From contig JBAYHW010000005.1 in the NCBI GenBank assembly GCA_041665925.1, positions 13,819-77,818 on the forward strand: DNA of 64,000 nt, in the 5' to 3' direction. Of this stretch, positions 1 through 64,000 are shown piece after piece. Numbering within the stretch: the first letter of the stretch is position 1; the number at the start of each line of letters is the position of its first letter. Both the position numbers and the translations under genes were made by a program. The DNA is from Minisyncoccota bacterium. GTDB taxonomy: Bacteria; Patescibacteriota; Minisyncoccia; Phycocordibacterales; UBA9973. The notes beneath the pieces are model-generated. The model ran no database searches. It was given only the letters and a program-made list of their open reading frames with translations, and was not told the DNA's origin.

Positions 1-1
1 A

Positions 2-118
2 GATACCTTAGTCGGCTTGATTGAGCCAGTAATGATAGTGGTTTTAGGGTTGGGCGTTGGGATATTGCTCGTTTCTGTATTAATGCCGATATATAATATG
101 GCTGGAAGTATCAGTTAA
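2..118 (+). CDS. pilC: Type IV pilus assembly platform protein PilC/GspF, C-terminal fragment (5' truncated by the window edge)
   Basis: Frame 2 translates to ...DTLVGLIEPVMIVVLGLGVGILLVSVLMPIYNMAGSIS*, which matches the conserved GspF/PilC C-terminal helix (EPxxIxxLGxxVG...LPIY). It sits directly upstream of pilin genes. Confidence 0.7.
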   Translation, partial: DTLVGLIEPVMIVVLGLGVGILLVSVLMPIYNMAGSIS

Positions 119-233
119 TGCCTGTGGATAACTTAGTTGTGTATATGTTATATAATATAGACATTAAAAATAAGTCGAGATTATTTATTAATTATTAATA
201 ACTTACCCTGTTACGGGGTGAAAAGAATTTCTT

Positions 234-695
234 ATGAAGAAAATGAATAAAGGTTTTACGTTGATTGAACTTTTGGTGGTCGTTGCTATAATCGGTATTT
301 TGGCGTCAGTTGTTTTGGCTTCCCTAAATACAGCACGAAGTAAGGGCAAGGACGCTTCTGTTCAAGCAAGTATGTCTTCTATGAGGGCACAAGCAGAACT
401 TGGAGTTAGCTCATCTGGTACGTATCTTGCAGATCTTTGTACTGCATCAGGTGTTGGCTCCTTGACTACTTTAATTACTGCAGTGAATGCAAGTACAGCT
501 AATGATGTTGTTTGCGGACAAAATACAGCAGCTGGGGTTGGGCCTACTGCATGGGGCGCATCTGTACAATTGCCAAGCTCTGAGGGAGGTACGGCTTCTT
601 TCTTCTGTACAGACAGTACTGGATTTGCTGGAGTTGTTGGAGCAACCGCAACAGTTACAGCTGGAGCTTCCAGTGGAGACGTAGCTTGTAACTAA
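234..695 (+). CDS. Type IV pilin, probable major pilin (153 aa)
   Basis: N-terminus MKKMNKG|FTLIELLVVVAIIGILASVV has a class III prepilin signal: G at -1, F at +1, E at +5. Cys residues near the C-terminus suggest a disulfide loop. A Shine-Dalgarno GGGGTGA lies upstream, and a strong hairpin lies immediately downstream. Confidence 0.85.
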   Translation: MKKMNKGFTLIELLVVVAIIGILASVVLASLNTARSKGKDASVQASMSSMRAQAELGVSSSGTYLADLCTASGVGSLTTLITAVNASTANDVVCGQNTAAGVGPTAWGASVQLPSSEGGTASFFCTDSTGFAGVVGATATVTAGASSGDVACN

Positions 696-721
696 ACATT
701 TCTAGGAACTCATTGTTTTAC

Positions 722-759
722 ACAGACAAAAACCACCCGTAAAGGTGGTTTTTGTCTGT
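722..759 (+). terminator. Perfect 16-bp stem-loop (ACAGACAAAAACCACC-CGTAAA-GGTGGTTTTTGTCTGT) followed by a T-rich run
   Basis: Seen directly in the sequence. The position right after the first pilin gene is typical for major-pilin stoichiometry control (terminator or attenuator). Confidence 0.7.
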
Positions 760-813
760 GTATTTGGTACAATTAATTAATTAAAAGGCATTATAAAATT
801 AATAGTAAAAGTT

Positions 814-1347
814 ATGAATAAATTAAATATTAAAAAAGGTTTTACCTTGATTGAGCTTTTGGTTGTGGTGGCCATTATTGGTATTTTAGCCACCTTAATT
901 ATGGCTTATTTAGGTGGTGCTAAAAATAAGAGTAGTGATGCAAAGATAATGGCACAAGTCGGACAGATGACTGCTCAGGGATTTTTATATAATGGTGAGA
1001 CAAGTACTGGTACTGTTGTTGGTCCAGTAAACACTGGCATAGCTGGAGCAGCAGCCAATGGTACAGCACCTGCGCAATTATTTAACGCAACAACAACTTC
1101 TTTAAGTAGCTTATATCTTTTAGCTAATGAATTACCAGGAGGTACATATATTTATTATGGTTGGGATGGGGTTGATGTAAATAGTGGGGGGAAGTGGTTT
1201 TTTGCAGCTTCGCTTTCGACTGGAGCATTTTGCAATGACAATAAGGGTACGAAAAAAGTTTTTGTTGGGGCTTCGCCGACGATTCTATCTGATTTTACAA
1301 CTGCATTTCCTAATGCTACGGCTAGCGATGGATATCGTTGTGATTAG
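814..1347 (+). CDS. Type IV pilin-like protein (177 aa), second pilin paralog
   Basis: N-terminus KKG|FTLIELLVVVAIIGILATLI has the prepilin cleavage/methylation motif with E+5. Confidence 0.85.
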   Translation: MNKLNIKKGFTLIELLVVVAIIGILATLIMAYLGGAKNKSSDAKIMAQVGQMTAQGFLYNGETSTGTVVGPVNTGIAGAAANGTAPAQLFNATTTSLSSLYLLANELPGGTYIYYGWDGVDVNSGGKWFFAASLSTGAFCNDNKGTKKVFVGASPTILSDFTTAFPNATASDGYRCD

Positions 1348-1360
1348 TTAAAAGTTAAAT

Positions 1361-2152
1361 ATGATTTCAATCCTTACAATTATCTTTTTCCTTTTTGGGC
1401 TCATTATTGGGAGCTTTCTAAATGTGGTTATATTTAGACTAAATACAGAGAAATCTTTCGGAGGGAGGAGTGGTTGTATGGTTTGTAGGCATCAACTTTC
1501 TTGGTATGAGCTTATTCCTATTTTGAGTTTTGTATTTCTTAGAGGTAGATGTAAAAACTGTAAAACTAAAATATCAATTCAGTATCCACTAGTAGAGCTT
1601 ACGACTGGAATTATCTTTGGAGCTCTTTTTTTAAAGTTTCAGGATGTTTTCTTTTTCAGCAATACAGTTATCTTTAGTTTTACCTATGCGTATTATGCAG
1701 TGATGTTTGCTTTGCTTATAGTTATTTCAGTCTATGACTTGAAACATAAAATAATTCCAGATACCCTGTCTCTCATTTTCGGTATTCTAGCTTTTGTCGG
1801 ACTATTTTTATTTTCTAATTATATTTTCTTCCTCCACACACCTTCACTTCTAGAATTCCTTTCGGGGCTATACATAGCCGTACCGTTTGCTTTGTTTTGG
1901 TTGGTATCTGGGGGGAGGTGGATGGGGCTTGGAGATGCCAAGCTTGCCATAGGGCTCGGGTGGTTGCTAGGGCTCTCTGCTGCTCTGTCGGGGATAGTGG
2001 TTGCTTTTTGGGTCGGAGCTGTCGTCGGGATTATGTTAATTATTTTTTCCAGAAAACACGGAATGAAAAGCGAAATTCCATTTGCCCCATATTTAGTTCT
2101 CGGAGCATTATTAGCCTTTCTTTTTGAGCTAAGTATTTTCCCAATTTTTTAG
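1361..2152 (+). CDS. pilD: Prepilin peptidase (A24 family, PilD/GspO)
   Basis: Polytopic membrane protein carrying the N-terminal tetracysteine zinc motif CMVCRHQLSWYELIPILSFVFLRGRCKNCKTKI, plus conserved A24 core motifs. Confidence 0.85.
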   Translation: MISILTIIFFLFGLIIGSFLNVVIFRLNTEKSFGGRSGCMVCRHQLSWYELIPILSFVFLRGRCKNCKTKISIQYPLVELTTGIIFGALFLKFQDVFFFSNTVIFSFTYAYYAVMFALLIVISVYDLKHKIIPDTLSLIFGILAFVGLFLFSNYIFFLHTPSLLEFLSGLYIAVPFALFWLVSGGRWMGLGDAKLAIGLGWLLGLSAALSGIVVAFWVGAVVGIMLIIFSRKHGMKSEIPFAPYLVLGALLAFLFELSIFPIF

Positions 2153-2159
2153 AGAATAG

Positions 2160-2801
2160 ATGAAGAAATTAAATAAAAAAATAAAGACAAATAGGGGAAT
2201 GACTTATGTAGAGCTAATAGTTGTTCTGTCTATTTTTTCGGTGTTGTCTTCGGTGGCGATATTTAATTACGGAGATTTCCAAGCTAGAGTTGATATTAAA
2301 AATTTAGCGAGTGACATAGCTATAAAAATTGTAGAGGCACAAAAAGCTTCCTTAGGCGGAGCACTACCTTTATCTTTTGCCCAACAATCTACCGATCCCA
2401 ACTGGAAACCATCTTATGGAATTCACATAACATCTAATGCCACTTTAGATATTGCTGGAGCTAACGATAAAAACTTTATATATTTTACTGATATTGATAG
2501 CGATAAACTATTTACGGGCGATGGGCCAAATTGTAATGGAGAATGTTTAGATTATATTTCAATAACCAAAGGAGAATACATAGAAAAAATAGAAAAGGTA
2601 TTAGGAAATGCCTATACTCCAATTGCAAATACAGACGCACTTACCATTACCTTCACAAGACCAGATGCGAGTGCAGTTTTTAGTGATTCATTGGGTATAT
2701 TGTCTGGTTTTGATTATGTGAAAATAACCCTTTCCTCGGCCAACCAGCGAGTCAAAGCATCCATAAGAATATATCCATCAGGGAGAATACAGATAGATTA
2801 A
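2160..2801 (+). CDS. Prepilin-type minor pilin / pseudopilin (213 aa)
   Basis: N-terminus NRG|MTYVELIVVLSIFSVLSSVAIF has E+5 and a hydrophobic alpha1 helix. Confidence 0.75.
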   Translation: MKKLNKKIKTNRGMTYVELIVVLSIFSVLSSVAIFNYGDFQARVDIKNLASDIAIKIVEAQKASLGGALPLSFAQQSTDPNWKPSYGIHITSNATLDIAGANDKNFIYFTDIDSDKLFTGDGPNCNGECLDYISITKGEYIEKIEKVLGNAYTPIANTDALTITFTRPDASAVFSDSLGILSGFDYVKITLSSANQRVKASIRIYPSGRIQID

Positions 2802-2803
2802 TT

Positions 2804-3394
2804 ATGAAGAAAATTTTTCCAAAACTGAACAAAAAACAAAGCGAGGGCTATACAATAATTGAAACCATGATAGCGGTTTCTCTTTTTGTGATCATAGTTA
2901 CAGTAGGAATGAATGCACTTTTGAATGCTAATGTACTCCACAATAAATCTCAAGACATGAGATCTATTATCGACAGTTTAAGTTTTGCAATGGAAGATAT
3001 ATCGAAAAATTTAAGAACTGGGTATGATTATCACTGTATCGACGACGGGGACCTTGCACTTATAGATTCCCATAGTTGTATTACGGGAACTGGCATTTCT
3101 TTTAAATCTTCGTCGGGGTTGCAGTTTATATACTATTTAGAGAGTGGAGCTTTTGGGGATAATATTTTTAAATCAGTTGCTGGAGACCCAGCAGTTCAGC
3201 TACTTCCAGATGAGGTTGTCATAGATTCAGTCGATATTTTTACGGTATCTGGGGCGCAGTCTACAACAGCACCAACTCCTGATTTTAATCAACCTTTCGT
3301 CACTATCAGACTCGAGGGTCACATAGACTATAAAGACACCTCTACGCCGTTTTCTTTACAAACTTCAGTTTCTCAAAGAGGAATAGATATTTAA
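2804..3394 (+). CDS. Prepilin-type minor pilin (196 aa)
   Basis: N-terminus SEG|YTIIETMIAVSLFVIIVTVGMNALL has E+5. Confidence 0.75.
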   Translation: MKKIFPKLNKKQSEGYTIIETMIAVSLFVIIVTVGMNALLNANVLHNKSQDMRSIIDSLSFAMEDISKNLRTGYDYHCIDDGDLALIDSHSCITGTGISFKSSSGLQFIYYLESGAFGDNIFKSVAGDPAVQLLPDEVVIDSVDIFTVSGAQSTTAPTPDFNQPFVTIRLEGHIDYKDTSTPFSLQTSVSQRGIDI

Positions 3395-3395
3395 A

Positions 3396-3842
3396 ATGTT
3401 AAAAATTTTTTCAAAAAAAAATAAAGGCGGATTTACTCTAGTGGAAACACTTGTGGCTATTTCAATTTTTACAGTCTCTATTCTCGGGCTTATGTCTATT
3501 TTATCTTCTGGAATTTCTAGTACTACTTATGCTAAAAATAAAATGATTGCCGGGTATTTAGCACAAGAAGGAATAGAGTATGTGAGAAATATGCGCGATA
3601 CTGCCGCACTCACGGCAGCAGATGCTGACACTGGGTGGGCTAACTTTAAAACTAGCGTTGCTCCACCTGCGTTACCTCCTGTATTAAATAGCCCAGATAC
3701 TTATTTTACTCGCATCTTATCAGTGGAAACCACTACTAACCCGGACGAACTCAAGGTTACCTGTGTTGTTTCTTGGACTCAACCTTCCGGTCCTCAAAGC
3801 GTAACCTTGTCAGAGAATTTATTTAATTGGATACAGATATGA
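3396..3842 (+). CDS. Prepilin-type minor pilin, PilV-like (148 aa)
   Basis: N-terminus NKGG|FTLVETLVAISIFTVSILGLMSIL. The stop TGA at 3840-3842 overlaps the next gene's ATG. Confidence 0.75.
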   Translation: MLKIFSKKNKGGFTLVETLVAISIFTVSILGLMSILSSGISSTTYAKNKMIAGYLAQEGIEYVRNMRDTAALTAADADTGWANFKTSVAPPALPPVLNSPDTYFTRILSVETTTNPDELKVTCVVSWTQPSGPQSVTLSENLFNWIQI

Positions 3843-5689
3843 TAATAAAAAATACACAACAAAATAGAGGGTTCGTGATTCTCTTTGCGGTAACCATTGC
3901 GGCGATTCTTTTAACCATAGCTTTAGGTGTGGCCAACATTGCGCAAAAAGAAATAAAATTTAGTACTTCAGCTAAAGATACCAATGAAGCTCTTCTTTCG
4001 GCAGATACCGGTATTGAGTGTGCACTTTTATACGATAAAAATAATGCTTTCCCCATCGGCGGACCAGCAAAACCCCTTACTTGTGCTTCATCTAATATTA
4101 TTCCTGTATTTTCAAGATCGGCTACTGTTGGTTCCTACGATTTTTATATTTCTGGGGTAGGTAATAATATAAAAAATTGTGTCAAAGTAAATGTTACTAA
4201 AGATAGTGCTGCTGTTTCCGCTACGGTAAGAACAACAATAACTTCTAAGGGTTATAACAACAGTGATCCAGGTTCTATAAATTGTGAGTTAGTTAATCCT
4301 GAAAATGTTAACGAGCGTGTTCTCGAAGTGACATACAATACCGGAGATTCTCCAAGCGCTCCTCCATCCACTGTTCCAGTTTGTGATACTACCTTCCCTA
4401 ATGATAAATTTAATGTTTGTTATTTTGCTTTTACTCCTACTGCCGGCGATCCTCCAATTGCTGAACCAATTACAGACGGGACAACTCCAATATTATATAG
4501 TCAGTATCCTGACCCACTAGCAACTAGTGTTGGGTCGTCATCAAGTCCAGTAGGAACTTGGGCAGGTTTTGACCATGATTGGGGAGCTTCACCTCTAGAT
4601 AATGCTATTTCTCCAACCAGTCAAAATAATGAAGTTACTGCTATATGGCGAGGGCGGATAAATTTTAAGGCGGGGACCTATACCTTTAGAACTACTTCTG
4701 ATGATGGAGTTCGTTTAAACGTAGAAGGCGTTGACGTTATTAACAATTGGACTCTTCATGGTATAACCGGGGACAGTGCTTCGGTGACTTTTCCTACTGC
4801 TGGTTATAGAAATGTCCAATTGAGTTGGTTTGAGCATACCGGAGGAGCACGAATTAGATTTAGGTGGGACTATTCAGCTACAGGAATAGGTAGTGGTGGG
4901 GATATAACAAATTCGGGAGGATATACTATCCACACATTTAAGAATAGCGGAACATTTACTGCTCCAAGTACTGTATCTTCTGTTGAAGTTCTTGTGGTGG
5001 GGGGCGGTGGCGGTGGCGGGAAAAGACATGGAGGAGGAGGGGGAGCAGGAGGAGTAATTTACAACGGTTCTTATAGCGTTACTCCAGGTCTAAGTATTCC
5101 CGTGACTGTCGGTGGAGGCGGAGCAGGTGGCATTGAACAGGTTATTGAATCGGATAAAGGAGGACAGCCCGGAGGGGATTCTATTTTTGGAACACTTACA
5201 GCTAAAGGAGGTGGAGGGGGAAGAACGTACGGTCCAGGAGGAACCTCTGGAGCTGGAGGATCTGGCGGAGGAGGCTCAGGGATTTCTCCCGATGCTCGGT
5301 TGGGTGGAACAGGGACATCTGGGCAAGGTAAGAATGGGGGGTCTGGTAGTTCTTCAACGTCAAGTGGAGGTGGTGGTGGGGGTGCGAGTGCATTAGGGGG
5401 AACTGGCGGTACTAATGGCGGAAACGGTGGGGCCGGGTTGCCATATTCTATTTCTGGTTTATCGTTGTATTATGGCGGCGGCGGCGGCGGCGGGAGTGAG
5501 AATGTTGGTGGAAGTGGTGGATTGGGTGGAGGTGGACATGGGGGTGACCAAGGAGGAACAGTAAACCAAACCGCTGGTAGCCCTAATACAGGAGGGGGGG
5601 GTGGAGGGTCTCGAAGTATTATTCCAGAGACAGACAATGGCTCTGACGGTGGGTCTGGTGTTGTAATTATTCGTTACCCTACTCCTTAA
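3839..5689 (+). CDS. PilX-N-like giant minor pilin/tip protein with a PA14-like domain and a long glycine-rich C-terminal tail (about 616 aa)
   Basis: The ATG at 3839 overlaps the previous stop. N-terminus QQNRG|FVILFAVTIAAILLTIALGVANIA resembles the PilX N-terminal pseudopilin helix, which lacks E+5. The central block AIWRGRINFKAGTYTFRTTSDDGVRLNVEGVDVINNWTLHG...VQLSWFEHTGGARIRFRW matches the PA14/GLEYA beta-sandwich signature. The C-terminal 250 aa are runs of GGGGxGG. The ORF track starts at the in-frame TTG at 3827, but the ATG at 3839 is preferred. Confidence 0.7.
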   Translation: MIIKNTQQNRGFVILFAVTIAAILLTIALGVANIAQKEIKFSTSAKDTNEALLSADTGIECALLYDKNNAFPIGGPAKPLTCASSNIIPVFSRSATVGSYDFYISGVGNNIKNCVKVNVTKDSAAVSATVRTTITSKGYNNSDPGSINCELVNPENVNERVLEVTYNTGDSPSAPPSTVPVCDTTFPNDKFNVCYFAFTPTAGDPPIAEPITDGTTPILYSQYPDPLATSVGSSSSPVGTWAGFDHDWGASPLDNAISPTSQNNEVTAIWRGRINFKAGTYTFRTTSDDGVRLNVEGVDVINNWTLHGITGDSASVTFPTAGYRNVQLSWFEHTGGARIRFRWDYSATGIGSGGDITNSGGYTIHTFKNSGTFTAPSTVSSVEVLVVGGGGGGGKRHGGGGGAGGVIYNGSYSVTPGLSIPVTVGGGGAGGIEQVIESDKGGQPGGDSIFGTLTAKGGGGGRTYGPGGTSGAGGSGGGGSGISPDARLGGTGTSGQGKNGGSGSSSTSSGGGGGGASALGGTGGTNGGNGGAGLPYSISGLSLYYGGGGGGGSENVGGSGGLGGGGHGGDQGGTVNQTAGSPNTGGGGGGSRSIIPETDNGSDGGSGVVIIRYPTP

Positions 5690-5707
5690 TTAGAATTTAT
5701 TTCTGCT

Positions 5708-7804
5708 ATGGAAAAAGAGAGAGTTAAAAACCGAATAAAAAAATTGCGGGCGGAGATTGCGCGGTTACGGGGAGAGTATCATATCAAGAATGCCCCAAAC
5801 GTGACGGATGACGTCTATGATTCTTTGACCCGGGAGCTCAAGAGTCTACTGAAAGAATTTCCAGAATTTGAAGATGCTAATTCTAAAGAAAACAGAGTGG
5901 CCGGAAAGCCATTGGATAAATTTGTAAAAGTAAAGCATAAAAACAGGATGCTTTCTTTGAACGATGCTTTCAGTGAAGAAGAACTTAAGGATTGGGAAAA
6001 AAGAATTAAAAAATTACTGGTCGGAGACACAAAGTTCAATTATTTTTGTGAGGTAAAATTTGATGGTTTGGCCGTGTCGCTTATTTATGAAAATGGAAAA
6101 TTTATAAAAGGTGCTACGAGGGGGGATGGATTTGTCGGAGAAGACATAACTCAAAATTTAAAAACAATTCATTCTATACCGCTTGAACTTAAAAGTCCTT
6201 ACCCGAAATATGTTGAAGTTCGTGGGGAAGCAGTAATGTCTAAAAAGACTTTAGAAAAATTAAATAAAATAAACGAAAAAGAAGGTAAAGTCTTATTTGC
6301 TAACACCAGAAATGCAGCTGCTGGGAGCTTGCGTCAGCTCGACCCCAAGCTCGCAGCCGAAAGAAGCTTAGACTTCTTTTCCTATGATATAGCTGAAATT
6401 TCTGAAGACGAAAAATTAATTACGCATTCTGACAAGCATAAGTATCTAAAAAGCTTAGGTTTCCCCGTAGATAGTCATGACGCAGTATGTAAAAATTTAG
6501 GAGAAGTCACTTCTTTTATTAAAAAATTTGAAAAAATTAGGGCGGGATTTGCGTATGGCACAGATGGAGTCGTTATCTCAGTAGATGATTTAAGATTACA
6601 AGAAGTGCTAGGGGTAGTAGGTAAGGCCCCTAGGTATATGTCTGCCTTTAAGTATCCAGCCGAGAGGGCTACTACAGTGGTGAAAGATGTGAAAATAAAT
6701 GTTGGGCGCACTGGCGTGCTTACTCCGCTCGCCATATTTGAGCCCACGCTTGTAGCGGGCTCTATGGTGGGCAAGGCGACCTTGCATAACATGGATCAGA
6801 TAGAACGCTTAGATTTACGTATTGGAGACACTGTGGTTATAGAAAAAGCAGGGGATGTGATTCCGAAAGTGGTGGAAGTTTTAACTCGGATGCGTACCGG
6901 AAAAGAGAAGAAAGTAAAAATGCCGACAATTTGCCCTGTTTGCACTTCACCGGTTCAGAAAATTTCTTCGCGCTTAACCCTAAAGGGCTCCGACACGACT
7001 CAGAAATTTTCCAAACCCGCTACGCAATCAGTGGCTTACTACTGCAGTAATCCTAAGTGTCCGGCAAAAAATGAACGATATTTAGAACATTTTGTTTCTG
7101 TTTTTGAAATATATGAGTTGGGGCCGAAAATTTTAAGACGTTTTAAAGACGAGGGACTTATCACTGATGCTGCAGACTTATTCTCACTGACTAAAGATGA
7201 TTTTACTACTTTGAAAGGCCTGCCCCGTAGGAAGTCGCAGACTTTCCTGTCGGGGTTCGGCGACAAGTCAGCACAAAATATAATCAACGAGATAAACCAC
7301 AAGAAGAAAATTCCATTATCTAAATTTTTATGGGCTCTCGGGATATTGCATGTGGGGGAGGAAACAGCACGAGATCTAGCTGTCCATTTTGGCACATTAG
7401 AAAAATTAACAATTTCAGCACAAAATCACGGAGAAGAAATTGATAGTATAGAAAATATTGGTCCGGCAGTTTTGAAAAGTGTCACCAACTTTTTCAATGA
7501 TAAAAGTAATTTGAACTTTATTAAAAAATTAGAAAAAAATGGAGTAGTAGTAGAAAAAGCAGAAAAAAAGAAAGCGGGGAAATTTTCAGGCATGCTTTTT
7601 GTTCTCACGGGCACACTTTCTACTATGTCTCGCGAAGTAGCGAAAGAAAAAATCTTGGCACTAGGTGGTAAAGTTTCCGGATCCGTTTCTAGAAATACCA
7701 ATTATGTAGTAGCAGGGGAAGAACCTGGTTCAAAACTTGTTACAGCTCAAAAATTAGGAGTAAAAATACTGAGTGAGAAAGAATTTTTAAATTTCCTAGT
7801 ATAG
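5708..7804 (+). CDS. ligA: NAD-dependent DNA ligase
   Basis: Adenylation motif CEVKFDG (KxDG), OB/zinc-finger/HhH regions and a C-terminal BRCT (GxxFVLTG...KLG). 698 aa. Confidence 0.93.
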   Translation: MEKERVKNRIKKLRAEIARLRGEYHIKNAPNVTDDVYDSLTRELKSLLKEFPEFEDANSKENRVAGKPLDKFVKVKHKNRMLSLNDAFSEEELKDWEKRIKKLLVGDTKFNYFCEVKFDGLAVSLIYENGKFIKGATRGDGFVGEDITQNLKTIHSIPLELKSPYPKYVEVRGEAVMSKKTLEKLNKINEKEGKVLFANTRNAAAGSLRQLDPKLAAERSLDFFSYDIAEISEDEKLITHSDKHKYLKSLGFPVDSHDAVCKNLGEVTSFIKKFEKIRAGFAYGTDGVVISVDDLRLQEVLGVVGKAPRYMSAFKYPAERATTVVKDVKINVGRTGVLTPLAIFEPTLVAGSMVGKATLHNMDQIERLDLRIGDTVVIEKAGDVIPKVVEVLTRMRTGKEKKVKMPTICPVCTSPVQKISSRLTLKGSDTTQKFSKPATQSVAYYCSNPKCPAKNERYLEHFVSVFEIYELGPKILRRFKDEGLITDAADLFSLTKDDFTTLKGLPRRKSQTFLSGFGDKSAQNIINEINHKKKIPLSKFLWALGILHVGEETARDLAVHFGTLEKLTISAQNHGEEIDSIENIGPAVLKSVTNFFNDKSNLNFIKKLEKNGVVVEKAEKKKAGKFSGMLFVLTGTLSTMSREVAKEKILALGGKVSGSVSRNTNYVVAGEEPGSKLVTAQKLGVKILSEKEFLNFLV

Positions 7805-7807
7805 GGG

Positions 7808-7892
7808 CGGAGGGTAGGAGATTCGAACTCCTGGTGGATTGCTCCACACACGCTTTCCAAGCGTGCGCACTAGACCGCTATGCGAACCCTCC
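7808..7892 (-). tRNA. tRNA-Ser (anticodon GGA), class II with a long variable arm
   Basis: The reverse complement folds as acceptor GGAGGGT/ACCCTCC, a 3-bp D-stem, anticodon stem CACGC/GCGTG with loop UUGGAAA, a long variable arm, and T-arm AGGAG-UUCGAAU-CUCCU with discriminator G. Confidence 0.85.
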
Positions 7893-8015
7893 AATATTCT
7901 TAATTTACACTATTTTCCCTAAAAAGCTAGAAATAAGCTTATGTCTTGTAATATTTTGACGGATGGAACGACTTAAACAGTAAGGGCTTATCAGTAATTT
8001 CGTTTTTAAAAATAT

Positions 8016-9119
8016 ATGAATTATATACACAAATTTTTACCTTCAATAATAGTAATAGTCTTTTCATTTTTAGTTGTTTCGTCTGTCGGGGCAGTCACTA
8101 ACTCACCCAGCCTGGGGATGGCAAAGACATACGCTGTATTAAGCAGTACATACACCAACACTAGTGCTGGAACCGTAATCAATGGGGACGTTGGATTTAC
8201 TACACCACCAGCCGTTGCCCCTTTAGGGACGCATCTAAATTATGGCTGGCTAGCTCCGTATGCAGTGGCTGGGACAGATCAGGCTACAGCTCTTTCTTCT
8301 TTAACTTCGGAAGGTTGCACTTTTAATTTTCCTGGAGGAGCTATAAATTTATCTACAGATACTACACATGGACCGATAGGTGTATATACTCCGGGTGTGT
8401 ATTGTAGTACTGGAGCAATGGATATAGGAGGACCTTTAAGTTTAAATGGGAACGGAACTTATGTTTTTAGAACAGGTGGTGCACTTACTTCTACTGTGGG
8501 AGCTATCGTTGCATTAAATGACGGAGCATCTGCTTGTAACATATTTTGGATTCCCACTGGGGCGACTACGCTTGCCGCAAACACTACATTTTTTGGAAAT
8601 ATTATAGACGATGCGGGAATTACAGTAGGAGCAAATTCTACTATATTTGGAAGGTTGTTAGCTTTTGCTGGCACTGTAACAACAGATACTAATACTATTA
8701 CAGTTCCAACATGTTCTTCTGGCGTTAATGGGACAATAGGCGGTGGAATACCTTCTCCAGTAAATGGAACAATAGGTGGAAATGTCGGTGGAGGTGGAGT
8801 AAATGGAACAATAGGTGGAAATGTCGGTGGAGGTGGAGTAAATGGAACAATAGATGGAACAGTTGGAGGGTTTGTGAGTGGAACTATTGGCGGAATAATT
8901 GATGGAACATCAGGAGGGGGTGGGGGCGGAAGTAGTAGCGGTAGCAGAAGTAGCGGTGGCGGGAGCGTCTTGGGAGCTAGTACTGGTGGCAATTCGCCTG
9001 GACAAGTCTTAGGAGCCTCTACAGAAAATGTTCCCGGTTTTCCTAACACCGGATATGCTCCTGAAATAAGATATGATTTTATTCAAATTTTCACTCAAAT
9101 GGTCTTGGCTCATATTTAG
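8016..9119 (+). CDS. Secreted ice-binding-like (DUF3494) fold protein with tandem Gly-rich repeats and a C-terminal FPNTG sorting-like motif (367 aa)
   Basis: Signal peptide, then YAVLSSTYTNTSAGTVINGDVGFTTPP...IFGRLLAFAGTVT, matching the DUF3494/IBP beta-helix family pattern. This is followed by 39-bp tandem repeats encoding VNGTIGGNVGGGG. The C-terminus ...VPGFPNTGYAPEIRYDFIQIFTQMVLAHI overlaps the downstream sortase gene. Confidence 0.7.
   Translation: MNYIHKFLPSIIVIVFSFLVVSSVGAVTNSPSLGMAKTYAVLSSTYTNTSAGTVINGDVGFTTPPAVAPLGTHLNYGWLAPYAVAGTDQATALSSLTSEGCTFNFPGGAINLSTDTTHGPIGVYTPGVYCSTGAMDIGGPLSLNGNGTYVFRTGGALTSTVGAIVALNDGASACNIFWIPTGATTLAANTTFFGNIIDDAGITVGANSTIFGRLLAFAGTVTTDTNTITVPTCSSGVNGTIGGGIPSPVNGTIGGNVGGGGVNGTIGGNVGGGGVNGTIDGTVGGFVSGTIGGIIDGTSGGGGGGSSSGSRSSGGGSVLGASTGGNSPGQVLGASTENVPGFPNTGYAPEIRYDFIQIFTQMVLAHI
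8761..8856 (+). repeat. Tandem 39-bp repeat (2.5 copies) encoding the VNGTIGGNVGGGG unit inside the IBP-like gene
   Basis: Exact copies at 8761-8799 and 8800-8838, then a partial third copy. Confidence 0.85.
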
Positions 9120-9654
9120 TATTGTTGGAATAATATTTTTCTTAACATTTTTTTTACTTCAAAATTATGATAGAGGAGTAGGGCTTTGGAATGACGAAGG
9201 GCTATCTCAACTTCCAATGCGACTTAAAATTCCATTAATTAATGTTGATGCAGGGGTAGAAAAAGTGGGACTTACCAAAGAAGGAGTAATGGGGGTACCG
9301 AAAGGTCCAGCTGAAGTAGCGTGGTATATGCTCGGCTCAAAACCAGGTGAATTTGGGAGCGCAGTTATTGCTGGTCATTCTGGATATAAAAACAATCAAC
9401 CCGCGGTGTTTGATAATTTATACAAATTAAAAAAAGGAGATAAAATATATGTAGAAGATGATGTTGGAAAAGTTATTACTTTTATTGTTCGAGAAAGTCG
9501 CAGTTATGACTCGAACGCAGATGCCTCGTCTGTCTTTAATTCTTCTGATGGCCTAGCTCACCTAAATTTAATTACTTGCTCTGGATACTGGAATGAAATA
9601 GAAAAAACCCATTCAAGTAGACTTGTAATATTTACCGATAAAGAAGTAGAATAG
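9073..9654 (+). CDS. Sortase family transpeptidase (membrane-anchored)
   Basis: N-terminal TM segment, catalytic His in VIAGHSG, and the TLxTC-type active site NLITCSGYW. Confidence 0.8.
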   Translation: MILFKFSLKWSWLIFSIVGIIFFLTFFLLQNYDRGVGLWNDEGLSQLPMRLKIPLINVDAGVEKVGLTKEGVMGVPKGPAEVAWYMLGSKPGEFGSAVIAGHSGYKNNQPAVFDNLYKLKKGDKIYVEDDVGKVITFIVRESRSYDSNADASSVFNSSDGLAHLNLITCSGYWNEIEKTHSSRLVIFTDKEVE

Positions 9655-9657
9655 GGT

Positions 9658-10413
9658 GTGAAGAAAATTCTTATTTTAAATAAAAAAGAAGGAGAAACGC
9701 CCTTAGAATGTTTGGGGCGTTTTCGTGCTCATAATAAAAAATATAAAGACATAAAAATGACTTATGCAGGACGCCTGGATCCTATGGCTAGCGGGCTCCT
9801 TTTAGTCCTGGTAGGAGATGAAGTAAAAAACAAAGAAAAATATTTAAAATTAGACAAAGAGTATGAATTTGAGGTTCTTTTTGGTTTCTCTACAGATACT
9901 TATGATATTTTAGGCAAAGTACAACATTCTCACATTCTCAAGAATATTGGAATGTTGGAATTAGAGAAAATTATAAAAAATAATTTGAAACATTTTACAG
10001 GAAAATTTGTTCAAAAGTATCCCTTGTATTCTTCAAAGACAGTCGCTGGGAAACAGCTCTGGGAATATGGCCGTGAAGAAAAAGAAGTAGAAATTCCAAC
10101 CAGAGAGGTGAATGTTAGGAAATTGAAATTTATTAAATTACGAAAAATAAATAACAAAAATCTTTTTGTAAATATTGAAAAAAATATTGAAAAAGTCAAA
10201 GGGGATTTTAGGCAAAGTGAAATTTTGAAAATATGGAAGAAAAATTTAAAGATCAGTTACTCTGTAGTATTTATTGGGAATTTTAAAATCAAATGTAGTA
10301 GTGGCACTTATGTGCGGGGGATAGCCAATTCCCTAGGAGAAAAAATGAATGTTCCAGCTTTAGCATATTCAATAAAAAGGACAAAAATTGGAAAATTTGG
10401 TAAGATGTCGTAA
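9658..10413 (+). CDS. truB: tRNA pseudouridine(55) synthase
   Basis: TruB catalytic motif AGRLDPMASGLLLVLVGD. GTG start; the stop overlaps the next ATG. Confidence 0.85.
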   Translation: MKKILILNKKEGETPLECLGRFRAHNKKYKDIKMTYAGRLDPMASGLLLVLVGDEVKNKEKYLKLDKEYEFEVLFGFSTDTYDILGKVQHSHILKNIGMLELEKIIKNNLKHFTGKFVQKYPLYSSKTVAGKQLWEYGREEKEVEIPTREVNVRKLKFIKLRKINNKNLFVNIEKNIEKVKGDFRQSEILKIWKKNLKISYSVVFIGNFKIKCSSGTYVRGIANSLGEKMNVPALAYSIKRTKIGKFGKMS

Positions 10414-11333
10414 TGGGAGCACAAACAATTTTAACAATTTTATTCGGAGTTGTGGTGGTAGGATTTCTGGTAGCGGACCTTGGGTTTTTCAACAGAAAGA
10501 GCCACAAGATTGAATTTAAGCCCGCACTTTATCAATCTATATTTTGGATTGGTATTTCGCTTGTTTTCGGAGCTTTAATTTTTTTCTTTATAGATAAACA
10601 GACGGCTGTTGAGTTTTTTAGCGCATACGTTACGGAAAAGATGCTTTCTGTGGATAATCTTTTCGTTATTATGCTCATATTTAGCTATTTTAAGTTGGAA
10701 GAAAAATATCACCACAAGGCATTATTCTGGGGGATACTTGGAGCCATAGTTTTCCGCGGTATATTCATCGGCGCTGGAGCATACATTATTCACCAATTTT
10801 ACTGGGTGCTGTATGTCTTTGGAGCCATTCTTTTATACACTGGTATAAAATTATTGGCAGATAAAAAAGAAGAGCACATTGATTTTAAAAATAATAAAGT
10901 TATAAAATTTGCCCATAAAATCTTTCCTTTTACTGATACTCACCACGGAGGTAAATTCTTTTTTAGAGAAAATGGAAAATTTTTCTTCACTTCGCTTTTC
11001 ATGGTAGTTATTATGGTAGAAGCGACGGATATTATTTTTGCTGTGGATTCTATCCCAGCAGTCTTTGCTATCTCTCAGAACCTTTTCGTAGTTTTTACTT
11101 CCAACATCTTTGCCATAATGGGCCTGCGAGCACTTTTCTTTTTACTTGAGAATATTTTGCACCGCTTCCACCACCTCCAGAAAGGGCTAGCTGTTATTTT
11201 GATATTTATCGGAGCTAAAATGCTTTCGGGGATATTTGGCCTTCACATATCTTCCTTTGTGTCCTTCGGAGTAATAATGTTTGCACTCGTGGCTTCTATC
11301 GCATTGTCGTTTATCTTTCCTAAAAAGATTTAA
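10413..11333 (+). CDS. TerC family integral membrane protein
   Basis: Multi-TM protein with TerC-family motifs (paired DNLFVI-type regions and conserved acidic residues in TM helices). Confidence 0.8.
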   Translation: MGAQTILTILFGVVVVGFLVADLGFFNRKSHKIEFKPALYQSIFWIGISLVFGALIFFFIDKQTAVEFFSAYVTEKMLSVDNLFVIMLIFSYFKLEEKYHHKALFWGILGAIVFRGIFIGAGAYIIHQFYWVLYVFGAILLYTGIKLLADKKEEHIDFKNNKVIKFAHKIFPFTDTHHGGKFFFRENGKFFFTSLFMVVIMVEATDIIFAVDSIPAVFAISQNLFVVFTSNIFAIMGLRALFFLLENILHRFHHLQKGLAVILIFIGAKMLSGIFGLHISSFVSFGVIMFALVASIALSFIFPKKI

Positions 11334-11348
11334 AATTTCAGGTGTATA

Positions 11349-14207
11349 ATGTACCCAATGTCTACCAGTATAAAGTTTGAAGACAAATATGAGCATGAGT
11401 ATAAAAAGCTAAACAAAGCCCAAAGGGAGGCTGTGGACATTATAGATGGCCCAGTCATGGTTGTAGCAGGCCCTGGGACAGGCAAGACTCAAGTACTCGC
11501 TCTCCGCATCGCGCAGATTTTAAAGCAAACTGATACCAAAGGGGACAGCATTCTTTGTTTGACCTTTACGAATTCTGCAGTAGGAGCCATGCGTGAGCGC
11601 TTGGTGCGTTATATAGGTGAGGAGGGGAACAAGGTTAATATTTTTACTTTTCATAGCTTCGGTTTAGAAATTATAAAGAAGTTTTTTAAAGTTTTAGGTT
11701 TGCCGAACCCGCCGACACTTCTAGATGAATCCGAAAATGCTGTATTTTTTGACGAGATTTTAGCGAGTGAAGATTGGAAATTTCTTTCACCACGAGGAGA
11801 TAGAGCTCGATACTTTGAAGATTTAAAATCAATAGCCTCTCTTTTAAAACGAGAAAGAATTACGGTGGAAGATTTTACTCTGGCCGTAGAAGTGGAAATA
11901 AAAACCTTAAATGAGAGTGAAGATAGCATGTCTACCAGAGGAGCTCGCAAGGGGGAGCTCAGGCAGGAAGTGATAAAAGAAATTGAAGGCTTAGAGAAAA
12001 GTATAGAAGTCGCGCGATTTTTGAAAGTCTATGAGTCTCGAAAGACAGAAAAGAATATGATTGACTACGATGATATTCTAGAGAGCTTGGTTCGCATTGT
12101 GGAGACTTCCGATGACGCCAAGGCCCACATTCAGGAACAATATCTTTATGTTTTAGTAGATGAACACCAAGATTCCTCTCGGGTGCAAAATGAATTTCTC
12201 GCGCGCACTTGGGGGGAAGTGGAAGCACCAAATATATTTGTGGTGGGGGATGATCGCCAGCTTATTTACGGATTTGCCGGGGCTTCAATTGATCATTTCG
12301 TAGGGTTCCAGAAAACCTTTCCCGAAGCTAGGCTCGTACCTCTCTTAGAAAATTATCGCTCCACGCAAGTTATCCTTGATGCCGCTCACGCTCTTCTGCC
12401 TAGTGTTTTATCTAAAGAAAAGCTTATTAGTCAAAGTATAGAAACGCACCCTATTAAACTCATAGAAGCTCAGACTCCGCGTGAAGAAATATTTATGGCG
12501 GGGGAGGTGATAAAAAATAAAATTGCAGAAGGGCTTGATCCCAATGATTGTGCCTTACTTGTGCCCAAAAATGCACAAGCTCGTACGGCCCTCGAAATCC
12601 TGCACGAAATTGGGTTGCCTCTAACTCTTCAAGAATCACTTAATCTTTTTGACCAAAAAGAAGCACATGCATTGCTGAGAATACTTAAAATCATTTCTCG
12701 CGAGGATGCCCCGTCGCTTGCACTTTCTTTTCTAGACGAATTATCTGGCATACCACCCCTCGAAGCTCATAAATTCTTAGTACAGTTAAATATGCGTGAG
12801 CTTTCTTTAGATAGTTTATTAAAAGCTCCGAAAACTCTCTGGGGTGGTGGGGCCACAGAGATATGGCTTGGGAAACTTGCTAAATGGCGCAAAGATGCAC
12901 AAGGAAATGAGTTATCCGCACTTCTTAAAATTATTGGTCAGGAAATCTTGGATGAAAAAATTAAAAAGAAAAAGCTTGTACCCATTGAAGATATTGTCAC
13001 TACGTTTTTATCTCTTTTAGAAAAACGACCCGAGGCCTCCTTTGATGAGTTCGTGGCTTACTTGGAGAAGGTGGAAGAATATGGAGACCCTATTTCCCTT
13101 ATTACTGGAGAGAAGGATGGCGTGCGAGTACTCACGATGCATAGAGCTAAAGGGCTGGAATTTGATTTTGTGTGGATTGCCCACATGGACGAGCGCTCGC
13201 TTACTGGAGGACGGAGGTTCAATTTTTCTCTACCGGAGAATATTTTAGAAAAAATAGAAGAGCGAGACATTGATGCCGTCAAGCGCAAGCTTTTCGTGGC
13301 TATCACTCGGGCCAAGCGTTTCTGTACTCTTTCTTATGCATTCTCCTCGCATAAAGGACGAGAGCAAGAACTTACAAAAATTATTGCCGATCTTCCAACT
13401 GAAGTTTTTAAAAAAGAAAATGCAAAAATTATGAGGGGAGAAGAAAAAGAAGAGAAGGATTTTTCTGAGCTTAATAAAATGGTTAAAGATAAATATGCTG
13501 AGCGTTACATATCTGCTTCTTCTCTTAATAACTTCTTCGAATGTTCCCGGAAATGGTATTTCAGAAATTTACTCCAGATTCCAGAGCCCGAGAATGAGAA
13601 TTTGGTTTTTGGTAGTTTAGTGCATGCCGGGATTGACCAAATTATAAAATCTAACAAAATAATCCTTCCAGAGGATAAAAATGTATCCAAGGTTGTAAAG
13701 GCCTGGGCAGAAATACGCTTGTCGGAGCTAGCTCCTGATCGTTTGAGCGAACAGAGTGTATCTCTACGCGACGATAGATTCCCGCATCTTTCCATTTATG
13801 GCAGAATAGATTTGATTGAAAAATTAGAGAACAATGAAGTGCGGGTGACTGATTTTAAAACAGGTGGTGTTCGTAAAAAAAGTGAAATAGAAAAATTAGA
13901 CGACGAAGGGAGGATGAGTAATCACCTGCGTCAGCTTTCAATGTATTCTTATCTTTTAAACAAAAGTCCAAAATGGCAAGCGGAAGTGAAAGAGTCGCGA
14001 CTGGAATTCGTAGAGGCTAAAAATCCTAAAGATATCTTCTACAGTACAGAAATAACAAAAGAACAAATGGAGCTTCTAGTGAAAGACATTGAAGATTATG
14101 ATAAATTTATAAAAGAGGGTGAATGGATAAACAGACCATGCAATTATAATTCGTACGGCAAGAATACCGAGTGCGAATATTGCAAAATGGCAGAGATTTA
14201 CAAATAA
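11349..14207 (+). CDS. UvrD/PcrA-like SF1 helicase fused to a C-terminal PD-(D/E)xK RecB/Cas4-like nuclease domain with a Cys cluster (952 aa)
   Basis: Walker A AGPGTGKTQVL plus UvrD motifs (TFTNSAV, VLVDEHQDS, TMHRAKGLEFD). The C-terminal roughly 250 aa carry the nuclease motifs GRIDLIEK...TDFKTG and QLSMYSYLL, and four Cys residues (FECSRKW ... PCNYNSYGKNTECEYC), as in the AddB/Cas4 iron-sulfur nuclease fold. Confidence 0.8.
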   Translation: MYPMSTSIKFEDKYEHEYKKLNKAQREAVDIIDGPVMVVAGPGTGKTQVLALRIAQILKQTDTKGDSILCLTFTNSAVGAMRERLVRYIGEEGNKVNIFTFHSFGLEIIKKFFKVLGLPNPPTLLDESENAVFFDEILASEDWKFLSPRGDRARYFEDLKSIASLLKRERITVEDFTLAVEVEIKTLNESEDSMSTRGARKGELRQEVIKEIEGLEKSIEVARFLKVYESRKTEKNMIDYDDILESLVRIVETSDDAKAHIQEQYLYVLVDEHQDSSRVQNEFLARTWGEVEAPNIFVVGDDRQLIYGFAGASIDHFVGFQKTFPEARLVPLLENYRSTQVILDAAHALLPSVLSKEKLISQSIETHPIKLIEAQTPREEIFMAGEVIKNKIAEGLDPNDCALLVPKNAQARTALEILHEIGLPLTLQESLNLFDQKEAHALLRILKIISREDAPSLALSFLDELSGIPPLEAHKFLVQLNMRELSLDSLLKAPKTLWGGGATEIWLGKLAKWRKDAQGNELSALLKIIGQEILDEKIKKKKLVPIEDIVTTFLSLLEKRPEASFDEFVAYLEKVEEYGDPISLITGEKDGVRVLTMHRAKGLEFDFVWIAHMDERSLTGGRRFNFSLPENILEKIEERDIDAVKRKLFVAITRAKRFCTLSYAFSSHKGREQELTKIIADLPTEVFKKENAKIMRGEEKEEKDFSELNKMVKDKYAERYISASSLNNFFECSRKWYFRNLLQIPEPENENLVFGSLVHAGIDQIIKSNKIILPEDKNVSKVVKAWAEIRLSELAPDRLSEQSVSLRDDRFPHLSIYGRIDLIEKLENNEVRVTDFKTGGVRKKSEIEKLDDEGRMSNHLRQLSMYSYLLNKSPKWQAEVKESRLEFVEAKNPKDIFYSTEITKEQMELLVKDIEDYDKFIKEGEWINRPCNYNSYGKNTECEYCKMAEIYK

Positions 14208-14332
14208 TTTTTAAAATGATAATATCTAAATATGGTTATTAAGCGACAAGTAAACAGTTCTCCGGTACCTCCATCCACAAATTGGGTGGTTGGTTTTTGC
14301 GCTTAAATTCTCTTAAAAAATAAACGCAGACA

Positions 14333-14360
14333 CGGGCCACTCAAAAGGTGGTTCTTTTTT
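14333..14360 (+). terminator. Intrinsic terminator (GGGCCAC-loop-GTGGTTC followed by TTTTTT)
   Basis: Seen in the sequence downstream of the helicase gene and upstream of proB. Confidence 0.55.
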
Positions 14361-14385
14361 ATTAATAATTTAATCAATAAAACAT

Positions 14386-15144
14386 ATGCGTCTAGTAATT
14401 AAAATAGGGACACAAGTTATTTCAAGTAGGACTGGGCTTGATACGAGGCAAGTAGGAAATATTATCAATGACATTTCGAAGCTTTTTAAACTGGGTCACG
14501 AAATTATAATCGTGAGTTCTGGGGCGATAGCTGCTGGTTTACCAGAGCTGAAATTCAAGAGCAAGTTAGAGAAAAAAGTTGCTGCTGCTGTGGGTCAGCC
14601 ATTACTTATACAGAGCTACATAAAAGAAGCGAAAAAACATAAAATTACAGTTGGGCAAATCTTGATACTCAGCGACGACTTTACCAATCATCTTCACTTT
14701 AAAAATTTCCTTTTAAATATTGAAGAAATGTTAAAGCATAAAATTTTGCCTATAATCAACGAGAACGACGTTATGAAAAGAGTTGATTTAAGAGTAAATG
14801 ATAATGATGCATTGGGAGCTATGGTTGCAGTCGGGGTGCGTGCTGATAAGTTAATTATTTTAACTAACCAACAGGGGCTTTTTACTAAAAATCCTGATCA
14901 TGACAAAAAGGCTAAATTAATAAAACAGGTTGATATTATTAACTCTAAAATAAAAGCTCTGTGTCTTAATAAGTCTCAGCTGGGAGTCGGCGGAATGCTG
15001 GCTAAGGTTAATGCAGCTGAGTATGCTACAAAAAGGGGGATAGAAACCTTAATCGGGAATGGGAGAAAAAAAGGTATAATTAACGAGGCCACCAGTGAAA
15101 ATTTTTCTGGGACAAGGTTTATTGCTAGACATAAAAATAAATAA
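14386..15144 (+). CDS. proB: Glutamate 5-kinase (short form, no PUA domain)
   Basis: Amino-acid kinase family N-terminus MRLVIKIGTQVISS...IIIVSSGAIAAG. It is followed by proC and proA. Confidence 0.85.
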   Translation: MRLVIKIGTQVISSRTGLDTRQVGNIINDISKLFKLGHEIIIVSSGAIAAGLPELKFKSKLEKKVAAAVGQPLLIQSYIKEAKKHKITVGQILILSDDFTNHLHFKNFLLNIEEMLKHKILPIINENDVMKRVDLRVNDNDALGAMVAVGVRADKLIILTNQQGLFTKNPDHDKKAKLIKQVDIINSKIKALCLNKSQLGVGGMLAKVNAAEYATKRGIETLIGNGRKKGIINEATSENFSGTRFIARHKNK

Positions 15145-15145
15145 T

Positions 15146-15904
15146 ATGAAAACACAAATAACAATTATAGGTTTTGGTACAATGGGGAAAGCTATAGGTA
15201 AGGCATTAGCAAAACATCGAACATTTAGGGTTATCGGCATAGATAAAATAAATTCTAATTCCAAGCTGACAGAGAAAAATATTAAGCAGTCTGATTTTAT
15301 TATTCTCGCAATCAAACCGCAAGATGCCAAAGTAGCTATTGAGAAATATAAGATATTTTTTAACAAAAAAAGTATATTAATTTCTATTATGGCAGGGGTA
15401 TCAATAAAAAATCTTGCTACGTTGTCTGGACACAAGAAAATAATAAGGATGATGCCTAATTTAGGGCTTTCTGTTAATGAAGGGATAGCAGTTTGGCGGG
15501 CATCTGGATTATCTAAGGAAGAAGTAAAAAATGCTAAAAAGTTAATTGATAAAATTTCGGTAAACTTTGAAGTTAAAAACGAAGATACTATAAATAAAAT
15601 AACAGCAATCTCTGGAAGCGGGCCAGCATATTTTTTCCTATTGGCAAATTGTATGCAAGAAGCTTGTACTAAACTTGGTCTTAATAAAAATCAAAGTAAA
15701 CTATTGGTTCAAAAGACATTTTCGGCTTCAGCCTTACTAGGGAAAGAAGGAGCTTACTCTGAACTTATAAATAAAATTGCATCTAAAAAGGGGACGACAG
15801 AAGCTGCACTGGAGATTTTCAAAAAGAATAGAATAGAAGAAATTGTATTTCAGGCGGTTGCTGCGGCATATCATAGAGCAAAAGAATTAAACAATGAACA
15901 ATAA
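15146..15904 (+). CDS. proC: Pyrroline-5-carboxylate reductase
   Basis: Rossmann N-terminus MKTQITIIGFGTMGKAIGKAL and a P5CR C-terminal domain. The ATG at 15146 is preferred over the upstream in-frame start at 15095, which overlaps proB. Confidence 0.85.
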   Translation: MKTQITIIGFGTMGKAIGKALAKHRTFRVIGIDKINSNSKLTEKNIKQSDFIILAIKPQDAKVAIEKYKIFFNKKSILISIMAGVSIKNLATLSGHKKIIRMMPNLGLSVNEGIAVWRASGLSKEEVKNAKKLIDKISVNFEVKNEDTINKITAISGSGPAYFFLLANCMQEACTKLGLNKNQSKLLVQKTFSASALLGKEGAYSELINKIASKKGTTEAALEIFKKNRIEEIVFQAVAAAYHRAKELNNEQ

Positions 15905-17150
15905 AATATTAAAACAATTGAAAAGTGCAAAGAAGGCTTCAAATAATTTCGGACTTCTGCCCCATGCTAAAAGGATTTCAATTTTAAAAAAAATAGTGAT
16001 AGGGTTGCGTAAAAGTAAAAAATTAATAATTCAAGCAAATACTAAAGATTTAAAAAATCTAAGCTTAAATGATCCAATGCGAGACAGATTGCTTTTAAAT
16101 CAGGAAAGGATAGAAGCGATGATGGGGGATATAGAAAATATCGTAAAACTAGAAGATCCTCTAGGGGATGTTTTTGATTGCAGGAAACGCAACGGGCTTA
16201 AAATTTGCCGCAAGAGAGTACCCATTGGAGTGATAGGCGTTATTTATGAATCACGACCAAATGTCACCACTGACGTGGCTGCTATTTGTATTAAATCTGG
16301 GAACGCTGTAGTTCTAAAAGGAGGGAAGGAGGCCAGAGAGAGCTGCCTAGTTCTCTATAAAATTATTAAAAAGGCGCTAGTATCCGCTGGTGTTAATCCT
16401 GAGGCGGTGCAATTTATTGATCCTAAAATCCCAAACGCAGTATTAGATGTTATTTCAGCGAATAATTTAGTTGACGTTATTATTCCTCGTGGGAGTTCAA
16501 ATCTAATAAATTTTATTCGAGAAAATGCAACTATTCCTGTTATTGAAACAGGTGCTGGGGTTTGTCATACCTTTGTGGATGAATCCGCGAAACTTGATTT
16601 ATCTGCTAAAGTTATTTTTAACGCTAAAACTCAACGGCCAAGTGTATGCAATTCTTTAGATACACTGTTAGTTCACACAAAGGTTGCTGGAGTCTTTTTG
16701 CCAATGGTTGCTCGACTTTTAATTCAAAAGAAAGTAGAGATTTTTGCCGATGTCGAGAGTTTCTCATTGTTAAAAAATATTTACCCAGCTAGCCTTTTAA
16801 AAAAAGCTCACACTGGTGATTTTGGACGAGAATTTTTAAGTCAAAAAATGTCTATAAAAATTGTGTCCAGCTTTAATGAAGCGAAAGAACATATAGAAAA
16901 ATATTCCTCTAAGCATTCCGAAGCAATTCTTTCAGAAAATCAAAAAAATTGCCAAAGGTTTTTAGATGAGATTGATGCAAGTGTTGTTTATGTTAATGCC
17001 TCTACTCGTTTTTCAGATGGCGCGGTGTTTGGATTAGGTGGGGAAATAGGAATATCTACATCTAAGCTTCATGCCAGAGGTCCTATGGGCCCAAAAGAAG
17101 TAACTACATATAAATGGGTAGTACAAGGAAAATACACGACGAGAAAATAA
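15894..17150 (+). CDS. proA: Gamma-glutamyl phosphate reductase (glutamate-5-semialdehyde dehydrogenase)
   Basis: Aldehyde dehydrogenase fold with the catalytic Cys region; 418 aa. Completes the proB-proC-proA cluster. Confidence 0.85.
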   Translation: MNNKILKQLKSAKKASNNFGLLPHAKRISILKKIVIGLRKSKKLIIQANTKDLKNLSLNDPMRDRLLLNQERIEAMMGDIENIVKLEDPLGDVFDCRKRNGLKICRKRVPIGVIGVIYESRPNVTTDVAAICIKSGNAVVLKGGKEARESCLVLYKIIKKALVSAGVNPEAVQFIDPKIPNAVLDVISANNLVDVIIPRGSSNLINFIRENATIPVIETGAGVCHTFVDESAKLDLSAKVIFNAKTQRPSVCNSLDTLLVHTKVAGVFLPMVARLLIQKKVEIFADVESFSLLKNIYPASLLKKAHTGDFGREFLSQKMSIKIVSSFNEAKEHIEKYSSKHSEAILSENQKNCQRFLDEIDASVVYVNASTRFSDGAVFGLGGEIGISTSKLHARGPMGPKEVTTYKWVVQGKYTTRK

Positions 17151-17321
17151 TTTAATTTAGAAAAATTTGGGGCCGTTGTCGAGCCAGCCCAAATAAAAGC
17201 CCACAAGGGTTAAAATGACAGTTACGATAAGTAAAATTATGTAGATTTTTCTAGGTTGGGCATTCATAAGTAAAGTATACTAAAATCTTGTAATTTTGTC
17301 TTTTTCCTATAAGATAACACT

Positions 17322-18248
17322 ATGGCAAATGAGGAATATGAAATAATTCTTTTCTATAAATATGTGCACATTATAGACCCAGAAGCTGTAAAGACGTGGC
17401 AGATGGGTGTATGTCAAAAACTGGAATTAAAAGGTAGGTGCATTGTGGCCACAGAGGGCATCAATGCGACCTTCGAAGGCACGAAAGAAAATATTCAGAA
17501 ATATATTAAAGAACTAGAAAAAGACAATAGGTTTTTAAATATTCATTTTAAACTAAGTGCTGGCACGGGGGATGCTTTCCCGAAACTTTCCATCAAAGTC
17601 CGGAAAGAAATCGTGTCTCTGCATCTAGGCGTGTGTGATATAAACCCAAATGAAGTTACAGGAATACATTTAAAACCGGAAGAACTGCATGAGTGGATAA
17701 AAAATAAAAAAGAATTTTATATCGTAGATATGCGAAATGCCTACGAGCACAAAGTCGGGCATTTTGAAAATTCAATTTTACCACCTATTGAAAACTTTCG
17801 TGATTTGCCGAAAGTGGTAGAGCAAATTTCACATTTGAAAAATAAAACAGTGCTTGCTGTCTGTACTGGGGGAGTGCGTTGCGAAAAAGCTTCAGGGTTT
17901 TTGATTACTCAAGGTTTTGCTGACGTGTACCAGCTCGATGGAGGGATTGTGAGCTATATGGAAAAATATCCGAATGAAGACTTCAAGGGCAAATTGTATG
18001 TCTTTGACGGGCGAGTGACTATGGGATTTTATACAGATGATACTAAGCATACGATAATAGGGAAATGCGATGCTTGCGGGGACACCAGTGAGAATTATGT
18101 GAATTGCGACAATCCTGTGTGCCATAGGCACTTCATAAATTGCAAAAATTGCTTAAATAAGAATAATGGAAAAGCATTTTGCGTTGGCGGATGTGTTCTG
18201 TCTCGCCACGGGCGTAAAATTAGCCCCGTAGAAGCTGATTTGGTATAA
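17322..18248 (+). CDS. trhO: Rhodanese-domain tRNA U34 hydroxylase (TrhO/YceA, UPF0176)
   Basis: N-terminus YEIILFYKYVHIIDP and the rhodanese active site CTGGVRCEKASGFL with a C-terminal Cys-rich tail. Confidence 0.8.
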   Translation: MANEEYEIILFYKYVHIIDPEAVKTWQMGVCQKLELKGRCIVATEGINATFEGTKENIQKYIKELEKDNRFLNIHFKLSAGTGDAFPKLSIKVRKEIVSLHLGVCDINPNEVTGIHLKPEELHEWIKNKKEFYIVDMRNAYEHKVGHFENSILPPIENFRDLPKVVEQISHLKNKTVLAVCTGGVRCEKASGFLITQGFADVYQLDGGIVSYMEKYPNEDFKGKLYVFDGRVTMGFYTDDTKHTIIGKCDACGDTSENYVNCDNPVCHRHFINCKNCLNKNNGKAFCVGGCVLSRHGRKISPVEADLV

Positions 18249-18280
18249 TTATTTATTATAAGTTTAATTAATATAAATAT

Positions 18281-18511
18281 ATGTCAAATGACGAAGAGGT
18301 AAGTTTAAAAATGGGGGAGCATCATGTTAAAGATAATGGGCATACCCATGCATATGAGGCTCTAAAAAACATGAATGAAACGCAACGAGAACAGGTTTTT
18401 CATGCTGCGCGTCATTCTCCGGAAGGAGGGTTTTTTACTGCTCGCAAGGATGGAGTAGATCATCAATTCAGAATATCAAGTAATGGAACAATACATAAAG
18501 TATCACACTAA
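18281..18511 (+). CDS. Small His-rich hypothetical protein (76 aa) translationally coupled to pheS
   Basis: ORF whose TAA stop overlaps the pheS ATG (TAAATG). No family recognised. Confidence 0.4.
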   Translation: MSNDEEVSLKMGEHHVKDNGHTHAYEALKNMNETQREQVFHAARHSPEGGFFTARKDGVDHQFRISSNGTIHKVSH

Positions 18512-19216
18512 ATGTCCGACAACAAAACAGGAACAATTCATCCACTGACACTTCTAGCTGATGAGGCATATCAGACTTTTTCGGAGCTGGGTTTTGAAAT
18601 TGTTACTGGACCAGAGCTAGAAAGTGAGTGGTATAACTTTGACGTGTTGAATGTTCCGAAAGACCACCCCGCTAGAGATATGCAAGATACATTTGTAATA
18701 AAGAATGAAAAGGAAAAAGTTTTACGTACTCACACTACGGCGGTCATTGCTAGAGCAATGGAACAAGCTGGCAAAGACGGCAGGATGCCTGCTGCATTTA
18801 TTTCCGTGGGGAAAGTTTTTCGTAACGAAGCTACCGACTTTTCTCACGAGATGCAATTTTATCAGATTGACGGCGGCATGATTGGAGAAAACATATCCTT
18901 GGCGAATTTAAAAGGCGTGCTCACGCATTTCTATAAAAAAATGTTAGGGGATGAGGTAGAGGTAGAATTTCGACCGAGCTTCTTCCCATTTACCGAGCCG
19001 TCAATAGAAGTCTTTGCTAAATTTAACGGTAAATGGCTTGAAATGATGGGCGCTGGTATGGCGCATCCAAATGTATTAAAAAACATCGGCTTGGATCCTA
19101 AGAAATATCAATGCCTGCTCTTCGGTGGGGGGCTCGACCGCATAGCGATGATAAAGTGGGGGGTGCCAGATGTCCGGCTTTTTTATCAAGGAGATTTACG
19201 CTTGAACCAAATTTAA
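18512..19216 (+). CDS. pheS: Phenylalanyl-tRNA synthetase alpha subunit (minimal catalytic core, 234 aa)
   Basis: Class II motifs FRPSFFPFTEPSIEV and GAGMAHPNVL. Confidence 0.85.
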   Translation: MSDNKTGTIHPLTLLADEAYQTFSELGFEIVTGPELESEWYNFDVLNVPKDHPARDMQDTFVIKNEKEKVLRTHTTAVIARAMEQAGKDGRMPAAFISVGKVFRNEATDFSHEMQFYQIDGGMIGENISLANLKGVLTHFYKKMLGDEVEVEFRPSFFPFTEPSIEVFAKFNGKWLEMMGAGMAHPNVLKNIGLDPKKYQCLLFGGGLDRIAMIKWGVPDVRLFYQGDLRLNQI

Positions 19217-19219
19217 TTT

Positions 19220-21028
19220 ATGAAATATTCTTACAACTGGCTGAAATGGTATATTCCAGATGCTCCAGAACCAGAAAAATTGGCGGATATTTTTACCTAC
19301 CACTTAGCCGAAGTTGAGAATTTAGAAAAATTACCGGATGGGGATACTGTTTTTGATATTAAAATTCTTCCAAATCGTGCACATGACCTACTTTCACATC
19401 AAGGCCTGGCACGAGAACTTTCTTCGCTTTTAAATATTGCATTTGTTGATCCGACGCCGAAATACAAAATCCCTGAATCTAAACCAAGTGATTTAAAAAT
19501 TGAAATAGAGAGCGAGAAATGCCGAAGATATTCTGGAAGAATAATTCGTAATGTAAAAGTGGGCCCAAGTCCAGAGTGGGTAGTAAAACATCTAGAATCT
19601 ATCGGGCAGAGAAGTATAAATAATATGGTGGATGCGGCGAATCTAGTGATGTTTGATTGCGGACAGCCGACGCACATTTTTGATTTAGATAAAGTACAAG
19701 AAAAGCTAGTGATTAGACAAGCCAAGGAGGGAGAAGAATTAACTACCTTAGATAATAAGGAATGTAAATTCAAATCGGCAGATATGGTCATCGCTGATGC
19801 AGAGAGGGCTCTCGCAGTTGCGGGGATTAAGGGAGGGAAGATAGCAGAGGTAGATAATAATACTAAAAACATTATTCTTGAGGTAGCGAATTTTGATCCG
19901 ACAGCTGTGCGCAAAACTGCACAATCATTAAATATATTTACAGATGCTAGAAAGCGTTTTGAAAATGACTTGTCACCAGAGCTTGTGTCGTACGCCATGC
20001 GAGAACTTTCGGCGCTTATTTTAGAAATGTGCCCTGAGGCTATTTTTGAAGATGTGGTGGATGTGTATCCAAAAAAGCAAGAACAACAAAAATTGAAATT
20101 CAGAACAGAGAAAATTTCAAAAGTTTTAGGGCTAGAAGTTTCCGTGGAAGAGATTAAGGATATTTTAAAAAGATACAATTTTTCATATACAGAAAAAGGG
20201 GGAGAATTTGAAATAGAGGTGCCCCACATGCGCTTGGATTTAAATATCGAAGAAGATATGGCTGAAGAAATAGGGCGAGTAATAGGCTACGATAAACTAA
20301 AAGGAGTGGTATCACATGTGGATTTCAAACCTAAGCAAAATGAGCTGTATACGAAAATAGTTTGGGCTAGGAATAAACTTAAAGAAGAGGGTTATAGCGA
20401 AAGCATGACCACAAGCTTTGCCAATAAGGGAGAAGTGGAGGTTATGGCTTCAGCTTCTGATAAAAATTTCTTACGCACGAATTTAACAGATGGACTAAAA
20501 GAAAGTATTAAATTAAATCAGACCAATGCTCCGCTTTTGGGGTTAGAAAAGATAAAAGTTTTTGAAATTGGGACAATATTTAAAAAGAGTGGGGAAGAAA
20601 TGCATATTGCTTACGGAGATAAAAAAGAGATAAAAGAAATAACATTAGATGAATATACTTCACAGATGGAGAAAAATTCTGTCGCTTTACCCGCAAGCGG
20701 GCTCCGACACGAGCAAAATTTTTCTCCATCTGCTTCACCAGTTTTTAAAATGTGGTCATTGTTTCCATTTATTGCGCGCGATGTTGCAGTGTGGGTGTCG
20801 GATACAGTCGAAAGTAATCAAGTTCTTAAAGTAATAAAGGAGAATGCTGGTGACATGGTAGTTCGAGGGCCGGAGCTTTTTGATGAATTTAAAAAAGATG
20901 GTAAAGTTTCCTATGCGTTTAGAATTGTTTTTCAGTCTTATGACAGAACTCTCACGGACACAGAAATAAATGAAGTGATGAACAAAATCTCTGAAAAAAT
21001 CAAAGCTAATGGTTGGGAAGTGAGGTAA
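19220..21028 (+). CDS. pheT: Phenylalanyl-tRNA synthetase beta subunit (reduced, 602 aa)
   Basis: B3/B4 and B5 domain signatures and a C-terminal FDX-ACB-like region. It immediately follows pheS. Confidence 0.85.
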   Translation: MKYSYNWLKWYIPDAPEPEKLADIFTYHLAEVENLEKLPDGDTVFDIKILPNRAHDLLSHQGLARELSSLLNIAFVDPTPKYKIPESKPSDLKIEIESEKCRRYSGRIIRNVKVGPSPEWVVKHLESIGQRSINNMVDAANLVMFDCGQPTHIFDLDKVQEKLVIRQAKEGEELTTLDNKECKFKSADMVIADAERALAVAGIKGGKIAEVDNNTKNIILEVANFDPTAVRKTAQSLNIFTDARKRFENDLSPELVSYAMRELSALILEMCPEAIFEDVVDVYPKKQEQQKLKFRTEKISKVLGLEVSVEEIKDILKRYNFSYTEKGGEFEIEVPHMRLDLNIEEDMAEEIGRVIGYDKLKGVVSHVDFKPKQNELYTKIVWARNKLKEEGYSESMTTSFANKGEVEVMASASDKNFLRTNLTDGLKESIKLNQTNAPLLGLEKIKVFEIGTIFKKSGEEMHIAYGDKKEIKEITLDEYTSQMEKNSVALPASGLRHEQNFSPSASPVFKMWSLFPFIARDVAVWVSDTVESNQVLKVIKENAGDMVVRGPELFDEFKKDGKVSYAFRIVFQSYDRTLTDTEINEVMNKISEKIKANGWEVR

Positions 21029-21065
21029 TTTCTATCCTATTTATATTTGTTTTGTATAATGGTAC

Positions 21066-21321
21066 ACTTTTATTTGGATGAAAGGGGGTGATACAATGCT
21101 GAGTGACCGGAGACACTGGCGAGAGGCTCAGAGTCGAGACGACCAAAATAAATGGTCTCGACTCCCTGGGGCCACGGTGTCCGTCGCTTCTCTCCTTCCC
21201 GACGGGGAGGGAGCGAAGACCGAGAATTGTCTCCCCGACGATTCTCCCTCCGATGAACAGTCGGAGGAAAGCTAGGGGACCAGGAGGCTGTCGCATCTGC
21301 GGCCGCCTCCTCTTCTTTTTT
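21066..21321 (+). ncRNA. GC-rich, highly structured transcription unit of about 255 nt with its own -10 box and intrinsic terminator. Candidate novel structured ncRNA. It alternatively encodes an acidic 59-aa ORF (21096-21275) preceded by the SD AAAGGGGGTGAT.
   Basis: TATAAT at 21055-21060 with an upstream TG. Perfect 10-bp hairpin GAGTCGAGAC/GTCTCGACTC. A 13-bp helix CTCCTTCCC-GACG-GGGAGGGAG. A CCTCCGA/TCGGAGG helix. Terminator AGGAGGC...GCCTCCT plus T-run at 21282-21321. About 60% GC against about 40% in the flanks. Confidence 0.45.
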
Positions 21322-21385
21322 ACCCAATTTTACAACACAAAATTCGCTAAAAATCACTAGCAAAATATATAGGTTTTTGGTATAA

Positions 21386-23476
<2,091 letters not shown>

Positions 23477-23482
23477 TTAAAC

Positions 23483-23509
23483 AAAAAATCCCCAAACGGG
23501 GATTTTTTG
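23483..23509. terminator. Bidirectional intrinsic terminator (AAAAAATCCCC-AAAC-GGGGATTTTTT) between the convergent genes gyrB and thrS
   Basis: Symmetric hairpin with A and T tracts on both sides. Confidence 0.8.
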
Positions 23510-23510
23510 T

Positions 23511-25238
23511 TTATTTTTTATTCTTAATTTCTTCTAAAAGTTTTGAGATAAGTTCTTCTTTTGAAATTTGGCCTAGCTGGCCGGCGTCTCGGCATTCCAA
23601 AGTAATTTTGTTTGCTTCAATTTCTTTATCGCCGATAACTATCCAGTAAGGGAGCTTGTTATTTTTAGCATCGCGGACTTTGCCCCCCAAGTTTCCATCA
23701 TTATCATCTAGTTCAGCGCGAATATTATTTTCTTTCAATAACTCAAAAACCTTTCTAGCTTCAGCGTTATGATTTTCGCGAACAGGGATGACTTTCACCT
23801 GCACTGGTGCGAGCCAGAGAGGGAAGGCGCCGGCGGTGTGTTCTACGAGAATTCCGATGAATCTCTCCAGAGATCCATAAATTACCCTGTGTATTGCTAC
23901 AGGTCTTTTTCTTGTGCCATCTTTATCCATATATTCTAGTTCAAAACGCTGTGGTTGCTGAAAATCTAATTGAATAGTACCCATTTGCCAATCACGACCA
24001 ATTGCATCTTTCATTATGATGTCTATTTTAGGTCCATAAAATGCGCCATCTCCTTCAGCGACAGAATATTCCTTATCTGATTTTTCTAAAACATTTCGGA
24101 GGGCTTGTTCGGCCTTATTCCAAGTTTCTATTTCACCCAAAAAGCTTTCTGGGCGGGTTCCTAACCTGAAACGATATTCCAAATTAAATATTCCATAGAA
24201 TTCTTTACAAATTTCCATAATAGATCGGTATTCATCTTCTATCATGTCTTCGCTGACATAATTGTGAGAATCGTCTTGCTGGAAAGAGCGACAGCGGAGG
24301 AGGCCATTCAATGTTCCTGATCTTTCATATCTATGAAGTCTATCAGTATCTGACAAGCGGAGGGGCAGGTCTTTATAACTCACTTGCATGGATTTGAACA
24401 CTACCATGGCGTTCGGACAATTCATTGGCTTGATACCATAAACTTCATTTTCTCCCATGTCTGCAATGAACATGTCATCTTTATAGTGGTCCCAGTGTCC
24501 AGATGTTTTCCAGAGATCAGATTTATTTACTAATGGGCTTGCAATTTCTAAATAACCAAGTTCATTGTGCCTTTTGCGCCAATAGTTTTCTAACTCTTTA
24601 TATAAGATTAAACCTTTAGGTAACCAATACGGCATTCCTGGAGAAGTTTCATGGAACATAAAAAGCCCTAGCTCGCGGCCAAGTTTCTTATGGTCCCTTT
24701 TTTCTGCTTCCTCTCTTTGTGCTAGATAAGCATCTAGTTCTTCTTTATTTTTGAAAGCTAATCCGTAAATACGGGTGAGCATTTTATTTTTTTCATCTCC
24801 ACGCCAGTATGCTCCGGCTATGCGGTCGAGCTTGAAAGAGTCAGGTAGTACTTCATCCATATTCTCCACATGTCCGCCCTTACATAAATCCCAGTAACTC
24901 CCAGATTTATAAAAAGTTACCTTTTGTCCTTCTTTAGTAAATTCATCTATTAGTTCTGCCTTGTAGGGGTTGCCTGGGTATTCTTTTTTTGCTTCGTTAC
25001 CAGAGAGTTCATGTTTTTCGAATTTCTTCCAAGTAGGTAAAATTTTATGCATTACCTTCTCTATCTTTGGTAAGTCCGCATCCGAAAGGGGGCTAGAGAA
25101 TTCAAAGTCGAAATAAAAACCATTATCTATCGCTGGGCCAATGGTGCGCTTGGTATCTGGGTAGAGTTCCATAACTGCTGCGGCGAGTAGGTGAGCCAAT
25201 GAATGCCTTAAATTGTGCAATTTATCAGGGTTTTCCAT
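23511..25238 (-). CDS. thrS: Threonyl-tRNA synthetase (short form, 575 aa)
   Basis: Class II catalytic core and anticodon-binding domain. The HxxxH/CxxxH-type zinc site region matches ThrRS. Confidence 0.88.
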   Translation of the reverse strand: MENPDKLHNLRHSLAHLLAAAVMELYPDTKRTIGPAIDNGFYFDFEFSSPLSDADLPKIEKVMHKILPTWKKFEKHELSGNEAKKEYPGNPYKAELIDEFTKEGQKVTFYKSGSYWDLCKGGHVENMDEVLPDSFKLDRIAGAYWRGDEKNKMLTRIYGLAFKNKEELDAYLAQREEAEKRDHKKLGRELGLFMFHETSPGMPYWLPKGLILYKELENYWRKRHNELGYLEIASPLVNKSDLWKTSGHWDHYKDDMFIADMGENEVYGIKPMNCPNAMVVFKSMQVSYKDLPLRLSDTDRLHRYERSGTLNGLLRCRSFQQDDSHNYVSEDMIEDEYRSIMEICKEFYGIFNLEYRFRLGTRPESFLGEIETWNKAEQALRNVLEKSDKEYSVAEGDGAFYGPKIDIIMKDAIGRDWQMGTIQLDFQQPQRFELEYMDKDGTRKRPVAIHRVIYGSLERFIGILVEHTAGAFPLWLAPVQVKVIPVRENHNAEARKVFELLKENNIRAELDDNDGNLGGKVRDAKNNKLPYWIVIGDKEIEANKITLECRDAGQLGQISKEELISKLLEEIKNKK

Positions 25239-25286
25239 AATATTATGACTATATCACAATTGTGGGTTTTTTTAAACCCATTTTGC

Positions 25287-25315
25287 TTGACAAAAAATTT
25301 TTTAGGTGTAGCGTG
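25287..25315 (+). promoter_or_regulatory. Candidate sigma70 promoter (TTGACA-16 nt-TAGCGT) for the small GC-rich gene
   Basis: Consensus -35 seen at 25287-25292. The -10 is weak. Confidence 0.4.
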
Positions 25316-25344
25316 AAAACGAGTCTGTAGAAAGGAGACCGATC

Positions 25345-25488
25345 ATGACTCAGACGTACGGTGTCTTCAATCCGCCTCCGGAGTCCAAAAAAGCTCCGCG
25401 GTGGAAGATCATCGTCCTCATTCTGTCTGGGCTCGTTCTCGGTGGCGTTGGTTGGTACCAATTTGTCCACCTTGCGGCACAGCAGTAA
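25345..25488 (+). CDS. Small GC-rich single-TM peptide (47 aa), MTQTYGVFNPPPESKKAPRWKIIVLILSGLVLGGVGWYQFVHLAAQQ
   Basis: Strong SD GAAAGGAG 8 nt upstream of the ATG. A clean hydrophobic helix. A canonical terminator follows immediately. Not in the ORF track because it is under 60 aa. About 58% GC. Confidence 0.55.
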   Translation: MTQTYGVFNPPPESKKAPRWKIIVLILSGLVLGGVGWYQFVHLAAQQ

Positions 25489-25500
25489 AACGGACCAAGC

Positions 25501-25540
25501 GGGGTTGTCGCAGAACATCGCGACAACCCCACTTCTTTTC
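25501..25540 (+). terminator. Intrinsic terminator GGGGTTGTCGC-loop-GCGACAACCCC followed by CTTCTTTTC
   Basis: Perfect 11-bp stem plus a T-run, directly after the 47-aa ORF. Confidence 0.8.
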
Positions 25541-25618
25541 ACGTGACCCCCATTTTAAATGAAATACGATATATTTAGGATTTGCAATTCACCCATAATA
25601 TGCTAGTATAAAAACACT

Positions 25619-25846
25619 ATGGTAGTACGAATGAGACATACAAAATCGCATACGAAAAACAGGCGCTCGCATCATGCACTAAAGAGCACTAGTTTTACGA
25701 AGTGCGAAAACTGCAAAGCTTTAAAGCGACGACACACCGTCTGCTCTGCTTGTGGCTTTTATCGAGGGAAAAAGGTTTTAGATTTGATTAAGAAGACAGA
25801 AAAGAAGCAAAAGAAAGCCAAAGCCAAGAAAGCTGAATCCAAATAA
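25619..25846 (+). CDS. rpmF: 50S ribosomal protein L32 (bL32)
   Basis: N-terminus MVVRMRHTKSHTKNRRSHHAL and the zinc ribbon CENC...CSAC. Confidence 0.85.
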   Translation: MVVRMRHTKSHTKNRRSHHALKSTSFTKCENCKALKRRHTVCSACGFYRGKKVLDLIKKTEKKQKKAKAKKAESK

Positions 25847-25868
25847 GTAATTTTTGTTTTTTAACACA

Positions 25869-26801
25869 ATGGCAAATAGGCACCTTTCCAGATCAATAGT
25901 GCTCCAGACGCTTTTTGAGTGGGACTTCTCATCTCAAGATAAGAAAACTAAAAACCTAAATAGCGAAGAAGTACAAGAAACTTTAAAAAGAAATTTAAAA
26001 GAATTCGCTCCTGGTTTTGAGGATGATGTTTTCGTATTTTCTCTCATAGATAAGGTGTTAAAAAAACAAACAGTCATAGATGAGATTATTGGAAAAGCAG
26101 CCCCGGACTGGCCAATAGATAAAATTTCTGTCATTGATAGAAATATTTTAAGAATTGGGCTTACCGAGCTTCTTTTTGGTGATAGAAAAGAAGTGCCTCC
26201 GAAAGTGGCTATAAATGAAGCGATAGAGTTGGCGAAAACTTTTGGCGGAGAGAACTCTGGCAAATTTGTAAACGGCGTCCTCGGTGCTGTGTATAAAGAG
26301 ATAGGGGAGCCGGGTAAAGAGCAAATCAGTAAAAAGAAAAAAACAGACGAACCTGTCGATATAACAAAGTTGCCTATAGATAAAAAGGGAGGGGCTCTGG
26401 TATACGCTGACCATGATGGGAAAATAATGTTTGCCCTAGTGCACGACGTGTTTGGATACTGGACAATTTCCAAAGGAACAATTGAAGACGGAGAAAACGA
26501 AAAAGAGGCTACTATTAGGGAAATAAAAGAAGAGATAGGGCTTGATATTGAGATACAAGAAAAGTTGGGAGAGAATGAGTACGTTGCTTCTCACCCCGAA
26601 AAAGGAAAAAGTTTAAAAAAGGTGGTATATTTTTTAGCTAAAAGTGAATGTAAGGAATTAGAATTAGAAAAGTCTGGAGGCCTAGACGGAGCTCGTTGGT
26701 TTGAGCTTTCAGCTATACCCGAACTTCGAATTTATAATGATATTATCCCATTGATTAGTAAAGCAATTGAAATATTAACCACCGCCAAAGCGGGACAATA
26801 A
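25869..26801 (+). CDS. nusB: NusB antitermination factor fused to a C-terminal Nudix hydrolase domain (about 310 aa)
   Basis: The NusB fold (RHLSRSIVLQTLFEWDF ... ILRIGLTELLF) is followed by the Nudix box GTIEDGENEKEATIREIKEEIGL (Gx5Ex7REUxEExGU). Confidence 0.8.
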   Translation: MANRHLSRSIVLQTLFEWDFSSQDKKTKNLNSEEVQETLKRNLKEFAPGFEDDVFVFSLIDKVLKKQTVIDEIIGKAAPDWPIDKISVIDRNILRIGLTELLFGDRKEVPPKVAINEAIELAKTFGGENSGKFVNGVLGAVYKEIGEPGKEQISKKKKTDEPVDITKLPIDKKGGALVYADHDGKIMFALVHDVFGYWTISKGTIEDGENEKEATIREIKEEIGLDIEIQEKLGENEYVASHPEKGKSLKKVVYFLAKSECKELELEKSGGLDGARWFELSAIPELRIYNDIIPLISKAIEILTTAKAGQ

Positions 26802-27496
26802 TGATAAAATTTTCAGATTTTGAGAAAAAAATAAAAGTGGTTTTTAAAGATAAAGCATTGCTTCAGCAGTCTTTTACCCATCGTTCATATATAAATGAAA
26901 ATCCAGGAGTGTCTCTGTCTCACAATGAACGCTTAGAATTTCTGGGGGACGCTGTGCTTGAGCTTATCGTTACAGATTTTCTATATAAAAAATATCCACA
27001 ATACACCGAAGGGGAATTGACGGCAGTGCGTTCCGCGCTGGTGAATGCAATTATTATTTCTGAAATTGCTAGCGACATTGGTATGAATGACTACCTGCTT
27101 TTATCTAAAGGTGAAGCTAAAGACAATGGTAAAGCAAGACAATATATCCTAGCCAATACTTATGAAGCTGTTGTTGGTGCCATGTATTTAGACCAAGGGT
27201 ATGATGTCGTGGATAAATTTGTGACACAGACTTTACTCCCAAAGACTTCGGACATAGTCAGTAAAAAACTCTGGCGTGATGCGAAGTCCTTAGTGCAAGA
27301 GAAAGCGCAAGAATTCGTATCTATGACGCCTGCTTATAAAGTTCTCACGCAGTCTGGCCCAGACCACGACAAACATTTTACTGTTGGTATTTATTTCGGT
27401 ACAGATTTAATCGCCGAAGGTAAAGGTAAAAGTAAGCAAGAAGCCGAACAGAAAGCAGCCGAAGCCGCTTTAAAAGTAAAAAATTGGCAAGATTAA
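26801..27496 (+). CDS. rnc: Ribonuclease III
   Basis: RNase III signature ERLEFLGDAVL and a C-terminal dsRBD. Confidence 0.92.
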   Translation: MIKFSDFEKKIKVVFKDKALLQQSFTHRSYINENPGVSLSHNERLEFLGDAVLELIVTDFLYKKYPQYTEGELTAVRSALVNAIIISEIASDIGMNDYLLLSKGEAKDNGKARQYILANTYEAVVGAMYLDQGYDVVDKFVTQTLLPKTSDIVSKKLWRDAKSLVQEKAQEFVSMTPAYKVLTQSGPDHDKHFTVGIYFGTDLIAEGKGKSKQEAEQKAAEAALKVKNWQD

Positions 27497-27514
27497 AATA
27501 AGAAAGAAATAAGG

Positions 27515-29671
27515 ATGCGCTTAAAAACACTTCAACTAAATGGTTTTAAATCTTTTGCACAAAAAACTGTTTTAGAGTTTGAGAGTCCTATCGTGTCTAT
27601 CGTGGGGCCGAATGGCTCCGGGAAGTCCAACGTTGTAGAAGCTATCCGTTTCGTCTTGGGGGAGCAATCAATGAAGTCTATGCGCGGTAAGGGGGGCTCT
27701 GACCTTGTTTTTAAGGGTTCGAAGAATCTATCTAGAGGTTCTAAGGCAGCTGTGACTATTTATTTTAATAATACTGATAAAATTTTTAAATTATCAAACG
27801 ATAACGGAGATGATATAAATTTAAATTATGATGTAATTTCGATTTCTCGTGAAGTTTATTCCGATGGGGTCAATAAATATATTTTAAACGGATCCGAAGT
27901 CAGGCTGAAAGACATACACAACTTACTCGCTTCAGTAAACATCGGCTCTTCGGGGCACCACATCATATCTCAAGGAGAAGCAGACAGAATTTTAAACGCT
28001 TCGGCTCGCGATAAAAAAGAAATGGTAGAAGACGCACTCGGGCTTAAGATTTATCAATACAAAATAAAAGAATCCGAAAGAAAACTAGAAAAGACCACAG
28101 AAAATATGAAAGAGGTGACTATGCTCCGAAGGGAGAATGCACCCCACTTGAAATTCCTAGAAAAACAAGTAGAGAAATTTGAAAAGGCTAAGGAAATGCA
28201 AACAAGTCTGGCTAATCTATACCGAGAATACTTAAGCAAAGAAAGCATTTATATAGAAAATGAAAAGGAAAACCTATCACGAGAGAGGAACAAATTGTCG
28301 GAAGAACTGCGAGGTATAAATATAAAAATTTCTGCCACCGAAGATACTAATAAGCAAGAAAATAAAAAGATTGAGGAATTGCGAATAGTGGAGCAGAGGG
28401 TCAACGGAATCCGTGGAGCGAAGGGAGAGCTCGAGCGCAAGCTAGGGAGAATTGAAGGAATATTAGAATCAAGAGAGAATAAAGTAAAAGTCGCCGGAAA
28501 ATGCCCACTCTGTGGTAGTGAGATAAAAGAAGGAGCAGAACAAATAGAGAAAAAGCATAACGAAGAGAAAGAGCTGGAAGAATTGAAAATTTCACAGGCT
28601 AATACTGTGGCCGAGATTAGAAAAATTGAAGGAGAAGAAAAAGAGGGGATTCAAATTATTGAAAATCTCAAACAAGCAATAAATACAGAGATGGAAGCCT
28701 TGCGTGACTTAGAGCGTGAGAAATTCGCCTTTAAAGTAAGACACCAAGAGCTTTCTTCGGCGCTTGAGCTCGTAGTTATCAAAGAGGCGAACCTAAAGAA
28801 CAGAAAAGAAGCCTTCGAAAACGAGATAAAAGAGGGTGGGGCATTAATTGGCTCGGACATTTTTTCATATAAGAATTATACAGTTGAAGAAAAAGTAGAA
28901 CACGAGACTCAAGAAGAATTAAAAAAGAAAATAGAACGTATAAAGATAAAGCTTGAAGATGCAGGCATGGGCAATGGGGCGGAATTGATGAAAGAATTTG
29001 AACAAGTTTCTGAGCGAGATCAATTCTTAGCCAAGGAGCTTGAAGACTTAGAGAAGAGCATAGAATCTTTAGAAAAACTTATTGTAGATCTGAAAGAAAA
29101 GATAGATTTAGAATTTAAAGAAGGGGTCAAGAAAATAAATGTGGAATTTCAAGAATTTTTCTCACTGATGTTCGGCGGGGGGCACGGAGCGCTTTCAATT
29201 GTCGTAGAAAATAAAAAGTCCCGACGCCCTGCGGGGTCGGGATCCCGACCTGATGCGTCGGGAAAATTTGAAGACGAGGAGTTTGAATTTGAAGACGACG
29301 AAGAAATAGTTTTCGAACAGGGGATAGAGATAAATGTGTCCTTGCCTCACAAAAAAGTCAAAGATTTACATGCGTTTTCGGGAGGAGAAAGATCCCTTAC
29401 ATCCATCGCGCTTCTCTTCGCTATGTCTCAAGTCAATCCGCCGCCATTTCTAGTTCTTGATGAGACAGATGCCGCACTCGATGAAGCCAATTCTCGAAAA
29501 TATGGAGATATGCTAGAAAAACTCTCTAAGCAATCTCAACTCATCGTGGTTACTCACAACAGAGAGACGATGTCTCGAGCTGGAGTGCTCTACGGCGTCA
29601 CCATAGGTGGCGACGGTGCTTCCAAACTTCTCTCTGTGAAGTTCGAAGAAGCCACCCAGATTGCTAAATAG
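27515..29671 (+). CDS. smc: Miniaturised SMC-family ATPase (718 aa) with a CxxC zinc-hook-like apex instead of a hinge
   Basis: N-terminal Walker A MRLKTLQLNGFKSFAQKTVLEFESPIVSIVGPNGSGKSNVVEAIRFVLGEQS. C-terminal signature and D-loop FSGGERSLTSIALLFA...FLVLDETDAALDE. Mid-coiled-coil AGKCPLCGSEI. It sits in the conserved rnc-smc position. Confidence 0.8.
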   Translation: MRLKTLQLNGFKSFAQKTVLEFESPIVSIVGPNGSGKSNVVEAIRFVLGEQSMKSMRGKGGSDLVFKGSKNLSRGSKAAVTIYFNNTDKIFKLSNDNGDDINLNYDVISISREVYSDGVNKYILNGSEVRLKDIHNLLASVNIGSSGHHIISQGEADRILNASARDKKEMVEDALGLKIYQYKIKESERKLEKTTENMKEVTMLRRENAPHLKFLEKQVEKFEKAKEMQTSLANLYREYLSKESIYIENEKENLSRERNKLSEELRGINIKISATEDTNKQENKKIEELRIVEQRVNGIRGAKGELERKLGRIEGILESRENKVKVAGKCPLCGSEIKEGAEQIEKKHNEEKELEELKISQANTVAEIRKIEGEEKEGIQIIENLKQAINTEMEALRDLEREKFAFKVRHQELSSALELVVIKEANLKNRKEAFENEIKEGGALIGSDIFSYKNYTVEEKVEHETQEELKKKIERIKIKLEDAGMGNGAELMKEFEQVSERDQFLAKELEDLEKSIESLEKLIVDLKEKIDLEFKEGVKKINVEFQEFFSLMFGGGHGALSIVVENKKSRRPAGSGSRPDASGKFEDEEFEFEDDEEIVFEQGIEINVSLPHKKVKDLHAFSGGERSLTSIALLFAMSQVNPPPFLVLDETDAALDEANSRKYGDMLEKLSKQSQLIVVTHNRETMSRAGVLYGVTIGGDGASKLLSVKFEEATQIAK

Positions 29672-29716
29672 AAATAGAGTGTTAATCTTTACCTTGGGTA
29701 GCAGGAAGGAGAAACG

Positions 29717-29974
29717 ATGCGAAGTCGCCCCTTTGAGGAGACGATCCTCGAGACGATAAGCGAGATGTGCATTCCCCAGGTCGAACTGGTGGCCAATCTG
29801 ATACTTAGGACCACCATCAACAACAACCACGATGAGATTGCCGTCGCCTGGCGGGAGCGATGCCTGGAACTGGGACTCCGCGACCACATGGATGTGGTCG
29901 CGGCGCTCGAGTTTAAAAGGCGAAGTATCCAGCCCGCCTACAACGCTGTTTTCTCTGGCATTTTCGATCAGTAG
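29717..29974 (+). CDS. GC-rich hypothetical protein (85 aa), MRSRPFEETILETISEMCIPQVELVANLILRTT...
   Basis: Strong SD GGAAGGAGA 4 nt upstream of the ATG. Followed by the hairpin AGCCCG...CGGGCT plus a T-rich tract. About 55% GC. No family recognised. Confidence 0.45.
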   Translation: MRSRPFEETILETISEMCIPQVELVANLILRTTINNNHDEIAVAWRERCLELGLRDHMDVVAALEFKRRSIQPAYNAVFSGIFDQ

Positions 29975-30034
29975 TAGCAGTGAGCCCGTGTGAGGAGTCC
30001 GCGTACTATACGCTACCCCGCGGGCTTTCTCATT

Positions 30035-30202
30035 TTATTTCTTCCAATCTTTAACCTGCACGCCACCTTGGATTTTAGTGACCACGAGCTTCTGCCGTTC
30101 TTTCCAGCCGAGTGCTCGCACGACTTCGATCGGCAGAGTCAAATAATATGACCCGCCCGACTGCTGTAGATTTCTAATTTTTGCATCTTTTATTTTTCTC
30201 AT
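30035..30202 (-). CDS. AbrB/MazE/SpoVT-fold (swapped-hairpin) small DNA-binding protein, 55 aa
   Basis: The minus-strand translation MRKIKDAKIRNLQQSGGSYYLTLPIEVVRALGWKERQKLVVTKIQGGVQVKDWKK shows the characteristic pattern: a G-rich turn followed by a LTIPKEIREKLGL-like strand-helix. Not in the ORF track because it is under 60 aa. Confidence 0.6.
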   Translation of the reverse strand: MRKIKDAKIRNLQQSGGSYYLTLPIEVVRALGWKERQKLVVTKIQGGVQVKDWKK

Positions 30203-30276
30203 CCCGTTAGAAATTAAGCTAATAAATAAATCCTGTTAGCTTGACGGAAATCTAAAGATTTCCTATTTCTAACGGG
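30203..30276 (-). repeat. Inverted-repeat cassette, copy 1: CCCGTTAGAAAT...ATTTCTAACGGG, flanked by ATGAG on both sides and containing a 22-aa mini-ORF (30214-30282)
   Basis: 12-bp terminal inverted repeats seen in the sequence. A second copy is at 33062-33126. Confidence 0.7.
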
Positions 30277-30290
30277 ACTCATACATGTAA

Positions 30291-30338
30291 GTATATACCA
30301 ATCCCTGGGGATATCCCTAGGGAAGTCCCTAGGGATTC
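30291..30338. promoter_or_regulatory. Operator-like repeat block: GTATATACCAATCCCTGGGGATATCCCTAGGGAAGTCCCTAGGGATTC, carrying tandem TCCCTAGGGA palindromes. Direct repeat of 31060-31096.
   Basis: It lies in the divergent region between the AbrB-like gene on the minus strand and the two small GC-rich ORFs on the plus strand. Confidence 0.6.
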
Positions 30339-30404
30339 GCAAGAATCCTATATCTGGACAATAGTAATATTTAATGTTAGAAAATACTTGAAGGAGGACT
30401 CGAT

Positions 30405-30611
30405 ATGAATTATCGAGCAAAGATCAAGCGGGCCAGAGCCCGCCGGTACCACGAACGTTGGAAGGCAGCGCGACGCGCTGGCCTTCCCAAGGGCCCCAGC
30501 GGGACCACCAAGTCGAATCTGCTTCGGCCGAGCAAGCCGGTACGTCGGGCACACCAGAAGGAGGGGGACGGGTGGTGCCCCGAATGCTGGTCTTTCATGT
30601 GCCGGGCGTGA
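30405..30611 (+). CDS. GC-rich small basic protein (68 aa), Arg/Lys-rich, with C-terminal CPECWSFMC
   Basis: Strong SD GAAGGAGGAC 5 nt upstream of the ATG. A candidate -35/-10 pair (TGGACA ... TAGAAA) upstream. Confidence 0.45.
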   Translation: MNYRAKIKRARARRYHERWKAARRAGLPKGPSGTTKSNLLRPSKPVRRAHQKEGDGWCPECWSFMCRA

Positions 30612-30635
30612 GCGGCCTGGGGCTGTCAATCAAAA

Positions 30636-30908
30636 ATGCACAAGGAGGAGGTTACCGTGTTCGTAATTGAGCATCTCGAGCAGTTTTGCCAAGACCACCC
30701 CGAGTTCTTCGGCGATAACACGCGTGAGTGTGTTATCGCCGAAGCCAAGAACCGGGCGAACGAGGAAGGAGTTCTCATGTCCGCTGAAGCCGAGAGCCTT
30801 CTCGGCCCGACTCTCGCGTTCCAGTTCTTCTCGGAGATGACTAGCACGAGCAAGCATCTCCAGATCAGCATGGAAGTTGCGGAGCGTCTGCGGAAGAGCG
30901 TTCGGTAA
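30636..30908 (+). CDS. GC-rich small acidic protein (84-90 aa). The probable start is the GTG at 30657, which is preceded by AAGGAGGAGG.
   Basis: An SD sits 5 nt before the in-frame GTG. The ORF is followed by the CCCCG...CGGGG hairpin and, further downstream, the terminator at 31019-31056. Confidence 0.4.
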   Translation: MHKEEVTVFVIEHLEQFCQDHPEFFGDNTRECVIAEAKNRANEEGVLMSAEAESLLGPTLAFQFFSEMTSTSKHLQISMEVAERLRKSVR

Positions 30909-31018
30909 TCCTGGTTAGCACAACCCCGTCGACGACAGCGAAGTCGGCGGGGTGGGGCTGGTGGGTTCTTTAAAATCGTGTTAGTAAAACACGAACCTTA
31001 AAAGGGTTCGTTGTATCG

Positions 31019-31056
31019 AGCCCTGCAAGGAAAAGAACTCTTGCGGGGCTTTTCTA
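31019..31056 (+). terminator. Intrinsic terminator AGCCCTGCAAG-loop-CTTGCGGGGCT followed by TTTTCT
   Basis: Stem plus T-run at the right edge of the GC-rich island. Confidence 0.7.
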
Positions 31057-31059
31057 ATT

Positions 31060-31116
31060 GGTATATACCAATCACTAGGGAAGTCCCTAGGGACTGATCT
31101 ACGCCATGGCGTAGAT
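31060..31116. repeat. Second copy of the operator-like repeat (TGGTATATACCAATCACTAGGGAAGTCCCTAGGGACT) followed by a perfect 20-bp palindrome ATCTACGCCATGGCGTAGAT
   Basis: TGGTATATACCA (12 bp) and AGTCCCTAGGGACT (14 bp) are perfect palindromes. The 20-bp palindrome is at 31097-31116. Confidence 0.7.
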
Positions 31117-31141
31117 TTCTTAGTATATTATATATGATAGA

Positions 31142-33061
31142 TTAAGGAAGTTTTAATTTTTCCTCTTTGGCAGGGATTATTTTATTTAGTTGGAAAACAG
31201 AGTTAAGTTGGGTTTGATTTTTCTTTACTGATATAGAGCCGTCGCGGTTTAACTTTATTTCTAGAAGCATACCTTGCATCGTAGCTTTACTCCATGATTG
31301 GTCAAACACAAAGTTCCCGAGAGAGTAGGCAATGAAACTCGCGCACGAACTTTGAGTGCAATCTTTCCTGCTGTATACTTCTGTATCTTCAACTACGTGC
31401 GGATGATGTCCGATAACTATTTTTGCCCCCGCATCCACGGCTTTATGGGCGAGATATTCCTGACGAGCATTGTGCCTTGGTTTATATTCATCGCCGAAAT
31501 GGAAAGAAACGACGAGATAATCTACTTGCTTTGCAGCATTTTGAACTATCTCATTAAAACGAGGGTTGCTAGCGAGGAGTACACCTGCTTTTTCTTCTCC
31601 GGCTTCCATCCACGAAGGGCCGACGTCAGAAAACCCAAGGTAACCTATTTTCATCCCATATTTTTCTATGATGACTGGAGTCTCAGCCTCAGCGCGGTTA
31701 TAGCCTCCGCCAGTATAATGTATTTCATTTTCTTTCAAGCGCCCTAGAGTGTCAACGTATGCAGTGCGCCCCCAGTCTCCCACGTGATTATTCGCAAGAG
31801 ATAAAACACCCACTCCGGCCCCTTTGAGCGCGGGGATTACGCCGGGGTCCATTCTAAATGAATATAAATTTTTCTGGTCAACTCCTTGATCTGACGCGGT
31901 GCCCTCTAAATTGGCGAAAGCGATGTCTGACTTTTTAAATATATCTACTTTTTCAAAGATAGCTGAGTAATCATTGTTGAAATTTTTTACCACCGAAGAC
32001 CTCACGCCACGGTCGAGCATTATGTCTCCACCGAAAGCTAGCATTACGAAAGATGGATCTTTTATTTCTGGTAGACCAACTTTTTCTTTAACCCAGTCGG
32101 TGTTAGCGTCAGCTTTCCCTCCATAATAAATATATTTTTTTAAATATTTTACAATTGATTCCACATCTTTCTTCCTATCAGTACTCTGAAGTAGGGTGAT
32201 GGCTATAGGGCGAGTGCCAGTTTCACTAAGAGGAAGATTGAAAAGAGATACTACTGTTTGCTTGGCAGGGTCGGTGTAGCCACTTTTACCTCCTGTGTAT
32301 CCGTCTTGGCCTAAAAATTGGCTGATGTTGGACCAGCTGTGCTTTTTGTTTGTGTAGCTTCTTTTTGTGGTAATGCCCACTAGGTCTGGTTTTTCTTTCG
32401 TTAAGTATCCGGTTAATTTAAAAATATCAGAGACAGTAGATTTATTGTTTATAGAAAGTCCGCTCGGATCGGCAAATGAAGTGTTTGGCATTTTTAGAAT
32501 CTCTGCCACCTCATTCATTTTTGAAATAAAGGAATCTCTACCGAAATGTTCGGCGATGGCTTCAGCCGCGTCGTTGCTAGATTCTAAAAGGAGCGGGTAG
32601 AGCAGGTCGGTAGTTTTTATTTTTTCCCCAAGTTTTAATTCTCCATTGGAGCCAGAGGTAGCTAGAGCTTTTTTGCTGACTTGTACTGTGTCATCTGCGT
32701 TGGTTATTTCTGTGGCTACTAGAGCTGTCATCAGCTTGGAGACCGAAGCGATAGGGAAGGCCACTTCTTGATTTTTTGAGAGAATGACTTCACCAGTATT
32801 CAAATCTCCGACAAGATATGCTTTCGCGGAGACCTTCGGTCCGCCGTTCGTGTCTTTATTGACATAAAAATATTGAGATTTTATCTCTTCGCGGTCTTTA
32901 GGAATAAGCTGAACTACTGAAGCGAGATTGTTTGATGATTGCCGGAAGTCGTTAATATTAAGGGCAGAAAATACTGACGATGTAAAAAATACTCCAATTA
33001 ATATTGAAAATGTGGTCCACAGTATTACATTTATTTTTTTTCTTTTTTGAATAGGACTCAT
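31142..33061 (-). CDS. Fusion protein: N-terminal D-alanyl-D-alanine carboxypeptidase (S11/PBP5-like) plus C-terminal CapA/PGA-type metallophosphoesterase (639 aa)
   Basis: Signal-anchor. The SxxK motif ASVSKLMTALV, the SxN motif ESSNDAAEA and the KTG motif GGKSGYT. Then the CapA motifs FANLEG, GYNRAE, VSFHFGDEY, GHHPHV and GNFVFDQ. Confidence 0.8.
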   Translation of the reverse strand: MSPIQKRKKINVILWTTFSILIGVFFTSSVFSALNINDFRQSSNNLASVVQLIPKDREEIKSQYFYVNKDTNGGPKVSAKAYLVGDLNTGEVILSKNQEVAFPIASVSKLMTALVATEITNADDTVQVSKKALATSGSNGELKLGEKIKTTDLLYPLLLESSNDAAEAIAEHFGRDSFISKMNEVAEILKMPNTSFADPSGLSINNKSTVSDIFKLTGYLTKEKPDLVGITTKRSYTNKKHSWSNISQFLGQDGYTGGKSGYTDPAKQTVVSLFNLPLSETGTRPIAITLLQSTDRKKDVESIVKYLKKYIYYGGKADANTDWVKEKVGLPEIKDPSFVMLAFGGDIMLDRGVRSSVVKNFNNDYSAIFEKVDIFKKSDIAFANLEGTASDQGVDQKNLYSFRMDPGVIPALKGAGVGVLSLANNHVGDWGRTAYVDTLGRLKENEIHYTGGGYNRAEAETPVIIEKYGMKIGYLGFSDVGPSWMEAGEEKAGVLLASNPRFNEIVQNAAKQVDYLVVSFHFGDEYKPRHNARQEYLAHKAVDAGAKIVIGHHPHVVEDTEVYSRKDCTQSSCASFIAYSLGNFVFDQSWSKATMQGMLLEIKLNRDGSISVKKNQTQLNSVFQLNKIIPAKEEKLKLP

Positions 33062-33132
33062 CCCGTTAGAAGTTTTAATAATTTATAATTTATTTTATTA
33101 GTCTCGATAGTTGAACTTCTAACGGGACTCAT
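33058..33132 (-). CDS. 24-aa mini-ORF (MSPVRSSTIETNKINYKLLKLLTG) inside cassette copy 2, translationally coupled on both sides
   Basis: Its ATG overlaps the rnr stop (ATATGA), and its TGA overlaps the ATG of the downstream 639-aa gene (GGATGAGT). Confidence 0.4.
   Translation of the reverse strand: MSPVRSSTIETNKINYKLLKLLTG
33062..33126 (-). repeat. Inverted-repeat cassette, copy 2: CCCGTTAGAAGT...ACTTCTAACGGG, flanked by ATGAGT direct repeats
   Basis: The same termini as copy 1, with a compensatory A/T to G/C change at IR position 11 and unrelated AT-rich interiors. Confidence 0.7.
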
Positions 33133-35087
33133 ATTAAAACGTAATCAATAGTTTTTCTCTCTAAGTCTACACCTTTTACTTTTATTTTTACTTTATCACC
33201 TAGTCTGTATCTTTTTTTTTTCTTTTGCCCGACTAGTTCTAGTTTCTTTTCATTGAAGACATAGAAATCATCATTCATATCTCGCATTCTTACTAGGCCT
33301 TCACACTTCGTCTCTACTTCTTCTACATACATACCCCATTCTGTCATTCCACTAATTACTCCACTAAATTTTTCACCCATACGCTTAGACATATATTCTA
33401 CTTGTTTGTATTTGATAGATGCACGCTCGGCGTCGGATGCGCGTTTCTCTTGCTCTGAGGCGACTTCAGACATTTTTTCATATTCAAATAACTTTGCTTG
33501 AGCTACTTTTTTCCCCACGAGGTGATTTGCGAGGAGCCTGTGGATGATTATGTCGGGGTAGCGCCTGATAGGGGAAGTGAAGTGAGTGTAATGTTCGAAA
33601 GCGAGTCCATAATGCCCGATATTTTTTGTAGAATAGATGGCTTTAGCCATAGACCTTATCACCGCGCGGTTGACTGTATCTTCTTCCGCTTTTCCCGCTA
33701 AATTCTCTAGAAGTTTATTTATTTCAAATGTAGGAATGACTCCATCCCGAAGAGTTACCTTGTGCCCCAAACTACGCAAGAAGAATGCTAAGTCAGTCAT
33801 CTTTTCTTTACTGGGCAGGTCATGAACACGATAAATTGAAACACTCTCTTCTTTCCCTTTTTCCTGCCCGACCGAGTGGCCTCGGCCGTTCGGGCGGGTC
33901 GGAGATAAAATCTCAGCTACTTTTTTATTGGCTAACAACATAAATTCTTCAATAAGTTTGTTGGAGTCGCCACGTTCTTTTTTGATAACTTTTATTGGGG
34001 TGCCGTTTTTGTCTAAGACGAACTTTACTTCTTCTTGATCTAGAGATATTGCGCCTTTGGCAAATCTTTCTTTAGTTAATTTTTTAGCTAAATTGTTTAA
34101 GATAGCAAGCTCATGGTGTAGGGGAGTGCCTGGTTTTTTTATAGAAAGCTCCGCTTCTTCATAAGTAAACCTTTTTTGAGAATGAATCACTGTCCGACCG
34201 AACCAAGCGCTTTTAACTTTGGCATTTTTATCTATTACGAACACAGCGCTCATGGTCAGCCGGTCTTTGTTGGGCACTAGACTGCATAAGTCATTCGAAA
34301 GAATTTCTGGAAGCATGGGGATGGTTCTGTCTACTAGATATACTGAAGTGCCTCGTTCGCGAGCTTCCACGTCTAAGGCACTGCTGACTTTCACATAATG
34401 CGAAACGTCAGCTATGTGGATGCCTACCTCGTATTCTTCTTTTCCTATTTCTTTAAAAGATATTGCATCATCGAAATCCTTTGCATCTGAAGGGTCAATA
34501 GTAAAGGTTAAAACTTTACGGAAATCTTTACGCCCAGCATAATCGCTCTCTCTTATGCCTTCGTGTTTAATTTTTCTCGCTTCTTCTTCTACTTTATTTG
34601 GAAGTTCGGAATCAAAACCTTTTTCCATAGCTATGGCGTGCATTTCGGTGTCATTGTCTCCAGGGTAGCCTAAAACTTTAACCACTTTTCCTAAAGGAGC
34701 TTTCTCTCTTTCTTTCCAAGATGTGATTTCTGCGAAAACCTTCTGCCCAACCTTTGCTCCATTTAGAAATTCTTTTGGAATTAAAATATCCGTATACATT
34801 TTCGTATCATCTGGCTTCAAAAAGAAAATAGATTTCTCTAATTCTAGAATCCCAGCGAAACGCATCTTGGCGCGAGAAATTATTTTCGTCACTTCAGCTG
34901 TCTGCCTACCTTTTCCCTTCGGATGGAGGAGTATCTCCACCGTGTCGCCATGCATAGCGGTGTTCAAGTGCTTGAAGTCAATTTCTGGGTCTTGCCCCTT
35001 ATTTTTACTGTCTCCAAGAGCCACATATCCTGTGCCTTTGGCCGAGATGGAGATAGTGCCCCTTAGCTTATTAGTGTGTTGTTTCAT
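33129..35087 (-). CDS. rnr: Ribonuclease R / RNase II family 3'-5' exoribonuclease
   Basis: The RNB catalytic domain (HYGLAFEHYTHFTSPIRRYPDIIIHRLL), cold-shock-like N-terminal domains and a C-terminal S1 domain. Confidence 0.88.
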   Translation of the reverse strand: MKQHTNKLRGTISISAKGTGYVALGDSKNKGQDPEIDFKHLNTAMHGDTVEILLHPKGKGRQTAEVTKIISRAKMRFAGILELEKSIFFLKPDDTKMYTDILIPKEFLNGAKVGQKVFAEITSWKEREKAPLGKVVKVLGYPGDNDTEMHAIAMEKGFDSELPNKVEEEARKIKHEGIRESDYAGRKDFRKVLTFTIDPSDAKDFDDAISFKEIGKEEYEVGIHIADVSHYVKVSSALDVEARERGTSVYLVDRTIPMLPEILSNDLCSLVPNKDRLTMSAVFVIDKNAKVKSAWFGRTVIHSQKRFTYEEAELSIKKPGTPLHHELAILNNLAKKLTKERFAKGAISLDQEEVKFVLDKNGTPIKVIKKERGDSNKLIEEFMLLANKKVAEILSPTRPNGRGHSVGQEKGKEESVSIYRVHDLPSKEKMTDLAFFLRSLGHKVTLRDGVIPTFEINKLLENLAGKAEEDTVNRAVIRSMAKAIYSTKNIGHYGLAFEHYTHFTSPIRRYPDIIIHRLLANHLVGKKVAQAKLFEYEKMSEVASEQEKRASDAERASIKYKQVEYMSKRMGEKFSGVISGMTEWGMYVEEVETKCEGLVRMRDMNDDFYVFNEKKLELVGQKKKKRYRLGDKVKIKVKGVDLERKTIDYVLI

Positions 35088-35123
35088 TGTATTTAATATA
35101 GCAAATATGGGGCAAAATAGTGG

Positions 35124-35152
35124 TTGACAAGCACCCCAAAATGTGCTATACT
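35124..35152 (+). promoter_or_regulatory. Near-consensus sigma70 promoter TTGACA-17 nt-TATACT
   Basis: -35 at 35124-35129 and -10 at 35147-35152, upstream of the GC-rich lipoprotein gene. Confidence 0.65.
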
Positions 35153-35209
35153 ATACCACAGAAGAGCGAGGTGGCCATTTAAGCACCTGCTCAAAAGGAG
35201 AATTGACAA

Positions 35210-35590
35210 ATGAAGAAGCTCATCGTCATCCTGGTGGCCGTGTTGGCCACCGCCTGCGCCACCACCGGCGTGAAGCTCGCGGAGCAGGCCGCTCCGCAGA
35301 CGGTTCTCTTCGCTGACGTGACCACCTGCCTCAAGGCGGCCATTGACGCAACACTGACTCCGACGGCGGCAGCGGAATTCTGTCTCGAGGCAAGACGTCT
35401 CGAAGCCGACCGCGCAAAAGCCACCGCCGAAGCAGCGGCCAAGGCGGAGGCGAACAAGCCGGCATGTGGGCTCTGCCTCATGCCGGGGACAGGATACGGA
35501 TACTACAACACGTATCCACCGCCTCCGCCGCGACCGATCGGCGGCTACACCAACACCGTCGTAGCATACACGGAACACAAGGTGAAGTAG
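35210..35590 (+). CDS. GC-rich small lipoprotein (126 aa) with lipobox LATAC, an Ala-rich helix and a C-terminal PPPPPRP/Tyr-rich tail
   Basis: SD AAAAGGAGA 8 nt upstream. Signal peptide MKKLIVILVAVLATAC. About 62% GC with high GC3. Its own promoter and terminator. Confidence 0.6.
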   Translation: MKKLIVILVAVLATACATTGVKLAEQAAPQTVLFADVTTCLKAAIDATLTPTAAAEFCLEARRLEADRAKATAEAAAKAEANKPACGLCLMPGTGYGYYNTYPPPPPRPIGGYTNTVVAYTEHKVK

Positions 35591-35622
35591 GCATCACATC
35601 GAAGGGGATGTTTTCGTCCCAA

Positions 35623-35660
35623 GGCGTCGTCGCAATCGCACGACGCCTTTTCATTTTCAT
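35623..35660 (+). terminator. Intrinsic terminator GGCGTCGT-loop-ACGACGCC followed by TTTTCATTTTCATTTTTC
   Basis: 8-bp GC stem plus a T-rich tail directly after the lipoprotein ORF. Confidence 0.7.
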
Positions 35661-35709
35661 TTTTCTATACCAACATTGACAAAATGCTAAAGTATGGTAG
35701 TTTGGAGCA

Positions 35710-36222
35710 ATGTCAAAGAAAGCCTTAGGGTTTATTTTAATAAGTATATTTTTCCTTTTATTTGGATACGCCAAGTCTGCAGCAGCTTGCTACACTTGCT
35801 ACCCGTATTATTACGGATACTCTTTCGGATACGGCACCAACGATCCTTACTATGTAGGGGACTCTATGGGTACTAATAATTATTTCCCAGCGAATCAACC
35901 TATCTTGGTAAATACCGGCAGGCTAAATGTCACTGGAGTGGAATTTAATACCAATGGTGGTTATTACGGAGGGAATACATATTATAGTGGATATAATACC
36001 ATCGGAGTGAATGAATATTTTCTAACAAACCAGAATGTGTCCGTGGGCACCACACAATACAATATCGGAGGAGATATGTATGGAGTAAACAATTACTATA
36101 ACGCCGACGATAGATACTATGCAGACGACAGATATTTCGCTCGCGAAAGACATGATACAAGTGAAAGATATTCTGTAAGGAGAGGAGGGACCGGCGAGAG
36201 TGAGAGGTATAGAGTAAATTAA
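35710..36222 (+). CDS. Secreted Tyr/Gly/Asn-rich low-complexity protein (170 aa) with the N-terminal CYTCYPYYYGY motif
   Basis: Signal peptide MSKKALGFILISIFFLLFGYAKS, then YY/GY/NY-rich repeats and a DDRYYADDRYFARERHD tail. Confidence 0.5.
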   Translation: MSKKALGFILISIFFLLFGYAKSAAACYTCYPYYYGYSFGYGTNDPYYVGDSMGTNNYFPANQPILVNTGRLNVTGVEFNTNGGYYGGNTYYSGYNTIGVNEYFLTNQNVSVGTTQYNIGGDMYGVNNYYNADDRYYADDRYFARERHDTSERYSVRRGGTGESERYRVN

Positions 36223-36280
36223 AAAAGATAACTAGAGATTTCTCGTTTGCCTTTTAAATAATTTGTGTTAAGCTAAGACC

Positions 36281-36589
36281 ATGTTAAAAATAAGATTACA
36301 GAGAATAGGCAGGAAGAACGACCCATCTTTTCGGGCAGTTTTGACTGATTCTAAAAACAGCACCAAGAGCGGAAAGTTTTTAGAAATTTTGGGTACTTAT
36401 AACCCAAAGGCAGGAGAGAAAAATTTAAATGTGGACAGGATAAAGTACTGGATGAGTAAAGGCGCGAAGCCTTCTGATACGATGCACAATTTCTTAGTGC
36501 ACGACAAGGTCATAGCAGGTAAGAAAATAAATGTCTTGCCGAAGAAGAAGCCTACAGTAAAGAGAAAAGAGTTGAAAGCTAAAAAGTAA
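36281..36589 (+). CDS. rpsP: 30S ribosomal protein S16 (bS16)
   Basis: MLKIRLQRIGRKNDPSFRAVLTDS...LGTYNP matches S16. Confidence 0.9.
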   Translation: MLKIRLQRIGRKNDPSFRAVLTDSKNSTKSGKFLEILGTYNPKAGEKNLNVDRIKYWMSKGAKPSDTMHNFLVHDKVIAGKKINVLPKKKPTVKRKELKAKK

Positions 36590-36661
36590 TTCGGTATAAT
36601 TGATGCATAGCAGTAGCTGTCGTAACACTGCAAATTTACAAGAAGATAATTTTAAATTAAT

Positions 36662-37030
36662 ATGGAAGAAGCAGATAAGATATTTCTAGAGTATGTAGTG
36701 AAGGCTCTCGTAGATAATCCGAATGATGTAAAAATAGAAAGGACTGTGGACGAAATGGGCGTACTTATTACCCTTACTGTAAATCCTGCCGACATGGGCA
36801 AGATCATCGGTAGAATGGGGAACACCGCGAAAGCTATCCGCACTTTGCTCCGCATTATCGGTATGAAGAATAACGCTCGCGTTAACTTGAAGATCAACGA
36901 ACCAGCAGGAAGCATGCGACCAGAGCGAGAATCCATCCCACACATGAATGCTACAGGTAGTGGCCTCGGCGCTGCACCTTCTACACTAAAGACTGTAGAT
37001 GAAGCAATGGATGAATTGAAAGGAATCTAG
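36662..37030 (+). CDS. KH-domain RNA-binding protein (KhpA/YlqC-like), conserved neighbour of rpsP
   Basis: KH motif VIGRMGNTAKAIRTLL. rpsP-KH-trmD synteny. Confidence 0.75.
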   Translation: MEEADKIFLEYVVKALVDNPNDVKIERTVDEMGVLITLTVNPADMGKIIGRMGNTAKAIRTLLRIIGMKNNARVNLKINEPAGSMRPERESIPHMNATGSGLGAAPSTLKTVDEAMDELKGI

Positions 37031-37039
37031 TTTCTTTAA

Positions 37040-37117
37040 AGAGCGAATACAAAAGTTTTCTGATGGGCAATACAGTAGCCTCCCATTGCGAAAACCTTTG
37101 TATTCGCTCTTTTTGTT
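37040..37117 (+). terminator. Long extended hairpin (15/16-bp outer stem AGAGCGAATACAAAAG/CCTTTGTATTCGCTCT with nested inner stems) followed by TTTTGTT. Terminator or attenuator between the KH gene and trmD.
   Basis: Seen in the sequence. It overlaps the trmD -10 region. Confidence 0.55.
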
Positions 37118-37131
37118 ATATAATGCCAAAT

Positions 37132-37779
37132 ATGCGTTTTCATATAATTACAATTTTCCCCGAGGTGTTCGATTCTTATCTGAAAGAGTCTATTATTGGG
37201 CGCGGAATTAAGAATCAATTAATTGATGTAAAATTCTACAATCCAAGAGATTTTATCAAAGCACCGAAGAATAATTACAAACCAGTAGACGACAAGCCTT
37301 ATGGCGGGGGACCAGGTATGGTGATGCGTGCTGAACCGATACTGAAAGCAGTAGAAGCTGTATTGAAAAAAATTAAAAGTAAAAAACTTCTTATTATCAA
37401 TTTTATTCCGACGGCACCAAAATTTACTACTTCTTCTGCTAAAATACTTTCTAAAAAATACACTGACCTAATTTTAATTTGTGGCAGGTATGAAGGCATA
37501 GACGCCCGAATAGATAAGATTTTGAAAACTAAAAAGTTTTCTGTGGGGGATTATGTGCTCACGGGTGGGGAGCTTCCTGCGATGATTTTAATTGACTCCA
37601 TTTCTCGTCAGGTTAAAGGGGTCCTCGGTAAATACGAATCCCTAGAAGAAGAACGAGTCTCCAGTAGTGAAGTCTATACTCGTCCAGAAATTTTAAAATA
37701 CAAGAATAAAAATTACAAAGTGCCTAAAGTTTTACTCTCCGGCAACCATAAAAAGATAGACGAGTGGAAAAGGAGATAA
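37132..37779 (+). CDS. trmD: tRNA (guanine37-N1)-methyltransferase
   Basis: MRFHIITIFPEVF... and the SPOUT knot motifs (LICGRYEGIDAR, GGELPAM). An alternative start is the ATG at 37123. The track's 37063 start is an upstream extension with no support. Confidence 0.88.
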   Translation: MRFHIITIFPEVFDSYLKESIIGRGIKNQLIDVKFYNPRDFIKAPKNNYKPVDDKPYGGGPGMVMRAEPILKAVEAVLKKIKSKKLLIINFIPTAPKFTTSSAKILSKKYTDLILICGRYEGIDARIDKILKTKKFSVGDYVLTGGELPAMILIDSISRQVKGVLGKYESLEEERVSSSEVYTRPEILKYKNKNYKVPKVLLSGNHKKIDEWKRR

Positions 37780-38000
37780 TATCCACAGAAAATATTTGAC
37801 AAAAGGAGGGAAATAGAGTAGGCTATTTGAGATTCATTGATTGAGTATCGGATGCAATCCTCGTTTTATTAATAGGTGTTTATTAATAAGTATATCCGAC
37901 GTTAGTTAATAAGAAGTAAAAAGAAGCTAAAGAAAAGCATTTTTCGTCTGTTTTTCTTTTGTTTTTGTTTCTTCTGGTTGCTATCTAGGGCTCAATCAAT

Positions 38001-41000
38001 ATGCAAAAAGCACACGCTCGTCCTAAGAAGTATTTTGGCAGATACAAGAAGCCTCTTGTAGAGTTTCCTAATTTAATAGAAGCCCAAGTCAAAAGTTTCA
38101 AATGGCTCATCGAGACGGGCATTGGGGAAGTCTTTAAAGAATTCTCTCCGATCATAGACTACTCTGGTAAAAAGTTTCAATTGGAATTCACCTCTTTTTC
38201 TTTAGGTGAATCCAAGACTGACGAAAATAATTCTAAAATAAATAAACTCTCTTACCAAGGGCTACTAAAGGCGCGAGTAAAATTGACGAATAAAATTCTT
38301 GGCACCGTGAAAGAACAGGAGATATTCATGTCTGAGCTTCCTCTCATGACTCCACACGGGACATTTATCATAAACGGCGTAGAGCGCGTCATTGTGCCTC
38401 AGCTTGCACGAAGCTTCGGAGTTTTCTTTACCGAATCTGAAACTAAAGGTACACGATATTTCGGAGCGAAGGTTATCCCAGCTCGCGGAGTATGGATTGA
38501 GATAGAGTCTGAAGCAGACGGGGGTATATACATAAGAATAGACAAGAAAAGAAAGTTCCCAGCGACGGCGCTTCTTCGAGCTATGGGTTATGAGACGAAC
38601 GAGATGATCATAGAAGCATTTAAGGGTAATCCAGCAATCCAAGAAACTATTAAAAACTCTTTAGCTAAGGACGGGGTTAAGAGTTTGAACGACGCCTACA
38701 TAGAAATATATAAACGTCTCCGAGACGGGGACATGGCGACAGCAGACAATGCTAAAGAATTTATTAATTCTTTATTTACCCCCGAGAGATACGATCTCTC
38801 TCCTGTCGGACGCTTCCGATTTAATCAAAGATTTAATAAAGACATGGGAGAAACAGAAATGGCTCGCCGAGTTATTTCTAAAGAAGACTTGGTGACGGTT
38901 ATTTCACACATTGTATCTTTAAACAACACCCCCCTAGCGAAAGCAGACGACATAGATCACCTAGGTCAAAGACGAGTACGTTTCGTTGGAGAAATTTTAC
39001 AGCAAAAGATTCGTACAGGTATGATGCAAATCAAAAGAAACATTCAAGACCGAATGTCTATTATTGATGTAGATACAGCTATGCCGATAGCTATCATAAA
39101 CCAGCGTCCACTCCAGGCTAGAATTAAAGAATTTTTCACTACGAACCAACTTTCACAATTTATGGCGCAGGAAAATGTTCTCTACGAGATAGAACACCTA
39201 CGCACACTCTCGGCGCTTGGGCCCGGAGGACTAACTCGTGAACGAGCAGGGCTCGAAGTTCGTGACGTGCACCCTTCGCACTACGGACGCGTGTGTCCTA
39301 TTCATACTCCTGAAGGTCCAAACATCGGACTTATTTTACACCTTTCCACTTACGCAAAAATAAATGATTTCGGAATTATTGAAACTCCTTATGCAAAAGT
39401 AAAAAATGGCAAAATCACTTCCGAAATAGTTTACTTAAATGCACTAGAAGAAGAAAAGTACAACATTGCGCATGCGGGTATTCCTTATGACGAAGAAGGA
39501 AAAATCACTAAAGATAAAGTAGAAGCTAGAATTAAAACAGAACCCGGAATGGTCGCTCGCGACCAAGTGGACTTCATTGACGTTGCTCCGAACCAAGCTT
39601 TCTCTATCGCTACATCCATGATTCCGTTTTTGGAACACAACAATGCGAACCGTGCACTCATGGGTAGTAACATGCAGAAGCAAGCTGTGCCTTGCGTGCT
39701 TCCAGAGATGCCACTAGTTGCGACAGGCATAGAAGAATTAGCGTCTCGAGATTCAGGCAGACTCATAATTGCGCTCGAGGACGGAGTTGTATCTTACCTA
39801 GATGCCAAGAAAATAGTGGTCAAAGGGAAAGACGAAAAACATGAAAAAACTTATCCGTTAATTAACTTCTTACGAAACAACAACTTTGCAGTTTTTCATC
39901 AGCGTCCGCTTGTGAACGTCGGAGATAAGATAAAGAAGGGAGATGTGCTTGCAGATACTTCTAGTACCGTTAATGGGCAGATTTCTCTAGGTCAGAATAT
40001 TTTCTTGGCCTTTTTGTCATGGTCTGGGTCTACATACGAAGACGCGATTATTATTTCTGAAAGATTAGTCAAACAAAGTAAATTTACCAGTGTTTATGTG
40101 GAAGAATTTACAGCTGTAGTTCGTGATACTAAGCTTGGGCCTGAAATTACAACTCGAGATATTCCTAATGTCGGAGAATTAAAATTAAAAGATTTGGATG
40201 AAGATGGAATCGTGCGCATCGGAGCTGAAGTTCGCGAAAACGATATTTTGGTTGGTAAAATTACACCAAAAGGTGAGACAGAGCTTACCCCAGAAGAAAG
40301 ATTGCTTCGTTCAATATTCGCTGAAAAAGCACGTGATGTGAAAGATACATCACTTCGTATGGAACACGGTAAACGTGGACGCATCATCGGAGTAAAGATT
40401 TTCTCTCGTGACTTAGGCCACACCCTTGAAGCAGGAATCATAAAAAAGATTGTTATAGAAGTTGCTCAGATTAGAAATATTTCTGTCGGAGATAAGCTCT
40501 CAGGACGACACGGAAACAAAGGCGTTATCTCTATGATTCTTCCAGAAGAAGATATGCCTTATACCGCAGATGGAACACCAGTAGACATTATATTGTCACC
40601 ACTCGGCGTGCCTTCTCGTATGAACTTGGGACAAATTTTAGAAATGCATCTCGGTATGGCGGCAAATAGTCTGGGTTATCAGGCTATCGTCCCTCCATTC
40701 TTAGGAGCAAAACATGAAGAAATCAGAGAAGAATTAGTGAAAGCGGGGTTACCAGAAAACGGCAAACTTAAACTTTTCGACGGTCGCACCGGAGAAGCTT
40801 TCCAGCAAGATATAGCCGTAGGTTATATGTATATGCTCAAATTGCACCACATGGTGGAAGACAAGATTCATATGCGTTCTATTGGTCCTTACTCACTTAT
40901 CACTCAGCAACCGCTCGGAGGTAAAGCTCAGGGTGGAGGCCAGAGATTCGGAGAAATGGAAGTCTGGGCACTTGAAGGTTACGGGGCAGCTTATACTCTC

Positions 41001-41180
41001 CGTGAAATGCTTACTATTAAATCTGACGATATTCTCGGAAGATCAGCTACTTTTGATTCCATTATTAAAAATGAAACCATCAGACCACCAAATTCACCAG
41101 CATCGTTTAATGTTCTTCTAAATTATTTGCGAGGTCTAGCGCTTGATGTCGATTTAAAAAAAGGAGCAAATAACGAATAA
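38001..41180 (+). CDS. rpoB: DNA-directed RNA polymerase beta subunit (compact, 1059 aa)
   Basis: Conserved beta-subunit blocks, for example GDKLSGRHGNKGVIS and the GGQRFGEMEVWALE region. Confidence 0.95.
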   Translation: MQKAHARPKKYFGRYKKPLVEFPNLIEAQVKSFKWLIETGIGEVFKEFSPIIDYSGKKFQLEFTSFSLGESKTDENNSKINKLSYQGLLKARVKLTNKILGTVKEQEIFMSELPLMTPHGTFIINGVERVIVPQLARSFGVFFTESETKGTRYFGAKVIPARGVWIEIESEADGGIYIRIDKKRKFPATALLRAMGYETNEMIIEAFKGNPAIQETIKNSLAKDGVKSLNDAYIEIYKRLRDGDMATADNAKEFINSLFTPERYDLSPVGRFRFNQRFNKDMGETEMARRVISKEDLVTVISHIVSLNNTPLAKADDIDHLGQRRVRFVGEILQQKIRTGMMQIKRNIQDRMSIIDVDTAMPIAIINQRPLQARIKEFFTTNQLSQFMAQENVLYEIEHLRTLSALGPGGLTRERAGLEVRDVHPSHYGRVCPIHTPEGPNIGLILHLSTYAKINDFGIIETPYAKVKNGKITSEIVYLNALEEEKYNIAHAGIPYDEEGKITKDKVEARIKTEPGMVARDQVDFIDVAPNQAFSIATSMIPFLEHNNANRALMGSNMQKQAVPCVLPEMPLVATGIEELASRDSGRLIIALEDGVVSYLDAKKIVVKGKDEKHEKTYPLINFLRNNNFAVFHQRPLVNVGDKIKKGDVLADTSSTVNGQISLGQNIFLAFLSWSGSTYEDAIIISERLVKQSKFTSVYVEEFTAVVRDTKLGPEITTRDIPNVGELKLKDLDEDGIVRIGAEVRENDILVGKITPKGETELTPEERLLRSIFAEKARDVKDTSLRMEHGKRGRIIGVKIFSRDLGHTLEAGIIKKIVIEVAQIRNISVGDKLSGRHGNKGVISMILPEEDMPYTADGTPVDIILSPLGVPSRMNLGQILEMHLGMAANSLGYQAIVPPFLGAKHEEIREELVKAGLPENGKLKLFDGRTGEAFQQDIAVGYMYMLKLHHMVEDKIHMRSIGPYSLITQQPLGGKAQGGGQRFGEMEVWALEGYGAAYTLREMLTIKSDDILGRSATFDSIIKNETIRPPNSPASFNVLLNYLRGLALDVDLKKGANNE

Positions 41181-41185
41181 AACAT

Positions 41186-44100
41186 ATGAAAACATTAAAT
41201 ACAACAGAATTTGACAGTATTGCATTAAGACTGGCATCTCCAGATCAAATCAAGGAGTGGTCCTTTGGTGAAGTCACTAAACCAGAAACGATAAATTATC
41301 GTACTGGCCGAAGTGAACGCGGAGGTCTTTTTGATGAAAAAATATTTGGACCTGAAAAAGACTACGAATGTTACTGCGGGAAATATCGCCGAATTCGTTA
41401 TAAAGATATTATTTGTGAAAAATGCGGAGTTGAAGTTACCCGTTCTATAGTTCGCAGGGAGAGAATGGGACACATAGAACTCTCTACACCTGTGTCTCAT
41501 ATTTGGTTTTTACGTGGAGTTCCTTCTAGAATGAGTATCTTATTAAATATTTCTGTGTCCGATCTCGAGAAGGTTATATACTTCGCTGGATACATAATCA
41601 CTAAAGTTCACGAAGAAGAAAAAGAATCCATTCTTTCTGGGCTAGACAAGGAATATAAAACGAAATTAAAGAATTCTGCTGATGATGATACTCGAGAGAA
41701 ATTGAAAAATTTGCTTTCAGTTACTAAGAAAGAAATTGGAGAAATTTATGAAGGAAAAGTGTTAAACGAAATTTCATTCCATCATTATTCTCTTAAATAC
41801 GGTACATGCTTTGAAGCAAACATAGGGGCAGAAGCTATCTATTCTATTTTCAAAAATCTTGATTTAAACAAACTCAAAAATCTTACCGAAAAGATGCTTG
41901 AAAAAGCGAGCGCAGCTGAAAAGGAAAAGTTGCAGAAAAGGCTTTCATTAATTCGTGCCATGACTTATGCAGGTATTCGCCCAGAATGGATGTTCCTCAC
42001 TGTTATCCCAGTTATTCCTCCAGTTCTTCGCCCGATGGTGGCGCTTGACGGGGGAAGGCACGCGACTTCTGACTTGAATGATTTGTATCGTCGAGTTATA
42101 AATAGAAACAATCGTTTAAAGAAATTAAAAGAGATAAATGCTCCTGACGTTATTCTTAGAAACGAAAAAAGAATTATTCAAGAAGCCGTGGATGCGCTTA
42201 TAGACAACTCTATCGCGAAACAAAATGATTCTGCAGCAATGAGCCAGTCTCAGAAACGCCCGCTCAAGTCTCTTTCTGATAACTTGAAGTCCAAACAAGG
42301 TCTTTTCCGTCAAAATTTGCTCGGTAAACGCGTGGATTACTCTGGGCGTTCAGTTATTGTTGTCGGTCCACAGTTGAAACTTAATCAATGTGGACTTCCG
42401 AAGCATATGGCTCTGGAGCTTTTCCGTCCATTCGTTATCTCTAAGATTCTGCAGGCTGAGCTTGCCTTCAACATTCGTGGAGCAAATAAATTAATTGAAG
42501 AACGTACTAGTGAAGTCTGGGCAATGCTCGAAGAAGTTATCCAAGGTAAATATGTGCTCTTAAACCGCGCACCGACTTTGCACCGCCTGGGTATTCAGGC
42601 TTTCAATCCGATATTGATCGAAGGCAACGCTATTCAAGTGCATCCTCTTGTGTGTCAGGCCTTTAACGCTGACTTCGACGGAGACCAGATGGCGGTGTAT
42701 GTGCCACTTCTAGAAGAAGCTCAAGCAGAAGCTAGAGACTTGATGGCATCTAATAAAAATTTGCTTAAACCACAGAACGGAGATCCTATTGTTAATCCTA
42801 AAATGGATATGGTGCTTGGAAGTTATTGGATGACTAAATCTGTCGACGGAGAGGTAGGTGAAGGGAAATATTTCTCTAGTCCTAATACAGCTATCACGGC
42901 TTACGATTACGGCGTTGTCTCTTTGCGCGCTAAAATAAAAGTGTTAGCTACTGACTCCCATAAATATAGAAAGTTTGACGGAGGAATTTTCGAAACTTCT
43001 GTCGGAAAACTTTTATTCAATAGTATACTGCCAAATGACTTTGCTTATGTAAATGATGAAATGAACCAAGACAGGTTGTCTTCACTTCTTGATGAAATTA
43101 TTGTTCACTCGGGAGTAGATAACACGCCACCGATACTAGACAAGATAAAAGAATTCGGTTTTAAATACTCTACTGTTTCTGGCACTACTTGGGGATTAGA
43201 TAATGTTTCTCTTTCTCCAGAGAAACCGAAGATTATTGCACAAGGGAAAAAACTAGAAGAAGAAATTATCGCTCAATGGAGCGATGGGTTGCTCTCTGAA
43301 GAGGAAAAATACCAAAAGATTATTGAAATTTGGACTCAAACTAAAAAGAATTTGGAAAAAGTTTTACCAAATACACTTGATAAAAAAGGTTCAACTTATG
43401 ACTTGTTTACTTCTAAGGCGAGAGGAAACATGACTTCCTTGACTCAGATGACAGGGATGATCGGTCTTATCCAAAATAACCAGGGTAAAATTTTGGAATT
43501 TCCAATTATTCCTTGTTATTTAGAAGGATTATCTCCAATTGAATACTTCGTTATTACTCACGGAGCTCGTAAAGGTGCATCTGACACAGCGCTTAACACT
43601 GCTAAAGCTGGATATTTGACTCGAAGACTTGTAGATGTGGCTCAAGACGTGGTGATCACCGAAGAAGACTGCGGTACCAAAGAGGGCAAGATTGTTTCTC
43701 GAGAAAATATCTCAGGAATTGAAATTCCACTTTCTAAAAACATTCGCGGACGTGTCTTAGCTTCCGACTTGAAAGATTCAAGCGGGAAAGTGTTGTACAA
43801 GAGAGGATTTTTAGTTACTAAAGAAGAAGCGTACAACATTGAAGGAGCAGGATTCGCGGAAGTATTCGTTCGCTCACCACTTACTTGTAAAACAGTACAC
43901 GGACTTTGTGTCATGTGTTATGGTCTTGATCTAGGAAGAAATAGACTTGTAGAACCAGGTGAAGCAGTAGGTATTATCGCAGCGCAAGCTATCGGTGAGC
44001 CTGGAACTCAGCTTACTCTTCGTACTTTCCACGCTGGAGGTGTCGCCGGAACAGACATCACCACAGGTCTTCCTCGTGTTGAGGAAATCTTCGAACGAAG

Positions 44101-44794
44101 AATTCCAAAGAACCCAGCTATAATTTCTGAAACAGATGGAGAAGTCCTATCTATTACTGCTAAGGACGGAAAAGAAAAAGTAATTAAGGTCTTGTCCGAT
44201 TCAAAAGAAGACGGCAAGAAAAACGAAATGGAATACATTGTCGCTTTCCGCAGAACACCTATCGTCAAAGCAGGGGATTCTGTAAAGAAAGGACAACTAT
44301 TGACTGACGGTTCTGCTGATATTGCCGAAATGTTTAAACTAGGAAGTAAGGAATTAGTTGAAGAATATATTATCGGTGAAATAAATAAAGTTTACGAATT
44401 ACAGAGTGCGTCCATCTCTAGAAAGCATACAGAGATAATTATTCGTCAGATGTTCTCTCGCCGAAAGATTAAAGATGCCGGAGAGACGAATTTTTCAGCT
44501 GGAGATATCGTTGAAAATACGGCTTTCATTGAAGAAAACGTAAGAGTGGAAGACATAAATGGGAAAAAAGCTACAGCAGAAATAGTGGTACTTGGTATTA
44601 CTGAAGTTTCTCTCCGCACCAAGAGCTGGCTCTCTGCGGCTTCATTCCAAAATACTAACCGTGTCTTAATCGAGAATGCTATCAAGGGTGGAGTAGACTC
44701 ACTCCGAGGCTTGAAAGAAAACGTCATCATCGGACGATTAATTCCAGCAGGAACTGGATTTAAGGGTAAAGTTGTTTCTGTTAAAGAGGAATAA
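41186..44794 (+). CDS. rpoC: DNA-directed RNA polymerase beta' subunit
   Basis: The zinc-binding N-terminus [23 protein letters not shown], the catalytic [11 protein letters not shown] motif and the trigger loop. Confidence 0.95.
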
Positions 44795-44802
44795 AATTAT
44801 TT

Positions 44803-46536
44803 ATGAACTCTCCCGTTACTAAAATTAAGGAGAGGCTATCAATTGAAGAAGTAGTCTCTTCTTATATAAAGTTAGAAAGAGCGGGCGCGAACCTGAAGGC
44901 TCGGTGTCCTTTTCACAACGAGAAGACACCATCTTTCTTTATTTCTACAGACAGGGGAACATATTATTGTTTTGGTTGCGGGGCTTCCGGGGACATCTTT
45001 ACTTTCGTGGAAGAATTTGAAGGCCTGGACTTCAAGGGTGCATTGAAGCTTCTCGCTGATAGAGCAGGAGTACCTCTTGAAACTTATACACCTGCGATGA
45101 AAGAGGCCGAAAGCGAGAAAGAGAAGATTTACAGGGTGATGGAAGAATCGACGCAATATTTTGAAAATAATTTAACAACTAATGCTGAAGCATTGAATTA
45201 TTTGAAATCTCGTGGATTAAATGAAAAAAGTATCAAAGATTTCAGAATTGGCTTTGCAATACTGGATTGGCGTAAACTTTACGACTACTTAAAATCTAAA
45301 AACTTTTCTGAAAAAGAAATCGAACGTGCGGGCTTAGGAAAAAAGCCAGAAGATGCCGGCAAGGCTATGTACGATAGATTCCGTGGGCGAATAATGTTTC
45401 CTATTGCTGACTCTAGCGGAAGGGTAGTAGCTTTTTCTGGAAGATTATTTGTTGAAGATAATAAATCCGCAAAATACTTAAACAGCCCAGAAACACCTAT
45501 TTTTAGCAAAAATGCAGTACTTTATGGAATAGACAAAGCCAAAGATTCTATTCGTAAAAATAATTTCTCTATTTTAGTGGAAGGGCAGATGGATCTTATT
45601 CTTTCACACCAAGCTGGATACAAGAATACCGTAGCTACTTCTGGGACAGCTCTATCTGATTCTACAGTTTCTAAAGAGCGGGTTGTCAGCAACCTTGGGC
45701 TCATACGGCGTCTGTCTAGTAACCTCGTGCTTGCTTTTGATGCTGATAAAGCTGGGGCAAATGCGACTATTCGAGCGGGGAAGATAGCTCTTTCTCTCGG
45801 GATGGACGTAAAGGTTGTAGAAATGGGGGATGGGGTTGACCCAGCCGATTTGATTGTTAAGACGGGAGTAGATGCCTGGAGAGAAGCCATAAAGAATTCA
45901 AAGCATATAATAGAATTTCTATTAAATAAAGTTTTAAAAAGTGTAAATGGGGATATGCGTAAAGCGGGGAGAGAGATAAAAAGCGTTATCCTGCCTTTCG
46001 TTAATGCCCTTGAAAGCTCAATAGAAAAAATGTTTTTTCTCAAAAAGATTAGTGACCAATCTGGTATTTCTATTGATGCCTTACAGGATGATTTAAAGAA
46101 GATTGAAGAAGAATTAAAATATGAAAAAGAAGAAATTAAAGAAGCAGGAGAAGCTTTGAAAAAATTATACAGGAAGGATTACATAGAGCGTAAACTCTTA
46201 GGTATAGCTCTCTGGCAGAAGACACTAGAGACACCGACGGTAGATTTCGAAACTATTTTTAATAAATTAGGAGAAGTTGTAAAAAAGTATGAAGACATAA
46301 AACAAGACCTTATTTTTGAAGCCGAAGTATTTTATACAAATAACGAGAATTTAGACAAGAGTGTCCAAGAGATGTTCCTGAATCTTGAAGAAGAACATAT
46401 TAATGAAGAATTGAGTAAAAAATTACTAGAATTAAATAAAGAACCTGACGAAGAAAAAGGGAAACGAGTTTTACAAGAAATTAACGAATTAAATAAGAAA
46501 AAAGAGCATATTAAAAATAGTCGAATGAAAAAATAA
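44803..46536 (+). CDS. dnaG: DNA primase
   Basis: The zinc ribbon CPFHNEKTPSF...CFGCGASGD, the Toprim motif EGQMDLI, and dnaG-rpoD synteny. Confidence 0.9.
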   Translation: MNSPVTKIKERLSIEEVVSSYIKLERAGANLKARCPFHNEKTPSFFISTDRGTYYCFGCGASGDIFTFVEEFEGLDFKGALKLLADRAGVPLETYTPAMKEAESEKEKIYRVMEESTQYFENNLTTNAEALNYLKSRGLNEKSIKDFRIGFAILDWRKLYDYLKSKNFSEKEIERAGLGKKPEDAGKAMYDRFRGRIMFPIADSSGRVVAFSGRLFVEDNKSAKYLNSPETPIFSKNAVLYGIDKAKDSIRKNNFSILVEGQMDLILSHQAGYKNTVATSGTALSDSTVSKERVVSNLGLIRRLSSNLVLAFDADKAGANATIRAGKIALSLGMDVKVVEMGDGVDPADLIVKTGVDAWREAIKNSKHIIEFLLNKVLKSVNGDMRKAGREIKSVILPFVNALESSIEKMFFLKKISDQSGISIDALQDDLKKIEEELKYEKEEIKEAGEALKKLYRKDYIERKLLGIALWQKTLETPTVDFETIFNKLGEVVKKYEDIKQDLIFEAEVFYTNNENLDKSVQEMFLNLEEEHINEELSKKLLELNKEPDEEKGKRVLQEINELNKKKEHIKNSRMKK

Positions 46537-46539
46537 TAT

Positions 46540-47769
46540 ATGAAAAAGAAAAACAAAAAATTAAAGAAAAAAGCTAAGGTTGTAAAAAAGACGAAGACTA
46601 AAAAAGTTAAGGTAAAAAAAGCGAAAAAGTTAAAAAAGCAAAAGAAGGTTGCAAAAAAAGTTGCCAAGAAGGAGAAAGTAAAAAAACTATCTTCTGGTGA
46701 GAAAAAGGCAGAGAACCTTAATCGTATTTCTAATGAATTAATAGAAAAGGGGAGAAAAAGAGGTTTCATTACTTATGACGAAATACTAAAAACTTTTCCA
46801 GATATAGAAAATAATATTTTGTTTTTAGACGAACTATACGAAAAGTTCTCTATTGCGGGTATTGATGTGCTCGAAGGTGGGAATTTGTTGAACTTAGATC
46901 TTGATTTAAATGATAAAGATTTGAATAAAGGGTCTATGCATGACTCCATTCAGATGTATTTGAAAGAAATAGGGCAGTATCCACTTATTCACGCCGGAGA
47001 CGAAAAGGATTTAGCTAAAAGAATTGAACACGGAGATCTTGAAGCCAAAAATTTACTTGCTAGAGCAAACTTACGTCTGGTGGTTTCTATTGCTAAGAAA
47101 TATGTGGGGAGAAGTGCGAATCTCACCCTTCTCGACCTTATTCAGGAAGGGAATTTAGGGCTTTTTAAGGCAGTGGAGAAATTTGACTGGACTAAGGGTT
47201 ATAAATTTTCAACTTACGCTACATGGTGGATTCGTCAGTCTATTACTCGAGCACTTGCAGATCAGTCTCGAACTATCCGCATTCCAGTACACATGGTGGA
47301 GACAATTTCTAAATATAAACAAGTACACAGGAGACTTTCTCAAGATTTAGGGCGAGAGCCATTAGCAGAAGAGATAGCTACAGAGATGGGTATTCCTGTA
47401 GAAAAAATTCATGTGATTGAAAATATCTCTCAGGAAACAGTATCACTAGAGCAGCCAGTTGGAGATGATGACGATAAGTCAACACTAGAGAATTTTATTC
47501 CAGATGATAAGATTTTACGACCAGACCAAGAATCTTCTCGCAGAATTCTATCTGACCAAATTCGCGAAGTTCTAGACGAATTAAATCCGAAAGAAAGAAA
47601 GATACTAGAAATGCGTTATGGGTTATTAGATGGAATTCAACACACTCTTGAGCGGGTGGGGGAAGAGTTTGGAGTTACCCGTGAACGTATTCGTCAAATT
47701 GAAGCTAAGGTTCATGAAAAACTTCGCCAACACGAAAAGATTTCACGGCTTAAAAATTACTTTGATTAA
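46540..47769 (+). CDS. rpoD: RNA polymerase primary sigma factor (sigma70 family) with a Lys-rich N-terminal extension
   Basis: Region 2 ([13 protein letters not shown]), region 3 and region 4.2 ([20 protein letters not shown]). Confidence 0.92.
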
Positions 47770-47773
47770 ATTT

Positions 47774-47800
47774 AAAAATCCCCCGTATGGGGGATTTTTA
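47774..47800. terminator. Bidirectional intrinsic terminator AAAAATCCCCC-GTAT-GGGGGATTTTT
   Basis: Perfect symmetric hairpin between the convergent genes rpoD and the DsbA-like gene. Confidence 0.85.
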
Positions 47801-47809
47801 AATTAGGTG

Positions 47810-48607
47810 TTACTTCAGTAAGATTCCCAGTATTTTATTTACCATATCAGTAGGTAAGGCACCATTCATGCTCATTACCTTTTTATTATTAGAACTAAAT
47901 GACACAGCTCCAGGGCTACCAATCGCACTTTCTATATCACTTCGCATCTTCGTAGTTATGTCCTTTTTAGTCATGATTACGTTAAATGGAGTTCCAATTT
48001 GACCACTTTTATTTTTTTCATCTATACTAGCCTGTATTTTATCTTTATATTTTCCACTATCAAGGCAGGAATTAAATTTAGCAACATCTAGTCCAATAGC
48101 TTGTGCTATTTTAGGAAGCTCTGAAACTTCAAGTTTATTGTTAGATTCTGTTCTTTTGAAAACTTCATCTATGTATTGCCAAAAAGCATTATTACCTCCT
48201 TGTTCCCAGGCACATTCTGTGGCCTCTGCTTCATAGAAAGCTTTAGGGTGGAGGCTAGGTATAGGGTAATGTCTGAATACCCACGATACTTTGTTGTCAT
48301 TTTGGGATATAACCTCGTGCATAGTGTTGTGGAAAGATTTGCAGAATGGGCATTCAGTATCTGAGTATTCGACTATTACAACCGGGGCGTCTATATTGCC
48401 CAAAACGTGTTCATCAGCCGAAACCTTTTTAACATTCATTGTAGCTGATCTGTCGTTTGGGTCATTTGTGGGGTTTATTGGTTGTGGAGCAGTACCTCTT
48501 AATAAGATAGCTCCAGCTATTAATGCGCCAGCTATAATTATTGCTCCAACTATAGGTTTCTGGCTATTGGTATTATGTTGTTTGTTTTCAAGGTTATTTT
48601 CTTCCAT
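47810..48607 (-). CDS. DsbA-family thiol:disulfide oxidoreductase, membrane-anchored (265 aa)
   Basis: N-terminal TM, a thioredoxin fold with CPFCKSF, and a cis-Pro region. Confidence 0.8.
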   Translation of the reverse strand: MEENNLENKQHNTNSQKPIVGAIIIAGALIAGAILLRGTAPQPINPTNDPNDRSATMNVKKVSADEHVLGNIDAPVVIVEYSDTECPFCKSFHNTMHEVISQNDNKVSWVFRHYPIPSLHPKAFYEAEATECAWEQGGNNAFWQYIDEVFKRTESNNKLEVSELPKIAQAIGLDVAKFNSCLDSGKYKDKIQASIDEKNKSGQIGTPFNVIMTKKDITTKMRSDIESAIGSPGAVSFSSNNKKVMSMNGALPTDMVNKILGILLK

Positions 48608-48801
48608 AATTTTTTATTATTATTTAGTAATGTCCTATTGTAGCATAAATTTTTAATATGATATAATACAAACATTAACATAAATCTGCCCGACTGAATA
48701 GTCGTTCAGGCGGGGGCCTTTTAATAAATTAACTGTTCTACGTAAGTAGGACTACAAAAAATATGTGTAATGTAAATGGTAAGTGTGGCTGGGGAGGGTG
48801 T

Positions 48802-49059
48802 ATGTGTTCAAAGATAGGTAGAGTTCTACTTATTGTTGGAGGTTTAAATTGGGGTGTGTTTGGTGTCGGTTTGTTGATGGGGAGTGAAATAAACGTAGTA
48901 AATATGCTTTTAGGTAAGTGGCCAATGGTAGAGGGGCTTGTATATGTGCTCGTAGGACTTTCTGCACTTATAAAAATGTTTGGCTGTAAGTGTAAAAAAT
49001 GTAAAGAAGCATGTATGGCTTGCTGTGCTGAAGAAGGAAAAATGGAAGAAAAGATGTAA
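48802..49059 (+). CDS. DUF378-family small membrane protein with a Cys-rich C-terminal tail (about 85 aa)
   Basis: LLIVGGLNWGVFGVGLL is DUF378-like. The tail is CKCKKCKEACMACC. The ATG at 48802 is preferred because GGGGAGGG lies 4 nt upstream. The track ORF from 48763 adds a second Cys-rich N-terminal extension. Confidence 0.65.
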   Translation: MCSKIGRVLLIVGGLNWGVFGVGLLMGSEINVVNMLLGKWPMVEGLVYVLVGLSALIKMFGCKCKKCKEACMACCAEEGKMEEKM

Positions 49060-49074
49060 TTTTCTGTAAATTAT

Positions 49075-49109
49075 CCAAAAAACCCCTTACTTACGTACGG
49101 GTTTTTTGG
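49075..49109 (+). terminator. Intrinsic terminator CCAAAAAACCC-loop-GGGTTTTTTGG
   Basis: Seen in the sequence after the DUF378 gene. Confidence 0.7.
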
Positions 49110-49183
49110 ATTATCAATACACTTAAGCATAAGTGTATTGAGTTTACATTTAACATAGAAAGTGTTATATTAGCTATGATATT

Positions 49184-50428
49184 ATGACTTCAATAGGGGA
49201 TATTATATTTTATGTGTCAGTTTTTTTGTCTGTTTATGTGCAGGTCTTTTTTTTCGTTACTTTTCTAGAGAATAGAAAGAAAATAATTACCAGAAATAGT
49301 AATATTAGCCTTGATTTTTATCCAGAAGTAACTATTGCTATACCTTGCTGGAACGAAGAAAAGACAGTAGCCAAAACTGTGCAATCTCTTTTGAACCTAA
49401 ATTATCCAAAAGATAAAATTAAAATACTCATCATTGACGATGGATCTACTGACAATACACGAAAAGTTATAAATAAATTTTCAAAATATTCAAACATAAA
49501 GATTTTCTACAAAAAGAATGGAGGGAAACATACAGCCCTCAACCTTGCGCTAGAAAAGGCTAAAACAGATTTTTTCGGATGCTTGGATGCGGATTCTTTT
49601 GTAGATCCAGAATCGCTTGTGCGAATTATGAGTTATTTCGAGAAAGATCCTACTACCATGGCTGTAGCTCCTTCGGTAATTGTAAATAATCCCAATAATG
49701 TTATTCAAAATGCCCAGAAAGCCGAATATCACATGGGTATTTATTTTAAAAAAATGTTGGGGTTTTTCGGAGCGATAAATGTTACCCCAGGACCTCTTAC
49801 CATTTTTCGTAAAAAAGTCTTTAACGATCTTGGTCCATATAGGCATGGCCACAATACAGAAGACATGGAGATAGCATATAGAATGCAAAAGAATAATTAT
49901 AAAATAGAGCACTGTAATGATGCGTATGTTTATACCAATACTCCGGGGACAGTTGCTAAACTTTATAAACAAAGATCACGATGGATTTATGGATTTATCA
50001 ACAACACCATTGATTACAGGCATATTTTTTTAAAGAAAAGATATGGGAATTTTGCTATTTTTGCTTTACCAATGGGGGTAATATCTATTCTATCCGTTAG
50101 CTTTCTTTTCGGTAGAATTGTTTATAGTATTGGATATTTTTTATATTTAAAAATTATTCAGATCCAAACAATTGGCTTGAACTTCAGTGTCCACAACTTT
50201 AGGCTTGATCCATTTTTTATAAACACAAAATCTTTTATATTCCTAGTTTTTGTTATTTATTTCTTAATAATATTTGCGATTATTTTTGGCAGAAAAATGA
50301 CCAAAGAAAAAACAGCTTTCTCTTGGAATGTTTTATATTTTTTCCCAGTGTTTAGCATAATTGCTCCATTTTGGGTGATTAAAGCCGTTTTCAACACTCT
50401 CTTACAAAGAAAACCAAGGTGGCGTTAG
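49184..50428 (+). CDS. Processive family-2 glycosyltransferase (PgaC/IcaA/NodC/cellulose-synthase-like), membrane-embedded
   Basis: DDGSTDNT, DAD, TED and the QRSRW (QxxRW) motif, with an N-terminal TM and C-terminal TM helices. Confidence 0.8.
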   Translation: MTSIGDIIFYVSVFLSVYVQVFFFVTFLENRKKIITRNSNISLDFYPEVTIAIPCWNEEKTVAKTVQSLLNLNYPKDKIKILIIDDGSTDNTRKVINKFSKYSNIKIFYKKNGGKHTALNLALEKAKTDFFGCLDADSFVDPESLVRIMSYFEKDPTTMAVAPSVIVNNPNNVIQNAQKAEYHMGIYFKKMLGFFGAINVTPGPLTIFRKKVFNDLGPYRHGHNTEDMEIAYRMQKNNYKIEHCNDAYVYTNTPGTVAKLYKQRSRWIYGFINNTIDYRHIFLKKRYGNFAIFALPMGVISILSVSFLFGRIVYSIGYFLYLKIIQIQTIGLNFSVHNFRLDPFFINTKSFIFLVFVIYFLIIFAIIFGRKMTKEKTAFSWNVLYFFPVFSIIAPFWVIKAVFNTLLQRKPRWR

Positions 50429-50445
50429 AATAATATATTAAAAAC

Positions 50446-51159
50446 ATGAATTCAAATCAAATTGATTGGAAAAAATATTTAATTGTCTTCCTGTTGACCA
50501 TGGGTCTATTCATTACTGCGATCTATTTGAGTAATTATTTCAGTGACAGGAAATTGGGCGAACTTAAGTCAATTCAAGACAAGATATCCATAGATATTCT
50601 GTCTTCGGAGACACAATTTTCCCTACTTTCTGAACTTTCCTGTAAGAACATTTCTGACTCAGTATTTTCAGATGAACTAGGCGAATTGGGGAGCAAGCTG
50701 GAGTGGAGTCAAAACAATTTAGGGGCCACCGAAGAAGTTTCTTATTTAAAGAAATATTATTCATTGCTACAAATTAAAGATTATCTTTTGACAAAAAAGA
50801 TTTCTGCACGTTGTGGGGTAAAGTCAGCTTTCATTCTTTATTTTTATACCACTGCTGAAAACTGTAGTTTATGCCAAAAACAAAGCTTGGTGTTATCAAC
50901 CCTACGTACAACATACCCCGAGCTACGAGTGTATTCTTTTGACTACAGCACTGATCTCTCCGCCGTTAAGTCTATGTTACAAATATATAAAATAAAAGAC
51001 ACAGCCTTACCAGCTCTAGTAATAGAAGATGACGTCTTAACTGGTTTTCAAACCTTGGAAGACCTAGAAACTAGAGTTAAAGAATCTTTCAAGCTACAAG
51101 GAGTTGTTCTTCCCGTAGATAAGAACAAAGTTCAACCTGCAGAAAAAGTTAAAAATTAA
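50446..51159 (+). CDS. Membrane-anchored thioredoxin-like protein (CSLC active site, cis-Pro ALPALV), 237 aa
   Basis: N-terminal TM. The beta-strand AFILYFYT is followed by ENCSLCQ, with cis-proline later: the thioredoxin fold pattern. Confidence 0.55.
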   Translation: MNSNQIDWKKYLIVFLLTMGLFITAIYLSNYFSDRKLGELKSIQDKISIDILSSETQFSLLSELSCKNISDSVFSDELGELGSKLEWSQNNLGATEEVSYLKKYYSLLQIKDYLLTKKISARCGVKSAFILYFYTTAENCSLCQKQSLVLSTLRTTYPELRVYSFDYSTDLSAVKSMLQIYKIKDTALPALVIEDDVLTGFQTLEDLETRVKESFKLQGVVLPVDKNKVQPAEKVKN

Positions 51160-52286
51160 ACCACAGCTTTTCTTTTCTTGAAATATTGCATGAAAGGTTT
51201 TTCTATGTATTTATAAGACAGAGTTGCAAAGAGCAAAGTACTACCTATAAATATGAAATACATCAACAAAATATTGAAAATTGAAGGTTGAAGTCTTGGA
51301 TAAATTCCGGCTATGGTTCGCTCTATTGGTCCATGAATCATGTATAGCGAATAAGAAATGTTTCCTAGATATATCAAGGTGGGGTGAATTAAAACATGAT
51401 TTAGTGCGCTTTTTTTGTCTAGGGAGGTAATGAGAATAAAAGGAATTAGAAGCAGCCAGTAAGCAACAATAATATAGGAAGGTATTGTGAAAAACCACAA
51501 GCTAATTCCACCAAAGATAGCTAAATAAATAAAATAAAGATGATCTTTCTTTAAATTAAACTGTTTTATCAGAAAAGCTTTATATAAAAACAACCCTGCT
51601 ATAAATTCAAAGCCAGAACGAATGATTGAGTTGTAAAAATTTGGGCTATCAATAAAAGAAGAGGATTGGTTAAACATAAGTATGCTAGCCAGACTAAGCA
51701 TAATCCCAAATGAGACTAACAGGAATAGTTTTCTTTTTTGCGTATCATCTAAATGCGTATTAACTGATTTGGTATATTTATTTATTACAGAGATAAAGCC
51801 AACAATAACAATGAACCACCAGACCTCAAGGACAAGTGTCCAAGCTGGGTAGTTCCAGGCGAAAAAGTAAGATTTGTCAAAAATAGGAATAATTTGTATC
51901 AGAAAAATTTCCGCTAACCACGATTTAACATTATAAACTCCTGGCAGTGTTATCCCTTTCAATAAAAAAATATAAGATAAAATACTTAATATAATTAATA
52001 TAAATATATGAATAGGGAAAATGCGGGTAATTCGAGCGCGACAGAATGTTAGATAATCACCTAGCTTTTCTGTTGTGTGTATTTTATATGCATGGGCCAA
52101 GACGAAACCGCTTAGAATAAAGAAAAAATCAACAGCTAAATATCCATGTCGGATCATTGGGAAAAATAACACTAAACTAGTAGCTGGGAGTGTCCAAGAT
52201 ATATGCCCCACGGCTACCCAAAGTGACGCTATACCCCTTAGACTGGTGAGATTATAGAAATATTCTTTATTTGAAGTAGGGAGCAT
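51156..52286 (-). CDS. Acyltransferase family 3 (OatA/IcaC-like) polytopic membrane O-acyltransferase
   Basis: Ten or more TM helices and AT3 N-terminal motifs (LRGIASLWVAVGH). The true start is the ATG at 52286. The track's N-terminal extension to 52382 reads through a tRNA gene. Confidence 0.8.
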   Translation of the reverse strand: MLPTSNKEYFYNLTSLRGIASLWVAVGHISWTLPATSLVLFFPMIRHGYLAVDFFFILSGFVLAHAYKIHTTEKLGDYLTFCRARITRIFPIHIFILIILSILSYIFLLKGITLPGVYNVKSWLAEIFLIQIIPIFDKSYFFAWNYPAWTLVLEVWWFIVIVGFISVINKYTKSVNTHLDDTQKRKLFLLVSFGIMLSLASILMFNQSSSFIDSPNFYNSIIRSGFEFIAGLFLYKAFLIKQFNLKKDHLYFIYLAIFGGISLWFFTIPSYIIVAYWLLLIPFILITSLDKKSALNHVLIHPTLIYLGNISYSLYMIHGPIERTIAGIYPRLQPSIFNILLMYFIFIGSTLLFATLSYKYIEKPFMQYFKKRKAVV

Positions 52287-52294
52287 TGTTTTTA

Positions 52295-52370
52295 TGGAGC
52301 CGCCTCTCGGATTCGAACCGAGGACCTTCGCTTTACAAAAGCGTTGCTCTACCAACTGAGCTAAGGCGGC
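52295..52370 (-). tRNA. tRNA-Thr (anticodon UGU) with genomically encoded CCA
   Basis: The reverse complement GCCGCCTTAGCTCAGTTGGTAGAGCAACGCTTTTGTAAAGCGAAGGTCCTCGGTTCGAATCCGAGAGGCGGCTCCA gives a canonical cloverleaf. The anticodon loop is UUUGUAA. Confidence 0.9.
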
Positions 52371-52383
52371 AATACTTAACACA

Positions 52384-52779
52384 TTACAAACTTTCTTCTT
52401 CTTTTACTTTTTGTTTAATTCTTCTAATCTTGTGCTTGTATTCAGAAATAACTTTTAAAAATTTTGAAATTTCTCGTTTCTCGTTTTCCACAGTTTCTTT
52501 TCTTCCCAGATCCTTTATTTTTGTTTTAATTCCTTGATAACTATTTTTTATCAAGCTAGAAGCTCTAAAATAAAATCTTATAGTTGCAACCAAAGCATTA
52601 TAACTATGTTTCCTTGCGCCCCTGATTGTAGAATGTTTCCATTCTTCTAAAACTGGGGCTTTTAATACAAATTCTGATCTTTCTAGAATTTGTCCATTTT
52701 GCAACAGCAACAACTTCCTTCCAATCATAAAGGTTATAGACAGAAGTGATGCAAAGAATAGTATGAGAATAAAAGTCAT
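52384..52779 (-). CDS. Hypothetical membrane-anchored protein (131 aa)
   Basis: ORF with an N-terminal TM. No family recognised. Confidence 0.4.
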   Translation of the reverse strand: MTFILILFFASLLSITFMIGRKLLLLQNGQILERSEFVLKAPVLEEWKHSTIRGARKHSYNALVATIRFYFRASSLIKNSYQGIKTKIKDLGRKETVENEKREISKFLKVISEYKHKIRRIKQKVKEEESL

Positions 52780-52783
52780 GTTT

Positions 52784-53563
52784 TTAAATTGAATAACGTT
52801 TCACTTCCTTTATTTTAGCATTATTTTTCTCTAAAAGTTTGCCTACAGTCAGCTCGCCATCTTTGATGAATACTTGATCCAATAGAGTTTTTTCTTTGAA
52901 ATATGTAGCTATTTTACCATCTAGCATTTTTTTCTTTATATCTTCAGGCTTGTCTATAGAAGCTACTTCTTTGGTGAAAATTTCCTCCATGGTTTTCTTA
53001 ACCTCTTCTGTGATTTCTTCTCTAGACATGTATTCTGGTTTCATCGCAGTAATGTGCATAGCGACATCTTTCGCTAGATCTGCATTGCCACCTTCCAGAG
53101 AAACAATAACTCCTGTTTTGTTATTGTGAACGTAATTTCCCAAAACCGATCCTGAAACTTCAAATGCCTCACCTAAGATAATATTTTCACCAGTTTTTTG
53201 TATTACGGGATCAATCATATCTTTAGCAGAGGTCTTCATTTTTTCTACTCCGTTTTGAAAGGCTTCATTTGTAAGTTTGGTGAGCAGGGTAGAGAAGTCT
53301 TCATTTCTAGCAACGAAATCAGTTTCACAATGTAGTGAGACAAGTACAGCTTTGCCTCCATCCATCTTTATAGAGACTCGGCCATCCTTAACTTCTCGGC
53401 TACCTTTCTTCTCCGCAATGTCAGAGCTAGTCTTTTTCAATATAGCCAGTGCTTTATTCATGTCACCTTCAGCTTCTTCCAAGGCGCGTTTACACTGCAT
53501 TACTGAAATACCAGTAGCATCACGAAGTTCCTTAACTTGTTCTGTGGTTATTTGTATAGACAT
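52784..53563 (-). CDS. tsf: Elongation factor Ts
   Basis: N-terminal UBA-like LRDATGISVMQCKRALEEAEGDMNKALAIL and the EF-Ts core. rpsB-tsf synteny. Confidence 0.9.
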   Translation of the reverse strand: MSIQITTEQVKELRDATGISVMQCKRALEEAEGDMNKALAILKKTSSDIAEKKGSREVKDGRVSIKMDGGKAVLVSLHCETDFVARNEDFSTLLTKLTNEAFQNGVEKMKTSAKDMIDPVIQKTGENIILGEAFEVSGSVLGNYVHNNKTGVIVSLEGGNADLAKDVAMHITAMKPEYMSREEITEEVKKTMEEIFTKEVASIDKPEDIKKKMLDGKIATYFKEKTLLDQVFIKDGELTVGKLLEKNNAKIKEVKRYSI

Positions 53564-53568
53564 ATATT

Positions 53569-54294
53569 TTAAGCTTTTTTTAGAGGTGCACTTGTTTGAC
53601 CTTCTTTATAAGCATCTCGTATTGCTTCGGCAAAAAATTTAATAGAAGGTATTCCTGAATCATTAGCTACAATAGGGTAATCTATACCCTTGATATTAGA
53701 GTCTGAATTAACTAAAGCAATCACTGGGATACCTGATTTTCTGGCTTCTGTTGCCGCAATGTGTTCACTTTTAGCATCTACGACAAACAATGCATCAGGG
53801 GCCTTTTTTAAACCAAGTAAGCCCGTGTAATATCTGGCCAGTTTTTCCATTTTCTTCGCCATAACCACTCTTTCTTTTTTCGTATATTTATCTAGTCCGC
53901 CTGTCGCAGTATCCTTCTGGTAGTTTTCAAGTTCTAAAATTCTCTTTTTGATTTCTGTGAAGTTAGAGAGGGTGCCTCCTATCCAGCGTTCAGTAACATA
54001 CGGCATGTTTAAAGATTCAGCAATATTTTTTGTTGCGACTTTGGCCTCTGGCTTTGTGCCCACGAAAAGAACGGTTTTGTTTTGAGCACCGAGATTCTTT
54101 ATAAACAAAGCGGCTTCATCCAAGAGAGCACTCGTTTTTTCTAGGTTTATAATGTCACCTTTGTTCTTAGTGGTGTATATATACGAAGAAACTGAAGGGT
54201 GTCGGCGTGTTTTACTGTAGCCATAATGAGCCCCAGCTGCGAACATTTGTTCCACTACAGAATCGTTTTCTTTGGCGTTTTTGACTTTTTGCAT
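53569..54294 (-). CDS. rpsB: 30S ribosomal protein S2 (bS2)
   Basis: MQKVKNAKENDSVVEQMFAAGAHYGYSKTRRHP aligns to the S2 N-terminus. The start ATG at 54294 lies 6 nt after a consensus promoter (TTGCAA-17 nt-TATATT). The track ORF extends a further 69 codons upstream without support. Confidence 0.85.
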   Translation of the reverse strand: MQKVKNAKENDSVVEQMFAAGAHYGYSKTRRHPSVSSYIYTTKNKGDIINLEKTSALLDEAALFIKNLGAQNKTVLFVGTKPEAKVATKNIAESLNMPYVTERWIGGTLSNFTEIKKRILELENYQKDTATGGLDKYTKKERVVMAKKMEKLARYYTGLLGLKKAPDALFVVDAKSEHIAATEARKSGIPVIALVNSDSNIKGIDYPIVANDSGIPSIKFFAEAIRDAYKEGQTSAPLKKA

Positions 54295-54333
54295 AGGGAT
54301 AATATAGCAGAAAGCGGGACCTTTTGCAAATTT
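54295..54333 (-). promoter_or_regulatory. Consensus sigma70 promoter TTGCAA-17 nt-TATATT placed 6 nt upstream of the rpsB ATG (leaderless configuration)
   Basis: Minus strand reads tttgcaaaaggtcccgctttctgctatattatccctATG. Confidence 0.6.
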
Positions 54334-54391
54334 TATAGAAAAGTTGGAAATGAATTTTTGTCCTTTGACCAAAAGACTTTTTTCGGGTAAG

Positions 54392-55645
54392 ATGAGCGAT
54401 ATGAGACAATCTAAACTTTTTACAAAAACAAGGAAAGAAGCACCTGCAGACGAAGTGTCCAAGAATGCTGAGCTTCTTATTCGGGCTGGTTTTGTCCACA
54501 AGGAAATGGCTGGTGTGTACAGTTATTTGCCCCTTGGATTAAGAGTTTTAAAGAAAATTGAAAATATCATTAGGGAAGAAATGGATAAGGTTGGGGGGCA
54601 AGAAGTTCTCATGTCTACTTTTCAGCCGAAAGAAAATTGGGAGAAAACTGGTCGTTGGAATGACTTAGATGTTTTATATAAAGTTTCTGATGCGTCAGGG
54701 CACGAGCTTGCTCTTGGTCCTACTCACGAAGAAATTGTGGTTCCAATTTTAAAAAATTACATTTCTTCTTATAAAGATTTTCCTGTGGCTGTGTATCAAA
54801 TTCAAAACAAATTTCGCATGGAGTTACGTTCTAAATCTGGAATTTTAAGAGGCAGGGAATTTATGATGAAAGACATGTATTCCTTTCATACTTCACAGGA
54901 AGACTTTGAAAATTTCTATGAAAAAATGAAAGAAGTTTATAAGACTATTTTCAAGAGATCCGGCGTTGGACACATCACCTATATGACTTTTGCTTCAGGG
55001 GGAACATTTTCAAAATATTCTCATGAATTTCAGACGATCACTTCTGCCGGTGAGGATACTATATATGTAGATGAAGAGCAGGCAATAGCCGTAAATAAAG
55101 AAGTTCTAGATGGCGAAGTTTTGGCTCAGCTTGGTTTAAACAAAGAAAAGTTAGTGGAACATAAAGCCATAGAAGTTGGTAATATTTTTGATTTAAAAAC
55201 CAAATATTCAGCACCTTTTGACCTATCTTTTACCGACGACAAGGGCGAAAAGCATACTGTTTTAATGGGTTGTTATGGTATTGGGCTGGGCCGGCTAATG
55301 GGGACAGTGGTAGAAGCTTTGGCCGACGATAAAGGAATAATCTGGCCAGAATCTATTGCTCCCTATGCTGTGCATCTTTTAGCTTTAGGTGAAGATGAGG
55401 CTGTTTTAAGTGAAGCAAATAAAATCTATGAAAGTTTAGTGAAAGCTGGCATTGAAGTTTTGTTTGATGATCGCACTGGGTTGTCAGCCGGAGAAAAATT
55501 TTCAGATGCTGACTTACTTGGGATACCATTTAGAGCAGTAGTGTCAGCACGAAGTATCAAAGAAAATGGGATTGAGTTGAAAAAAAGAACGGAAGAAAAA
55601 GGAAAAGTGATAACCCTTGATGAATTAATAAAGCATGTTCGATAA
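54392..55645 (+). CDS. proS: Prolyl-tRNA synthetase (compact form)
   Basis: N-terminus MRQSKLFTKTRKEAPADEVSKNAELLIRAGFV, class II motifs and an anticodon-binding domain. The start is the ATG at 54392 or 54401. Confidence 0.85.
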   Translation: MSDMRQSKLFTKTRKEAPADEVSKNAELLIRAGFVHKEMAGVYSYLPLGLRVLKKIENIIREEMDKVGGQEVLMSTFQPKENWEKTGRWNDLDVLYKVSDASGHELALGPTHEEIVVPILKNYISSYKDFPVAVYQIQNKFRMELRSKSGILRGREFMMKDMYSFHTSQEDFENFYEKMKEVYKTIFKRSGVGHITYMTFASGGTFSKYSHEFQTITSAGEDTIYVDEEQAIAVNKEVLDGEVLAQLGLNKEKLVEHKAIEVGNIFDLKTKYSAPFDLSFTDDKGEKHTVLMGCYGIGLGRLMGTVVEALADDKGIIWPESIAPYAVHLLALGEDEAVLSEANKIYESLVKAGIEVLFDDRTGLSAGEKFSDADLLGIPFRAVVSARSIKENGIELKKRTEEKGKVITLDELIKHVR

Positions 55646-56681
55646 ATTTTACAAATTAATTTCTAACGACATCGGCATAGACTTAGGTACTTCGAATACC
55701 TTGGTGTATTTAAAAGGGCACGGCATAGTTATCAACGAGCCTTCAGTTGTGGCGGTGAATATTAAAACGAATCAAATTTTAGCAGTTGGGACTAAAGCTA
55801 AGGAGATGCTTGGGAGAACTCCTGGACACATTAAAGCTATTCGTCCCCTTGTAGACGGAGTTATTTCAGACTTTGAGGTGACGGAAGAAATGTTGGCTTA
55901 CCTTATCAATAAGGCGGACAAAGTTTCTAAAAAATTAGCTAGACCTCGGGTTTTAGTAGGAGTACCTTCTGGGACGACAAACGTGGAGACACGTGCTGTT
56001 TATGATGCGGCAAGAAGTGCTGGAGCGAGAGAAGTTTTTCTCGTAGAAGAACCTATGGCGGCAGCTATCGGGGTTCGTCTTCCTATTAAAGATCCCGTCG
56101 GATCTATGATTATAGATATTGGTGGAGGTACTACAGATATAGCAGTTATTTCTTTAGGAGGAATTGTGAAATCAAAAAATTTAAAGATTGCAGGAGACCG
56201 CTTGAACAACGACATTATTGCTTATATGCGGGATGAATTTAAAATCTTGGTCGGGGAGAGGACAGCGGAAATGGTAAAAATTGCTATTGGTTCTGTGATT
56301 CAAGGAGAATATATGGAGACTGAAGTTCACGGGCGAGATTTACTTACTGGTCTTCCTCGCGAAGTTGTCGTGACAGATTCCGATATTCGAGAAGCTTTGT
56401 CAGTTTCTATTAAAGGTTTAGTTGAAGGTGTAAAAGATATGCTAGAAACTATTCCTCCAGAAATTTTGTCCGATATAATGCACAGAGGGATCACTTTATC
56501 TGGTGGCGGAGCACTTTTGCCAGGACTTGATCAATTACTCGGCCGAGTTCTAAAAATTCCAGTTTATGTCGTGGAAGATCCTCTGTCAGCTGTGGCTCGA
56601 GGCACTGGAGTTATTTTAGACGATATACCTCTTTATAAAGATGTTTTGATAGGTAATCAAGATGAGTTACCTCCTAGATAA
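55635..56681 (+). CDS. mreB: Rod shape-determining protein MreB
   Basis: Actin-fold motifs IGIDLGTSNT, VGVPSGTT and DIGGGTTD. Confidence 0.92.
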   Translation: MFDKFYKLISNDIGIDLGTSNTLVYLKGHGIVINEPSVVAVNIKTNQILAVGTKAKEMLGRTPGHIKAIRPLVDGVISDFEVTEEMLAYLINKADKVSKKLARPRVLVGVPSGTTNVETRAVYDAARSAGAREVFLVEEPMAAAIGVRLPIKDPVGSMIIDIGGGTTDIAVISLGGIVKSKNLKIAGDRLNNDIIAYMRDEFKILVGERTAEMVKIAIGSVIQGEYMETEVHGRDLLTGLPREVVVTDSDIREALSVSIKGLVEGVKDMLETIPPEILSDIMHRGITLSGGGALLPGLDQLLGRVLKIPVYVVEDPLSAVARGTGVILDDIPLYKDVLIGNQDELPPR

Positions 56682-57453
56682 AAAAATAAAACAAAAGAAA
56701 ATTTTTAGAATCACCCTTGGTGTCGGGGCTTTGTTGATTTTATTTTTTTTCCGTTCTGGAATTTTTAGCGGGCTATCATACATAAGTCAGGGGGTTTTCC
56801 ACCCTGTTTTCCTAGTGGGGAATGATCTCGGTGGAAAATTAAAAAATCTTAGTTCATATTTTTATTCAAAAAATTCTCTCACCCTAGAAAACCAAGACTT
56901 AAAAACAAAATTACTCACCGAAGAAATGCGAATTGCCAATTACAATACTCTTTTAGCCGAGAATGAAAACTTGAAAGAAATTTTAGGGAGGAAAAATTCA
57001 AAATCTCCTATGGTCTTGGCTGCTATTTTAGCAAAACCAAACCAAAGTCCTTACGATATCCTAACTATTGATATTGGCACAGCGGAAGGAGCAACAGTAG
57101 GGCAAATAGTATTTGCTTTAGGGAACATACCCATTGGTCGTATTGCGGAAGTTTACCCCAATTCTTCAAAAGTAATTTTATTCTCTAGTGCCGGCGAAAA
57201 AACGCAAGTTTCAGTAGCTGGGCAAAATCTTTTTTTAGAATTAGTTGGGCGTGGAGGAGGGAATTTCGAAATGATTATGCCGAAAGATTTAACTTTAGAG
57301 AAAGGAGTACAAGTTGTATTACCTGGGATTAATTCTTATGTCGTAGCCATAAATGAGACAATAATTTCCGATCCTCGTAATCCTTTTACCAAAGCGCTAC
57401 TTGTTAGCCCTGTTAACATACAAAACCTTAAATTTGTGGAAGTAGAAATTTAA
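56662..57453 (+). CDS. mreC: Rod shape-determining protein MreC
   Basis: N-terminal TM, a coiled coil and beta-barrel domains. It follows mreB. Confidence 0.8.
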   Translation: MSYLLDKKIKQKKIFRITLGVGALLILFFFRSGIFSGLSYISQGVFHPVFLVGNDLGGKLKNLSSYFYSKNSLTLENQDLKTKLLTEEMRIANYNTLLAENENLKEILGRKNSKSPMVLAAILAKPNQSPYDILTIDIGTAEGATVGQIVFALGNIPIGRIAEVYPNSSKVILFSSAGEKTQVSVAGQNLFLELVGRGGGNFEMIMPKDLTLEKGVQVVLPGINSYVVAINETIISDPRNPFTKALLVSPVNIQNLKFVEVEI

Positions 57454-57525
57454 CCTGTCCCGTACTAAATTTTTGATTAAAACAAATGACCATTAAAAAT
57501 AAAAGTTTAAAATTTTAGTACTGGG

Positions 57526-58815
57526 ATGTTTTTCAAAATAGAAAAAAAATTAAAGCGGGGTTTAGGACGAGTTGGAGTTTTAAAAACTCCGCATGGAGAA
57601 ATACATACCCCTGCTTTTGTGGCTGTGGGCACTAAGGCTACCGTGAAGTCGCTTAACCCTGAGCAGGTACGAGAGACTGGTACAGAAGTAGTTCTTGGTA
57701 ATACTTACCATTTATATCTTCAGCCGGGAGATGAAATAGTTCGGGATGCGGGAGGTATAGGAAAATTTATGAACTGGCCAGGGCCGACGATGACTGACTC
57801 GGGAGGTTTTCAGGTTTTTTCACTGGGAGTTGCCTATGGAAAAGATATCTCAAAGGTAACAAAAATTACAGATCCATCGCTTTTAATTCCAGAACGTTTT
57901 GATGATTCGGACGCCCCAAGGCTCGCGAAAATAGGACAAGATGGAGTTTCGTTTAAGTCACATCTTGATGGCTCAATTCACTACATTACTCCAGAAAAAT
58001 CAATTCAGATTCAGCACAACCTCGGCGCAGATATTATTTTTGCTTTTGATGAATGCACTAGCCCGGCGGAAGATTTGCGTTATCAGGAAGAAGCCTTAGA
58101 GCGTACGCATCGTTGGGCAGAGCGAAGTTTGAAAGAACACAAGAAGCTGGGGGAGGAAAAATCTTTCTCTGCGGGGTCGCTGTCTGTGCTTGATAGCACA
58201 GCGCTGCCTCTCGGCTCGTCAGCCTGCGAGACACCCCACAAAGAAAATTTTTCCTCCCCAGCTTTGTTTGGAATTGTGCAAGGTGGACGAGATGAAAATT
58301 TGAGAAAAAAATCAGCGGAGTTTATTGGGAGTTTAGATTTTGATGGTTTTGGTATTGGTGGATCTTTCGCTAAAGAAGATATGTCTACGGCCGTGAAATG
58401 GGTAAATGAAATTCTTCCGGAAGAAAAGCCACGTCATCTGCTCGGCATAGGGGAGCCGGAAGATTTATTTATGGGGATAGAAAATGGTGTAGATCTTTTT
58501 GATTGTGTTTTACCCACTCGCTTGGGTAGAAATGGGACTCTGTATACCAAAAGGGGCAAAATAATAATAATGAATACGAAATTCCGAAATGATTTTTCTC
58601 CGGTTGAAGAAGACTGTGCGTGCTATTCGTGTAAGAATTATACAAAGAGCTATATAGCTCACCTTTTTCACGGCAAAGAAATGCTAGCGGGAACTTTAGC
58701 TTCTATTCATAATCTATATTTTATCGTGAATTTAGTGAATAAAATAAGACAATCAATTTTAGATGATAAATTCTTTGAATTTAAAGAGAAATTCTTGAAA
58801 GAGTATACTAGATAA
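57526..58815 (+). CDS. tgt: Queuine tRNA-ribosyltransferase (tRNA-guanine transglycosylase) with an internal insertion
   Basis: TIM-barrel motifs (GNTYHL, FAFDEC, LLGIGEPEDL) and the zinc site CxCxxC...H (CACYSCKNY). Confidence 0.88.
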   Translation: MFFKIEKKLKRGLGRVGVLKTPHGEIHTPAFVAVGTKATVKSLNPEQVRETGTEVVLGNTYHLYLQPGDEIVRDAGGIGKFMNWPGPTMTDSGGFQVFSLGVAYGKDISKVTKITDPSLLIPERFDDSDAPRLAKIGQDGVSFKSHLDGSIHYITPEKSIQIQHNLGADIIFAFDECTSPAEDLRYQEEALERTHRWAERSLKEHKKLGEEKSFSAGSLSVLDSTALPLGSSACETPHKENFSSPALFGIVQGGRDENLRKKSAEFIGSLDFDGFGIGGSFAKEDMSTAVKWVNEILPEEKPRHLLGIGEPEDLFMGIENGVDLFDCVLPTRLGRNGTLYTKRGKIIIMNTKFRNDFSPVEEDCACYSCKNYTKSYIAHLFHGKEMLAGTLASIHNLYFIVNLVNKIRQSILDDKFFEFKEKFLKEYTR

Positions 58816-58841
58816 GCTATAATATATAGGTTCTGAACAAA

Positions 58842-60896
58842 ATGAAACAAAAAAGGGAACTCAGAGAATTAATGAGGAGATTTATTTTCTTAGGTGTTTT
58901 TGTGTTTTTGTTATTTTTATCTTTGAACACTAAAGCTTTTGCTTCAGAAACACTGGGAAGCATTGATACAGCATATAAATATGCTTGGGGAGAAAATATT
59001 GGTTGGATAAATTTCGGCTGCGATGATTGTAATGTGGAAATCACAGATACCGCTATCACTGGGTATGCGTGGAGTTCTCAATTTGGCTGGATAAACTTAA
59101 ATTCAAGTACTGCTGGGGTGTTGAATACTGCCACGGGAGTTCTTTCAGGCCGTGCCTGGAGTTCAAATTTGGGTTGGATTGATTTTGATGGAGTAACAAT
59201 AAATACGAGCGGAGAATTGCTCGGCTATGCCACTCTAGATTCTGACAGTAGTCAGATAAGTTTCAATTGTGTGAATGGAAGTTCGTGCGCATCTGCTGAT
59301 TTTAAAGTAAAGACAGACTGGCGACCAGCAAGTGTTAGGACAAGTGATTCTGGTGATGGGGGTTCAAGTGGAAGCAGGCCGAATACTCCCGCAAACCCTC
59401 CTGCTAATCCACCCATTCCACCTCAAGCTAATCCACCACCTTTTTCTGGGATAACTAATAATGTTTCTGACATCATAAATAAAGCTTCTGATTTTATTTC
59501 TTATCTGTTTAATGGAAAAGAAAAACCATTACCTTCGGCGATAGTTGAAGTTCCGAAGATTGCTCCATTTGCGTTCCATGCCGAGTGGAATCTTTTGCCA
59601 ATGAGAGCTATAAATTCTTTCGTCTTCGCTCCTCTACCATATGAGATCCGTATCCTTGCAAGTAAATTCCCTGAACTTGATAAAACTCTAAAAGAAGTCG
59701 GCGTAGAAAGATTTTCTGATGTGAATAAATTAACAGGAGTGAGCTTAAACGTTCCGGGGTTGGCAGATATTTTAAACACAACAATTAAAAATGTTGGACA
59801 GAAAGAATTAGCCGAGCTAGAAAAAATACAAGGCGTGACGCTCGGCGTACCGGGAGTTTCTGGCGCTCCAGGAAAACTTCCAGGGAATATCGGCGTGCCA
59901 GGTATCTCTGGGATAGGCGGAGCATTACCAAGCAGTGTCGGCACAGGGAAGATTGCACTTATCGAAGGGTTACCAATAGCGAAGTTTACTCTAACTGCGA
60001 AGAAAAATTTACCATCTGAATTCGTTTTTGCTCGGGGAGCAGGGGAGCTAGTAGATTTGAACGTTGCGCTTTCTGTTGGAGATAGAGGGGAAGTGACTCA
60101 ACGTATTTCTTCTTTGCCAGGTAAAATTTTAAAACTCGTTGTTAAGCCCATAAGCAGTGCTAGAAGTGTGACAGGGTATATCGTGTTTAAAGCACCGACT
60201 CCAAGGGTAGCACAAAATTCAATTCTTCGTTCTTCGCTCACTGCGTCAGCACTTTTCTCTATGAATGATTTGGTTCAGACTATTTCCGACCCTATTCCAG
60301 TTGAGAAAAAATTAGTTTTGTCTTCTTTTGAATATACAGACCCCGACAAAGATGGTATCTATACTGCAGATGTAGTGTCACCCGTGGTTCCAGGAGAATA
60401 TGAAATCATTACCGTTATTGATTATATAGATCCAGTCTTAGGTTCTCGCAAGATGAGTATGGTGACAGTCATAGACCCTGAGGGATATGTATTTGAGAAA
60501 AATAATGGGAAGGAGACACGCATTCCTTCGGCTATTGTGTCTCTTTATGCTCTTAATTTATCTACTAAACAATACGAACCCTGGAAAGCAAAAGACTACA
60601 GCCAAGAAAATCCGCAAATTACAGACATCAGGGGGACATATTCATTCCTAGTACCCGAAGGTTCATATTATTTCCACGTAGAAGCACCAGGATATGAGCC
60701 CTATGAGGGTAAAGCTTTTGTCGTCGTAGAGGGTAGTGGTGTCCACCAAAACATAGAGCTTAAATCAGGGTCGAATTGGCTTGCACTGCTTGACTTCCAA
60801 ACGGTTCTTCTGATTGTTGTGTGCTTATTATTAGTGTATAATTTATATCGTAATAACTTGCGAGATAAATTAAATAAATTATTAAATAAAAAATGA
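58842..60896 (+). CDS. Large secreted, C-terminally membrane-anchored protein (684 aa) with N-terminal tandem GW-aromatic repeats, a Pro-rich linker and a CarboxypepD_reg-like domain
   Basis: Signal peptide. Repeats AWGENIGWINF, AWSSQFGWINL and AWSSNLGWIDF. The PANPPANPPIPPQANPPP linker. A C-terminal TM segment. Confidence 0.55.
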   Translation: MKQKRELRELMRRFIFLGVFVFLLFLSLNTKAFASETLGSIDTAYKYAWGENIGWINFGCDDCNVEITDTAITGYAWSSQFGWINLNSSTAGVLNTATGVLSGRAWSSNLGWIDFDGVTINTSGELLGYATLDSDSSQISFNCVNGSSCASADFKVKTDWRPASVRTSDSGDGGSSGSRPNTPANPPANPPIPPQANPPPFSGITNNVSDIINKASDFISYLFNGKEKPLPSAIVEVPKIAPFAFHAEWNLLPMRAINSFVFAPLPYEIRILASKFPELDKTLKEVGVERFSDVNKLTGVSLNVPGLADILNTTIKNVGQKELAELEKIQGVTLGVPGVSGAPGKLPGNIGVPGISGIGGALPSSVGTGKIALIEGLPIAKFTLTAKKNLPSEFVFARGAGELVDLNVALSVGDRGEVTQRISSLPGKILKLVVKPISSARSVTGYIVFKAPTPRVAQNSILRSSLTASALFSMNDLVQTISDPIPVEKKLVLSSFEYTDPDKDGIYTADVVSPVVPGEYEIITVIDYIDPVLGSRKMSMVTVIDPEGYVFEKNNGKETRIPSAIVSLYALNLSTKQYEPWKAKDYSQENPQITDIRGTYSFLVPEGSYYFHVEAPGYEPYEGKAFVVVEGSGVHQNIELKSGSNWLALLDFQTVLLIVVCLLLVYNLYRNNLRDKLNKLLNKK

Positions 60897-61261
60897 TTGA
60901 AAACAATAAACGTGCTTTATATCTTATAATTTTTGGTGTTCTTCTTGTTGGTAATGTTTTCTTTGCGCTTAATTATTTTACAACCAAGGCAGAGCTGCAA
61001 GAAATACAATCTACTACTACAAAAGCTGTATTAAATGAAAAAGTTGTCAATTTCGCTTCAATGTTTATTAAACAAGTCTTACAAGCGGATAAAGAAGTGG
61101 ACTTTGAGACGCGCTTGTCGCTAGAGAATGCTGTGCGTGATTTAAAAGATGAGCAAATTATGGCAGAATGGCAGAAATTTGTCGGCTCGAAGACAGAAGC
61201 TGAGGCTCAAAATAGTGTGAAGAGGCTTCTCGGTATCTTGATAGGCAAAATTCAGAAATAA
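60893..61261 (+). CDS. Hypothetical membrane-anchored protein (122 aa)
   Basis: ORF with an N-terminal TM. No family recognised. Confidence 0.4.
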   Translation: MIENNKRALYLIIFGVLLVGNVFFALNYFTTKAELQEIQSTTTKAVLNEKVVNFASMFIKQVLQADKEVDFETRLSLENAVRDLKDEQIMAEWQKFVGSKTEAEAQNSVKRLLGILIGKIQK

Positions 61262-61304
61262 GGTTTTTGGAGTGGTTATTGCTTAAATAAAAAACTTTTT
61301 CAAT

Positions 61305-62105
61305 ATGGATAGCATAACAAAAATAGTATTATTTAAAAATAAACAGATACGCAAGACACTTTATAATCATGAGTGGTGGTTTTCTGTAGCAGATGTATGT
61401 GAAGCTCTCACTGATAGTATTGATTCTGGAGCTTATTGGAGAAAACTAAAACAAAGGCTAACAGAAGAAGGTAGTGAAGTCGTGACATTTTGTCACGGGT
61501 TGAAATTATTGGCTCCAGACGGAAAAATGAGAGAAACGGATTGTGCTGATACAGAAGGAATATTTAGGATAGTTCAGTCTATTCCATCACCCAAAGCCGA
61601 ACCTTTCAAGCGTTGGTTAGCTAAAGTAGGCTATGAAAGAATACAAGAAATTGAAAATCCGGAGCTTGCCACAAAAAGGACCAGAATGCTTTACAAGTTA
61701 AAAGGGTATAGTGATGATTGGATAGAAAAAAGAATGCGAGGCATCGTTATTCGCGAGGAATTAACTGATGAATGGAAAAATAGAGGAGCAAAAGAAGATA
61801 GAGATTATGAAATTTTAACAGCAGAGATTTCAGAAGCTACATTTGGAGTTACTCCGAGTGAATATAAAAAATTAAAGGGTTTAAAGCGCCAAAATTTGCG
61901 TGATCATATGGATGATTTTGAATTGATTTTTAATATGCTCGGAGAAAGAGCTACTACAGAAATACATCGTACTGAAAATTCTAAAGGAGTTTTTAAATTA
62001 AAAGCTGATGCTAAAGCAGGGGGCAACATTGCTGGTGGCGCTCGCAAAAAACTTGAAAAAAGATTAAGGCGTTCAATTGTAACCAAGAAGAATTTTTTAA
62101 AATGA
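61305..62105 (+). CDS. BRO-N domain protein (phage antirepressor / DinD-like)
   Basis: N-terminal KTLYNHEWWFSVADVCEALT matches the Bro-N signature (WFVAKDVAKALG). Confidence 0.65.
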   Translation: MDSITKIVLFKNKQIRKTLYNHEWWFSVADVCEALTDSIDSGAYWRKLKQRLTEEGSEVVTFCHGLKLLAPDGKMRETDCADTEGIFRIVQSIPSPKAEPFKRWLAKVGYERIQEIENPELATKRTRMLYKLKGYSDDWIEKRMRGIVIREELTDEWKNRGAKEDRDYEILTAEISEATFGVTPSEYKKLKGLKRQNLRDHMDDFELIFNMLGERATTEIHRTENSKGVFKLKADAKAGGNIAGGARKKLEKRLRRSIVTKKNFLK

Positions 62106-64000
62106 AGTTTATATTTAACAAAAAAATAACTTATATATTCGCAGCGATAGTGCTGTCAGCCTTTTTCGGCAAGATAGTTTTCGCAACTCCGCCTACTTCT
62201 TATTACACCCCAGGCGAAACTTTAAATCCTACTTGTTTACCAACTGACACAAACTGCGATGTGGCAGCGCCCCTTACCTCAAGCAATATTAGTGACACTG
62301 CATATGGAGCGGGATGGGATACTGACACGACTCATGCTCCTTCTAAAAATGCCGTCTATGACAAAATTGAAACTGTTGTCGGCAGTGCACACGACGCACT
62401 CACCTTAGGCACAGCAAACGGACTTTCACTTTCAACACAAGCACTTAGTCTCGCGCTCGCTTCTACTTCTACGACGGGCGCGCTTTCAGATACTGACTGG
62501 GACACTTTTAATAATAAACAAAATGCATTTGATTTTACTCTTTCAGGAACAACAGGCCAAACTTATACTCTCCCTTCAACAACAGCAACCCTCGCCCGCA
62601 CTGACGCCGCGCAGACTTTTACGGGATTACAAACTTTTTCTACAAGTCCGACGAGCCCGGGTAGCGGAGCAAACACAGAAAGGTGGGGTGCTGGGGCAAG
62701 CACTAACAGCACAACATATTCATTGGCCTTAGGAAATAGTGCAGCTGTATCTGGTAATTATGGTGTTGCAGTTGGATATAGTGCCTCGGCAACAGGTGAT
62801 TCAGGAGTTGCAGTTGGTAGGCAGACTACTGCTTCGACGTATGGTGTCTCATTAGGCAATCAATCAAATGCAGGGGCAGATGCAGTTGCAATAGGTAGAT
62901 TAGCGACCGCAACAGGTCCACATGCAATAGCTATAGGTCGCGAATCCGCAAGCGCATATCGAGAATCAATTGCATTTCGATCTTCATCATCGGCCGATTA
63001 CCAATTTCGAGCGGATATGACAAGTGATTGGTACGCCGGTAGTGGGCTGGGTTATTGGCAGTTGCAGCCAGTACCAGCTACAGGTACGGATACTGCAGGC
63101 AAGAACATGATGCTTTCTGGCGGTAAGGGTACAGGTAACGCTATCGGAGGTTCCTTAATTTTTTCAACTTCTGATGCCGGAGCTTCGGGTTCTACTCTAC
63201 AATCTTTGACTCCGAAGATGACGATACTGCCGAGTGGATATGTGGGAATCGGAACCACAACACCTGTTGAAAAACTACACCTTTCCACAGACGGCGCAGA
63301 TGTATCTCAGCTGATTTCTGCTTATGGTACAGGATATGTGCCCAGTTTGAATGTTTATAACGCTAGAGGAACAGAGGCTTCGCCCAGCGCTTCGCAACAA
63401 AATGATGTTTTGGGTCAAGTAGCTTTTCAGGGATTCGATACAGCTCGAAGTACGGGTGCATTAATTAAAGGAGAGTCGGATGGTATCTGGGCATCAGGAG
63501 GAAATAGTTCAGATAATCCTTCGAGGTTGACTTTTTGGACAACCTTAGATGGAGATGGTACTCCAGCCGAGAGAATGAGAATAGATAGTAATGGACGTGT
63601 CGGTATAGGTACCACCTCTTTATTAAGTGGCAATGCTTTAACAATAGCAAGTGGTGACATCGGGACAAGTGGCGGAAGAAGAATATACAATGCAGATGGT
63701 GATTCTGGTGGTGTTACGATCTCTGCAGCCCTTCAACTTCATAGTTATTATGGAATGCATTTTTATTCCAGCGAACACGTATATGCTTCTCAGTTGGAAA
63801 GGATGACTTTAACCAATACAGGGAACTTCGGTATCGGAGACACTACTCCCGACTATCTTCTCGACGTCGCAGGAACTGCGGGGTTTGATGGACTGGTAAC
63901 CGCAACGGGTTTTTCCGGACCGCTTACGGGTAATGTTACTGGTAATCTTACCGGAAATGCAGATACCGTCACCGGACTTTCTGTGGTTTCTGGAAAAACA
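62102..64000 (+). CDS. Large secreted tail-fibre-like protein with repeated xGIGTTxP motifs (partial, runs off the 3' window edge, over 633 aa). It is absent from the ORF track.
   Basis: The ATG at 62102 overlaps the BRO stop (ATGA). The reading frame stays open to position 64000. Signal peptide MKFIFNKKITYIFAAIVLSAFFGKIVFA. Repeats VGIGTTTPVEKLHLS, VGIGTTSLLSG and FGIGDTTPDYLLDV are typical of phage tail-fibre or tailspike beta-helical proteins. Confidence 0.6.
   Translation, partial: MKFIFNKKITYIFAAIVLSAFFGKIVFATPPTSYYTPGETLNPTCLPTDTNCDVAAPLTSSNISDTAYGAGWDTDTTHAPSKNAVYDKIETVVGSAHDALTLGTANGLSLSTQALSLALASTSTTGALSDTDWDTFNNKQNAFDFTLSGTTGQTYTLPSTTATLARTDAAQTFTGLQTFSTSPTSPGSGANTERWGAGASTNSTTYSLALGNSAAVSGNYGVAVGYSASATGDSGVAVGRQTTASTYGVSLGNQSNAGADAVAIGRLATATGPHAIAIGRESASAYRESIAFRSSSSADYQFRADMTSDWYAGSGLGYWQLQPVPATGTDTAGKNMMLSGGKGTGNAIGGSLIFSTSDAGASGSTLQSLTPKMTILPSGYVGIGTTTPVEKLHLSTDGADVSQLISAYGTGYVPSLNVYNARGTEASPSASQQNDVLGQVAFQGFDTARSTGALIKGESDGIWASGGNSSDNPSRLTFWTTLDGDGTPAERMRIDSNGRVGIGTTSLLSGNALTIASGDIGTSGGRRIYNADGDSGGVTISAALQLHSYYGMHFYSSEHVYASQLERMTLTNTGNFGIGDTTPDYLLDVAGTAGFDGLVTATGFSGPLTGNVTGNLTGNADTVTGLSVVSGKT

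What the first reader, a model, noticed from the sequence alone, without database searches (positions are those of the whole stretch)
29672..31141. 1.45-kb GC-rich regulatory island: AbrB/MazE-fold protein divergent from two mini-protein genes, bracketed by TCCCTAGGGA palindromic operator repeats
A 55-aa swapped-hairpin (AbrB/MazE/SpoVT-type) protein is transcribed divergently from a small basic protein (68 aa, CPECWSFMC) and a small acidic protein (84 aa), each with a strong SD. The divergent promoter region holds tandem palindromes (GATATCCCTAGGGAAGTCCCTAGGGATTC). A near-identical 35-bp copy (TGGTATATACCAATCACTAGGGAAGTCCCTAGGGACT) plus a perfect 20-bp palindrome (ATCTACGCCATGGCGTAGAT) sit at the other end of the island, so the two-gene unit is flanked by direct repeats (30291-30338 and 31060-31096). 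An extra convergent 85-aa ORF and three terminators complete the module. The architecture resembles an autoregulated antitoxin-like repressor controlling a toxin or effector pair, or a tiny integrated element with att-like repeats. None of the small proteins matches a family that I recognise.
Basis: partly seen in the sequence, partly recalled or inferred. Interest (0 to 1): 0.8.

Follow-up and report, generated by a model that had tools for sequence, protein, structure and literature searches.

The report
AbrB-fold regulator with private operator arrays
A tiny DNA-binding protein in an ultra-small (CPR) bacterium sits beside repeated copies of its own binding site, which flank two foreign-looking orphan genes; related proteins often head restriction-modification operons, so this is probably a local gene controller and not a toxin-antitoxin pair.

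Summary
The sequence features are real. The 55-aa ORF (30202-30035, minus strand) is a minimal AbrB/SpoVT swapped-hairpin protein. It belongs to a family found in at least 114 genome loci, most from records named as CPR/Patescibacteria.

Across 80 of those loci, the family hallmark is 2-4 copies of a locus-specific 10-bp palindrome at a 12-bp pitch, just upstream of the gene. The palindrome core changes with the protein's N-terminal strand. TCCCTAGGGA x3 (30302-30335) is therefore most likely this protein's operator, covering -20 to -53 of its own predicted promoter.

The second copy (31057-31093) fits a second binding site, as seen in 4 of 48 other loci.

The toxin-antitoxin reading is not supported. 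The protein has no toxin-binding tail and no toxin gene lies nearby. The 68- and 83-aa ORFs have no detectable relatives, but they have foreign GC3 and strong Shine-Dalgarno sites that host genes lack. An att-type origin of the repeats is not excluded.

In other genomes, about 10 of 54 downstream genes are restriction-modification genes, often only 4-5 nt away. That resembles the controller proteins of restriction-modification systems, on a different fold.

A small inverted-repeat element sits exactly at the regulator's start codon.

The parts
29717..29974 (+). 85-aa ORF: GC-rich, SD-led, convergent with the regulator gene. It belongs to an uncharacterised small four-helix family with the motif RPFHETI...NHDEI..AW.
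   Evidence: ORF. GC at codon positions 1/2/3 is 0.58/0.36/0.72, a coding-like pattern. 51 distant relatives have E < 1e-3, aligned. AF2 gives pLDDT 88 with four helices. The fold search was uninformative. A relative lies among core genes typical of these small genomes.
30035..30202 (-). 55-aa minimal AbrB/SpoVT-type swapped-hairpin DNA-binding protein, the regulator.
   Evidence: All family-invariant residues are kept: R10, T22, P24, LGW, E35, Q37 and KDWKK.
30202..30277 (-). Miniature inverted-repeat element between the regulator's promoter and its ATG. The terminal repeats are TCCCGTTAGAAAT and ATTTCTAACGGGA, flanked by ATGAG on both sides. Its last A plus the duplicated TG re-creates the start codon.
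   Evidence: Inverted repeat I7. The RNA fold is -30.6 kcal/mol, z = -5.1. The 76%-identical orthologue L002 lacks the element.
30214..30282 (-). 22-codon upstream ORF (MSPVRNRKSLDFRQANRIYLLA) created by the element. It begins at the predicted leaderless start and ends 11 nt before the regulator's ATG.
   Evidence: Read from the sequence. This is an inference. A parallel 24-codon upstream ORF sits in the second copy of the element.
30290..30299 (-). Predicted -10 region of the regulator's promoter (TGGTATATACT on the minus strand, hexamer TATACT at 30295-30290). It lies 7 nt upstream of the first ATGAG, as in a leaderless transcript.
   Evidence: Sequence. L002 has the same ATATACTTAACAC-ATG arrangement. 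The promoter scan did not flag it, so this is an inference.
30302..30335 (.). Proximal operator array: three 10-bp palindromes (TCCCTGGGGA, TCCCTAGGGA, TCCCTAGGGA) at a 12-bp pitch. It spans about -20 to -53 of the regulator's predicted promoter.
   Evidence: Equivalent arrays occur in orthologues L002 and L003. Period 12 is the best period in about 57 of 80 family upstream regions, against 15 of 77 controls. The core changes with the protein.
30405..30611 (+). 68-aa basic orphan ORF with C-terminal CPECWSFMC and SD AGGAGG. It is transcribed divergently from the regulator.
   Evidence: No relative in 5.8 billion proteins, Pfam, PHROGs or NCBIfam, PDB or viral contigs.
30657..30908 (+). 83-aa acidic orphan ORF (GTG start with SD AGGAGG; alternative ATG at 30636 gives 90 aa).
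   Evidence: GC at codon positions 1/2/3 is 0.61/0.36/0.71. No relative found.
31018..31051 (+). Intrinsic-terminator-like hairpin (13-bp stem followed by TTTTCT) that closes the 68/83-aa unit.
31057..31093 (.). Distal copy of the operator and -10 segment: a 16-bp palindrome ATTGGTATATACCAAT, then TCACTAGGGA and TCCCTAGGGA at a 12-bp pitch. It has the same orientation as the proximal copy, 758 bp away. Its -10 reads TATACC, having lost the final T.
   Evidence: Distal operator copies also occur in L057, L059, L070 and L076.
31097..31116 (.). Perfect 20-bp palindrome ATCTACGCCATGGCGTAGAT next to the distal array. Its role is unknown. The two arms fall in register with the 12-bp pitch.
   Evidence: Register and role are inference only.
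33061..33127 (-). Second copy of the inverted-repeat element, outside the finding, exactly at the ATG of the PBP/CapA gene. It forms an in-frame 24-codon upstream ORF whose TGA overlaps that ATG.

Best explanation
The region is a small accessory islet wedged between two convergent housekeeping genes (smc and a PBP/CapA fusion) in a Paceibacterota genome.

Its core is a 55-aa protein that is little more than one AbrB/SpoVT swapped-hairpin domain. The protein is inferred to bind as dimers, one dimer per 10-bp palindrome. It would bind the three-unit TCCCTAGGGA array that covers the spacer and -35 region of its own promoter, and so repress itself. It is also inferred to bind the two-unit array 758 bp away.

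The two arrays bracket a divergently transcribed pair of foreign, SD-led orphan genes (68 and 83 aa). The regulator most likely keeps that acquired pair under local control.

What is shown: the fold, the conservation of the family, the 12-bp-pitch arrays at family promoters, the change of core sequence with the protein, the distal copies in other loci, and the foreign character of the orphan ORFs. What is inferred: actual binding, the sign of regulation, and any effect on the 68/83-aa genes.

At family level the protein behaves like a controller (C) protein. It usually sits first in a co-directional gene string, and the next gene is often a restriction-modification or other defence/mobile-element gene only 4-5 nt away.
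For: Fold. Pfam MazE_antitoxin gives E = 5.8e-5. The family profile matches the AbrB N-domain over the whole domain, and the family's invariant R10 aligns with the Arg of AbrB's VRKV motif. AF2 gives pLDDT 78 with the expected element order. Foldseek top hits are MazE, AbrB-N, SpoVT and VapB.

Family. 68 protein clusters and 114 genome loci, most from records named as CPR/Patescibacteria.

Operators. The orthologues L002 (76% identical) and L003 (63%) sit next to different genes, yet carry TCCCTAG-type units at a 12-bp pitch directly upstream of a -10 box. Period 12 is the best repeat period in about 57 of 80 family upstream regions, against 15 of 77 control regions. The mean best 10-mer match is 8.4, against 6.0 in controls.

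Protein-operator covariation. Seven of nine RN[IL]Q..SYY-type proteins go with CTAG cores, counting L003, whose array was read. SHSVSIP goes with TATACGTATA, SSYS[IV]TLPIEF with CTCATGAG, and GGSLGLTLPIET with GTTGCGCAAC.

Uniqueness. The motif occurs nowhere else in the 64-kb window.

Second sites. Distal copies of the locus-specific operator occur in L057, L059, L070 and L076. In L070 and L076 they lie upstream of neighbouring cargo genes.

Family neighbours. 48 of 77 downstream genes are co-directional and within 150 nt. These include N6_N4_Mtase x5, Eco57I x3, MmeI, ResIII, Fic x2, AAA_21 and RhuM. Upstream neighbours are mostly housekeeping genes.

Foreign orphan ORFs. GC3 is 0.71-0.72, against 0.38 in host genes. 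A strong SD precedes 4 of 4 GC-rich ORFs, against a weak GAGG at 2 of 44 host genes.
Against: There is no binding or expression data.

The window protein itself scores 23.4 bits, just under Pfam's 24.7 cut-off.

The array lies upstream of any plausible promoter of the 68-aa gene, at roughly -56 to -89 of the best candidate I could read by eye. The scan found no plus-strand promoter there, so control of the cassette is not established.

The distal copy lies in a convergent intergenic region, not at a promoter, and its -10 hexamer is degraded.

The duplicated segment extends beyond the palindromes: the -10 region here, and 38 identical bp in L076. This suggests the copies arose by DNA duplication or recombination rather than by selection for a second operator.

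Unlike most family members, this copy has no co-directional downstream gene. No restriction-modification gene lies in the island or among the flanking genes scanned.

The inverted-repeat element between promoter and ATG could impair expression of the regulator.

Protein-operator covariation is partly confounded by shared descent.
Confidence: 0.6

Rival explanations
1. Cassette insertion. The 68/83-aa unit is a tiny integrated or captured cassette. The two 33-37-bp direct repeats are the products of the insertion: att-like cores, or a single crossover between two copies of an operator/promoter segment. On this view the distal copy is a scar and not a working operator.
For: The repeats are direct and 88% identical, and they include non-operator sequence (GTATATACCAAT). 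The DNA between them is compositionally foreign, SD-led and without relatives. In L076 a perfect 38-bp duplication flanks a low-GC LPD3-like gene next to a large serine recombinase. In L070 the copies flank low-GC GHKL-ATPase cargo.
Against: The island has no recombinase or transposase, and none was found among the eight large flanking genes scanned between 21.4 and 37.8 kb (for the genes next to the island). High GC is confined to the coding sequences and does not run up to the repeats. No empty site could be found, because only identical contigs were retrievable. This rival is compatible with the distal copy still being bound by the protein.
Confidence: 0.22
2. Type II toxin-antitoxin-like module. 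The 55-aa protein is an autoregulating antitoxin, and the basic 68-aa and/or acidic 83-aa product is its toxin or effector partner.
For: The AbrB/MazE fold is common in antitoxins. There is a weak match to the doc-partner antidote model TIGR02609 (E = 0.002, 18 bits against a cut-off of 55.9). Two family members precede Fic/DOC genes. The basic/acidic pair of small proteins looks superficially like a toxin-antitoxin pair.
Against: The protein ends right after the DNA-binding domain, so there is no toxin-binding tail. The candidate partners are divergently transcribed, not operonic. They match no toxin family and have no relatives. Family neighbours are diverse and mostly not toxins.
Confidence: 0.06
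3. Generic repeat. The TCCCTAGGGA units are a short tandem or dispersed repeat with no link to the 55-aa protein.
For: The exact two-unit motif occurs in 13 metagenome contigs of very different GC (0.31-0.71). None has a family gene in the stretch fetched, and some carry 3-6 tandem units.
Against: Within the window the motif occurs only at these two sites. Orthologous genes carry the same motif type at the same promoter position. The array type tracks the protein subtype across the family.
Confidence: 0.04

Closest known systems
AbrB / Abh / SpoVT N-terminal domains and MraZ (SpoVT-AbrB superfamily transcription factors)
   Same: The swapped-hairpin fold is the same, with the strand-strand-helix-strand-strand order. 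The family's invariant R10 aligns with the Arg of AbrB's VRKV motif. From general knowledge, MraZ also represses its own operon through evenly spaced repeats upstream of its gene.
   Different: The protein is only 55 aa and has no C-terminal multimerisation or sensor domain. AbrB has no clear consensus site, whereas this family has sharp 10-bp palindromes at a strict 12-bp pitch that differ from locus to locus. MraZ uses direct repeats at about a 10-bp pitch (general knowledge).
Controller (C) proteins of restriction-modification systems (e.g. C.PvuII, C.AhdI, C.Esp1396I)
   Same: These are small autoregulators encoded first in the operon, with palindromic operator boxes at their own promoter. 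In this family, about 10 of 54 downstream genes are restriction-modification genes, and five of the seven examined individually start 4-5 nt after the regulator's stop.
   Different: Known C proteins are helix-turn-helix proteins (general knowledge), not AbrB-fold. The partners in this family are type III Mod, type IIG fusions and a helicase-type Res subunit, not a separate type II nuclease. The copy in this window has no restriction-modification partner at all.
AbrB-type antitoxins (MazE, VapB, PemI/Kis, PrlF, doc-partner TIGR02609)
   Same: They share the DNA-binding fold and autoregulate through palindromes. They give the best Pfam, Foldseek and NCBIfam matches.
   Different: This protein has no C-terminal toxin-neutralising segment and no adjacent toxin gene. 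The NCBIfam score is far below the cut-off.
MetJ and its tandem met-boxes (ribbon-helix-helix; a working analogy only)
   Same: Arrays of 2-5 abutting short palindromes, each bound by one dimer that inserts beta-strands into the groove, with cooperation between neighbouring dimers (general knowledge). This is the best mechanistic analogue for a 12-bp-pitch palindrome array.
   Different: The fold is different, the pitch is 8 bp, and MetJ depends on a co-repressor. No evolutionary relationship is implied.
Miniature inverted-repeat elements that sit inside or against genes (e.g. Rickettsia palindromic elements, Neisseria Correia elements)
   Same: This applies to the 65-125-bp element at 30202-30277 and 33061-33127. 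It has terminal inverted repeats, short flanking direct repeats, several copies and no coding capacity, and it is tolerated next to or within coding sequence.
   Different: Four of six copies sit exactly on a start codon and regenerate it. No matching transposase was identified.

Membership tests
SpoVT/AbrB superfamily (Pfam PF04014 clan) | Secondary-structure order strand-strand-helix-strand-strand, as in the swapped-hairpin domain | tested here: met
   The AF2 model has E10-15, E18-22, H25-31, E39-44 and E47-52, with pLDDT 78. Foldseek top hits are MazE, AbrB-N and SpoVT, with probability up to 0.98 but E-values of only about 0.1-1.
SpoVT/AbrB superfamily (Pfam PF04014 clan) | Sequence match at or above the curated Pfam score | tested here: inconclusive
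   The window protein scores 23.4 bits against a cut-off of 24.7, E = 5.8e-5. Most homologues carry a precomputed PF04014 hit. The family profile matches AbrB-N at E = 0.011.
SpoVT/AbrB superfamily (Pfam PF04014 clan) | Conserved arginine in the first strand at the position of AbrB's VRKV arginine | tested here: met
   R10 is invariant in 60 family sequences and aligns with the Arg of AbrB's VRKV motif.
SpoVT/AbrB superfamily (Pfam PF04014 clan) | Obligate homodimer that forms the DNA-binding barrel | not testable with these tools
   Only a monomer model could be made.
Type II antitoxin of the AbrB type (MazE/VapB/PemI/doc-partner) | C-terminal extension that binds and neutralises the toxin | tested here: not met
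   The protein is 55 aa and its last strand ends at residue 52. The family ends with the invariant KDWKK.
Type II antitoxin of the AbrB type (MazE/VapB/PemI/doc-partner) | Cognate toxin gene adjacent and co-transcribed | tested here: not met
   The downstream neighbour is a convergent 85-aa four-helix protein. The divergent 68- and 83-aa ORFs match no toxin family. Family neighbours are diverse.
Type II antitoxin of the AbrB type (MazE/VapB/PemI/doc-partner) | Match to an antitoxin model above its cut-off | tested here: not met
   TIGR02609 gives 18.3 bits against a cut-off of 55.9.
Restriction-modification controller (C) proteins | Helix-turn-helix (Xre-type) fold | tested here: not met
   The fold is AbrB-type.
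Restriction-modification controller (C) proteins | Palindromic operator boxes at its own promoter | tested here: met
   Met by position and conservation only. Binding was not tested.
Restriction-modification controller (C) proteins | Encoded immediately upstream of, and co-transcribed with, a restriction-modification gene | tested here: not met
   Not met in this window: no restriction-modification gene lies in the island or among the flanking genes scanned. Met in about 10 of 54 family loci, for example L013, L019, L028, L039 and L056, each with a 4-5-nt gap.
Integrated element with att repeats | Direct repeats flanking compositionally foreign DNA | tested here: met
Integrated element with att repeats | Integrase or recombinase within or next to the element | tested here: not met
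   None in the island, and none among the eight large flanking genes scanned between 21.4 and 37.8 kb or the genes next to the island. The rest of the window was not scanned.
Integrated element with att repeats | Empty site in a related genome | tested here: inconclusive
   Only contigs identical to the window were retrievable.
Miniature inverted-repeat transposable element (for 30202-30277) | Terminal inverted repeats, short flanking direct repeats, several copies and no ORF of its own | tested here: met
   The terminal repeats are 13 bp. TGAG/ATGAG flanks 3 of 4 start-codon copies. There are 2 copies in the window and 6 in 4 genomes, and the interior is inverted between the window and L003.
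Miniature inverted-repeat transposable element (for 30202-30277) | A cognate autonomous element or transposase with the same terminal repeats | not tested

The most novel reading that the evidence does not exclude
This family of minimal AbrB-fold proteins may be a lineage-specific counterpart of restriction-modification controller proteins. On this reading, each member has a private, easily re-targeted array of 10-bp palindromes at a 12-bp pitch. The arrays mark and regulate horizontally acquired cassettes: restriction-modification genes, other defence genes, and orphan SD-led genes such as the 68/83-aa pair. The arrays would also serve as the recombination points where such cassettes are captured, which would explain the duplicated operator/promoter segments that flank foreign cargo here and in L070 and L076.
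Probability: 0.12. Interest if true: 0.8.

Novelty: new variant of a known kind. Interest (0 to 1): 0.5.

Why it matters
Gene regulation in CPR/Patescibacteria is almost unstudied, and these organisms have very few recognisable transcription factors. This finding gives a compact, testable protein-DNA recognition system: a 55-aa protein with 10-bp palindromes at a 12-bp pitch. It comes with natural specificity variants across at least 114 loci, which could serve for reading out an AbrB-fold recognition code.

If the link to restriction-modification operons holds, it would be, to my knowledge, the first controller class for such systems that is not helix-turn-helix. I found nothing on this in the literature searches.

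The window also shows how a streamlined genome that barely uses Shine-Dalgarno sites holds small foreign genes that carry them. It also shows a mobile element that survives by re-creating the start codon it lands on.

Tried and rejected
- **Rfam.** I scanned the island at a permissive E-value and the whole window at gathering scores. Only two tRNAs turned up, elsewhere in the window, so the GC-rich DNA is not a known structured RNA.
- **Phage and plasmid DNA.** blastn of the island against both collections found no match.
- **Viral contigs.** Scans with the AbrB family alignment, the 83-aa protein and the 68-aa protein found no relatives.
- **Homologues of the 68- and 83-aa proteins.** Only the proteins themselves came back. 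Pfam, PHROGs, NCBIfam and PDB sequence searches gave nothing. tblastn against all fetched DNA gave nothing.
- **Exact operator dimer in metagenomes.** 13 contigs matched, with unrelated composition and no family gene in the stretch fetched. This was a dead end for finding sister islands.
- **Fold search with the confident 85-aa model.** Only generic helical matches came back, so no function could be assigned.
- **Empty-site search through exact-protein look-ups of the two flanking genes.** Only identical contigs were found.
- **Minus-strand ORFs between the two arrays.** I considered whether these are the real genes, as in L070 and L076. I rejected this because the plus-strand frames have the classical GC3 > GC1 > GC2 pattern, strong SD sites and a plus-strand terminator.
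- **The distal copy as an active second promoter** driving an antisense or small RNA. I consider this unlikely, because its -10 reads TATACC and lacks the conserved final T. It was not tested.
- **The GC-rich stretch at 5000-5650.** It is simply a glycine-rich tail of a large pilin-like protein.


Full report
**1. What is there**

The window comes from a Candidatus Paceibacterota metagenome-assembled genome. The finding lies between two convergent housekeeping genes. One is a short smc-type ATPase (27515-29671, +). The other is a peptidase-S11/PGA_cap fusion (33061-31142, -). The genes scanned around them are core genes: gyrB, thrS, nusB-NUDIX, RNase III, RNase R, khpA and trmD.

GC rises to 0.50-0.63, against 0.39 for the window.

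The five TCCCTAGGGA-type 10-mers are the only ones in 64 kb. None of 100 shuffles reached 5. They lie at an exact 12-bp pitch: three at 30302-30335 and two at 31072-31093.

A 33-nt direct repeat, 88% identical, joins the two sites. It includes GTATATACCAAT, which occurs exactly only there. The 20-bp perfect palindrome is at 31097-31116.

An independent assembly from another run is identical over 30248-33272, so the arrangement is not a chimera.

**2. The 55-aa protein**

- It matches Pfam MazE_antitoxin (the SpoVT/AbrB domain) at E = 5.8e-5, just under the curated score.
- It has 68 homologous clusters, most with a precomputed PF04014 hit.
- It has at least 114 genome loci, most in records named as CPR/Patescibacteria lineages. 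A few records carry other names, which I did not verify.
- The family is tightly conserved: about 57 aa, invariant R10, T22, P24, LGW, E35 and Q37, and a C-terminal KDWKK.
- The family profile aligns with the AbrB N-domain over its whole length. R10 falls on the Arg of AbrB's VRKV motif.
- The AF2 model (pLDDT 78) has the strand-strand-helix-strand-strand order. Its best structural matches are MazE, AbrB-N, SpoVT and VapB.
- The chain ends three residues after the last strand, so there is room for nothing but the DNA-binding domain.

**3. The repeats are this family's operators**

The two closest orthologues lie in unrelated gene contexts. Both nonetheless carry TCCCTAG-type units at a 12-bp pitch immediately upstream of a -10 box.

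Across 80 family loci, 12 is the best repeat period in about 57 upstream regions, against 15 of 77 control regions. The mean best 10-mer match at period 12 is 8.4, against 6.0.

The palindrome core differs between loci and follows the protein's N-terminal strand:

| Protein N-terminal segment | Operator core |
|---|---|
| RN[IL]Q..SYY | CTAG cores (7 of 9, counting L003, whose array was read) |
| SHSVSIP | TATACGTATA |
| SSYS[IV]TLPIEF | CTCATGAG |
| GGSLGLTLPIET | GTTGCGCAAC |
| SLNVSIP | TATCATGATA |

Arrays usually end 0-35 nt from the ATG. These genes, like most genes in these genomes, lack SD sequences. The arrays therefore overlap the promoter.

In the window, the minus-strand -10 (TATACT, 30295-30290) lies 7 nt before an ATGAG, as in L002. 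That places the array at about -20 to -53. Autorepression by occlusion is the simplest reading, but it is inferred and not shown.

**4. The second copy**

A search for distal copies of each locus's own operator found them in 4 of 48 other loci, excluding one case that is simply a paralogue's operator.

- In L076 and L070 the distal copy lies upstream of cargo genes that precede the regulator. These are an LPD3-like gene next to a large serine recombinase, and a GHKL ATPase.
- In L059, as in the window, the copy lies at the far end of the regulated unit.

A second binding site is therefore a recurring feature.

The duplicated segment also extends beyond the palindromes: the -10 region here, and 38 identical bp in L076. 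The DNA between the copies is compositionally foreign in each case. A duplication made during cassette insertion is thus a live alternative, and it does not exclude the second-operator reading. The distal -10 reads TATACC, so I do not think it is an active promoter.

**5. The small ORFs**

- **68 and 83 aa.** Neither has any relative in any resource tried. They still look coding. The 83-aa frame has GC at codon positions 1/2/3 of 0.61/0.36/0.71. Both have AGGAGG sites, and a good terminator follows.
- **85 aa.** It belongs to a real but uncharacterised family: 51 distant relatives, the motif RPFHETI...NHDEI..AW, and a confident four-helix model. No structural match was informative.

Host genes in this window almost never have an SD (a weak GAGG at 2 of 44). 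All four GC-rich small ORFs have a strong one, counting a 126-aa lipoprotein-like ORF at 35210-35590. These ORFs are therefore foreign by three independent criteria: GC3, SD use and orphan status. The regulator gene and the regulatory DNA look like host sequence. The island is a mosaic, not one imported module.

**6. What it works like**

In 48 of 77 loci the next gene downstream is co-directional and within 150 nt. Of 54 such genes, about 10 are restriction-modification genes:

- five N6_N4 (type III-like) methyltransferases;
- three Eco57I/MmeI-type fusions;
- one Res helicase.

Five of the seven I examined individually start 4-5 nt after the regulator's stop. Others encode Fic/DOC, an AAA_21 ATPase, RhuM and a Schlafen-type protein. 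Upstream neighbours are mostly housekeeping genes.

This is the layout of a controller (C) protein: a small autoregulator, first in the operon, with palindromic boxes at its promoter. The fold is AbrB rather than helix-turn-helix.

I found no paper describing this. That known C proteins are helix-turn-helix rests on my own knowledge.

The window copy lacks any restriction-modification partner. It may be an orphaned controller that now sits next to different cargo.

**7. Why not toxin-antitoxin**

- There is no toxin-binding tail.
- There is no adjacent toxin family.
- The candidate partners are divergent, not operonic.
- The only antitoxin model matched is far below its cut-off.

I give this reading about 6%.

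**8. A further feature inside the finding**

The 76 nt between the regulator's promoter and its ATG (30202-30277) form a miniature inverted-repeat element. Its 13-bp terminal repeats are TCCCGTTAGAAAT and ATTTCTAACGGGA, flanked by ATGAG on both sides.

- A second copy sits exactly at the ATG of the PBP/CapA gene (33061-33127). Its 5' ATGAG overlaps the stop codon of the upstream RNase R gene.
- L003 has a longer copy at the same place in the orthologous gene, but with its interior inverted.
- L002 lacks the element. Deleting the element plus one ATGAG from the window restores an L002-like leaderless start.
- Six copies occur in four genomes among the DNA fetched, and four of them lie on start codons.
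- The element's terminal A plus the duplicated TG re-creates the ATG.
- The 5' ATGAG opens a short upstream ORF beginning MSPVR. In the CapA copy this ORF ends in a TGA that overlaps the main ATG.
- The RNA hairpins are far more stable than shuffled controls, with z from -3.5 to -5.1.

I read this as a mobile element that is tolerated because it preserves the start codon and translational coupling. A regulatory hairpin that hides the start codon is the alternative.

**9. Verdict**

The toxin-antitoxin idea is not supported, and the att idea stays open.

This is a new variant of a known kind: an AbrB-fold autoregulator. At family level it has some unexpected properties: private 12-bp-pitch arrays and a controller-like position ahead of restriction-modification genes. 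Interest is moderate.

Noticed in passing
window 30202-30277 and 33061-33127 (minus strand); L003 3272-3394; L018 141-204 and 2868-2914; L058 4155-4199: A miniature inverted-repeat element (ends TCCCGTTAGA...TCTAACGGGA, 45-120 nt) has six copies in four genomes, and four of them lie exactly on a start codon. Those four are flanked by (A)TGAG or TGAN direct repeats. The element's last A plus the duplicated TG regenerates the ATG, and the 5' copy opens a short upstream ORF starting MSPVR or MTPVR. The interior is inverted between the window and L003.
   Followed up: partly
window-wide; island ORFs at 29717, 30405 and 30657 plus 35210; L086: Host genes almost never have a Shine-Dalgarno site (a weak GAGG at 2 of 44), while all four GC-rich small ORFs have AGGAG or AGGAGG. 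In L086 the pattern is the same: small hypothetical genes have SD sites, and greA, the aminoacyl-tRNA synthetase, mraZ and rsmH do not.
   Followed up: partly
window 35126-35652: A second GC-rich islet (0.62-0.66) holds a 126-aa lipoprotein-like ORF (MKKLIVILVAVLATAC...). It has a near-consensus TTGACA-17-TATACT promoter, an SD site and a terminator, and no Pfam match. As in the finding, only the coding sequence is GC-rich and the regulatory flanks are AT-rich.
   Followed up: partly
L010, L013, L019, L020, L028, L039, L056 (about 3000-5900 in each): Family members sit directly upstream of type III-like Mod, Eco57I/MmeI-type and Res-helicase genes. In five of these seven loci the gap is 4-5 nt. 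This is an AbrB-fold analogue of restriction-modification controller proteins.
   Followed up: partly
L076 118-3117: A large serine recombinase gene is followed by a perfect 38-bp duplication of the operator segment (at about 2012 and 2885). The duplication flanks a low-GC LPD3-like 177-aa gene, and the AbrB-family gene comes next. This suggests cassette capture at operator arrays.
   Followed up: partly
window 31097-31116; L064 about 2945-2970: The arms of the 20-bp palindrome (ATCTACG / CGTAGAT) equal the half-sites of the ATCTACGTAGAT operator of family member L064. They also fall in register with the 12-bp pitch of the adjacent array. This may be coincidence.
   Followed up: no
L090 1082-1150, L094 2074-2110, L096, L097, L098: Exact TCCCTAGGGA units at the same 12-bp pitch occur as 3-6-unit tandem arrays in unrelated metagenome contigs, several with 63-71% GC. 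No AbrB-family gene lies in the stretch fetched, and what binds them is unknown.
   Followed up: no
window 29717-29974; L086 616-924: The 85-aa ORF defines an uncharacterised family of small four-helix proteins (P5, H38 and W45 invariant; motif RPFHETI...NHDEI..AW). In another small genome with typical core genes, a member has the host's native GC.
   Followed up: partly
L102 end, equal to window 30248: The independent assembly breaks inside the inverted-repeat element. This fits the element being repeated in the genome.
   Followed up: no
window 5000-5650: This GC-rich stretch is the glycine-rich C-terminal tail of a 620-aa protein with a pilin-like hydrophobic N-terminus, not a foreign islet.
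   Followed up: yes

What the first reader, a model, noticed from the sequence alone, without database searches (positions are those of the whole stretch)
30200..33135. Repeated inverted-repeat cassette at two start codons with compensatory covariation and a doubly coupled mini-ORF
Two copies (30200-30282 and 33059-33132, both on the minus strand) share ATGAGT-CCCGTTAGAA[A/G]T ... A[T/C]TTCTAACGGG-ATGAG but have unrelated AT-rich interiors. Position 11 of the inverted repeat differs between copies while pairing is preserved in each (A..T versus G..C), the signature of selection on a stem. The outer ATGAG(T) direct repeats look like a target-site duplication at the start codon. In copy 2 the upstream ATG opens a 24-aa ORF whose start overlaps the rnr stop (ATATGA) and whose stop overlaps the start of the DacA-CapA gene (GGATGAGT). 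The main AUG therefore sits immediately 3' of the stem, with only a weak GGGA as SD. Possible explanations: a MITE-like element with ATGAG target preference; or an mRNA hairpin with a uORF that gates downstream initiation (translation of the uORF melts the stem).
Basis: seen in the sequence. Interest (0 to 1): 0.7.

Follow-up and report, generated by a model that had tools for sequence, protein, structure and literature searches.

The report
Tiny hairpin transposon rebuilding start codons
The two repeats are copies of a 52-82 bp mobile DNA hairpin found in many uncultured bacterial phyla; it lands on start and stop codons, or in frame inside essential genes, and its own end bases restore the codon it splits, so the host gene survives.

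Summary
Both cassettes are copies of a miniature inverted-repeat element, at 30202-30277 and 33061-33127 on the minus strand.

- **Structure.** The ends are Y-CCCGTTAGAA...TTCTAACGGG-R. They form a 13-14 bp stem and are flanked by a 4-bp target duplication, TGAG in both copies.
- **Distribution.** An exact-arm scan of species genomes hit its 120-locus limit. Hits span Patescibacteria, Planctomycetota, Omnitrophota, Desulfobacterota, Nitrospirota and others.
- **Mobility.** Relatives keep the empty rnr/dacA-capA junction, an ATGA stop/start overlap. Two Nomurabacteria contigs that are 99.9% identical differ only by one copy inside rsmH.
- **Covariation.** Three stem positions vary by compensatory double changes, and pairing stops sharply after position 12.
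- **Placement.** Of 124 copies, 38 sit on a start codon, where the terminal purine plus TG of the duplication rebuilds ATG or GTG. Another 29 lie in frame inside housekeeping genes (DnaE, SecA, UvrA, GlyRS, FolD); 28 of these 29 add a multiple of three bases.
- **The mini-ORF.** The doubly coupled 24-codon ORF exists, but comparable ORFs are not conserved across the family.
- **Open points.** I found no transposase, no Rfam family and no paper describing this element.

Verdict: a new MITE family that behaves like Rickettsia palindromic elements. The riboregulator reading is not.

The parts
33061..33127 (-). Copy 2 of the hairpin element: 67 bp, ends T...A, 14-bp perfect arms at 33061-33074 and 33114-33127, with an AT-rich unstructured interior.
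   Evidence: (I22). A same-subfamily copy sits at a different gene in L004 3113-3176.
33128..33131 (-). Upstream copy of the 4-bp target duplication of copy 2 (TGAG on the minus strand). It contains the RNase R stop TGA (33131..33129) and, together with A33132, the original ATG.
   Evidence: The empty sites in L121/L123/L124 show an ATGA stop/start overlap.
33057..33060 (-). Downstream copy of the target duplication of copy 2 (TGAG). The element's last base A33061 plus TG rebuilds the DacA-CapA start codon at 33061..33059.
33058..33132 (-). A 24-codon ORF (MSPVRSSTIETNKINYKLLKLLTG) running through copy 2. Its start overlaps the rnr stop and its stop overlaps the dacA-capA start.
   Evidence: One search lists the ORF; the translation is read. 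It is not a conserved family feature.
30202..30277 (-). Copy 1 of the hairpin element: 76 bp, ends T...A, a 14-bp outer stem plus two interior hairpins, giving a Y shape.
   Evidence: A near-identical interior occurs in L107 5018-5092 at the start of a RarA/MgsA gene with a different duplication, TGGA.
30278..30281 (-). Upstream copy of the target duplication of copy 1 (TGAG). With A30282 it forms the original ATG.
30198..30201 (-). Downstream copy of the target duplication of copy 1 (TGAG). The element's last base A30202 plus TG gives the start codon of the 55-aa ORF.
30214..30282 (-). A 22-codon ORF opened by the upstream ATG of copy 1. It ends at a TAA inside the element, 11 nt before the rebuilt ATG.
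   Evidence: Read; one search gives rel -14 for the first base of the stop.
33129..35087 (-). RNase R gene, immediately upstream of copy 2. Its ORF is unaltered by the insertion.
   Evidence: RNB, CSD2, OB_RNB, S1. Synteny in relatives is shown.
31142..33061 (-). Gene for a D-Ala-D-Ala carboxypeptidase (S11) + CapA/PGA_cap fusion protein, immediately downstream of copy 2.
   Evidence: P0001, 100% identical, from a Candidatus Paceibacterota MAG.
30035..30202 (-). A 55-aa AbrB/MazE-type ORF whose start codon carries copy 1.
   Evidence: MazE_antitoxin, E 5.8e-5, 23.4 bits, just below the curated cut-off of 24.7.

Best explanation
**What it is.** Both cassettes are copies of a non-autonomous DNA transposon (MITE) of 52-82 bp. 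Its ends are Y-CCCGTTA(GAA)RY...RY(TTC)TAACGGG-R.

**How it moves (inferred).** An enzyme supplied in trans, not identified here, makes a 4-bp staggered cut at Y-N-N-R, preferably R|TNNA|Y. Repair then duplicates those four bases.

**Why it survives in gene-dense genomes.**
- It ends in a purine. When it lands in (A/G)TGA..., that purine plus TG of the duplication rebuilds ATG or GTG directly after the element.
- When the duplicated bases are TGAN or TAAN, the upstream gene keeps its stop codon.
- Both arms are open in two of three frames in either orientation. Many lineages add a multiple of three bases, so a copy inside a gene is simply translated, usually as ...PVR[NSK]...SNG...

**In this window.**
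- Copy 2 entered the ATGA stop/start overlap of rnr and dacA-capA. Both ORFs were left intact.
- Copy 1 entered the start codon of a small AbrB/MazE-like gene.

**Shown versus inferred.**
- Shown: insertion, the duplication, insertion polymorphism, placement statistics and stem covariation.
- Inferred: a DDE-type cut-and-paste mechanism; translation of in-frame copies; and, for copy 2, that the 24-codon ORF relays termination-reinitiation from rnr to dacA-capA.
For: My own estimate of chance hits is about 17, from 596 Gb times 31 gap lengths divided by 4^20.

**Target duplication.**
- The two central flank positions are identical in 69% and 73% of 124 copies. Chance would give about 31% and 26%.
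- L-5=C goes with R2=C in 18 of 26 cases. L-2=G goes with R5=G in 18 of 30.
- L-1 is a pyrimidine in 122 of 124 copies and R1 a purine in 118 of 124. L-6 is a purine in only 82 of 124. The outermost pair therefore belongs to the element.

**Empty sites.**
- Relatives L121, L123 and L124 have the ATGA overlap and no element.
- L004 (filled) and L130 (empty) are 99.9% identical over 2.2 kb and differ by the 69-nt insert.
- RsmH proteins P0123-P0125 lack exactly the 25 residues that P0121 and P0122 carry.

**Same subfamily at non-homologous genes.** The window copy 1 type recurs in L107, and the window copy 2 type in L004.

**Placement.**
- 52 of 124 copies abut ATG or GTG. Of these, 40 open an ORF of at least 50 codons, which is 77% against 30% for control [AG]TG sites.
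- 25 of 124 have an upstream ORF of at least 100 codons that ends at the element border.
- 29 of 124 lie inside long ORFs, and 28 of those 29 add 3n bases.
- The downstream frame starts at R1 in 58 of 74 cases.

**Hosts of in-frame copies.** DnaE, SecA, UvrA, UvrC, GatB, HolB, LeuD, ProB, Xth and PrmC. FolD and GlyRS align to solved structures with the insert as extra residues.
Against: **No mobilising enzyme found.**
- There is no 0.3-5 kb copy bounded by the same ends in about 1 Mb of fetched loci.
- There is no transposase among genes that recur near copies.
- There is none in the 64-kb window.

**The stem behaves unlike typical transposase binding sites.**
- Stem positions 11 and 12 and the outer pair covary, with a sharp end to pairing.
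- Variants at core positions 8 and 10 are also compensated.
- A subfamily has covarying interior hairpins.
- Transposases that read double-stranded ends are not expected to impose this. It hints that a folded single strand is recognised.

**Distribution.** Identical arms in at least 8 phyla with unrelated interiors is unusual for a MITE family.

**Data limits.** Taxon labels come from MAG record titles and I did not check them. The empty site of copy 1 could not be tested.
Confidence: 0.78

Rival explanations
1. The element is mobile, but it moves as a folded single strand. A structure-specific enzyme (an HUH/Y1 transposase as for IS200/IS605 and REPINs, or a tyrosine recombinase as for integron attC sites) would recognise the 13-bp hairpin or Y-shaped fold, rather than a DDE transposase recognising double-stranded ends.
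For: - Compensatory double changes occur at three stem positions, with at most 10 unpaired cells of 123 at each. None of 500 shuffles reached the observed covariation.
- Pairing stops at position 12/13 in most copies.
- Core variants such as GAG/CTC, ACAA/TTGT and AAAT/ATTT are compensated.
- A subfamily keeps two interior hairpins despite complete sequence turnover.
- No DDE partner was found.
Against: - By my knowledge of these systems, they do not create target duplications. This element has a 4-bp duplication of variable sequence.
- The arm order is GTTAGAA...TTCTAAC, the inverse of attC R''(RYYYAAC)...R'(GTTRRRY), as read directly.
- Copies are not arranged as cassette arrays at gene 3' ends. 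They sit on start codons, in both gene orientations, and inside housekeeping ORFs.
Confidence: 0.12
2. The hairpin is a host cis-regulatory RNA: a stem next to the AUG, plus an upstream ORF whose translation opens the stem and gates or couples initiation of the downstream gene.
For: - In copy 2 the mini-ORF is coupled at both ends.
- The A and T of the rebuilt AUG pair with the opposite flank.
- Relatives have no SD motif (GGAG) nearer than about 26 nt upstream of the dacA-capA start, so that gene probably depends on coupling to rnr (sequence).
- Copies at gene starts show a 23:1 orientation bias, against 17:10 elsewhere.
- GTG-type copies often carry an in-frame internal ATG: 7 of 13, against 4 of 27 for ATG-type copies.
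Against: - The element occurs at unrelated genes, at stop codons, between genes and inside ORFs.
- Close relatives express the same gene pair without it.
- The upstream ORF ends at +1, at -7, inside the interior, or reads through, with no preferred outcome.
- Insert length at starts is evenly spread over the three classes mod 3.
- There is no Rfam match.
Confidence: 0.06
3. In-frame copies are removed after transcription, by RNA splicing or ribosomal bypass between the matching flanks, so the host proteins stay native.
For: Direct repeats flank a stable hairpin inside essential genes. This resembles the take-off/landing arrangement of phage T4 gene 60 and yeast mitochondrial byp elements (from my knowledge of those systems).
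Against: - 28 of 29 intragenic copies add 3n bases and are free of stop codons. Removal would not require either property.
- The same frame, PVR...SNG, is used in 24 of 29.
- At gene starts, where translation through the element is not needed, lengths are unconstrained.
Confidence: 0.03
4. The arms are a static protein-binding or DNA-uptake palindrome, like paired Neisseria DUS, and not a mobile insertion.
For: - The 10-mer resembles the Neisseria DUS GCCGTCTGAA in 7 of 10 positions (recalled from memory; a lead only).
- Type IV pilus genes recur near copies in 7 loci, and pilin genes lie in the window.
Against: - Arms almost never occur singly.
- Each pair is bounded by a duplication of variable sequence.
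- Filled and empty alleles exist at 99.9% flank identity.
Confidence: 0.01

Closest known systems
Rickettsia palindromic elements (RPE)
   Same: Both are small palindromic repeats that insert in frame into unrelated housekeeping genes and are translated as extra peptide segments. Here 29 of 124 copies are intragenic and 28 of those 29 add 3n bases. For RPEs this is described in the review PMC10969869.
   Different: - This element is far smaller: 52-82 bp, against about 100-150 bp.
- It has a clear 4-bp target duplication and a defined 13-bp terminal stem.
- It is found in many phyla rather than one genus.
- About a third of copies sit exactly on start codons and rebuild them.
- I did not test sequence relatedness to RPEs.
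Bacterial MITEs such as Correia/NEMIS (Neisseria), ERIC and MITEAba12
   Same: All have terminal inverted repeats, a short target duplication, no coding capacity, many copies and insertion polymorphism between strains. They can be co-transcribed with neighbouring genes and fold as RNA hairpins.
   Different: - No parent insertion sequence was found.
- The stem positions covary.
- The arms are identical across phyla while the interiors are unrelated.
- The end bases regenerate start codons.
Integron attC sites
   Same: Both are about 60-130 nt imperfect palindromes with conserved outer boxes, a variable centre, structure kept by covariation, and sometimes a three-way junction. The box sequence GTTAGAA/TTCTAAC matches GTTRRRY/RYYYAAC in 6 of 7 positions.
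   Different: - The order of the boxes is inverted.
- A target duplication is present.
- Copies lie at the 5' ends of genes, in both orientations, and inside housekeeping genes, rather than in cassette arrays beside an integrase.
REP/REPIN elements mobilised by RAYT transposases
   Same: Both have two inverted conserved arms around a less conserved spacer and form a hairpin. The hairpin is thought to be the unit recognised.
   Different: By my knowledge, REPINs are extragenic, species-specific, very high in copy number and lack target duplications. I did not search for a RAYT gene.
piggyBac / IS1380-type ends (a lead only)
   Same: Both have a 4-bp duplication beginning with T and ending with A, and ends starting CCC. 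piggyBac reads TTAA + CCCTAGAAAG; this element reads TNNA + YCCCGTTAGAAA. The piggyBac sequence is recalled from memory.
   Different: No such transposase was found or tested. The resemblance covers only a few bases.

Membership tests
MITE (miniature inverted-repeat transposable element) | Short, with no transposase gene | tested here: met
   The two window copies are 76 and 67 bp. Copies captured by the N{30,60} scan pattern are 52-82 bp, and longer copies with 90-110-nt gaps also occur.
MITE (miniature inverted-repeat transposable element) | Terminal inverted repeats | tested here: met
   The terminal repeat is 13-14 bp.
MITE (miniature inverted-repeat transposable element) | Target-site duplication of fixed length | tested here: met
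   The duplication is 4 bp (Y-N-N-R), supported by flank statistics and by filled/empty comparisons.
MITE (miniature inverted-repeat transposable element) | Multiple copies at non-homologous sites, with insertion polymorphism | tested here: met
   At least 120 loci carry it. The same subfamily sits at different genes. Two contigs at 99.9% identity differ by one copy.
MITE (miniature inverted-repeat transposable element) | A cognate autonomous element with the same ends that encodes the transposase | tested here: inconclusive
   None was found in about 1 Mb of loci or in the window. Whole genomes could not be scanned.
Rickettsia palindromic elements | In-frame, translated insertion in unrelated genes | tested here: met
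   Translation itself is inferred from the 3n lengths and open frames.
Rickettsia palindromic elements | Sequence membership in an RPE family; Rickettsia host | not tested
   No RPE sequences were compared. The hosts here are Patescibacteria, Planctomycetota, Omnitrophota and others.
Integron attC site | Box order R''(RYYYAAC) at the 5' side and R'(GTTRRRY) at the 3' side | tested here: not met
   The order here is GTTAGAA at 5' and TTCTAAC at 3' on either strand.
Integron attC site | Sits at the 3' end of cassettes in arrays, with no target duplication | tested here: not met
   Copies lie on start codons, in both gene orientations, and inside housekeeping ORFs. A 4-bp duplication is present.
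REP/REPIN | Extragenic, with no target duplication | tested here: not met
   29 of 124 copies are intragenic and a duplication is present.
REP/REPIN | Associated RAYT (Y1 transposase) gene in the genome | not testable with these tools
   Only 8-kb neighbourhoods were available. No Y1 transposase appeared among recurrent neighbours.
Cis-regulatory leader RNA / uORF-controlled hairpin | Constant association with one gene family and position | tested here: not met
   Hosts are unrelated, and copies also lie inside ORFs and at stop codons.
Cis-regulatory leader RNA / uORF-controlled hairpin | Conserved uORF geometry | tested here: not met
   The uORF end varies. Lengths mod 3 at gene starts are 13/14/11.
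Cis-regulatory leader RNA / uORF-controlled hairpin | Match to a curated RNA family | tested here: not met
   There is no Rfam hit in the window region at E<=10, nor at gathering score in 18 loci.
Programmed translational bypass (T4 gene 60 / byp type) | The insert is not translated, so its length and stop codons are unconstrained | tested here: not met
   28 of 29 intragenic copies add 3n bases and are stop-free.
DNA uptake sequence | The motif is over-represented as single copies genome-wide | tested here: not met
   Exact arms occur mostly as pairs; the few isolated arms lie near chance expectation or at contig ends.

The most novel reading that the evidence does not exclude
The element may be more than an ordinary MITE in two ways.

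**Mobility.** The enzyme that moves it may read a folded 13-bp hairpin or Y-shaped single strand. This would explain why the helix is kept by compensatory changes in at least eight phyla. Yet the enzyme still makes a 4-bp staggered target cut, and that combination matches no transposition system I know of.

**Fit to translation.** The element's sequence may have been shaped to be compatible with translation.
- Its ends rebuild start and stop codons.
- Its arms are open in two frames in both orientations.
- Its lineages are 3n long.
- Some copies bring their own SD and ATG.
- Its orientation at gene starts is selected 23:1.

On this reading it acts as a portable initiation or coupling cassette in streamlined genomes.
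Probability: 0.2. Interest if true: 0.85.

Novelty: new member of a known kind. Interest (0 to 1): 0.62.

Why it matters
**A second case of coding-compatible selfish DNA.** The RPE-like phenomenon, selfish palindromes translated inside essential proteins, is not confined to Rickettsia. It appears in Patescibacteria, Planctomycetota, Omnitrophota and other uncultured phyla. Here it comes with a clear target duplication and with strain-level filled and empty alleles. That makes the mobilisation mechanism experimentally approachable.

**Practical consequences for annotation.**
- Copies duplicate start codons and create short upstream ORFs.
- They lengthen conserved proteins by 19-28 residues.
- They may break assemblies; a few copies lie close to contig ends.
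- Gene callers and orthology pipelines for these genomes will therefore mis-set starts.

**Horizontal exchange.** Identical 10-13 bp ends in co-occurring but unrelated phyla would be a compact marker of horizontal exchange. This includes possible exchange between episymbiotic CPR bacteria and other community members.

**Insertion tolerance.** The set of tolerated insertion points in DnaE, SecA, UvrA, GlyRS, FolD and RsmH is a natural map of permissive loops.

Tried and rejected
**RNA families and literature.**
- Rfam gave only noise in window 29900-33400 at E<=10. At gathering score in 18 loci it gave only tRNA, rRNA and one group I intron.
- Full-text search for either 10-mer returned only primer coincidences.
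- Searches on MITEs with CPR, on in-frame palindromic elements, on Patescibacteria with hairpin and TSD, on MITEs with start codons, and on RPEs with these phyla found nothing describing this element. The 2024 prokaryotic MITE review mentions none of these phyla.

**Rejected identities.**
- Integron attC: rejected on box order, on the target duplication and on gene context.
- DNA-uptake sequence: rejected because arms are almost always paired, bounded by duplications, and polymorphic between strains.
- A 6-bp (ATGAGT-type) duplication: rejected because L-1 and R1 are fixed as Y and R, while L-6 and R6 are not.

**Search for a mobilising enzyme.**
- Long pairs of arms with matching duplications gave only pairs of separate small copies.
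- Clustering all ORFs of at least 200 aa across loci, followed by Pfam, gave housekeeping genes only.
- Pfam on 46 window ORFs found no transposase or integrase.

**Other negative results.**
- Viral contigs gave 5 hits only.
- The metagenome scan for the exact predicted empty site of copy 2 gave 0 hits, as did the scan for the copy-1 host gene.
- An exact-protein look-up of the 55-aa ORF found nothing on record.
- A sigma-70 consensus scan predicted no promoter inside either window copy.
- The test for selection on the relay uORF showed no clear signal.


Full report
**1.

- On the minus strand, copy 1 reads ATGAG-TCCCGTTAGAAATA...TATTTCTAACGGGA-TGAG (30282..30198). Copy 2 reads ATGAG-TCCCGTTAGAAGTT...AACTTCTAACGGGA-TGAGT (33132..33056).
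- The 10-mer CCCGTTAGAA occurs exactly four times in the 64-kb window, only as these two inverted pairs. The arms are 14 nt and perfectly complementary (I22).
- Both fold more stably than shuffled controls: -33.2 kcal/mol with z -6.7, and -21.3 kcal/mol with z -3.1.
- Pfam confirms the neighbouring genes. RNase R is 33129-35087. An S11 D-Ala-D-Ala carboxypeptidase + PGA_cap fusion is 31142-33061. A 55-aa AbrB/MazE-like ORF is 30035-30202, scoring just under the curated cut-off.
- By its best protein match, the window comes from a Candidatus Paceibacterota (Nomurabacteria-like) MAG (P0001).

**2. It is a large, cross-phylum family.**

I estimate about 17 chance hits for a 596-Gb collection.
- By record titles, 53 loci are Patescibacteria (many classes), 35 Planctomycetota and 10 Omnitrophota. 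The rest are Desulfobacterota, Nitrospirota/Thermodesulfovibrionia, WOR-3, KSB1, Ratteibacteria and two 'Gammaproteobacteria' MAGs.
- Viral contigs hold only five copies.
- Interiors are mostly unrelated between copies, but subfamilies exist. L107 carries a near-identical relative of window copy 1, at the start of a RarA/MgsA gene with duplication TGGA. L004 carries a relative of copy 2 at another gene.

**3. Anatomy.**

- In 124 copies with usable flanks, the four bases L-5..L-2 repeat as R2..R5. The two central positions match in 69% and 73% of copies, against about 31% and 26% by chance. Rare bases co-occur at the outer positions: C with C in 18 of 26, and G with G in 18 of 30.
- The base just outside CCC is a pyrimidine in 122 of 124 copies. 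The base after GGG is a purine in 118 of 124. The next flank bases (L-6, R6) are not so constrained.
- The element is therefore Y-CCCG...CGGG-R with a 4-bp duplication of consensus Y-N-N-R, mostly T-N-N-A, in an R...Y context. In the window, both duplications are TGAG.
- A formal pair count shows three variable stem positions that change on both sides:
  - outer pair: C-G 71, U-A 41, 9 unpaired;
  - position 11: A-U 73, G-C 36, 8 unpaired;
  - position 12: U-A 74, C-G 20, G-C 9, A-U 3, 10 unpaired.
- None of 500 shuffles reached the observed covariation. Positions 13-15 are mostly unpaired.
- The ten core pairs were fixed by the search pattern. Even so, fetched loci contain variants whose core changes are compensated, each with its own duplication: GAG/CTC, ACAA/TTGT and AAAT/ATTT.
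- About a tenth of copies, including window copy 1, have two interior hairpins whose sequences differ completely between copies. This gives a Y shape.

**4. It is an insertion.**

- Four relatives sharing 72-75% protein identity and the same synteny were examined. The gene order is NusB-NUDIX, RNase III, SMC, a variable spot, DacA-CapA, RNase R, S16, KH, TrmD. Three of them have the RNase R stop overlapping the DacA-CapA start (ATGA) with no element. The fourth, L122, has a separate stop two bases before the start, also with no element.
- Removing the element and one TGAG from the window gives gttttaatATGAGTCCTATTC. This is colinear with L123 (gttttagtATGAGCCCTATTCCC) and L121 (gttttaatATGAATCCCATCCC).
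- Independently, an ENA contig (L130) is 99.9% identical to L004 over 2.2 kb. It lacks the 69-nt insert in rsmH.
- At the protein level, P0123-P0125 lack exactly the 25 residues DPVRSRPLEHES.TITLGRPASNGI that P0121 and P0122 carry.

**5. Where copies survive.**

| Class | Count | Key numbers |
|---|---|---|
| Abut ATG or GTG on one side | 52 of 124 | 40 open an ORF of >=50 codons (77% vs 30% for control [AG]TG sites) |
| Upstream ORF of >=100 codons ends at the border | 25 of 124 | stop is the first three bases of the duplication (TGA 6, TAA 4), or the TAG inside the arm (9) |
| Inside long ORFs | 29 of 124 | 28 add 3n bases; 24 read ...PVR[NSK]...SNG... |

- ATGA stop/start overlaps like the window's were hit at least six times.
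- The downstream reading frame begins at the element's last base in 58 of 74 cases.
- Hosts of in-frame copies are housekeeping genes: DnaE, SecA, UvrA, UvrC, GatB, HolB, LeuD, ProB, Xth and PrmC, plus RsmH.
- FolD and GlyRS carry inserts that are extra residues relative to solved structures.
- At gene starts, length mod 3 is unconstrained: 13/14/11.
- The pattern fits purifying selection on random-ish insertions into R|YNNR|Y sites. The arms carry a stop (TAG) in only one frame. The target consensus fits (RTN)(NAY) codon pairs, which by my rough codon-frequency estimate explains much of the phase bias.

**6. Consequences for the two window copies.**

- Neither host ORF is damaged. RNase R keeps its TGA. 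DacA-CapA and the AbrB-like gene keep ATGAG..., because the element's terminal A plus TG of the duplication restores the codon.
- In copy 2, the old ATG now opens a 24-codon ORF ending in a TGA that overlaps the rebuilt ATG.
  - In relatives the nearest SD motif (GGAG) lies about 26 nt upstream of this start, so the gene probably depends on coupling to rnr. A termination-reinitiation relay through the mini-ORF is therefore plausible.
  - This is inference for one copy. Across the family the upstream ORF ends at +1 (3 cases), at the TAA of the 3' arm (6 cases), inside the interior (about 13 cases), or reads through (6 cases).
- In copy 1, the upstream ORF stops 11 nt before the rebuilt ATG.
- No sigma-70-like promoter is predicted inside either copy.

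**7. Hints of more than neutrality.**

- At gene starts, the interior has a polarity marker (more GGG than CCC) in the gene's sense orientation in 23 copies, against 1 in the antisense orientation. For polar copies elsewhere, the duplication orientation splits about 17:10.
- Copies that rebuild GTG often contain an in-frame ATG 15-36 nt upstream: 7 of 13, against 4 of 27 for ATG-type copies. Two of these have a clear SD.
- The T...A-ended type, which rebuilds ATG, is almost confined to Patescibacteria.

**8. Mechanism and rivals.**

- The best-supported account is a non-autonomous transposon moved in trans by an enzyme making 4-bp staggered cuts.
- The main gap is the enzyme. I found no long copy, no transposase among recurrent neighbours, and none in the window.
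- The helix covariation, the sharp end of the stem and the Y-shaped subfamily suggest that a folded single strand is recognised. This keeps a structure-specific mobilisation model alive, although the known systems of that kind leave no duplication.
- A dedicated riboregulator, RNA or ribosomal removal of in-frame copies, and a static uptake or binding palindrome are each contradicted by specific tests. These are set out under the rival explanations and membership tests.

**9. Comparison and novelty.**

- It works like Rickettsia palindromic elements (in-frame, translated selfish palindromes) and like bacterial MITEs such as Correia elements.
- It meets four of five MITE criteria. The fifth, a parent element, is unresolved.
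- It fails the defining tests for attC, REPIN, bypass elements and uptake sequences.
- Rfam has no model for it. The held literature does not contain its arm sequence or a description.
- I file it as a new member of a known kind. It has unusual traits: cross-phylum identical ends, stem covariation and codon-rebuilding termini.

**10. Caveats.**

- The ten core stem pairs were fixed by the search pattern.
- The genome scan was truncated, so copy numbers per genome and the taxon spread are lower bounds and may be order-biased.
- Taxon labels are those of MAG records.
- Translation of in-frame copies and any regulatory effect are inferred, not observed.

Noticed in passing
window 20663-20732: A second, unrelated hairpin insertion: 70 bp, 19-nt arms CAGATGGAGAAAAATTCTG, flanked by a 5-nt direct repeat CTTCA. 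The total added is 75 nt (3n), in frame inside the PheT gene (19220-21028; B3_4/B5/FDX-ACB domains). It reads ...QMEKNS...EQNFSPS....
   Followed up: partly
window 58144-58264: A 121-bp imperfect palindrome with 35-nt arms inside the tRNA-guanine transglycosylase gene (57526-58815). The Pfam TGT match is split into two stretches. It reads KLGEEKSF...KENFSSPAL.
   Followed up: partly
window 37038-37112: A 75-bp hairpin with 23-nt, 96% complementary arms, lying between the KH-domain gene and TrmD.
   Followed up: no
window 29690-31100: A GC-rich (50-69%) 1.4-kb island in a window that is otherwise 33-45% GC, at a spot that varies between relatives. It carries small ORFs with strong SDs, the AbrB/MazE-like gene, several terminator-like hairpins, and a direct repeat GGTATATACCAATC..CT.GGGA..AGTCCCTAGGGA at 30288-30335 and 31062-31098 containing TCCCTAGGGA palindromes. 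This is probably horizontally acquired DNA with its own operator sites.
   Followed up: partly
alignment A1 (RsmH homologues); L131 501-1463: Many Paceibacteria RsmH proteins carry a different 22-25-residue insert (for example KNFFETAPSETKGQGTHTFLKNS) at the same site as the L004 element. In L131 its DNA is an imperfect palindrome, AAGAATTTTTTTGAAAC...GTTTCTTAAAAACTCTT. The site looks like a hot spot, or these are decayed older insertions.
   Followed up: partly
L023 6901-6976, L038 687-752, L075 2509-2572, L041 22-98, L063 6549-6625, L059 3397-3459: Six copies have a consensus-like left flank (ACTTGT or ACCTGT) but no matching right duplication. The right flank is directly the ATG of a gene. 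Recombination between two copies, or a deletion after insertion, are possible causes.
   Followed up: no
L007 2597-2740, L040 4621-4788, L096 1966-2133, L102 894-1053, L024 1139-1312: Nested or composite copies, in which one element lies within the loop of another, sometimes of the CCCGTTAGAG variant.
   Followed up: no
L035, L042, L068, L097, L098, L099 and one more locus: Type IV pilus / type II secretion ATPase (T2SSE) genes recur within 8 kb of copies, and PilC-like (T2SSF) genes in three loci (L042, L097, L120). The window itself starts with pilin and prepilin-peptidase genes (234-3842). This may be coincidence.
   Followed up: no
L050 3154-3454: A group I intron match above the Rfam gathering score, in a Parcubacteria contig.
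   Followed up: no

What the first reader, a model, noticed from the sequence alone, without database searches (positions are those of the whole stretch)
35120..35665. High-GC lipoprotein gene with a textbook promoter and terminator next to rnr
TTGACA-17-TATACT, SD AAAAGGAGA, then MKKLIVILVAVLATAC (lipobox) and an Ala-rich helix ending PPPPPRP...YTNTVVAYTEHKVK, followed by a GC hairpin terminator. At about 62% GC this is the clearest single example of foreign-composition cargo in the window. The product is a surface lipoprotein, so it could mediate host-cell interaction.
Basis: partly seen in the sequence, partly recalled or inferred. Interest (0 to 1): 0.6.

Follow-up and report, generated by a model that had tools for sequence, protein, structure and literature searches.

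The report
GC-rich small lipoprotein gene, not foreign
This is a real, self-contained gene for a small exported lipoprotein from an undescribed family found only in ultra-small Patescibacteria. Its high GC content looks like a long-maintained family trait linked to an unusually hairpin-dense mRNA, not a sign of recent foreign origin.

Summary
ORF 35210-35590 (126 aa) is 63.5% GC with GC3 0.76, in a 39% GC window. It has the best promoter match in the 64 kb, a Shine-Dalgarno site, a lipobox (Cys16) and a 10-bp hairpin terminator.

The "foreign cargo" reading is not supported.
- No homologue turned up outside Patescibacteria, on viral contigs, or in phage or plasmid records.
- The gene belongs to an unannotated family of about 65 clusters of 112-195 aa. 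Members have a signal peptide or lipobox, a helical domain with two invariant Cys, and a Gly/Tyr/Pro/Arg-rich disordered tail.
- Members sit as single genes in three fixed housekeeping slots. The lipobox branch sits at rnr|X|rpsP in six genomes.
- Every member examined is 10-28 GC points above its flanks, although orthologues are only 42-49% identical and synonymous sites are near saturation.
- The coding sequences fold far better than synonymous-codon shuffles: mean z -4.0 (n=14) against -0.6 for neighbouring genes (p=9e-6).

Best reading: a resident, probably strongly expressed envelope protein whose GC-rich, hairpin-dense mRNA is maintained by selection, plausibly for mRNA stability. Protein function, lipidation and any role in host contact are untested.

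The parts
35124..35129 (+). -35 hexamer TTGACA
   Evidence: Consensus scan. It is the only perfect -35 among the three >=11/12 sites in the 64 kb. A TTGAC(A/T) box is present at the same position upstream of the family genes in L001, L087, L090-L092 and L094-L096.
35144..35152 (+). Extended -10: TGcTATACT
   Evidence: The same TG(c/a)TATACT element is found in the other rnr|rpsP-slot members L001, L094, L095 and L096.
35160..35209 (+). Predicted 5' UTR of about 50 nt, with a 5'-proximal hairpin at 35164-35192. The transcription start is inferred from the -10 position, not mapped.
   Evidence: Fold of 35160-35660, MFE and centroid structures. The start site is an inference.
35193..35201 (+). 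Shine-Dalgarno AAAAGGAGA, 9 nt upstream of the ATG
   Evidence: Sequence. The initiation region (-30..+30) is less structured (dG -12) than the gene body (mean -17.5 per 60 nt). The same holds in all 12 family transcripts tested.
35210..35590 (+). CDS, 126 aa plus TAG stop. GC 63.5%, GC3 0.76.
   Evidence: Identical to NCBI MAG protein WCT44_03235, Candidatus Paceibacterota.
35210..35257 (+). Signal peptide MKKLIVILVAVLATA plus the lipobox Cys16 (TGC, 35255-35257)
   Evidence: PS51257-style pattern match. The Cys followed by A-T-T-G is conserved in P0002. 26 of 65 family members carry a lipobox.
35264..35452 (+). Helical domain, aa 19-81, with invariant Cys40 and Cys58. Motifs LAEQAAPQ..LF and FCLEARRLEADRAK.
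   Evidence: Alignment A3: C40 and C58 are invariant in 39 sequences. AlphaFold2 model: helices at 19-27, 31-35, 37-46 and 51-81, with pLDDT 88-94 over residues 41-80. The disulfide is inferred.
35453..35587 (+). Disordered Gly/Tyr/Pro-rich tail, aa 82-126: CGLC, GYGYY, PPPPPRP
   Evidence: No secondary structure and pLDDT 49-67. Composition G 13%, Y 13%, P 18%. Gly/Tyr-rich, then Arg/Pro-rich, tails occur across the family.
35621..35666 (+). Intrinsic terminator: 10-bp perfect stem (35621-35630 / 35640-35649), 9-nt loop, T-rich tract
   Evidence: The TTTTCA x2.7 tract is.
35710..36222 (+). Second gene in the same rnr|rpsP slot: a 170-aa Tyr-rich secreted protein at native GC (0.40). It is not a member of the family.
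   Evidence: No Pfam, NCBIfam or PHROG match. mRNA fold z = +0.8. Absent from L001, where the family gene abuts rpsP.
33129..35087 (-). rnr (RNase R), the left boundary of the slot, divergent from the lipoprotein gene
   Evidence: Pfam RNB, CSD2, OB_RNB and S1 domains.
36281..36589 (+). rpsP (ribosomal protein S16), the right boundary of the slot
   Evidence: 91% aa identity to the S16 gene of L001, which carries Pfam Ribosomal_S16. tblastn across relatives.

Best explanation
The locus is a monocistronic unit of promoter, 5' UTR, coding sequence and terminator. It encodes a small exported protein, probably lipid-anchored at Cys16. The protein has a two-cysteine helical hairpin (residues about 19-81) and a disordered Gly/Tyr/Pro-rich tail.

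It belongs to an unannotated family seen so far only in Patescibacteria. The gene is a resident of the rnr|rpsP intergenic slot of this Nomurabacteria/Paceibacteria clade, not a recent import.

The high GC and GC3 are a family-wide trait. They persist in AT-rich genomes even though synonymous sites have turned over, and they go together with a string of local 7-24 bp hairpins along the mRNA body. The translation start region stays open.

The mechanism I commit to is this. Nucleotide-level selection keeps the mRNA GC-rich and hairpin-dense, probably to make it long-lived. Together with a near-consensus extended -10 promoter and a strong Shine-Dalgarno site, this gives high output of an abundant envelope protein, whose tail contacts the cell wall or an external surface.

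Shown: the gene anatomy, the family, its taxonomic restriction, the conserved slots, the persistent GC excess and the excess folding.

Inferred: lipidation, the disulfide, high expression, mRNA stability as the selected property, and the protein's role.
For: Anatomy.

Family:
- 40 representatives at E<=1e-3 in the exhaustive search, and 33 in the profile search. All are 112-195 aa except one 1,240-aa representative (P0038), which was left out of the analysis. They share LAxAAxP...C...(about 17 residues)...C..E..R..A motifs.
- The named hits are only Patescibacteria or Paceibacterota.
- There is a single copy per locus.

Fixed slots:
- rnr|X|rpsP: the window, L001, L019, L094 and L095 (rpsP call truncated at the contig end), plus L096, where rpsP lies downstream but rnr was not identified upstream.
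- dprA|X|topA: L083-86 and L093.
- pilB|X|tsaE: L087-L090 and L092; in L091 only tsaE-polA is conserved, with a TPR gene upstream.
- Sources.

GC excess in every member:
- Gene GC 0.50-0.67 and GC3 0.53-0.85, against flanks of 0.35-0.48.
- The codon preferences (GCC/GCG, CCG, ACC, CTC, AAG) are not those of this genome's ribosomal-protein genes.

Persistence: between the window and L001, S16 is 91% identical with 11/21 four-fold sites changed. The lipoprotein is 49% identical with 18/30 changed. GC3 is still 0.76 and 0.73.

RNA folding:
- The whole transcript has z = -6.0 against dinucleotide shuffles.
- Coding sequences against synonymous-codon shuffles: 14 family genes, all negative, mean -4.0.
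- The sense strand folds better than the antisense strand in 10 of the 11 family genes tested (and in the L010 gene).
- Matched neighbour genes average -0.57, native window genes about -0.1, and genes of a 65% GC genome about +0.2.
- Mann-Whitney p = 9e-6 against neighbours and 9e-8 against all controls.
- The structures are serial local hairpins, and the initiation regions are weakly structured.

Structure model.

A DsbA-like exported thioredoxin is encoded in the window, which is consistent with extracytoplasmic disulfide formation.
Against: - For the window gene alone the synonymous-shuffle z is modest (-2.4 to -3.0), and 1 of 48 shuffles folded better.
- All folding evidence is computed. 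There are no expression, half-life or probing data.
- Specific hairpins are not clearly conserved in register between homologues. I found only anecdotal compensatory synonymous changes, for example GAT/GCA to GAC/GCG between L087 and L090. Selection may therefore act on general foldedness, or another process may generate the palindromes.
- The slot is empty in 8 of about 17 relatives, and occupancy is patchy on the RNase R tree. Gains by recombination between lineages cannot be excluded.
- The lipobox has Ala rather than Leu at -3. Lgt and LspA were not found in the part of the genome available.
- About half the family has a signal-peptidase-I type signal instead of a lipobox.
Confidence: 0.62

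Rival explanations
1. Recent horizontal acquisition from a high-GC bacterium. The GC and codon usage would be those of the donor and not yet ameliorated.
For: GC3 of 0.76 and GC-organism-like codon preferences. The GC boundaries at promoter and terminator are sharp. The slot is empty in the closest relative by RNase R, L003.
Against: - No homologue was found outside the family in 1.84 billion or 5.8 billion proteins, and all named hits are Patescibacteria.
- The only hit in a 65% GC contig (L002) matches the signal peptide alone.
- Orthologues in the same slot with the same promoter occur in five other genomes, at 42-49% identity (among the three compared) and with near-saturated synonymous sites.
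- There are no mobility genes or flanking repeats.
- The promoter is of the same type as in all other family loci in AT-rich genomes.
Confidence: 0.06
2. A moron-like expression cassette (promoter, gene, terminator) that circulates among Patescibacteria. It would move by phage, plasmid, or transformation with homologous recombination of the conserved flanks. Its composition would reflect a GC-richer reservoir element.
For: - It is an autonomous unit with deviating GC.
- The slot is patchily occupied and holds different small secreted-protein genes in different species: L009, L010, L017, L018, L023.
- A second GC-rich island with 33-nt direct repeats lies 4 kb away in another variable slot.
Against: - No family member was found on 2.9 million viral contigs, in 50,697 phage records or in 72,556 plasmids.
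- There is no PHROG or PADLOC match.
- There are no repeats or integrase at the cassette, and only one copy per locus.
- In all 18 loci examined the context is housekeeping genes of AT-rich genomes.
- Each subfamily is tied to one slot, which fits descent better than free movement.
- This model does not explain the excess mRNA folding.
Confidence: 0.12
3. The primary product is a structured RNA, either a non-coding or a dual-function RNA, as is usual for GC-rich islands in AT-rich genomes. The ORF would be secondary or incidental.
For: - A strong promoter and terminator around a GC-rich, highly folded 500-nt transcript with z = -6.0.
- Excess folding across the family, stronger on the sense strand.
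- The tails are rich in Gly, Pro, Arg and Ala, as expected from translating GC-rich RNA.
Against: - The ORF is intact in about 65 clusters.
- Signal peptides or lipoboxes are conserved, as are two invariant Cys and motifs such as FCLEARRLEADRAK and ANEAADATKASRP.
- 55-60% of identical residues use different codons, which indicates protein-level constraint.
- A strong Shine-Dalgarno site sits in an open initiation region.
- There is no Rfam match even at E<=1.
- Hairpins are not conserved in register.
Confidence: 0.07
4. GC-biased gene conversion or another biased mutational process at a recombination-prone slot raises GC3, with no selection on the RNA.
For: The slots are variable between species, which implies recombination. 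GC3 is elevated in every member.
Against: - The GC elevation stops sharply at the promoter and terminator and does not affect the co-resident Tyr-rich gene, which has GC 0.40.
- It occurs in three unrelated slots but only in this family, plus the L010 gene.
- A compositional bias alone does not give negative z against shuffles that keep codon usage.
- Genes of a 65% GC genome have z near 0.
Confidence: 0.08

Closest known systems
Braun's lipoprotein Lpp of Enterobacteria (Pfam LPP, PF04728)
   Same: Both are small, Ala-rich, largely helical lipoproteins made from a monocistronic gene with a strong promoter and an intrinsic terminator. From general knowledge, lpp mRNA is unusually stable and Lpp is the most abundant E. 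coli protein. That is the working analogy for how this locus operates.
   Different: There is no sequence or profile similarity. This protein has a two-Cys helical hairpin plus a disordered Gly/Tyr/Pro tail, not a trimeric coiled coil. Lpp tethers an outer membrane to peptidoglycan through its C-terminal Lys. A terminal Lys is not conserved in this family, and from general knowledge Patescibacteria are not thought to have an outer membrane.
Phage 'morons' and small genomic islets (promoter-gene-terminator units of deviant GC)
   Same: An autonomous transcription unit with a composition unlike its neighbours, inserted between two conserved genes.
   Different: There is no prophage or mobile-element context and no viral, phage or plasmid homologues. 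The gene holds its slot across deeply diverged genomes.
GC-rich structured-RNA islands in AT-rich genomes (the signal used to find non-coding RNAs by composition)
   Same: A sharp GC peak in an AT-rich genome, bounded by a promoter and a terminator, with strongly negative folding z-scores.
   Different: This one is clearly protein-coding and matches no Rfam family.
Gly/Tyr-rich structural or adhesive proteins (plant glycine-rich wall proteins, insect chorion or cuticle proteins)
   Same: The tail composition, with GYGYY-type motifs. One family member gives a weak Chorion_2 hit, E=0.002.
   Different: The resemblance is compositional only. No homology or shared domain was found, and the window protein itself gives no hit.

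Membership tests
Bacterial lipoprotein (Lgt/LspA substrate; PROSITE PS51257 / Pfam LPAM_1) | N-terminal signal peptide with a basic n-region and a hydrophobic h-region | tested here: met
   MKK followed by LIVILVAVLA. The AlphaFold2 model shows a helix at 2-17.
Bacterial lipoprotein (Lgt/LspA substrate; PROSITE PS51257 / Pfam LPAM_1) | Lipobox ending in an invariant Cys at the cleavage site | tested here: met
   L-A-T-A-C16 matches the PS51257-style pattern. It does not match the strict [LVI][ASTVI][GAS]C form, because -3 is Ala. The Cys is conserved in 26 of 65 family members, and 12 of those match the strict form. The Pfam LPAM_1 model itself did not hit this protein.
Bacterial lipoprotein (Lgt/LspA substrate; PROSITE PS51257 / Pfam LPAM_1) | Lgt and LspA encoded by the organism | not tested
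   Only 64 kb is available. Sixteen window proteins were scanned with Pfam, four of them small GC-rich or Tyr-rich ORFs, and none is Lgt or LspA. The rest of the genome was not examined.
Bacterial lipoprotein (Lgt/LspA substrate; PROSITE PS51257 / Pfam LPAM_1) | Diacylglyceryl modification of the Cys | not testable with these tools
   This needs labelling, globomycin sensitivity or mass spectrometry.
Braun lipoprotein Lpp (PF04728) | Sequence or profile similarity to LPP | tested here: not met
   No Pfam hit for this protein or for any of 39 members. No NCBIfam hit.
Braun lipoprotein Lpp (PF04728) | Conserved C-terminal Lys for peptidoglycan linkage | tested here: not met
   The window protein ends in ...HKVK, but family C-termini vary (..PPR..RPQK..PSR..WQN and others).
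Recently transferred foreign gene | Composition and codon usage atypical for the host | tested here: met
   GC 63.5% against 39%. GC3 0.76 against an expected 0.35.
Recently transferred foreign gene | Homologues in a plausible donor lineage with matching composition | tested here: not met
   None found. The L002 hit matches the signal peptide only.
Recently transferred foreign gene | Absent from the same site in related genomes, or present as near-identical copies | tested here: not met
   Present at the same site in L001, L019, L094, L095 and L096, at 42-49% identity among those compared and with near-saturated synonymous sites. It is also absent from 8 relatives, so the slot is dynamic.
Recently transferred foreign gene | Mobility signatures: integrase, flanking repeats, adjacent tRNA | tested here: not met
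   No flanking direct or inverted repeats. No tRNA nearby. The neighbours are rnr and rpsP.
Phage moron | Own promoter and terminator around an accessory gene | tested here: met
Phage moron | Located within a phage or prophage genome | tested here: not met
   Housekeeping flanks. No PHROG match. No viral or phage homologue.
Known structured RNA family (Rfam 15) | Covariance-model match | tested here: not met
   None at the gathering threshold. Only a chance-level snoRNA hit at E=0.98.
Rho-independent terminator | GC-rich hairpin followed by a U-tract just after the stop codon | tested here: met
   A 10-bp perfect stem at 35621-35649 and a T-rich tract, starting 31 nt after the stop. Termination itself was not assayed.

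The most novel reading that the evidence does not exclude
Patescibacteria carry a class of small exported-protein genes whose GC-rich composition is an adaptation, not a mark of foreign origin. Synonymous sites would be selected to build hairpin-dense, nuclease-resistant mRNAs, so that ultra-small cells with few transcripts and ribosomes can make large amounts of an envelope protein. If so, some 'foreign-looking' GC islands in AT-rich genomes are mis-called as horizontal transfer. This family, together with the L010 gene and perhaps the 29.7-31.1 kb ORFs, would be a natural model for selection on mRNA structure across a whole coding sequence.
Probability: 0.35. Interest if true: 0.7.

Novelty: new variant of a known kind. 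Interest (0 to 1): 0.5.

Why it matters
Atypical GC and codon usage are routinely taken as evidence of horizontal transfer. Here a gene family stays 10-28 GC points above its AT-rich hosts across deep divergence, in fixed chromosomal slots and with no donor in sight. The excess is tied to measurable excess mRNA folding.

If this is confirmed, three things follow:
- It cautions against compositional calls of horizontal transfer in candidate-phyla genomes.
- It identifies an unannotated and probably abundant envelope protein family of Patescibacteria. That makes it a candidate surface marker and a candidate player in cell-wall or host contact.
- It offers a clean natural case of selection on synonymous sites for mRNA structure.

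If it is not confirmed, the locus is simply an orphan lipoprotein gene.

Tried and rejected
- The metagenome scan with the two-sequence alignment returned only L002, a 65% GC contig. The match covers residues 1-30, the signal peptide, of a 211-aa protein, so I rejected it as a homologue.
- MAFFT of the window against L001 mis-aligned the L001 family gene with the Tyr-rich ORF. I used only the S16 part.
- Pfam, NCBIfam, PHROGs and PADLOC gave no match for the protein.
- The PDB sequence profile search gave no hit.
- Foldseek against the PDB gave only a chorismate mutase helix bundle at E=1.5, which is meaningless. The afdb50 library was unavailable.
- No tandem repeats lie inside the gene, and no flanking repeats surround it.
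- Viral-contig scan with the full alignment A3 failed because no block was conserved enough. Scans with A4 and A1 ran and found nothing.
- Phage and plasmid tblastn found nothing.
- Four literature searches found no description of this family or of this phenomenon in Patescibacteria.
- The first folding run timed out.
- I tried to show covariation in the conserved ANEAADATKASRP hairpin. With only 8 DNA sequences the result is anecdotal and I do not rely on it.
- I considered translational-selection codon bias. I rejected it because this genome's ribosomal-protein genes prefer GCT, CCT, GGT and AAA, while this gene prefers GCC/GCG, CCG and AAG.
- I considered assembly chimera. I rejected it because the same GC-rich gene within AT-rich flanks was assembled independently in several samples: L083/L084, L085/L086 and L087/L088.
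Full report
OBSERVATION

The window is 39.3% GC. The 300-nt maximum of the whole window, 66.3%, lies at 35101-35700. That is 4.7 sd above the mean, and the 99th percentile is 57%.

The signals around it are as follows.
- Upstream lie TTGACA (35124-35129), a 17-nt spacer and TATACT (35147-35152), preceded by TG. That is 11 of 12 consensus positions.
- My own scan of both strands of the 64 kb finds only three sites at 11/12 or better. This is the only one with a perfect -35 and a TG extension.
- AAAAGGAGA lies 9 nt before the ATG.
- Thirty-one nt after the TAG stop there is a perfect 10-bp stem (35621-35630 / 35640-35649) with a 9-nt loop and a T-rich tract.

IS THE COMPOSITION REALLY ATYPICAL?

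Yes, and not only because the protein is Ala-rich.
- GC3 is 0.76, against 0.23-0.55 for the other genes of the window.
- Re-encoding the protein with the window's own codon usage gives 48.8% GC and GC3 0.35, against the observed 63.8% and 0.76.
- The preferred codons are GCC/GCG, CCG, ACC/ACG, CTC, GTG and AAG.
- The window's ribosomal-protein and tsf genes prefer GCT, CCT, GGT, ACT and AAA. Ordinary expression-linked codon bias in this genome therefore does not explain the pattern.

WHAT THE PROTEIN IS

It matches nothing in Pfam, NCBIfam, PHROGs, PADLOC or PDB sequences.

The word-indexed search of 5.8 billion proteins found two hits.
- Itself: an NCBI metagenome-assembled genome (MAG) protein, Candidatus Paceibacterota, WCT44_03235.
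- One 115-aa relative, P0002.

An exhaustive HMMER search of 1.84 billion representatives, using a profile of these two, found 40 proteins at E<=1e-3. A second profile search added about 26 more.

All but one are 112-195 aa; the exception, the 1,240-aa P0038, was left out. They share one architecture:
- a signal peptide;
- a block LAxAAxP(S)xxLF;
- two invariant cysteines about 17 residues apart (C40 and C58 here), the second inside a FCLEARRLEADRA-type helix;
- an Ala-rich stretch;
- a Gly/Tyr-rich and then often Arg/Pro-rich tail.

Twenty-six of 65 members, including this one, have a lipobox by a PS51257-style rule. Here it is L-A-T-A-C16, with Ala at -3, so the strictest form is not met. 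Most of the rest have a signal-peptidase-I type ...AQQEGS signal.

AlphaFold2 with the family alignment gives mean pLDDT 74. The model has the signal helix, short helices at 19-27, 31-35 and 37-46, and a long helix at 51-81 with pLDDT about 90. Residues 82-126 are disordered. Foldseek against the PDB found nothing meaningful.

A DsbA-like exported thioredoxin is encoded at 47810-48607, so a Cys40-Cys58 disulfide is plausible. It remains an inference.

WHERE THE FAMILY LIVES

All source names attached to hits are Patescibacteria or Paceibacterota.

I recovered DNA for 18 loci. Each holds a single-copy gene in one of three housekeeping slots of AT-rich genomes.
- rnr|X|rpsP: the window, L001, L019, L094, L095 and L096. 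In L096 the upstream gene was not identified as rnr.
- dprA|X|topA: L083-86 and L093.
- pilB|X|tsaE-polA: L087-L092. L091 has a TPR gene instead of pilB upstream.

The lipobox subfamility goes with the rnr|rpsP slot, and all its members examined share the TTGAC(A/T)-17-TG(c/a)TATACT promoter.

Nothing related is found on 2.9 million IMG/VR contigs, in 50,697 phage records or in 72,556 plasmids. No repeats or mobility genes flank the cassette.

THE SLOT

A genome scan with RNase R gave about 22 Nomurabacteria/Paceibacterota relatives. What lies between rnr and rpsP varies.
- In eight of them (L003, L006, L008, L011, L013, L014, L015, L022), rnr and rpsP are divergent neighbours with only 74-123 nt between them.
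- In others the gap holds a family gene (L019).
- L010 has a different GC-rich lipoprotein gene (GC 0.65, GC3 0.78).
- L023 has a Gly-rich 381-aa secreted protein.
- L017 and L018 have native-GC, Tyr-rich repeat proteins.
- L009 has a 46-aa lipoprotein.

Occupancy is patchy on an RNase R tree. So the slot is a hot spot for small exported-protein genes. In the window it holds two: the family gene and a native-GC, Tyr-rich 170-aa ORF at 35710-36222.

WHY 'FOREIGN CARGO' FAILS

Every family gene examined is GC-rich relative to its host: gene GC 0.50-0.67 and GC3 0.53-0.85, against flanks of 0.35-0.48.

The comparison between the window and L001 shows how old the trait is.
- S16 is 91% identical, yet 11 of 21 four-fold sites differ.
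- The lipoprotein is 49% identical, with 18 of 30 four-fold sites changed.
- GC3 is still 0.76 and 0.73.
- Identities to and among L019 are 42-43%.

A rough two-state estimate (my inference, not a tool result) suggests that neutral decay since the window/L001 split alone should have removed about half of the GC3 excess. A single old acquisition without maintenance therefore does not fit. Repeated recent acquisitions would need a donor pool that none of the searches can see.

Homologues in the same neighbourhood exist, but they are all GC-rich too.

THE RNA-LEVEL SIGNAL

The predicted transcript 35160-35660 folds with z = -6.0 against dinucleotide shuffles, and 0 of 100 shuffles fold as well.

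Dinucleotide shuffles are a weak control for coding sequence. I therefore shuffled synonymous codons among positions encoding the same amino acid, which keeps both the protein and the codon usage fixed.

| Set | n | z against synonymous shuffles |
|---|---|---|
| Family genes | 14 | all negative, -1.3 to -6.9, mean -4.0 |
| The window gene | 1 | -2.4 to -3.0 |
| The unrelated GC-rich L010 gene | 1 | -5.0 to -5.5 |
| Matched neighbour genes in the same loci | 14 | mean -0.57 |
| Native window genes | 15 | mean -0.1 |
| Genes of the 65% GC contig L002 | 5 | mean +0.2 |

- Mann-Whitney p is 9e-6 against neighbours and 9e-8 against all controls.
- The sense strand is favoured over the antisense strand in 10 of the 11 family genes tested and in the L010 gene: mean z over the 12 is -4.1 against -2.6.
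- The structures are chains of local 7-24 bp hairpins. In the window, for example, the AAKAEA codons pair with the PPPPRP codons.
- The -30..+30 region around the start codon is AT-richer and weakly folded in all 12 transcripts tested.
- Hairpins are not clearly conserved in register. I saw only isolated compensatory synonymous changes.
- No Rfam family matches.

Coding is not in doubt. The ORFs are intact, motifs and cysteines are conserved, and 55-60% of identical residues use different codons.

INTERPRETATION

The best-supported reading is a resident, autonomously and probably strongly expressed gene for a small envelope protein. The protein is lipid-anchored in this branch. The GC-rich, hairpin-dense mRNA body is maintained by nucleotide-level selection.

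I propose mRNA longevity as the selected property. This is by analogy with the stable lpp and ompA mRNAs of E. coli, which I cite from general knowledge. This step, the lipidation, the disulfide and the protein's role (wall or surface contact through the Gly/Tyr/Pro tail) are all inferences.

The rivals are scored separately and are less well supported:
- recent horizontal transfer;
- a circulating moron-like cassette;
- a primarily non-coding RNA;
- GC-biased gene conversion.

VERDICT

- The family is undescribed, and the persistent compositional anomaly with excess mRNA folding is unusual. However, all the functional claims rest on computation.
- Interest: 0.5.

Noticed in passing
window 29672-31141: A second GC-rich island (55-65% GC) lies between the convergent smc and PGA_cap/DD-carboxypeptidase genes. 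Most relatives have only 11-130 nt at this position. The island holds small ORFs at 29717-29974, 30405-30611 (Arg-rich, with a CxxC) and 30636-30908, and an AbrB/SpoVT-like 55-aa ORF on the minus strand at 30035-30202 (phrog_4324, E=7e-6). A segment of about 770 nt is bounded by 33-nt direct repeats, GTATATACCAATC.CT.GGGA..TCCCTAGGGA, at 30291 and 31061, which contain CCCTAGGG palindromes. Two of the ORFs also fold better than synonymous shuffles (z -2.5 and -3.4). It is probably a small mobile or toxin-antitoxin-like insertion.
   Followed up: partly
window 25239-25853 (ORF 25249-25542, minus strand): This GC-rich region lies just upstream of the threonyl-tRNA synthetase-like gene (23511-25238, minus strand). 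The 97-aa GTG 'ORF' there has GC3 0.55 and folds at z = -5.6 against synonymous shuffles. It is more likely a structured leader RNA than a gene. There is no Rfam match at E<=1 apart from chance-level hits.
   Followed up: partly
window 21029-21394: A 366-nt intergenic stretch of about 53% GC in a 39% GC genome. It holds only short antisense ORFs and has no Rfam match at E<=1. It is a candidate unannotated structured RNA.
   Followed up: partly
window 35710-36222; L017 gap ORF (294 aa); L018 gap ORF (354 aa): The rnr|rpsP slot also hosts native-GC, Tyr-rich secreted proteins that are unrelated in sequence. All carry a Cys-x(1-2)-Cys motif right after the signal peptide (AAACYTC, EASCGCD, AQACDCA). 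L018 consists of LADYLTPADY-type repeats. No family annotation was found.
   Followed up: partly
L010, gap between rnr and rpsP (163-aa ORF): A different GC-rich lipoprotein gene sits in the same slot: GC 0.65 and GC3 0.78 in a 44% GC locus, with an LLATGC lipobox. Its mRNA fold z is -5.0 to -5.5. It has a ...NPAPVIVVPTRYY hinge and an Arg-rich tail that resemble the family's ASRPxVVxPYGY region, but it lacks the two-Cys domain. It may be a distant relative, or evidence that the GC-rich, hairpin-dense trait extends beyond one family.
   Followed up: partly
window 5001-5650 (inside ORF 3827-5689) and pilin-like genes 234-3842: This GC-rich patch is driven by amino-acid composition only (GC1 0.53, GC2 0.57, GC3 0.26). 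It lies in a cluster of type IV pilin-like genes with a GFTLIELLVV N-terminus and a prepilin-peptidase-like ORF. It is a useful contrast with the target, where GC3 is the anomaly.
   Followed up: partly
window 8016-9654, 47810-48607, 61305-62105: An Ice_binding-like secreted protein (8016-9119) lies next to a sortase (9073-9654). There is a DsbA-like thioredoxin at 47810-48607, and a Bro-N domain protein, often phage-associated, at 61305-62105.
   Followed up: no
L086 9756-10451: In one assembly of the dprA|X|topA locus, topA is disrupted or rearranged next to a Y1 (IS200/IS605-type) transposase gene, and the contig contains a run of N upstream of the family gene.
   Followed up: no
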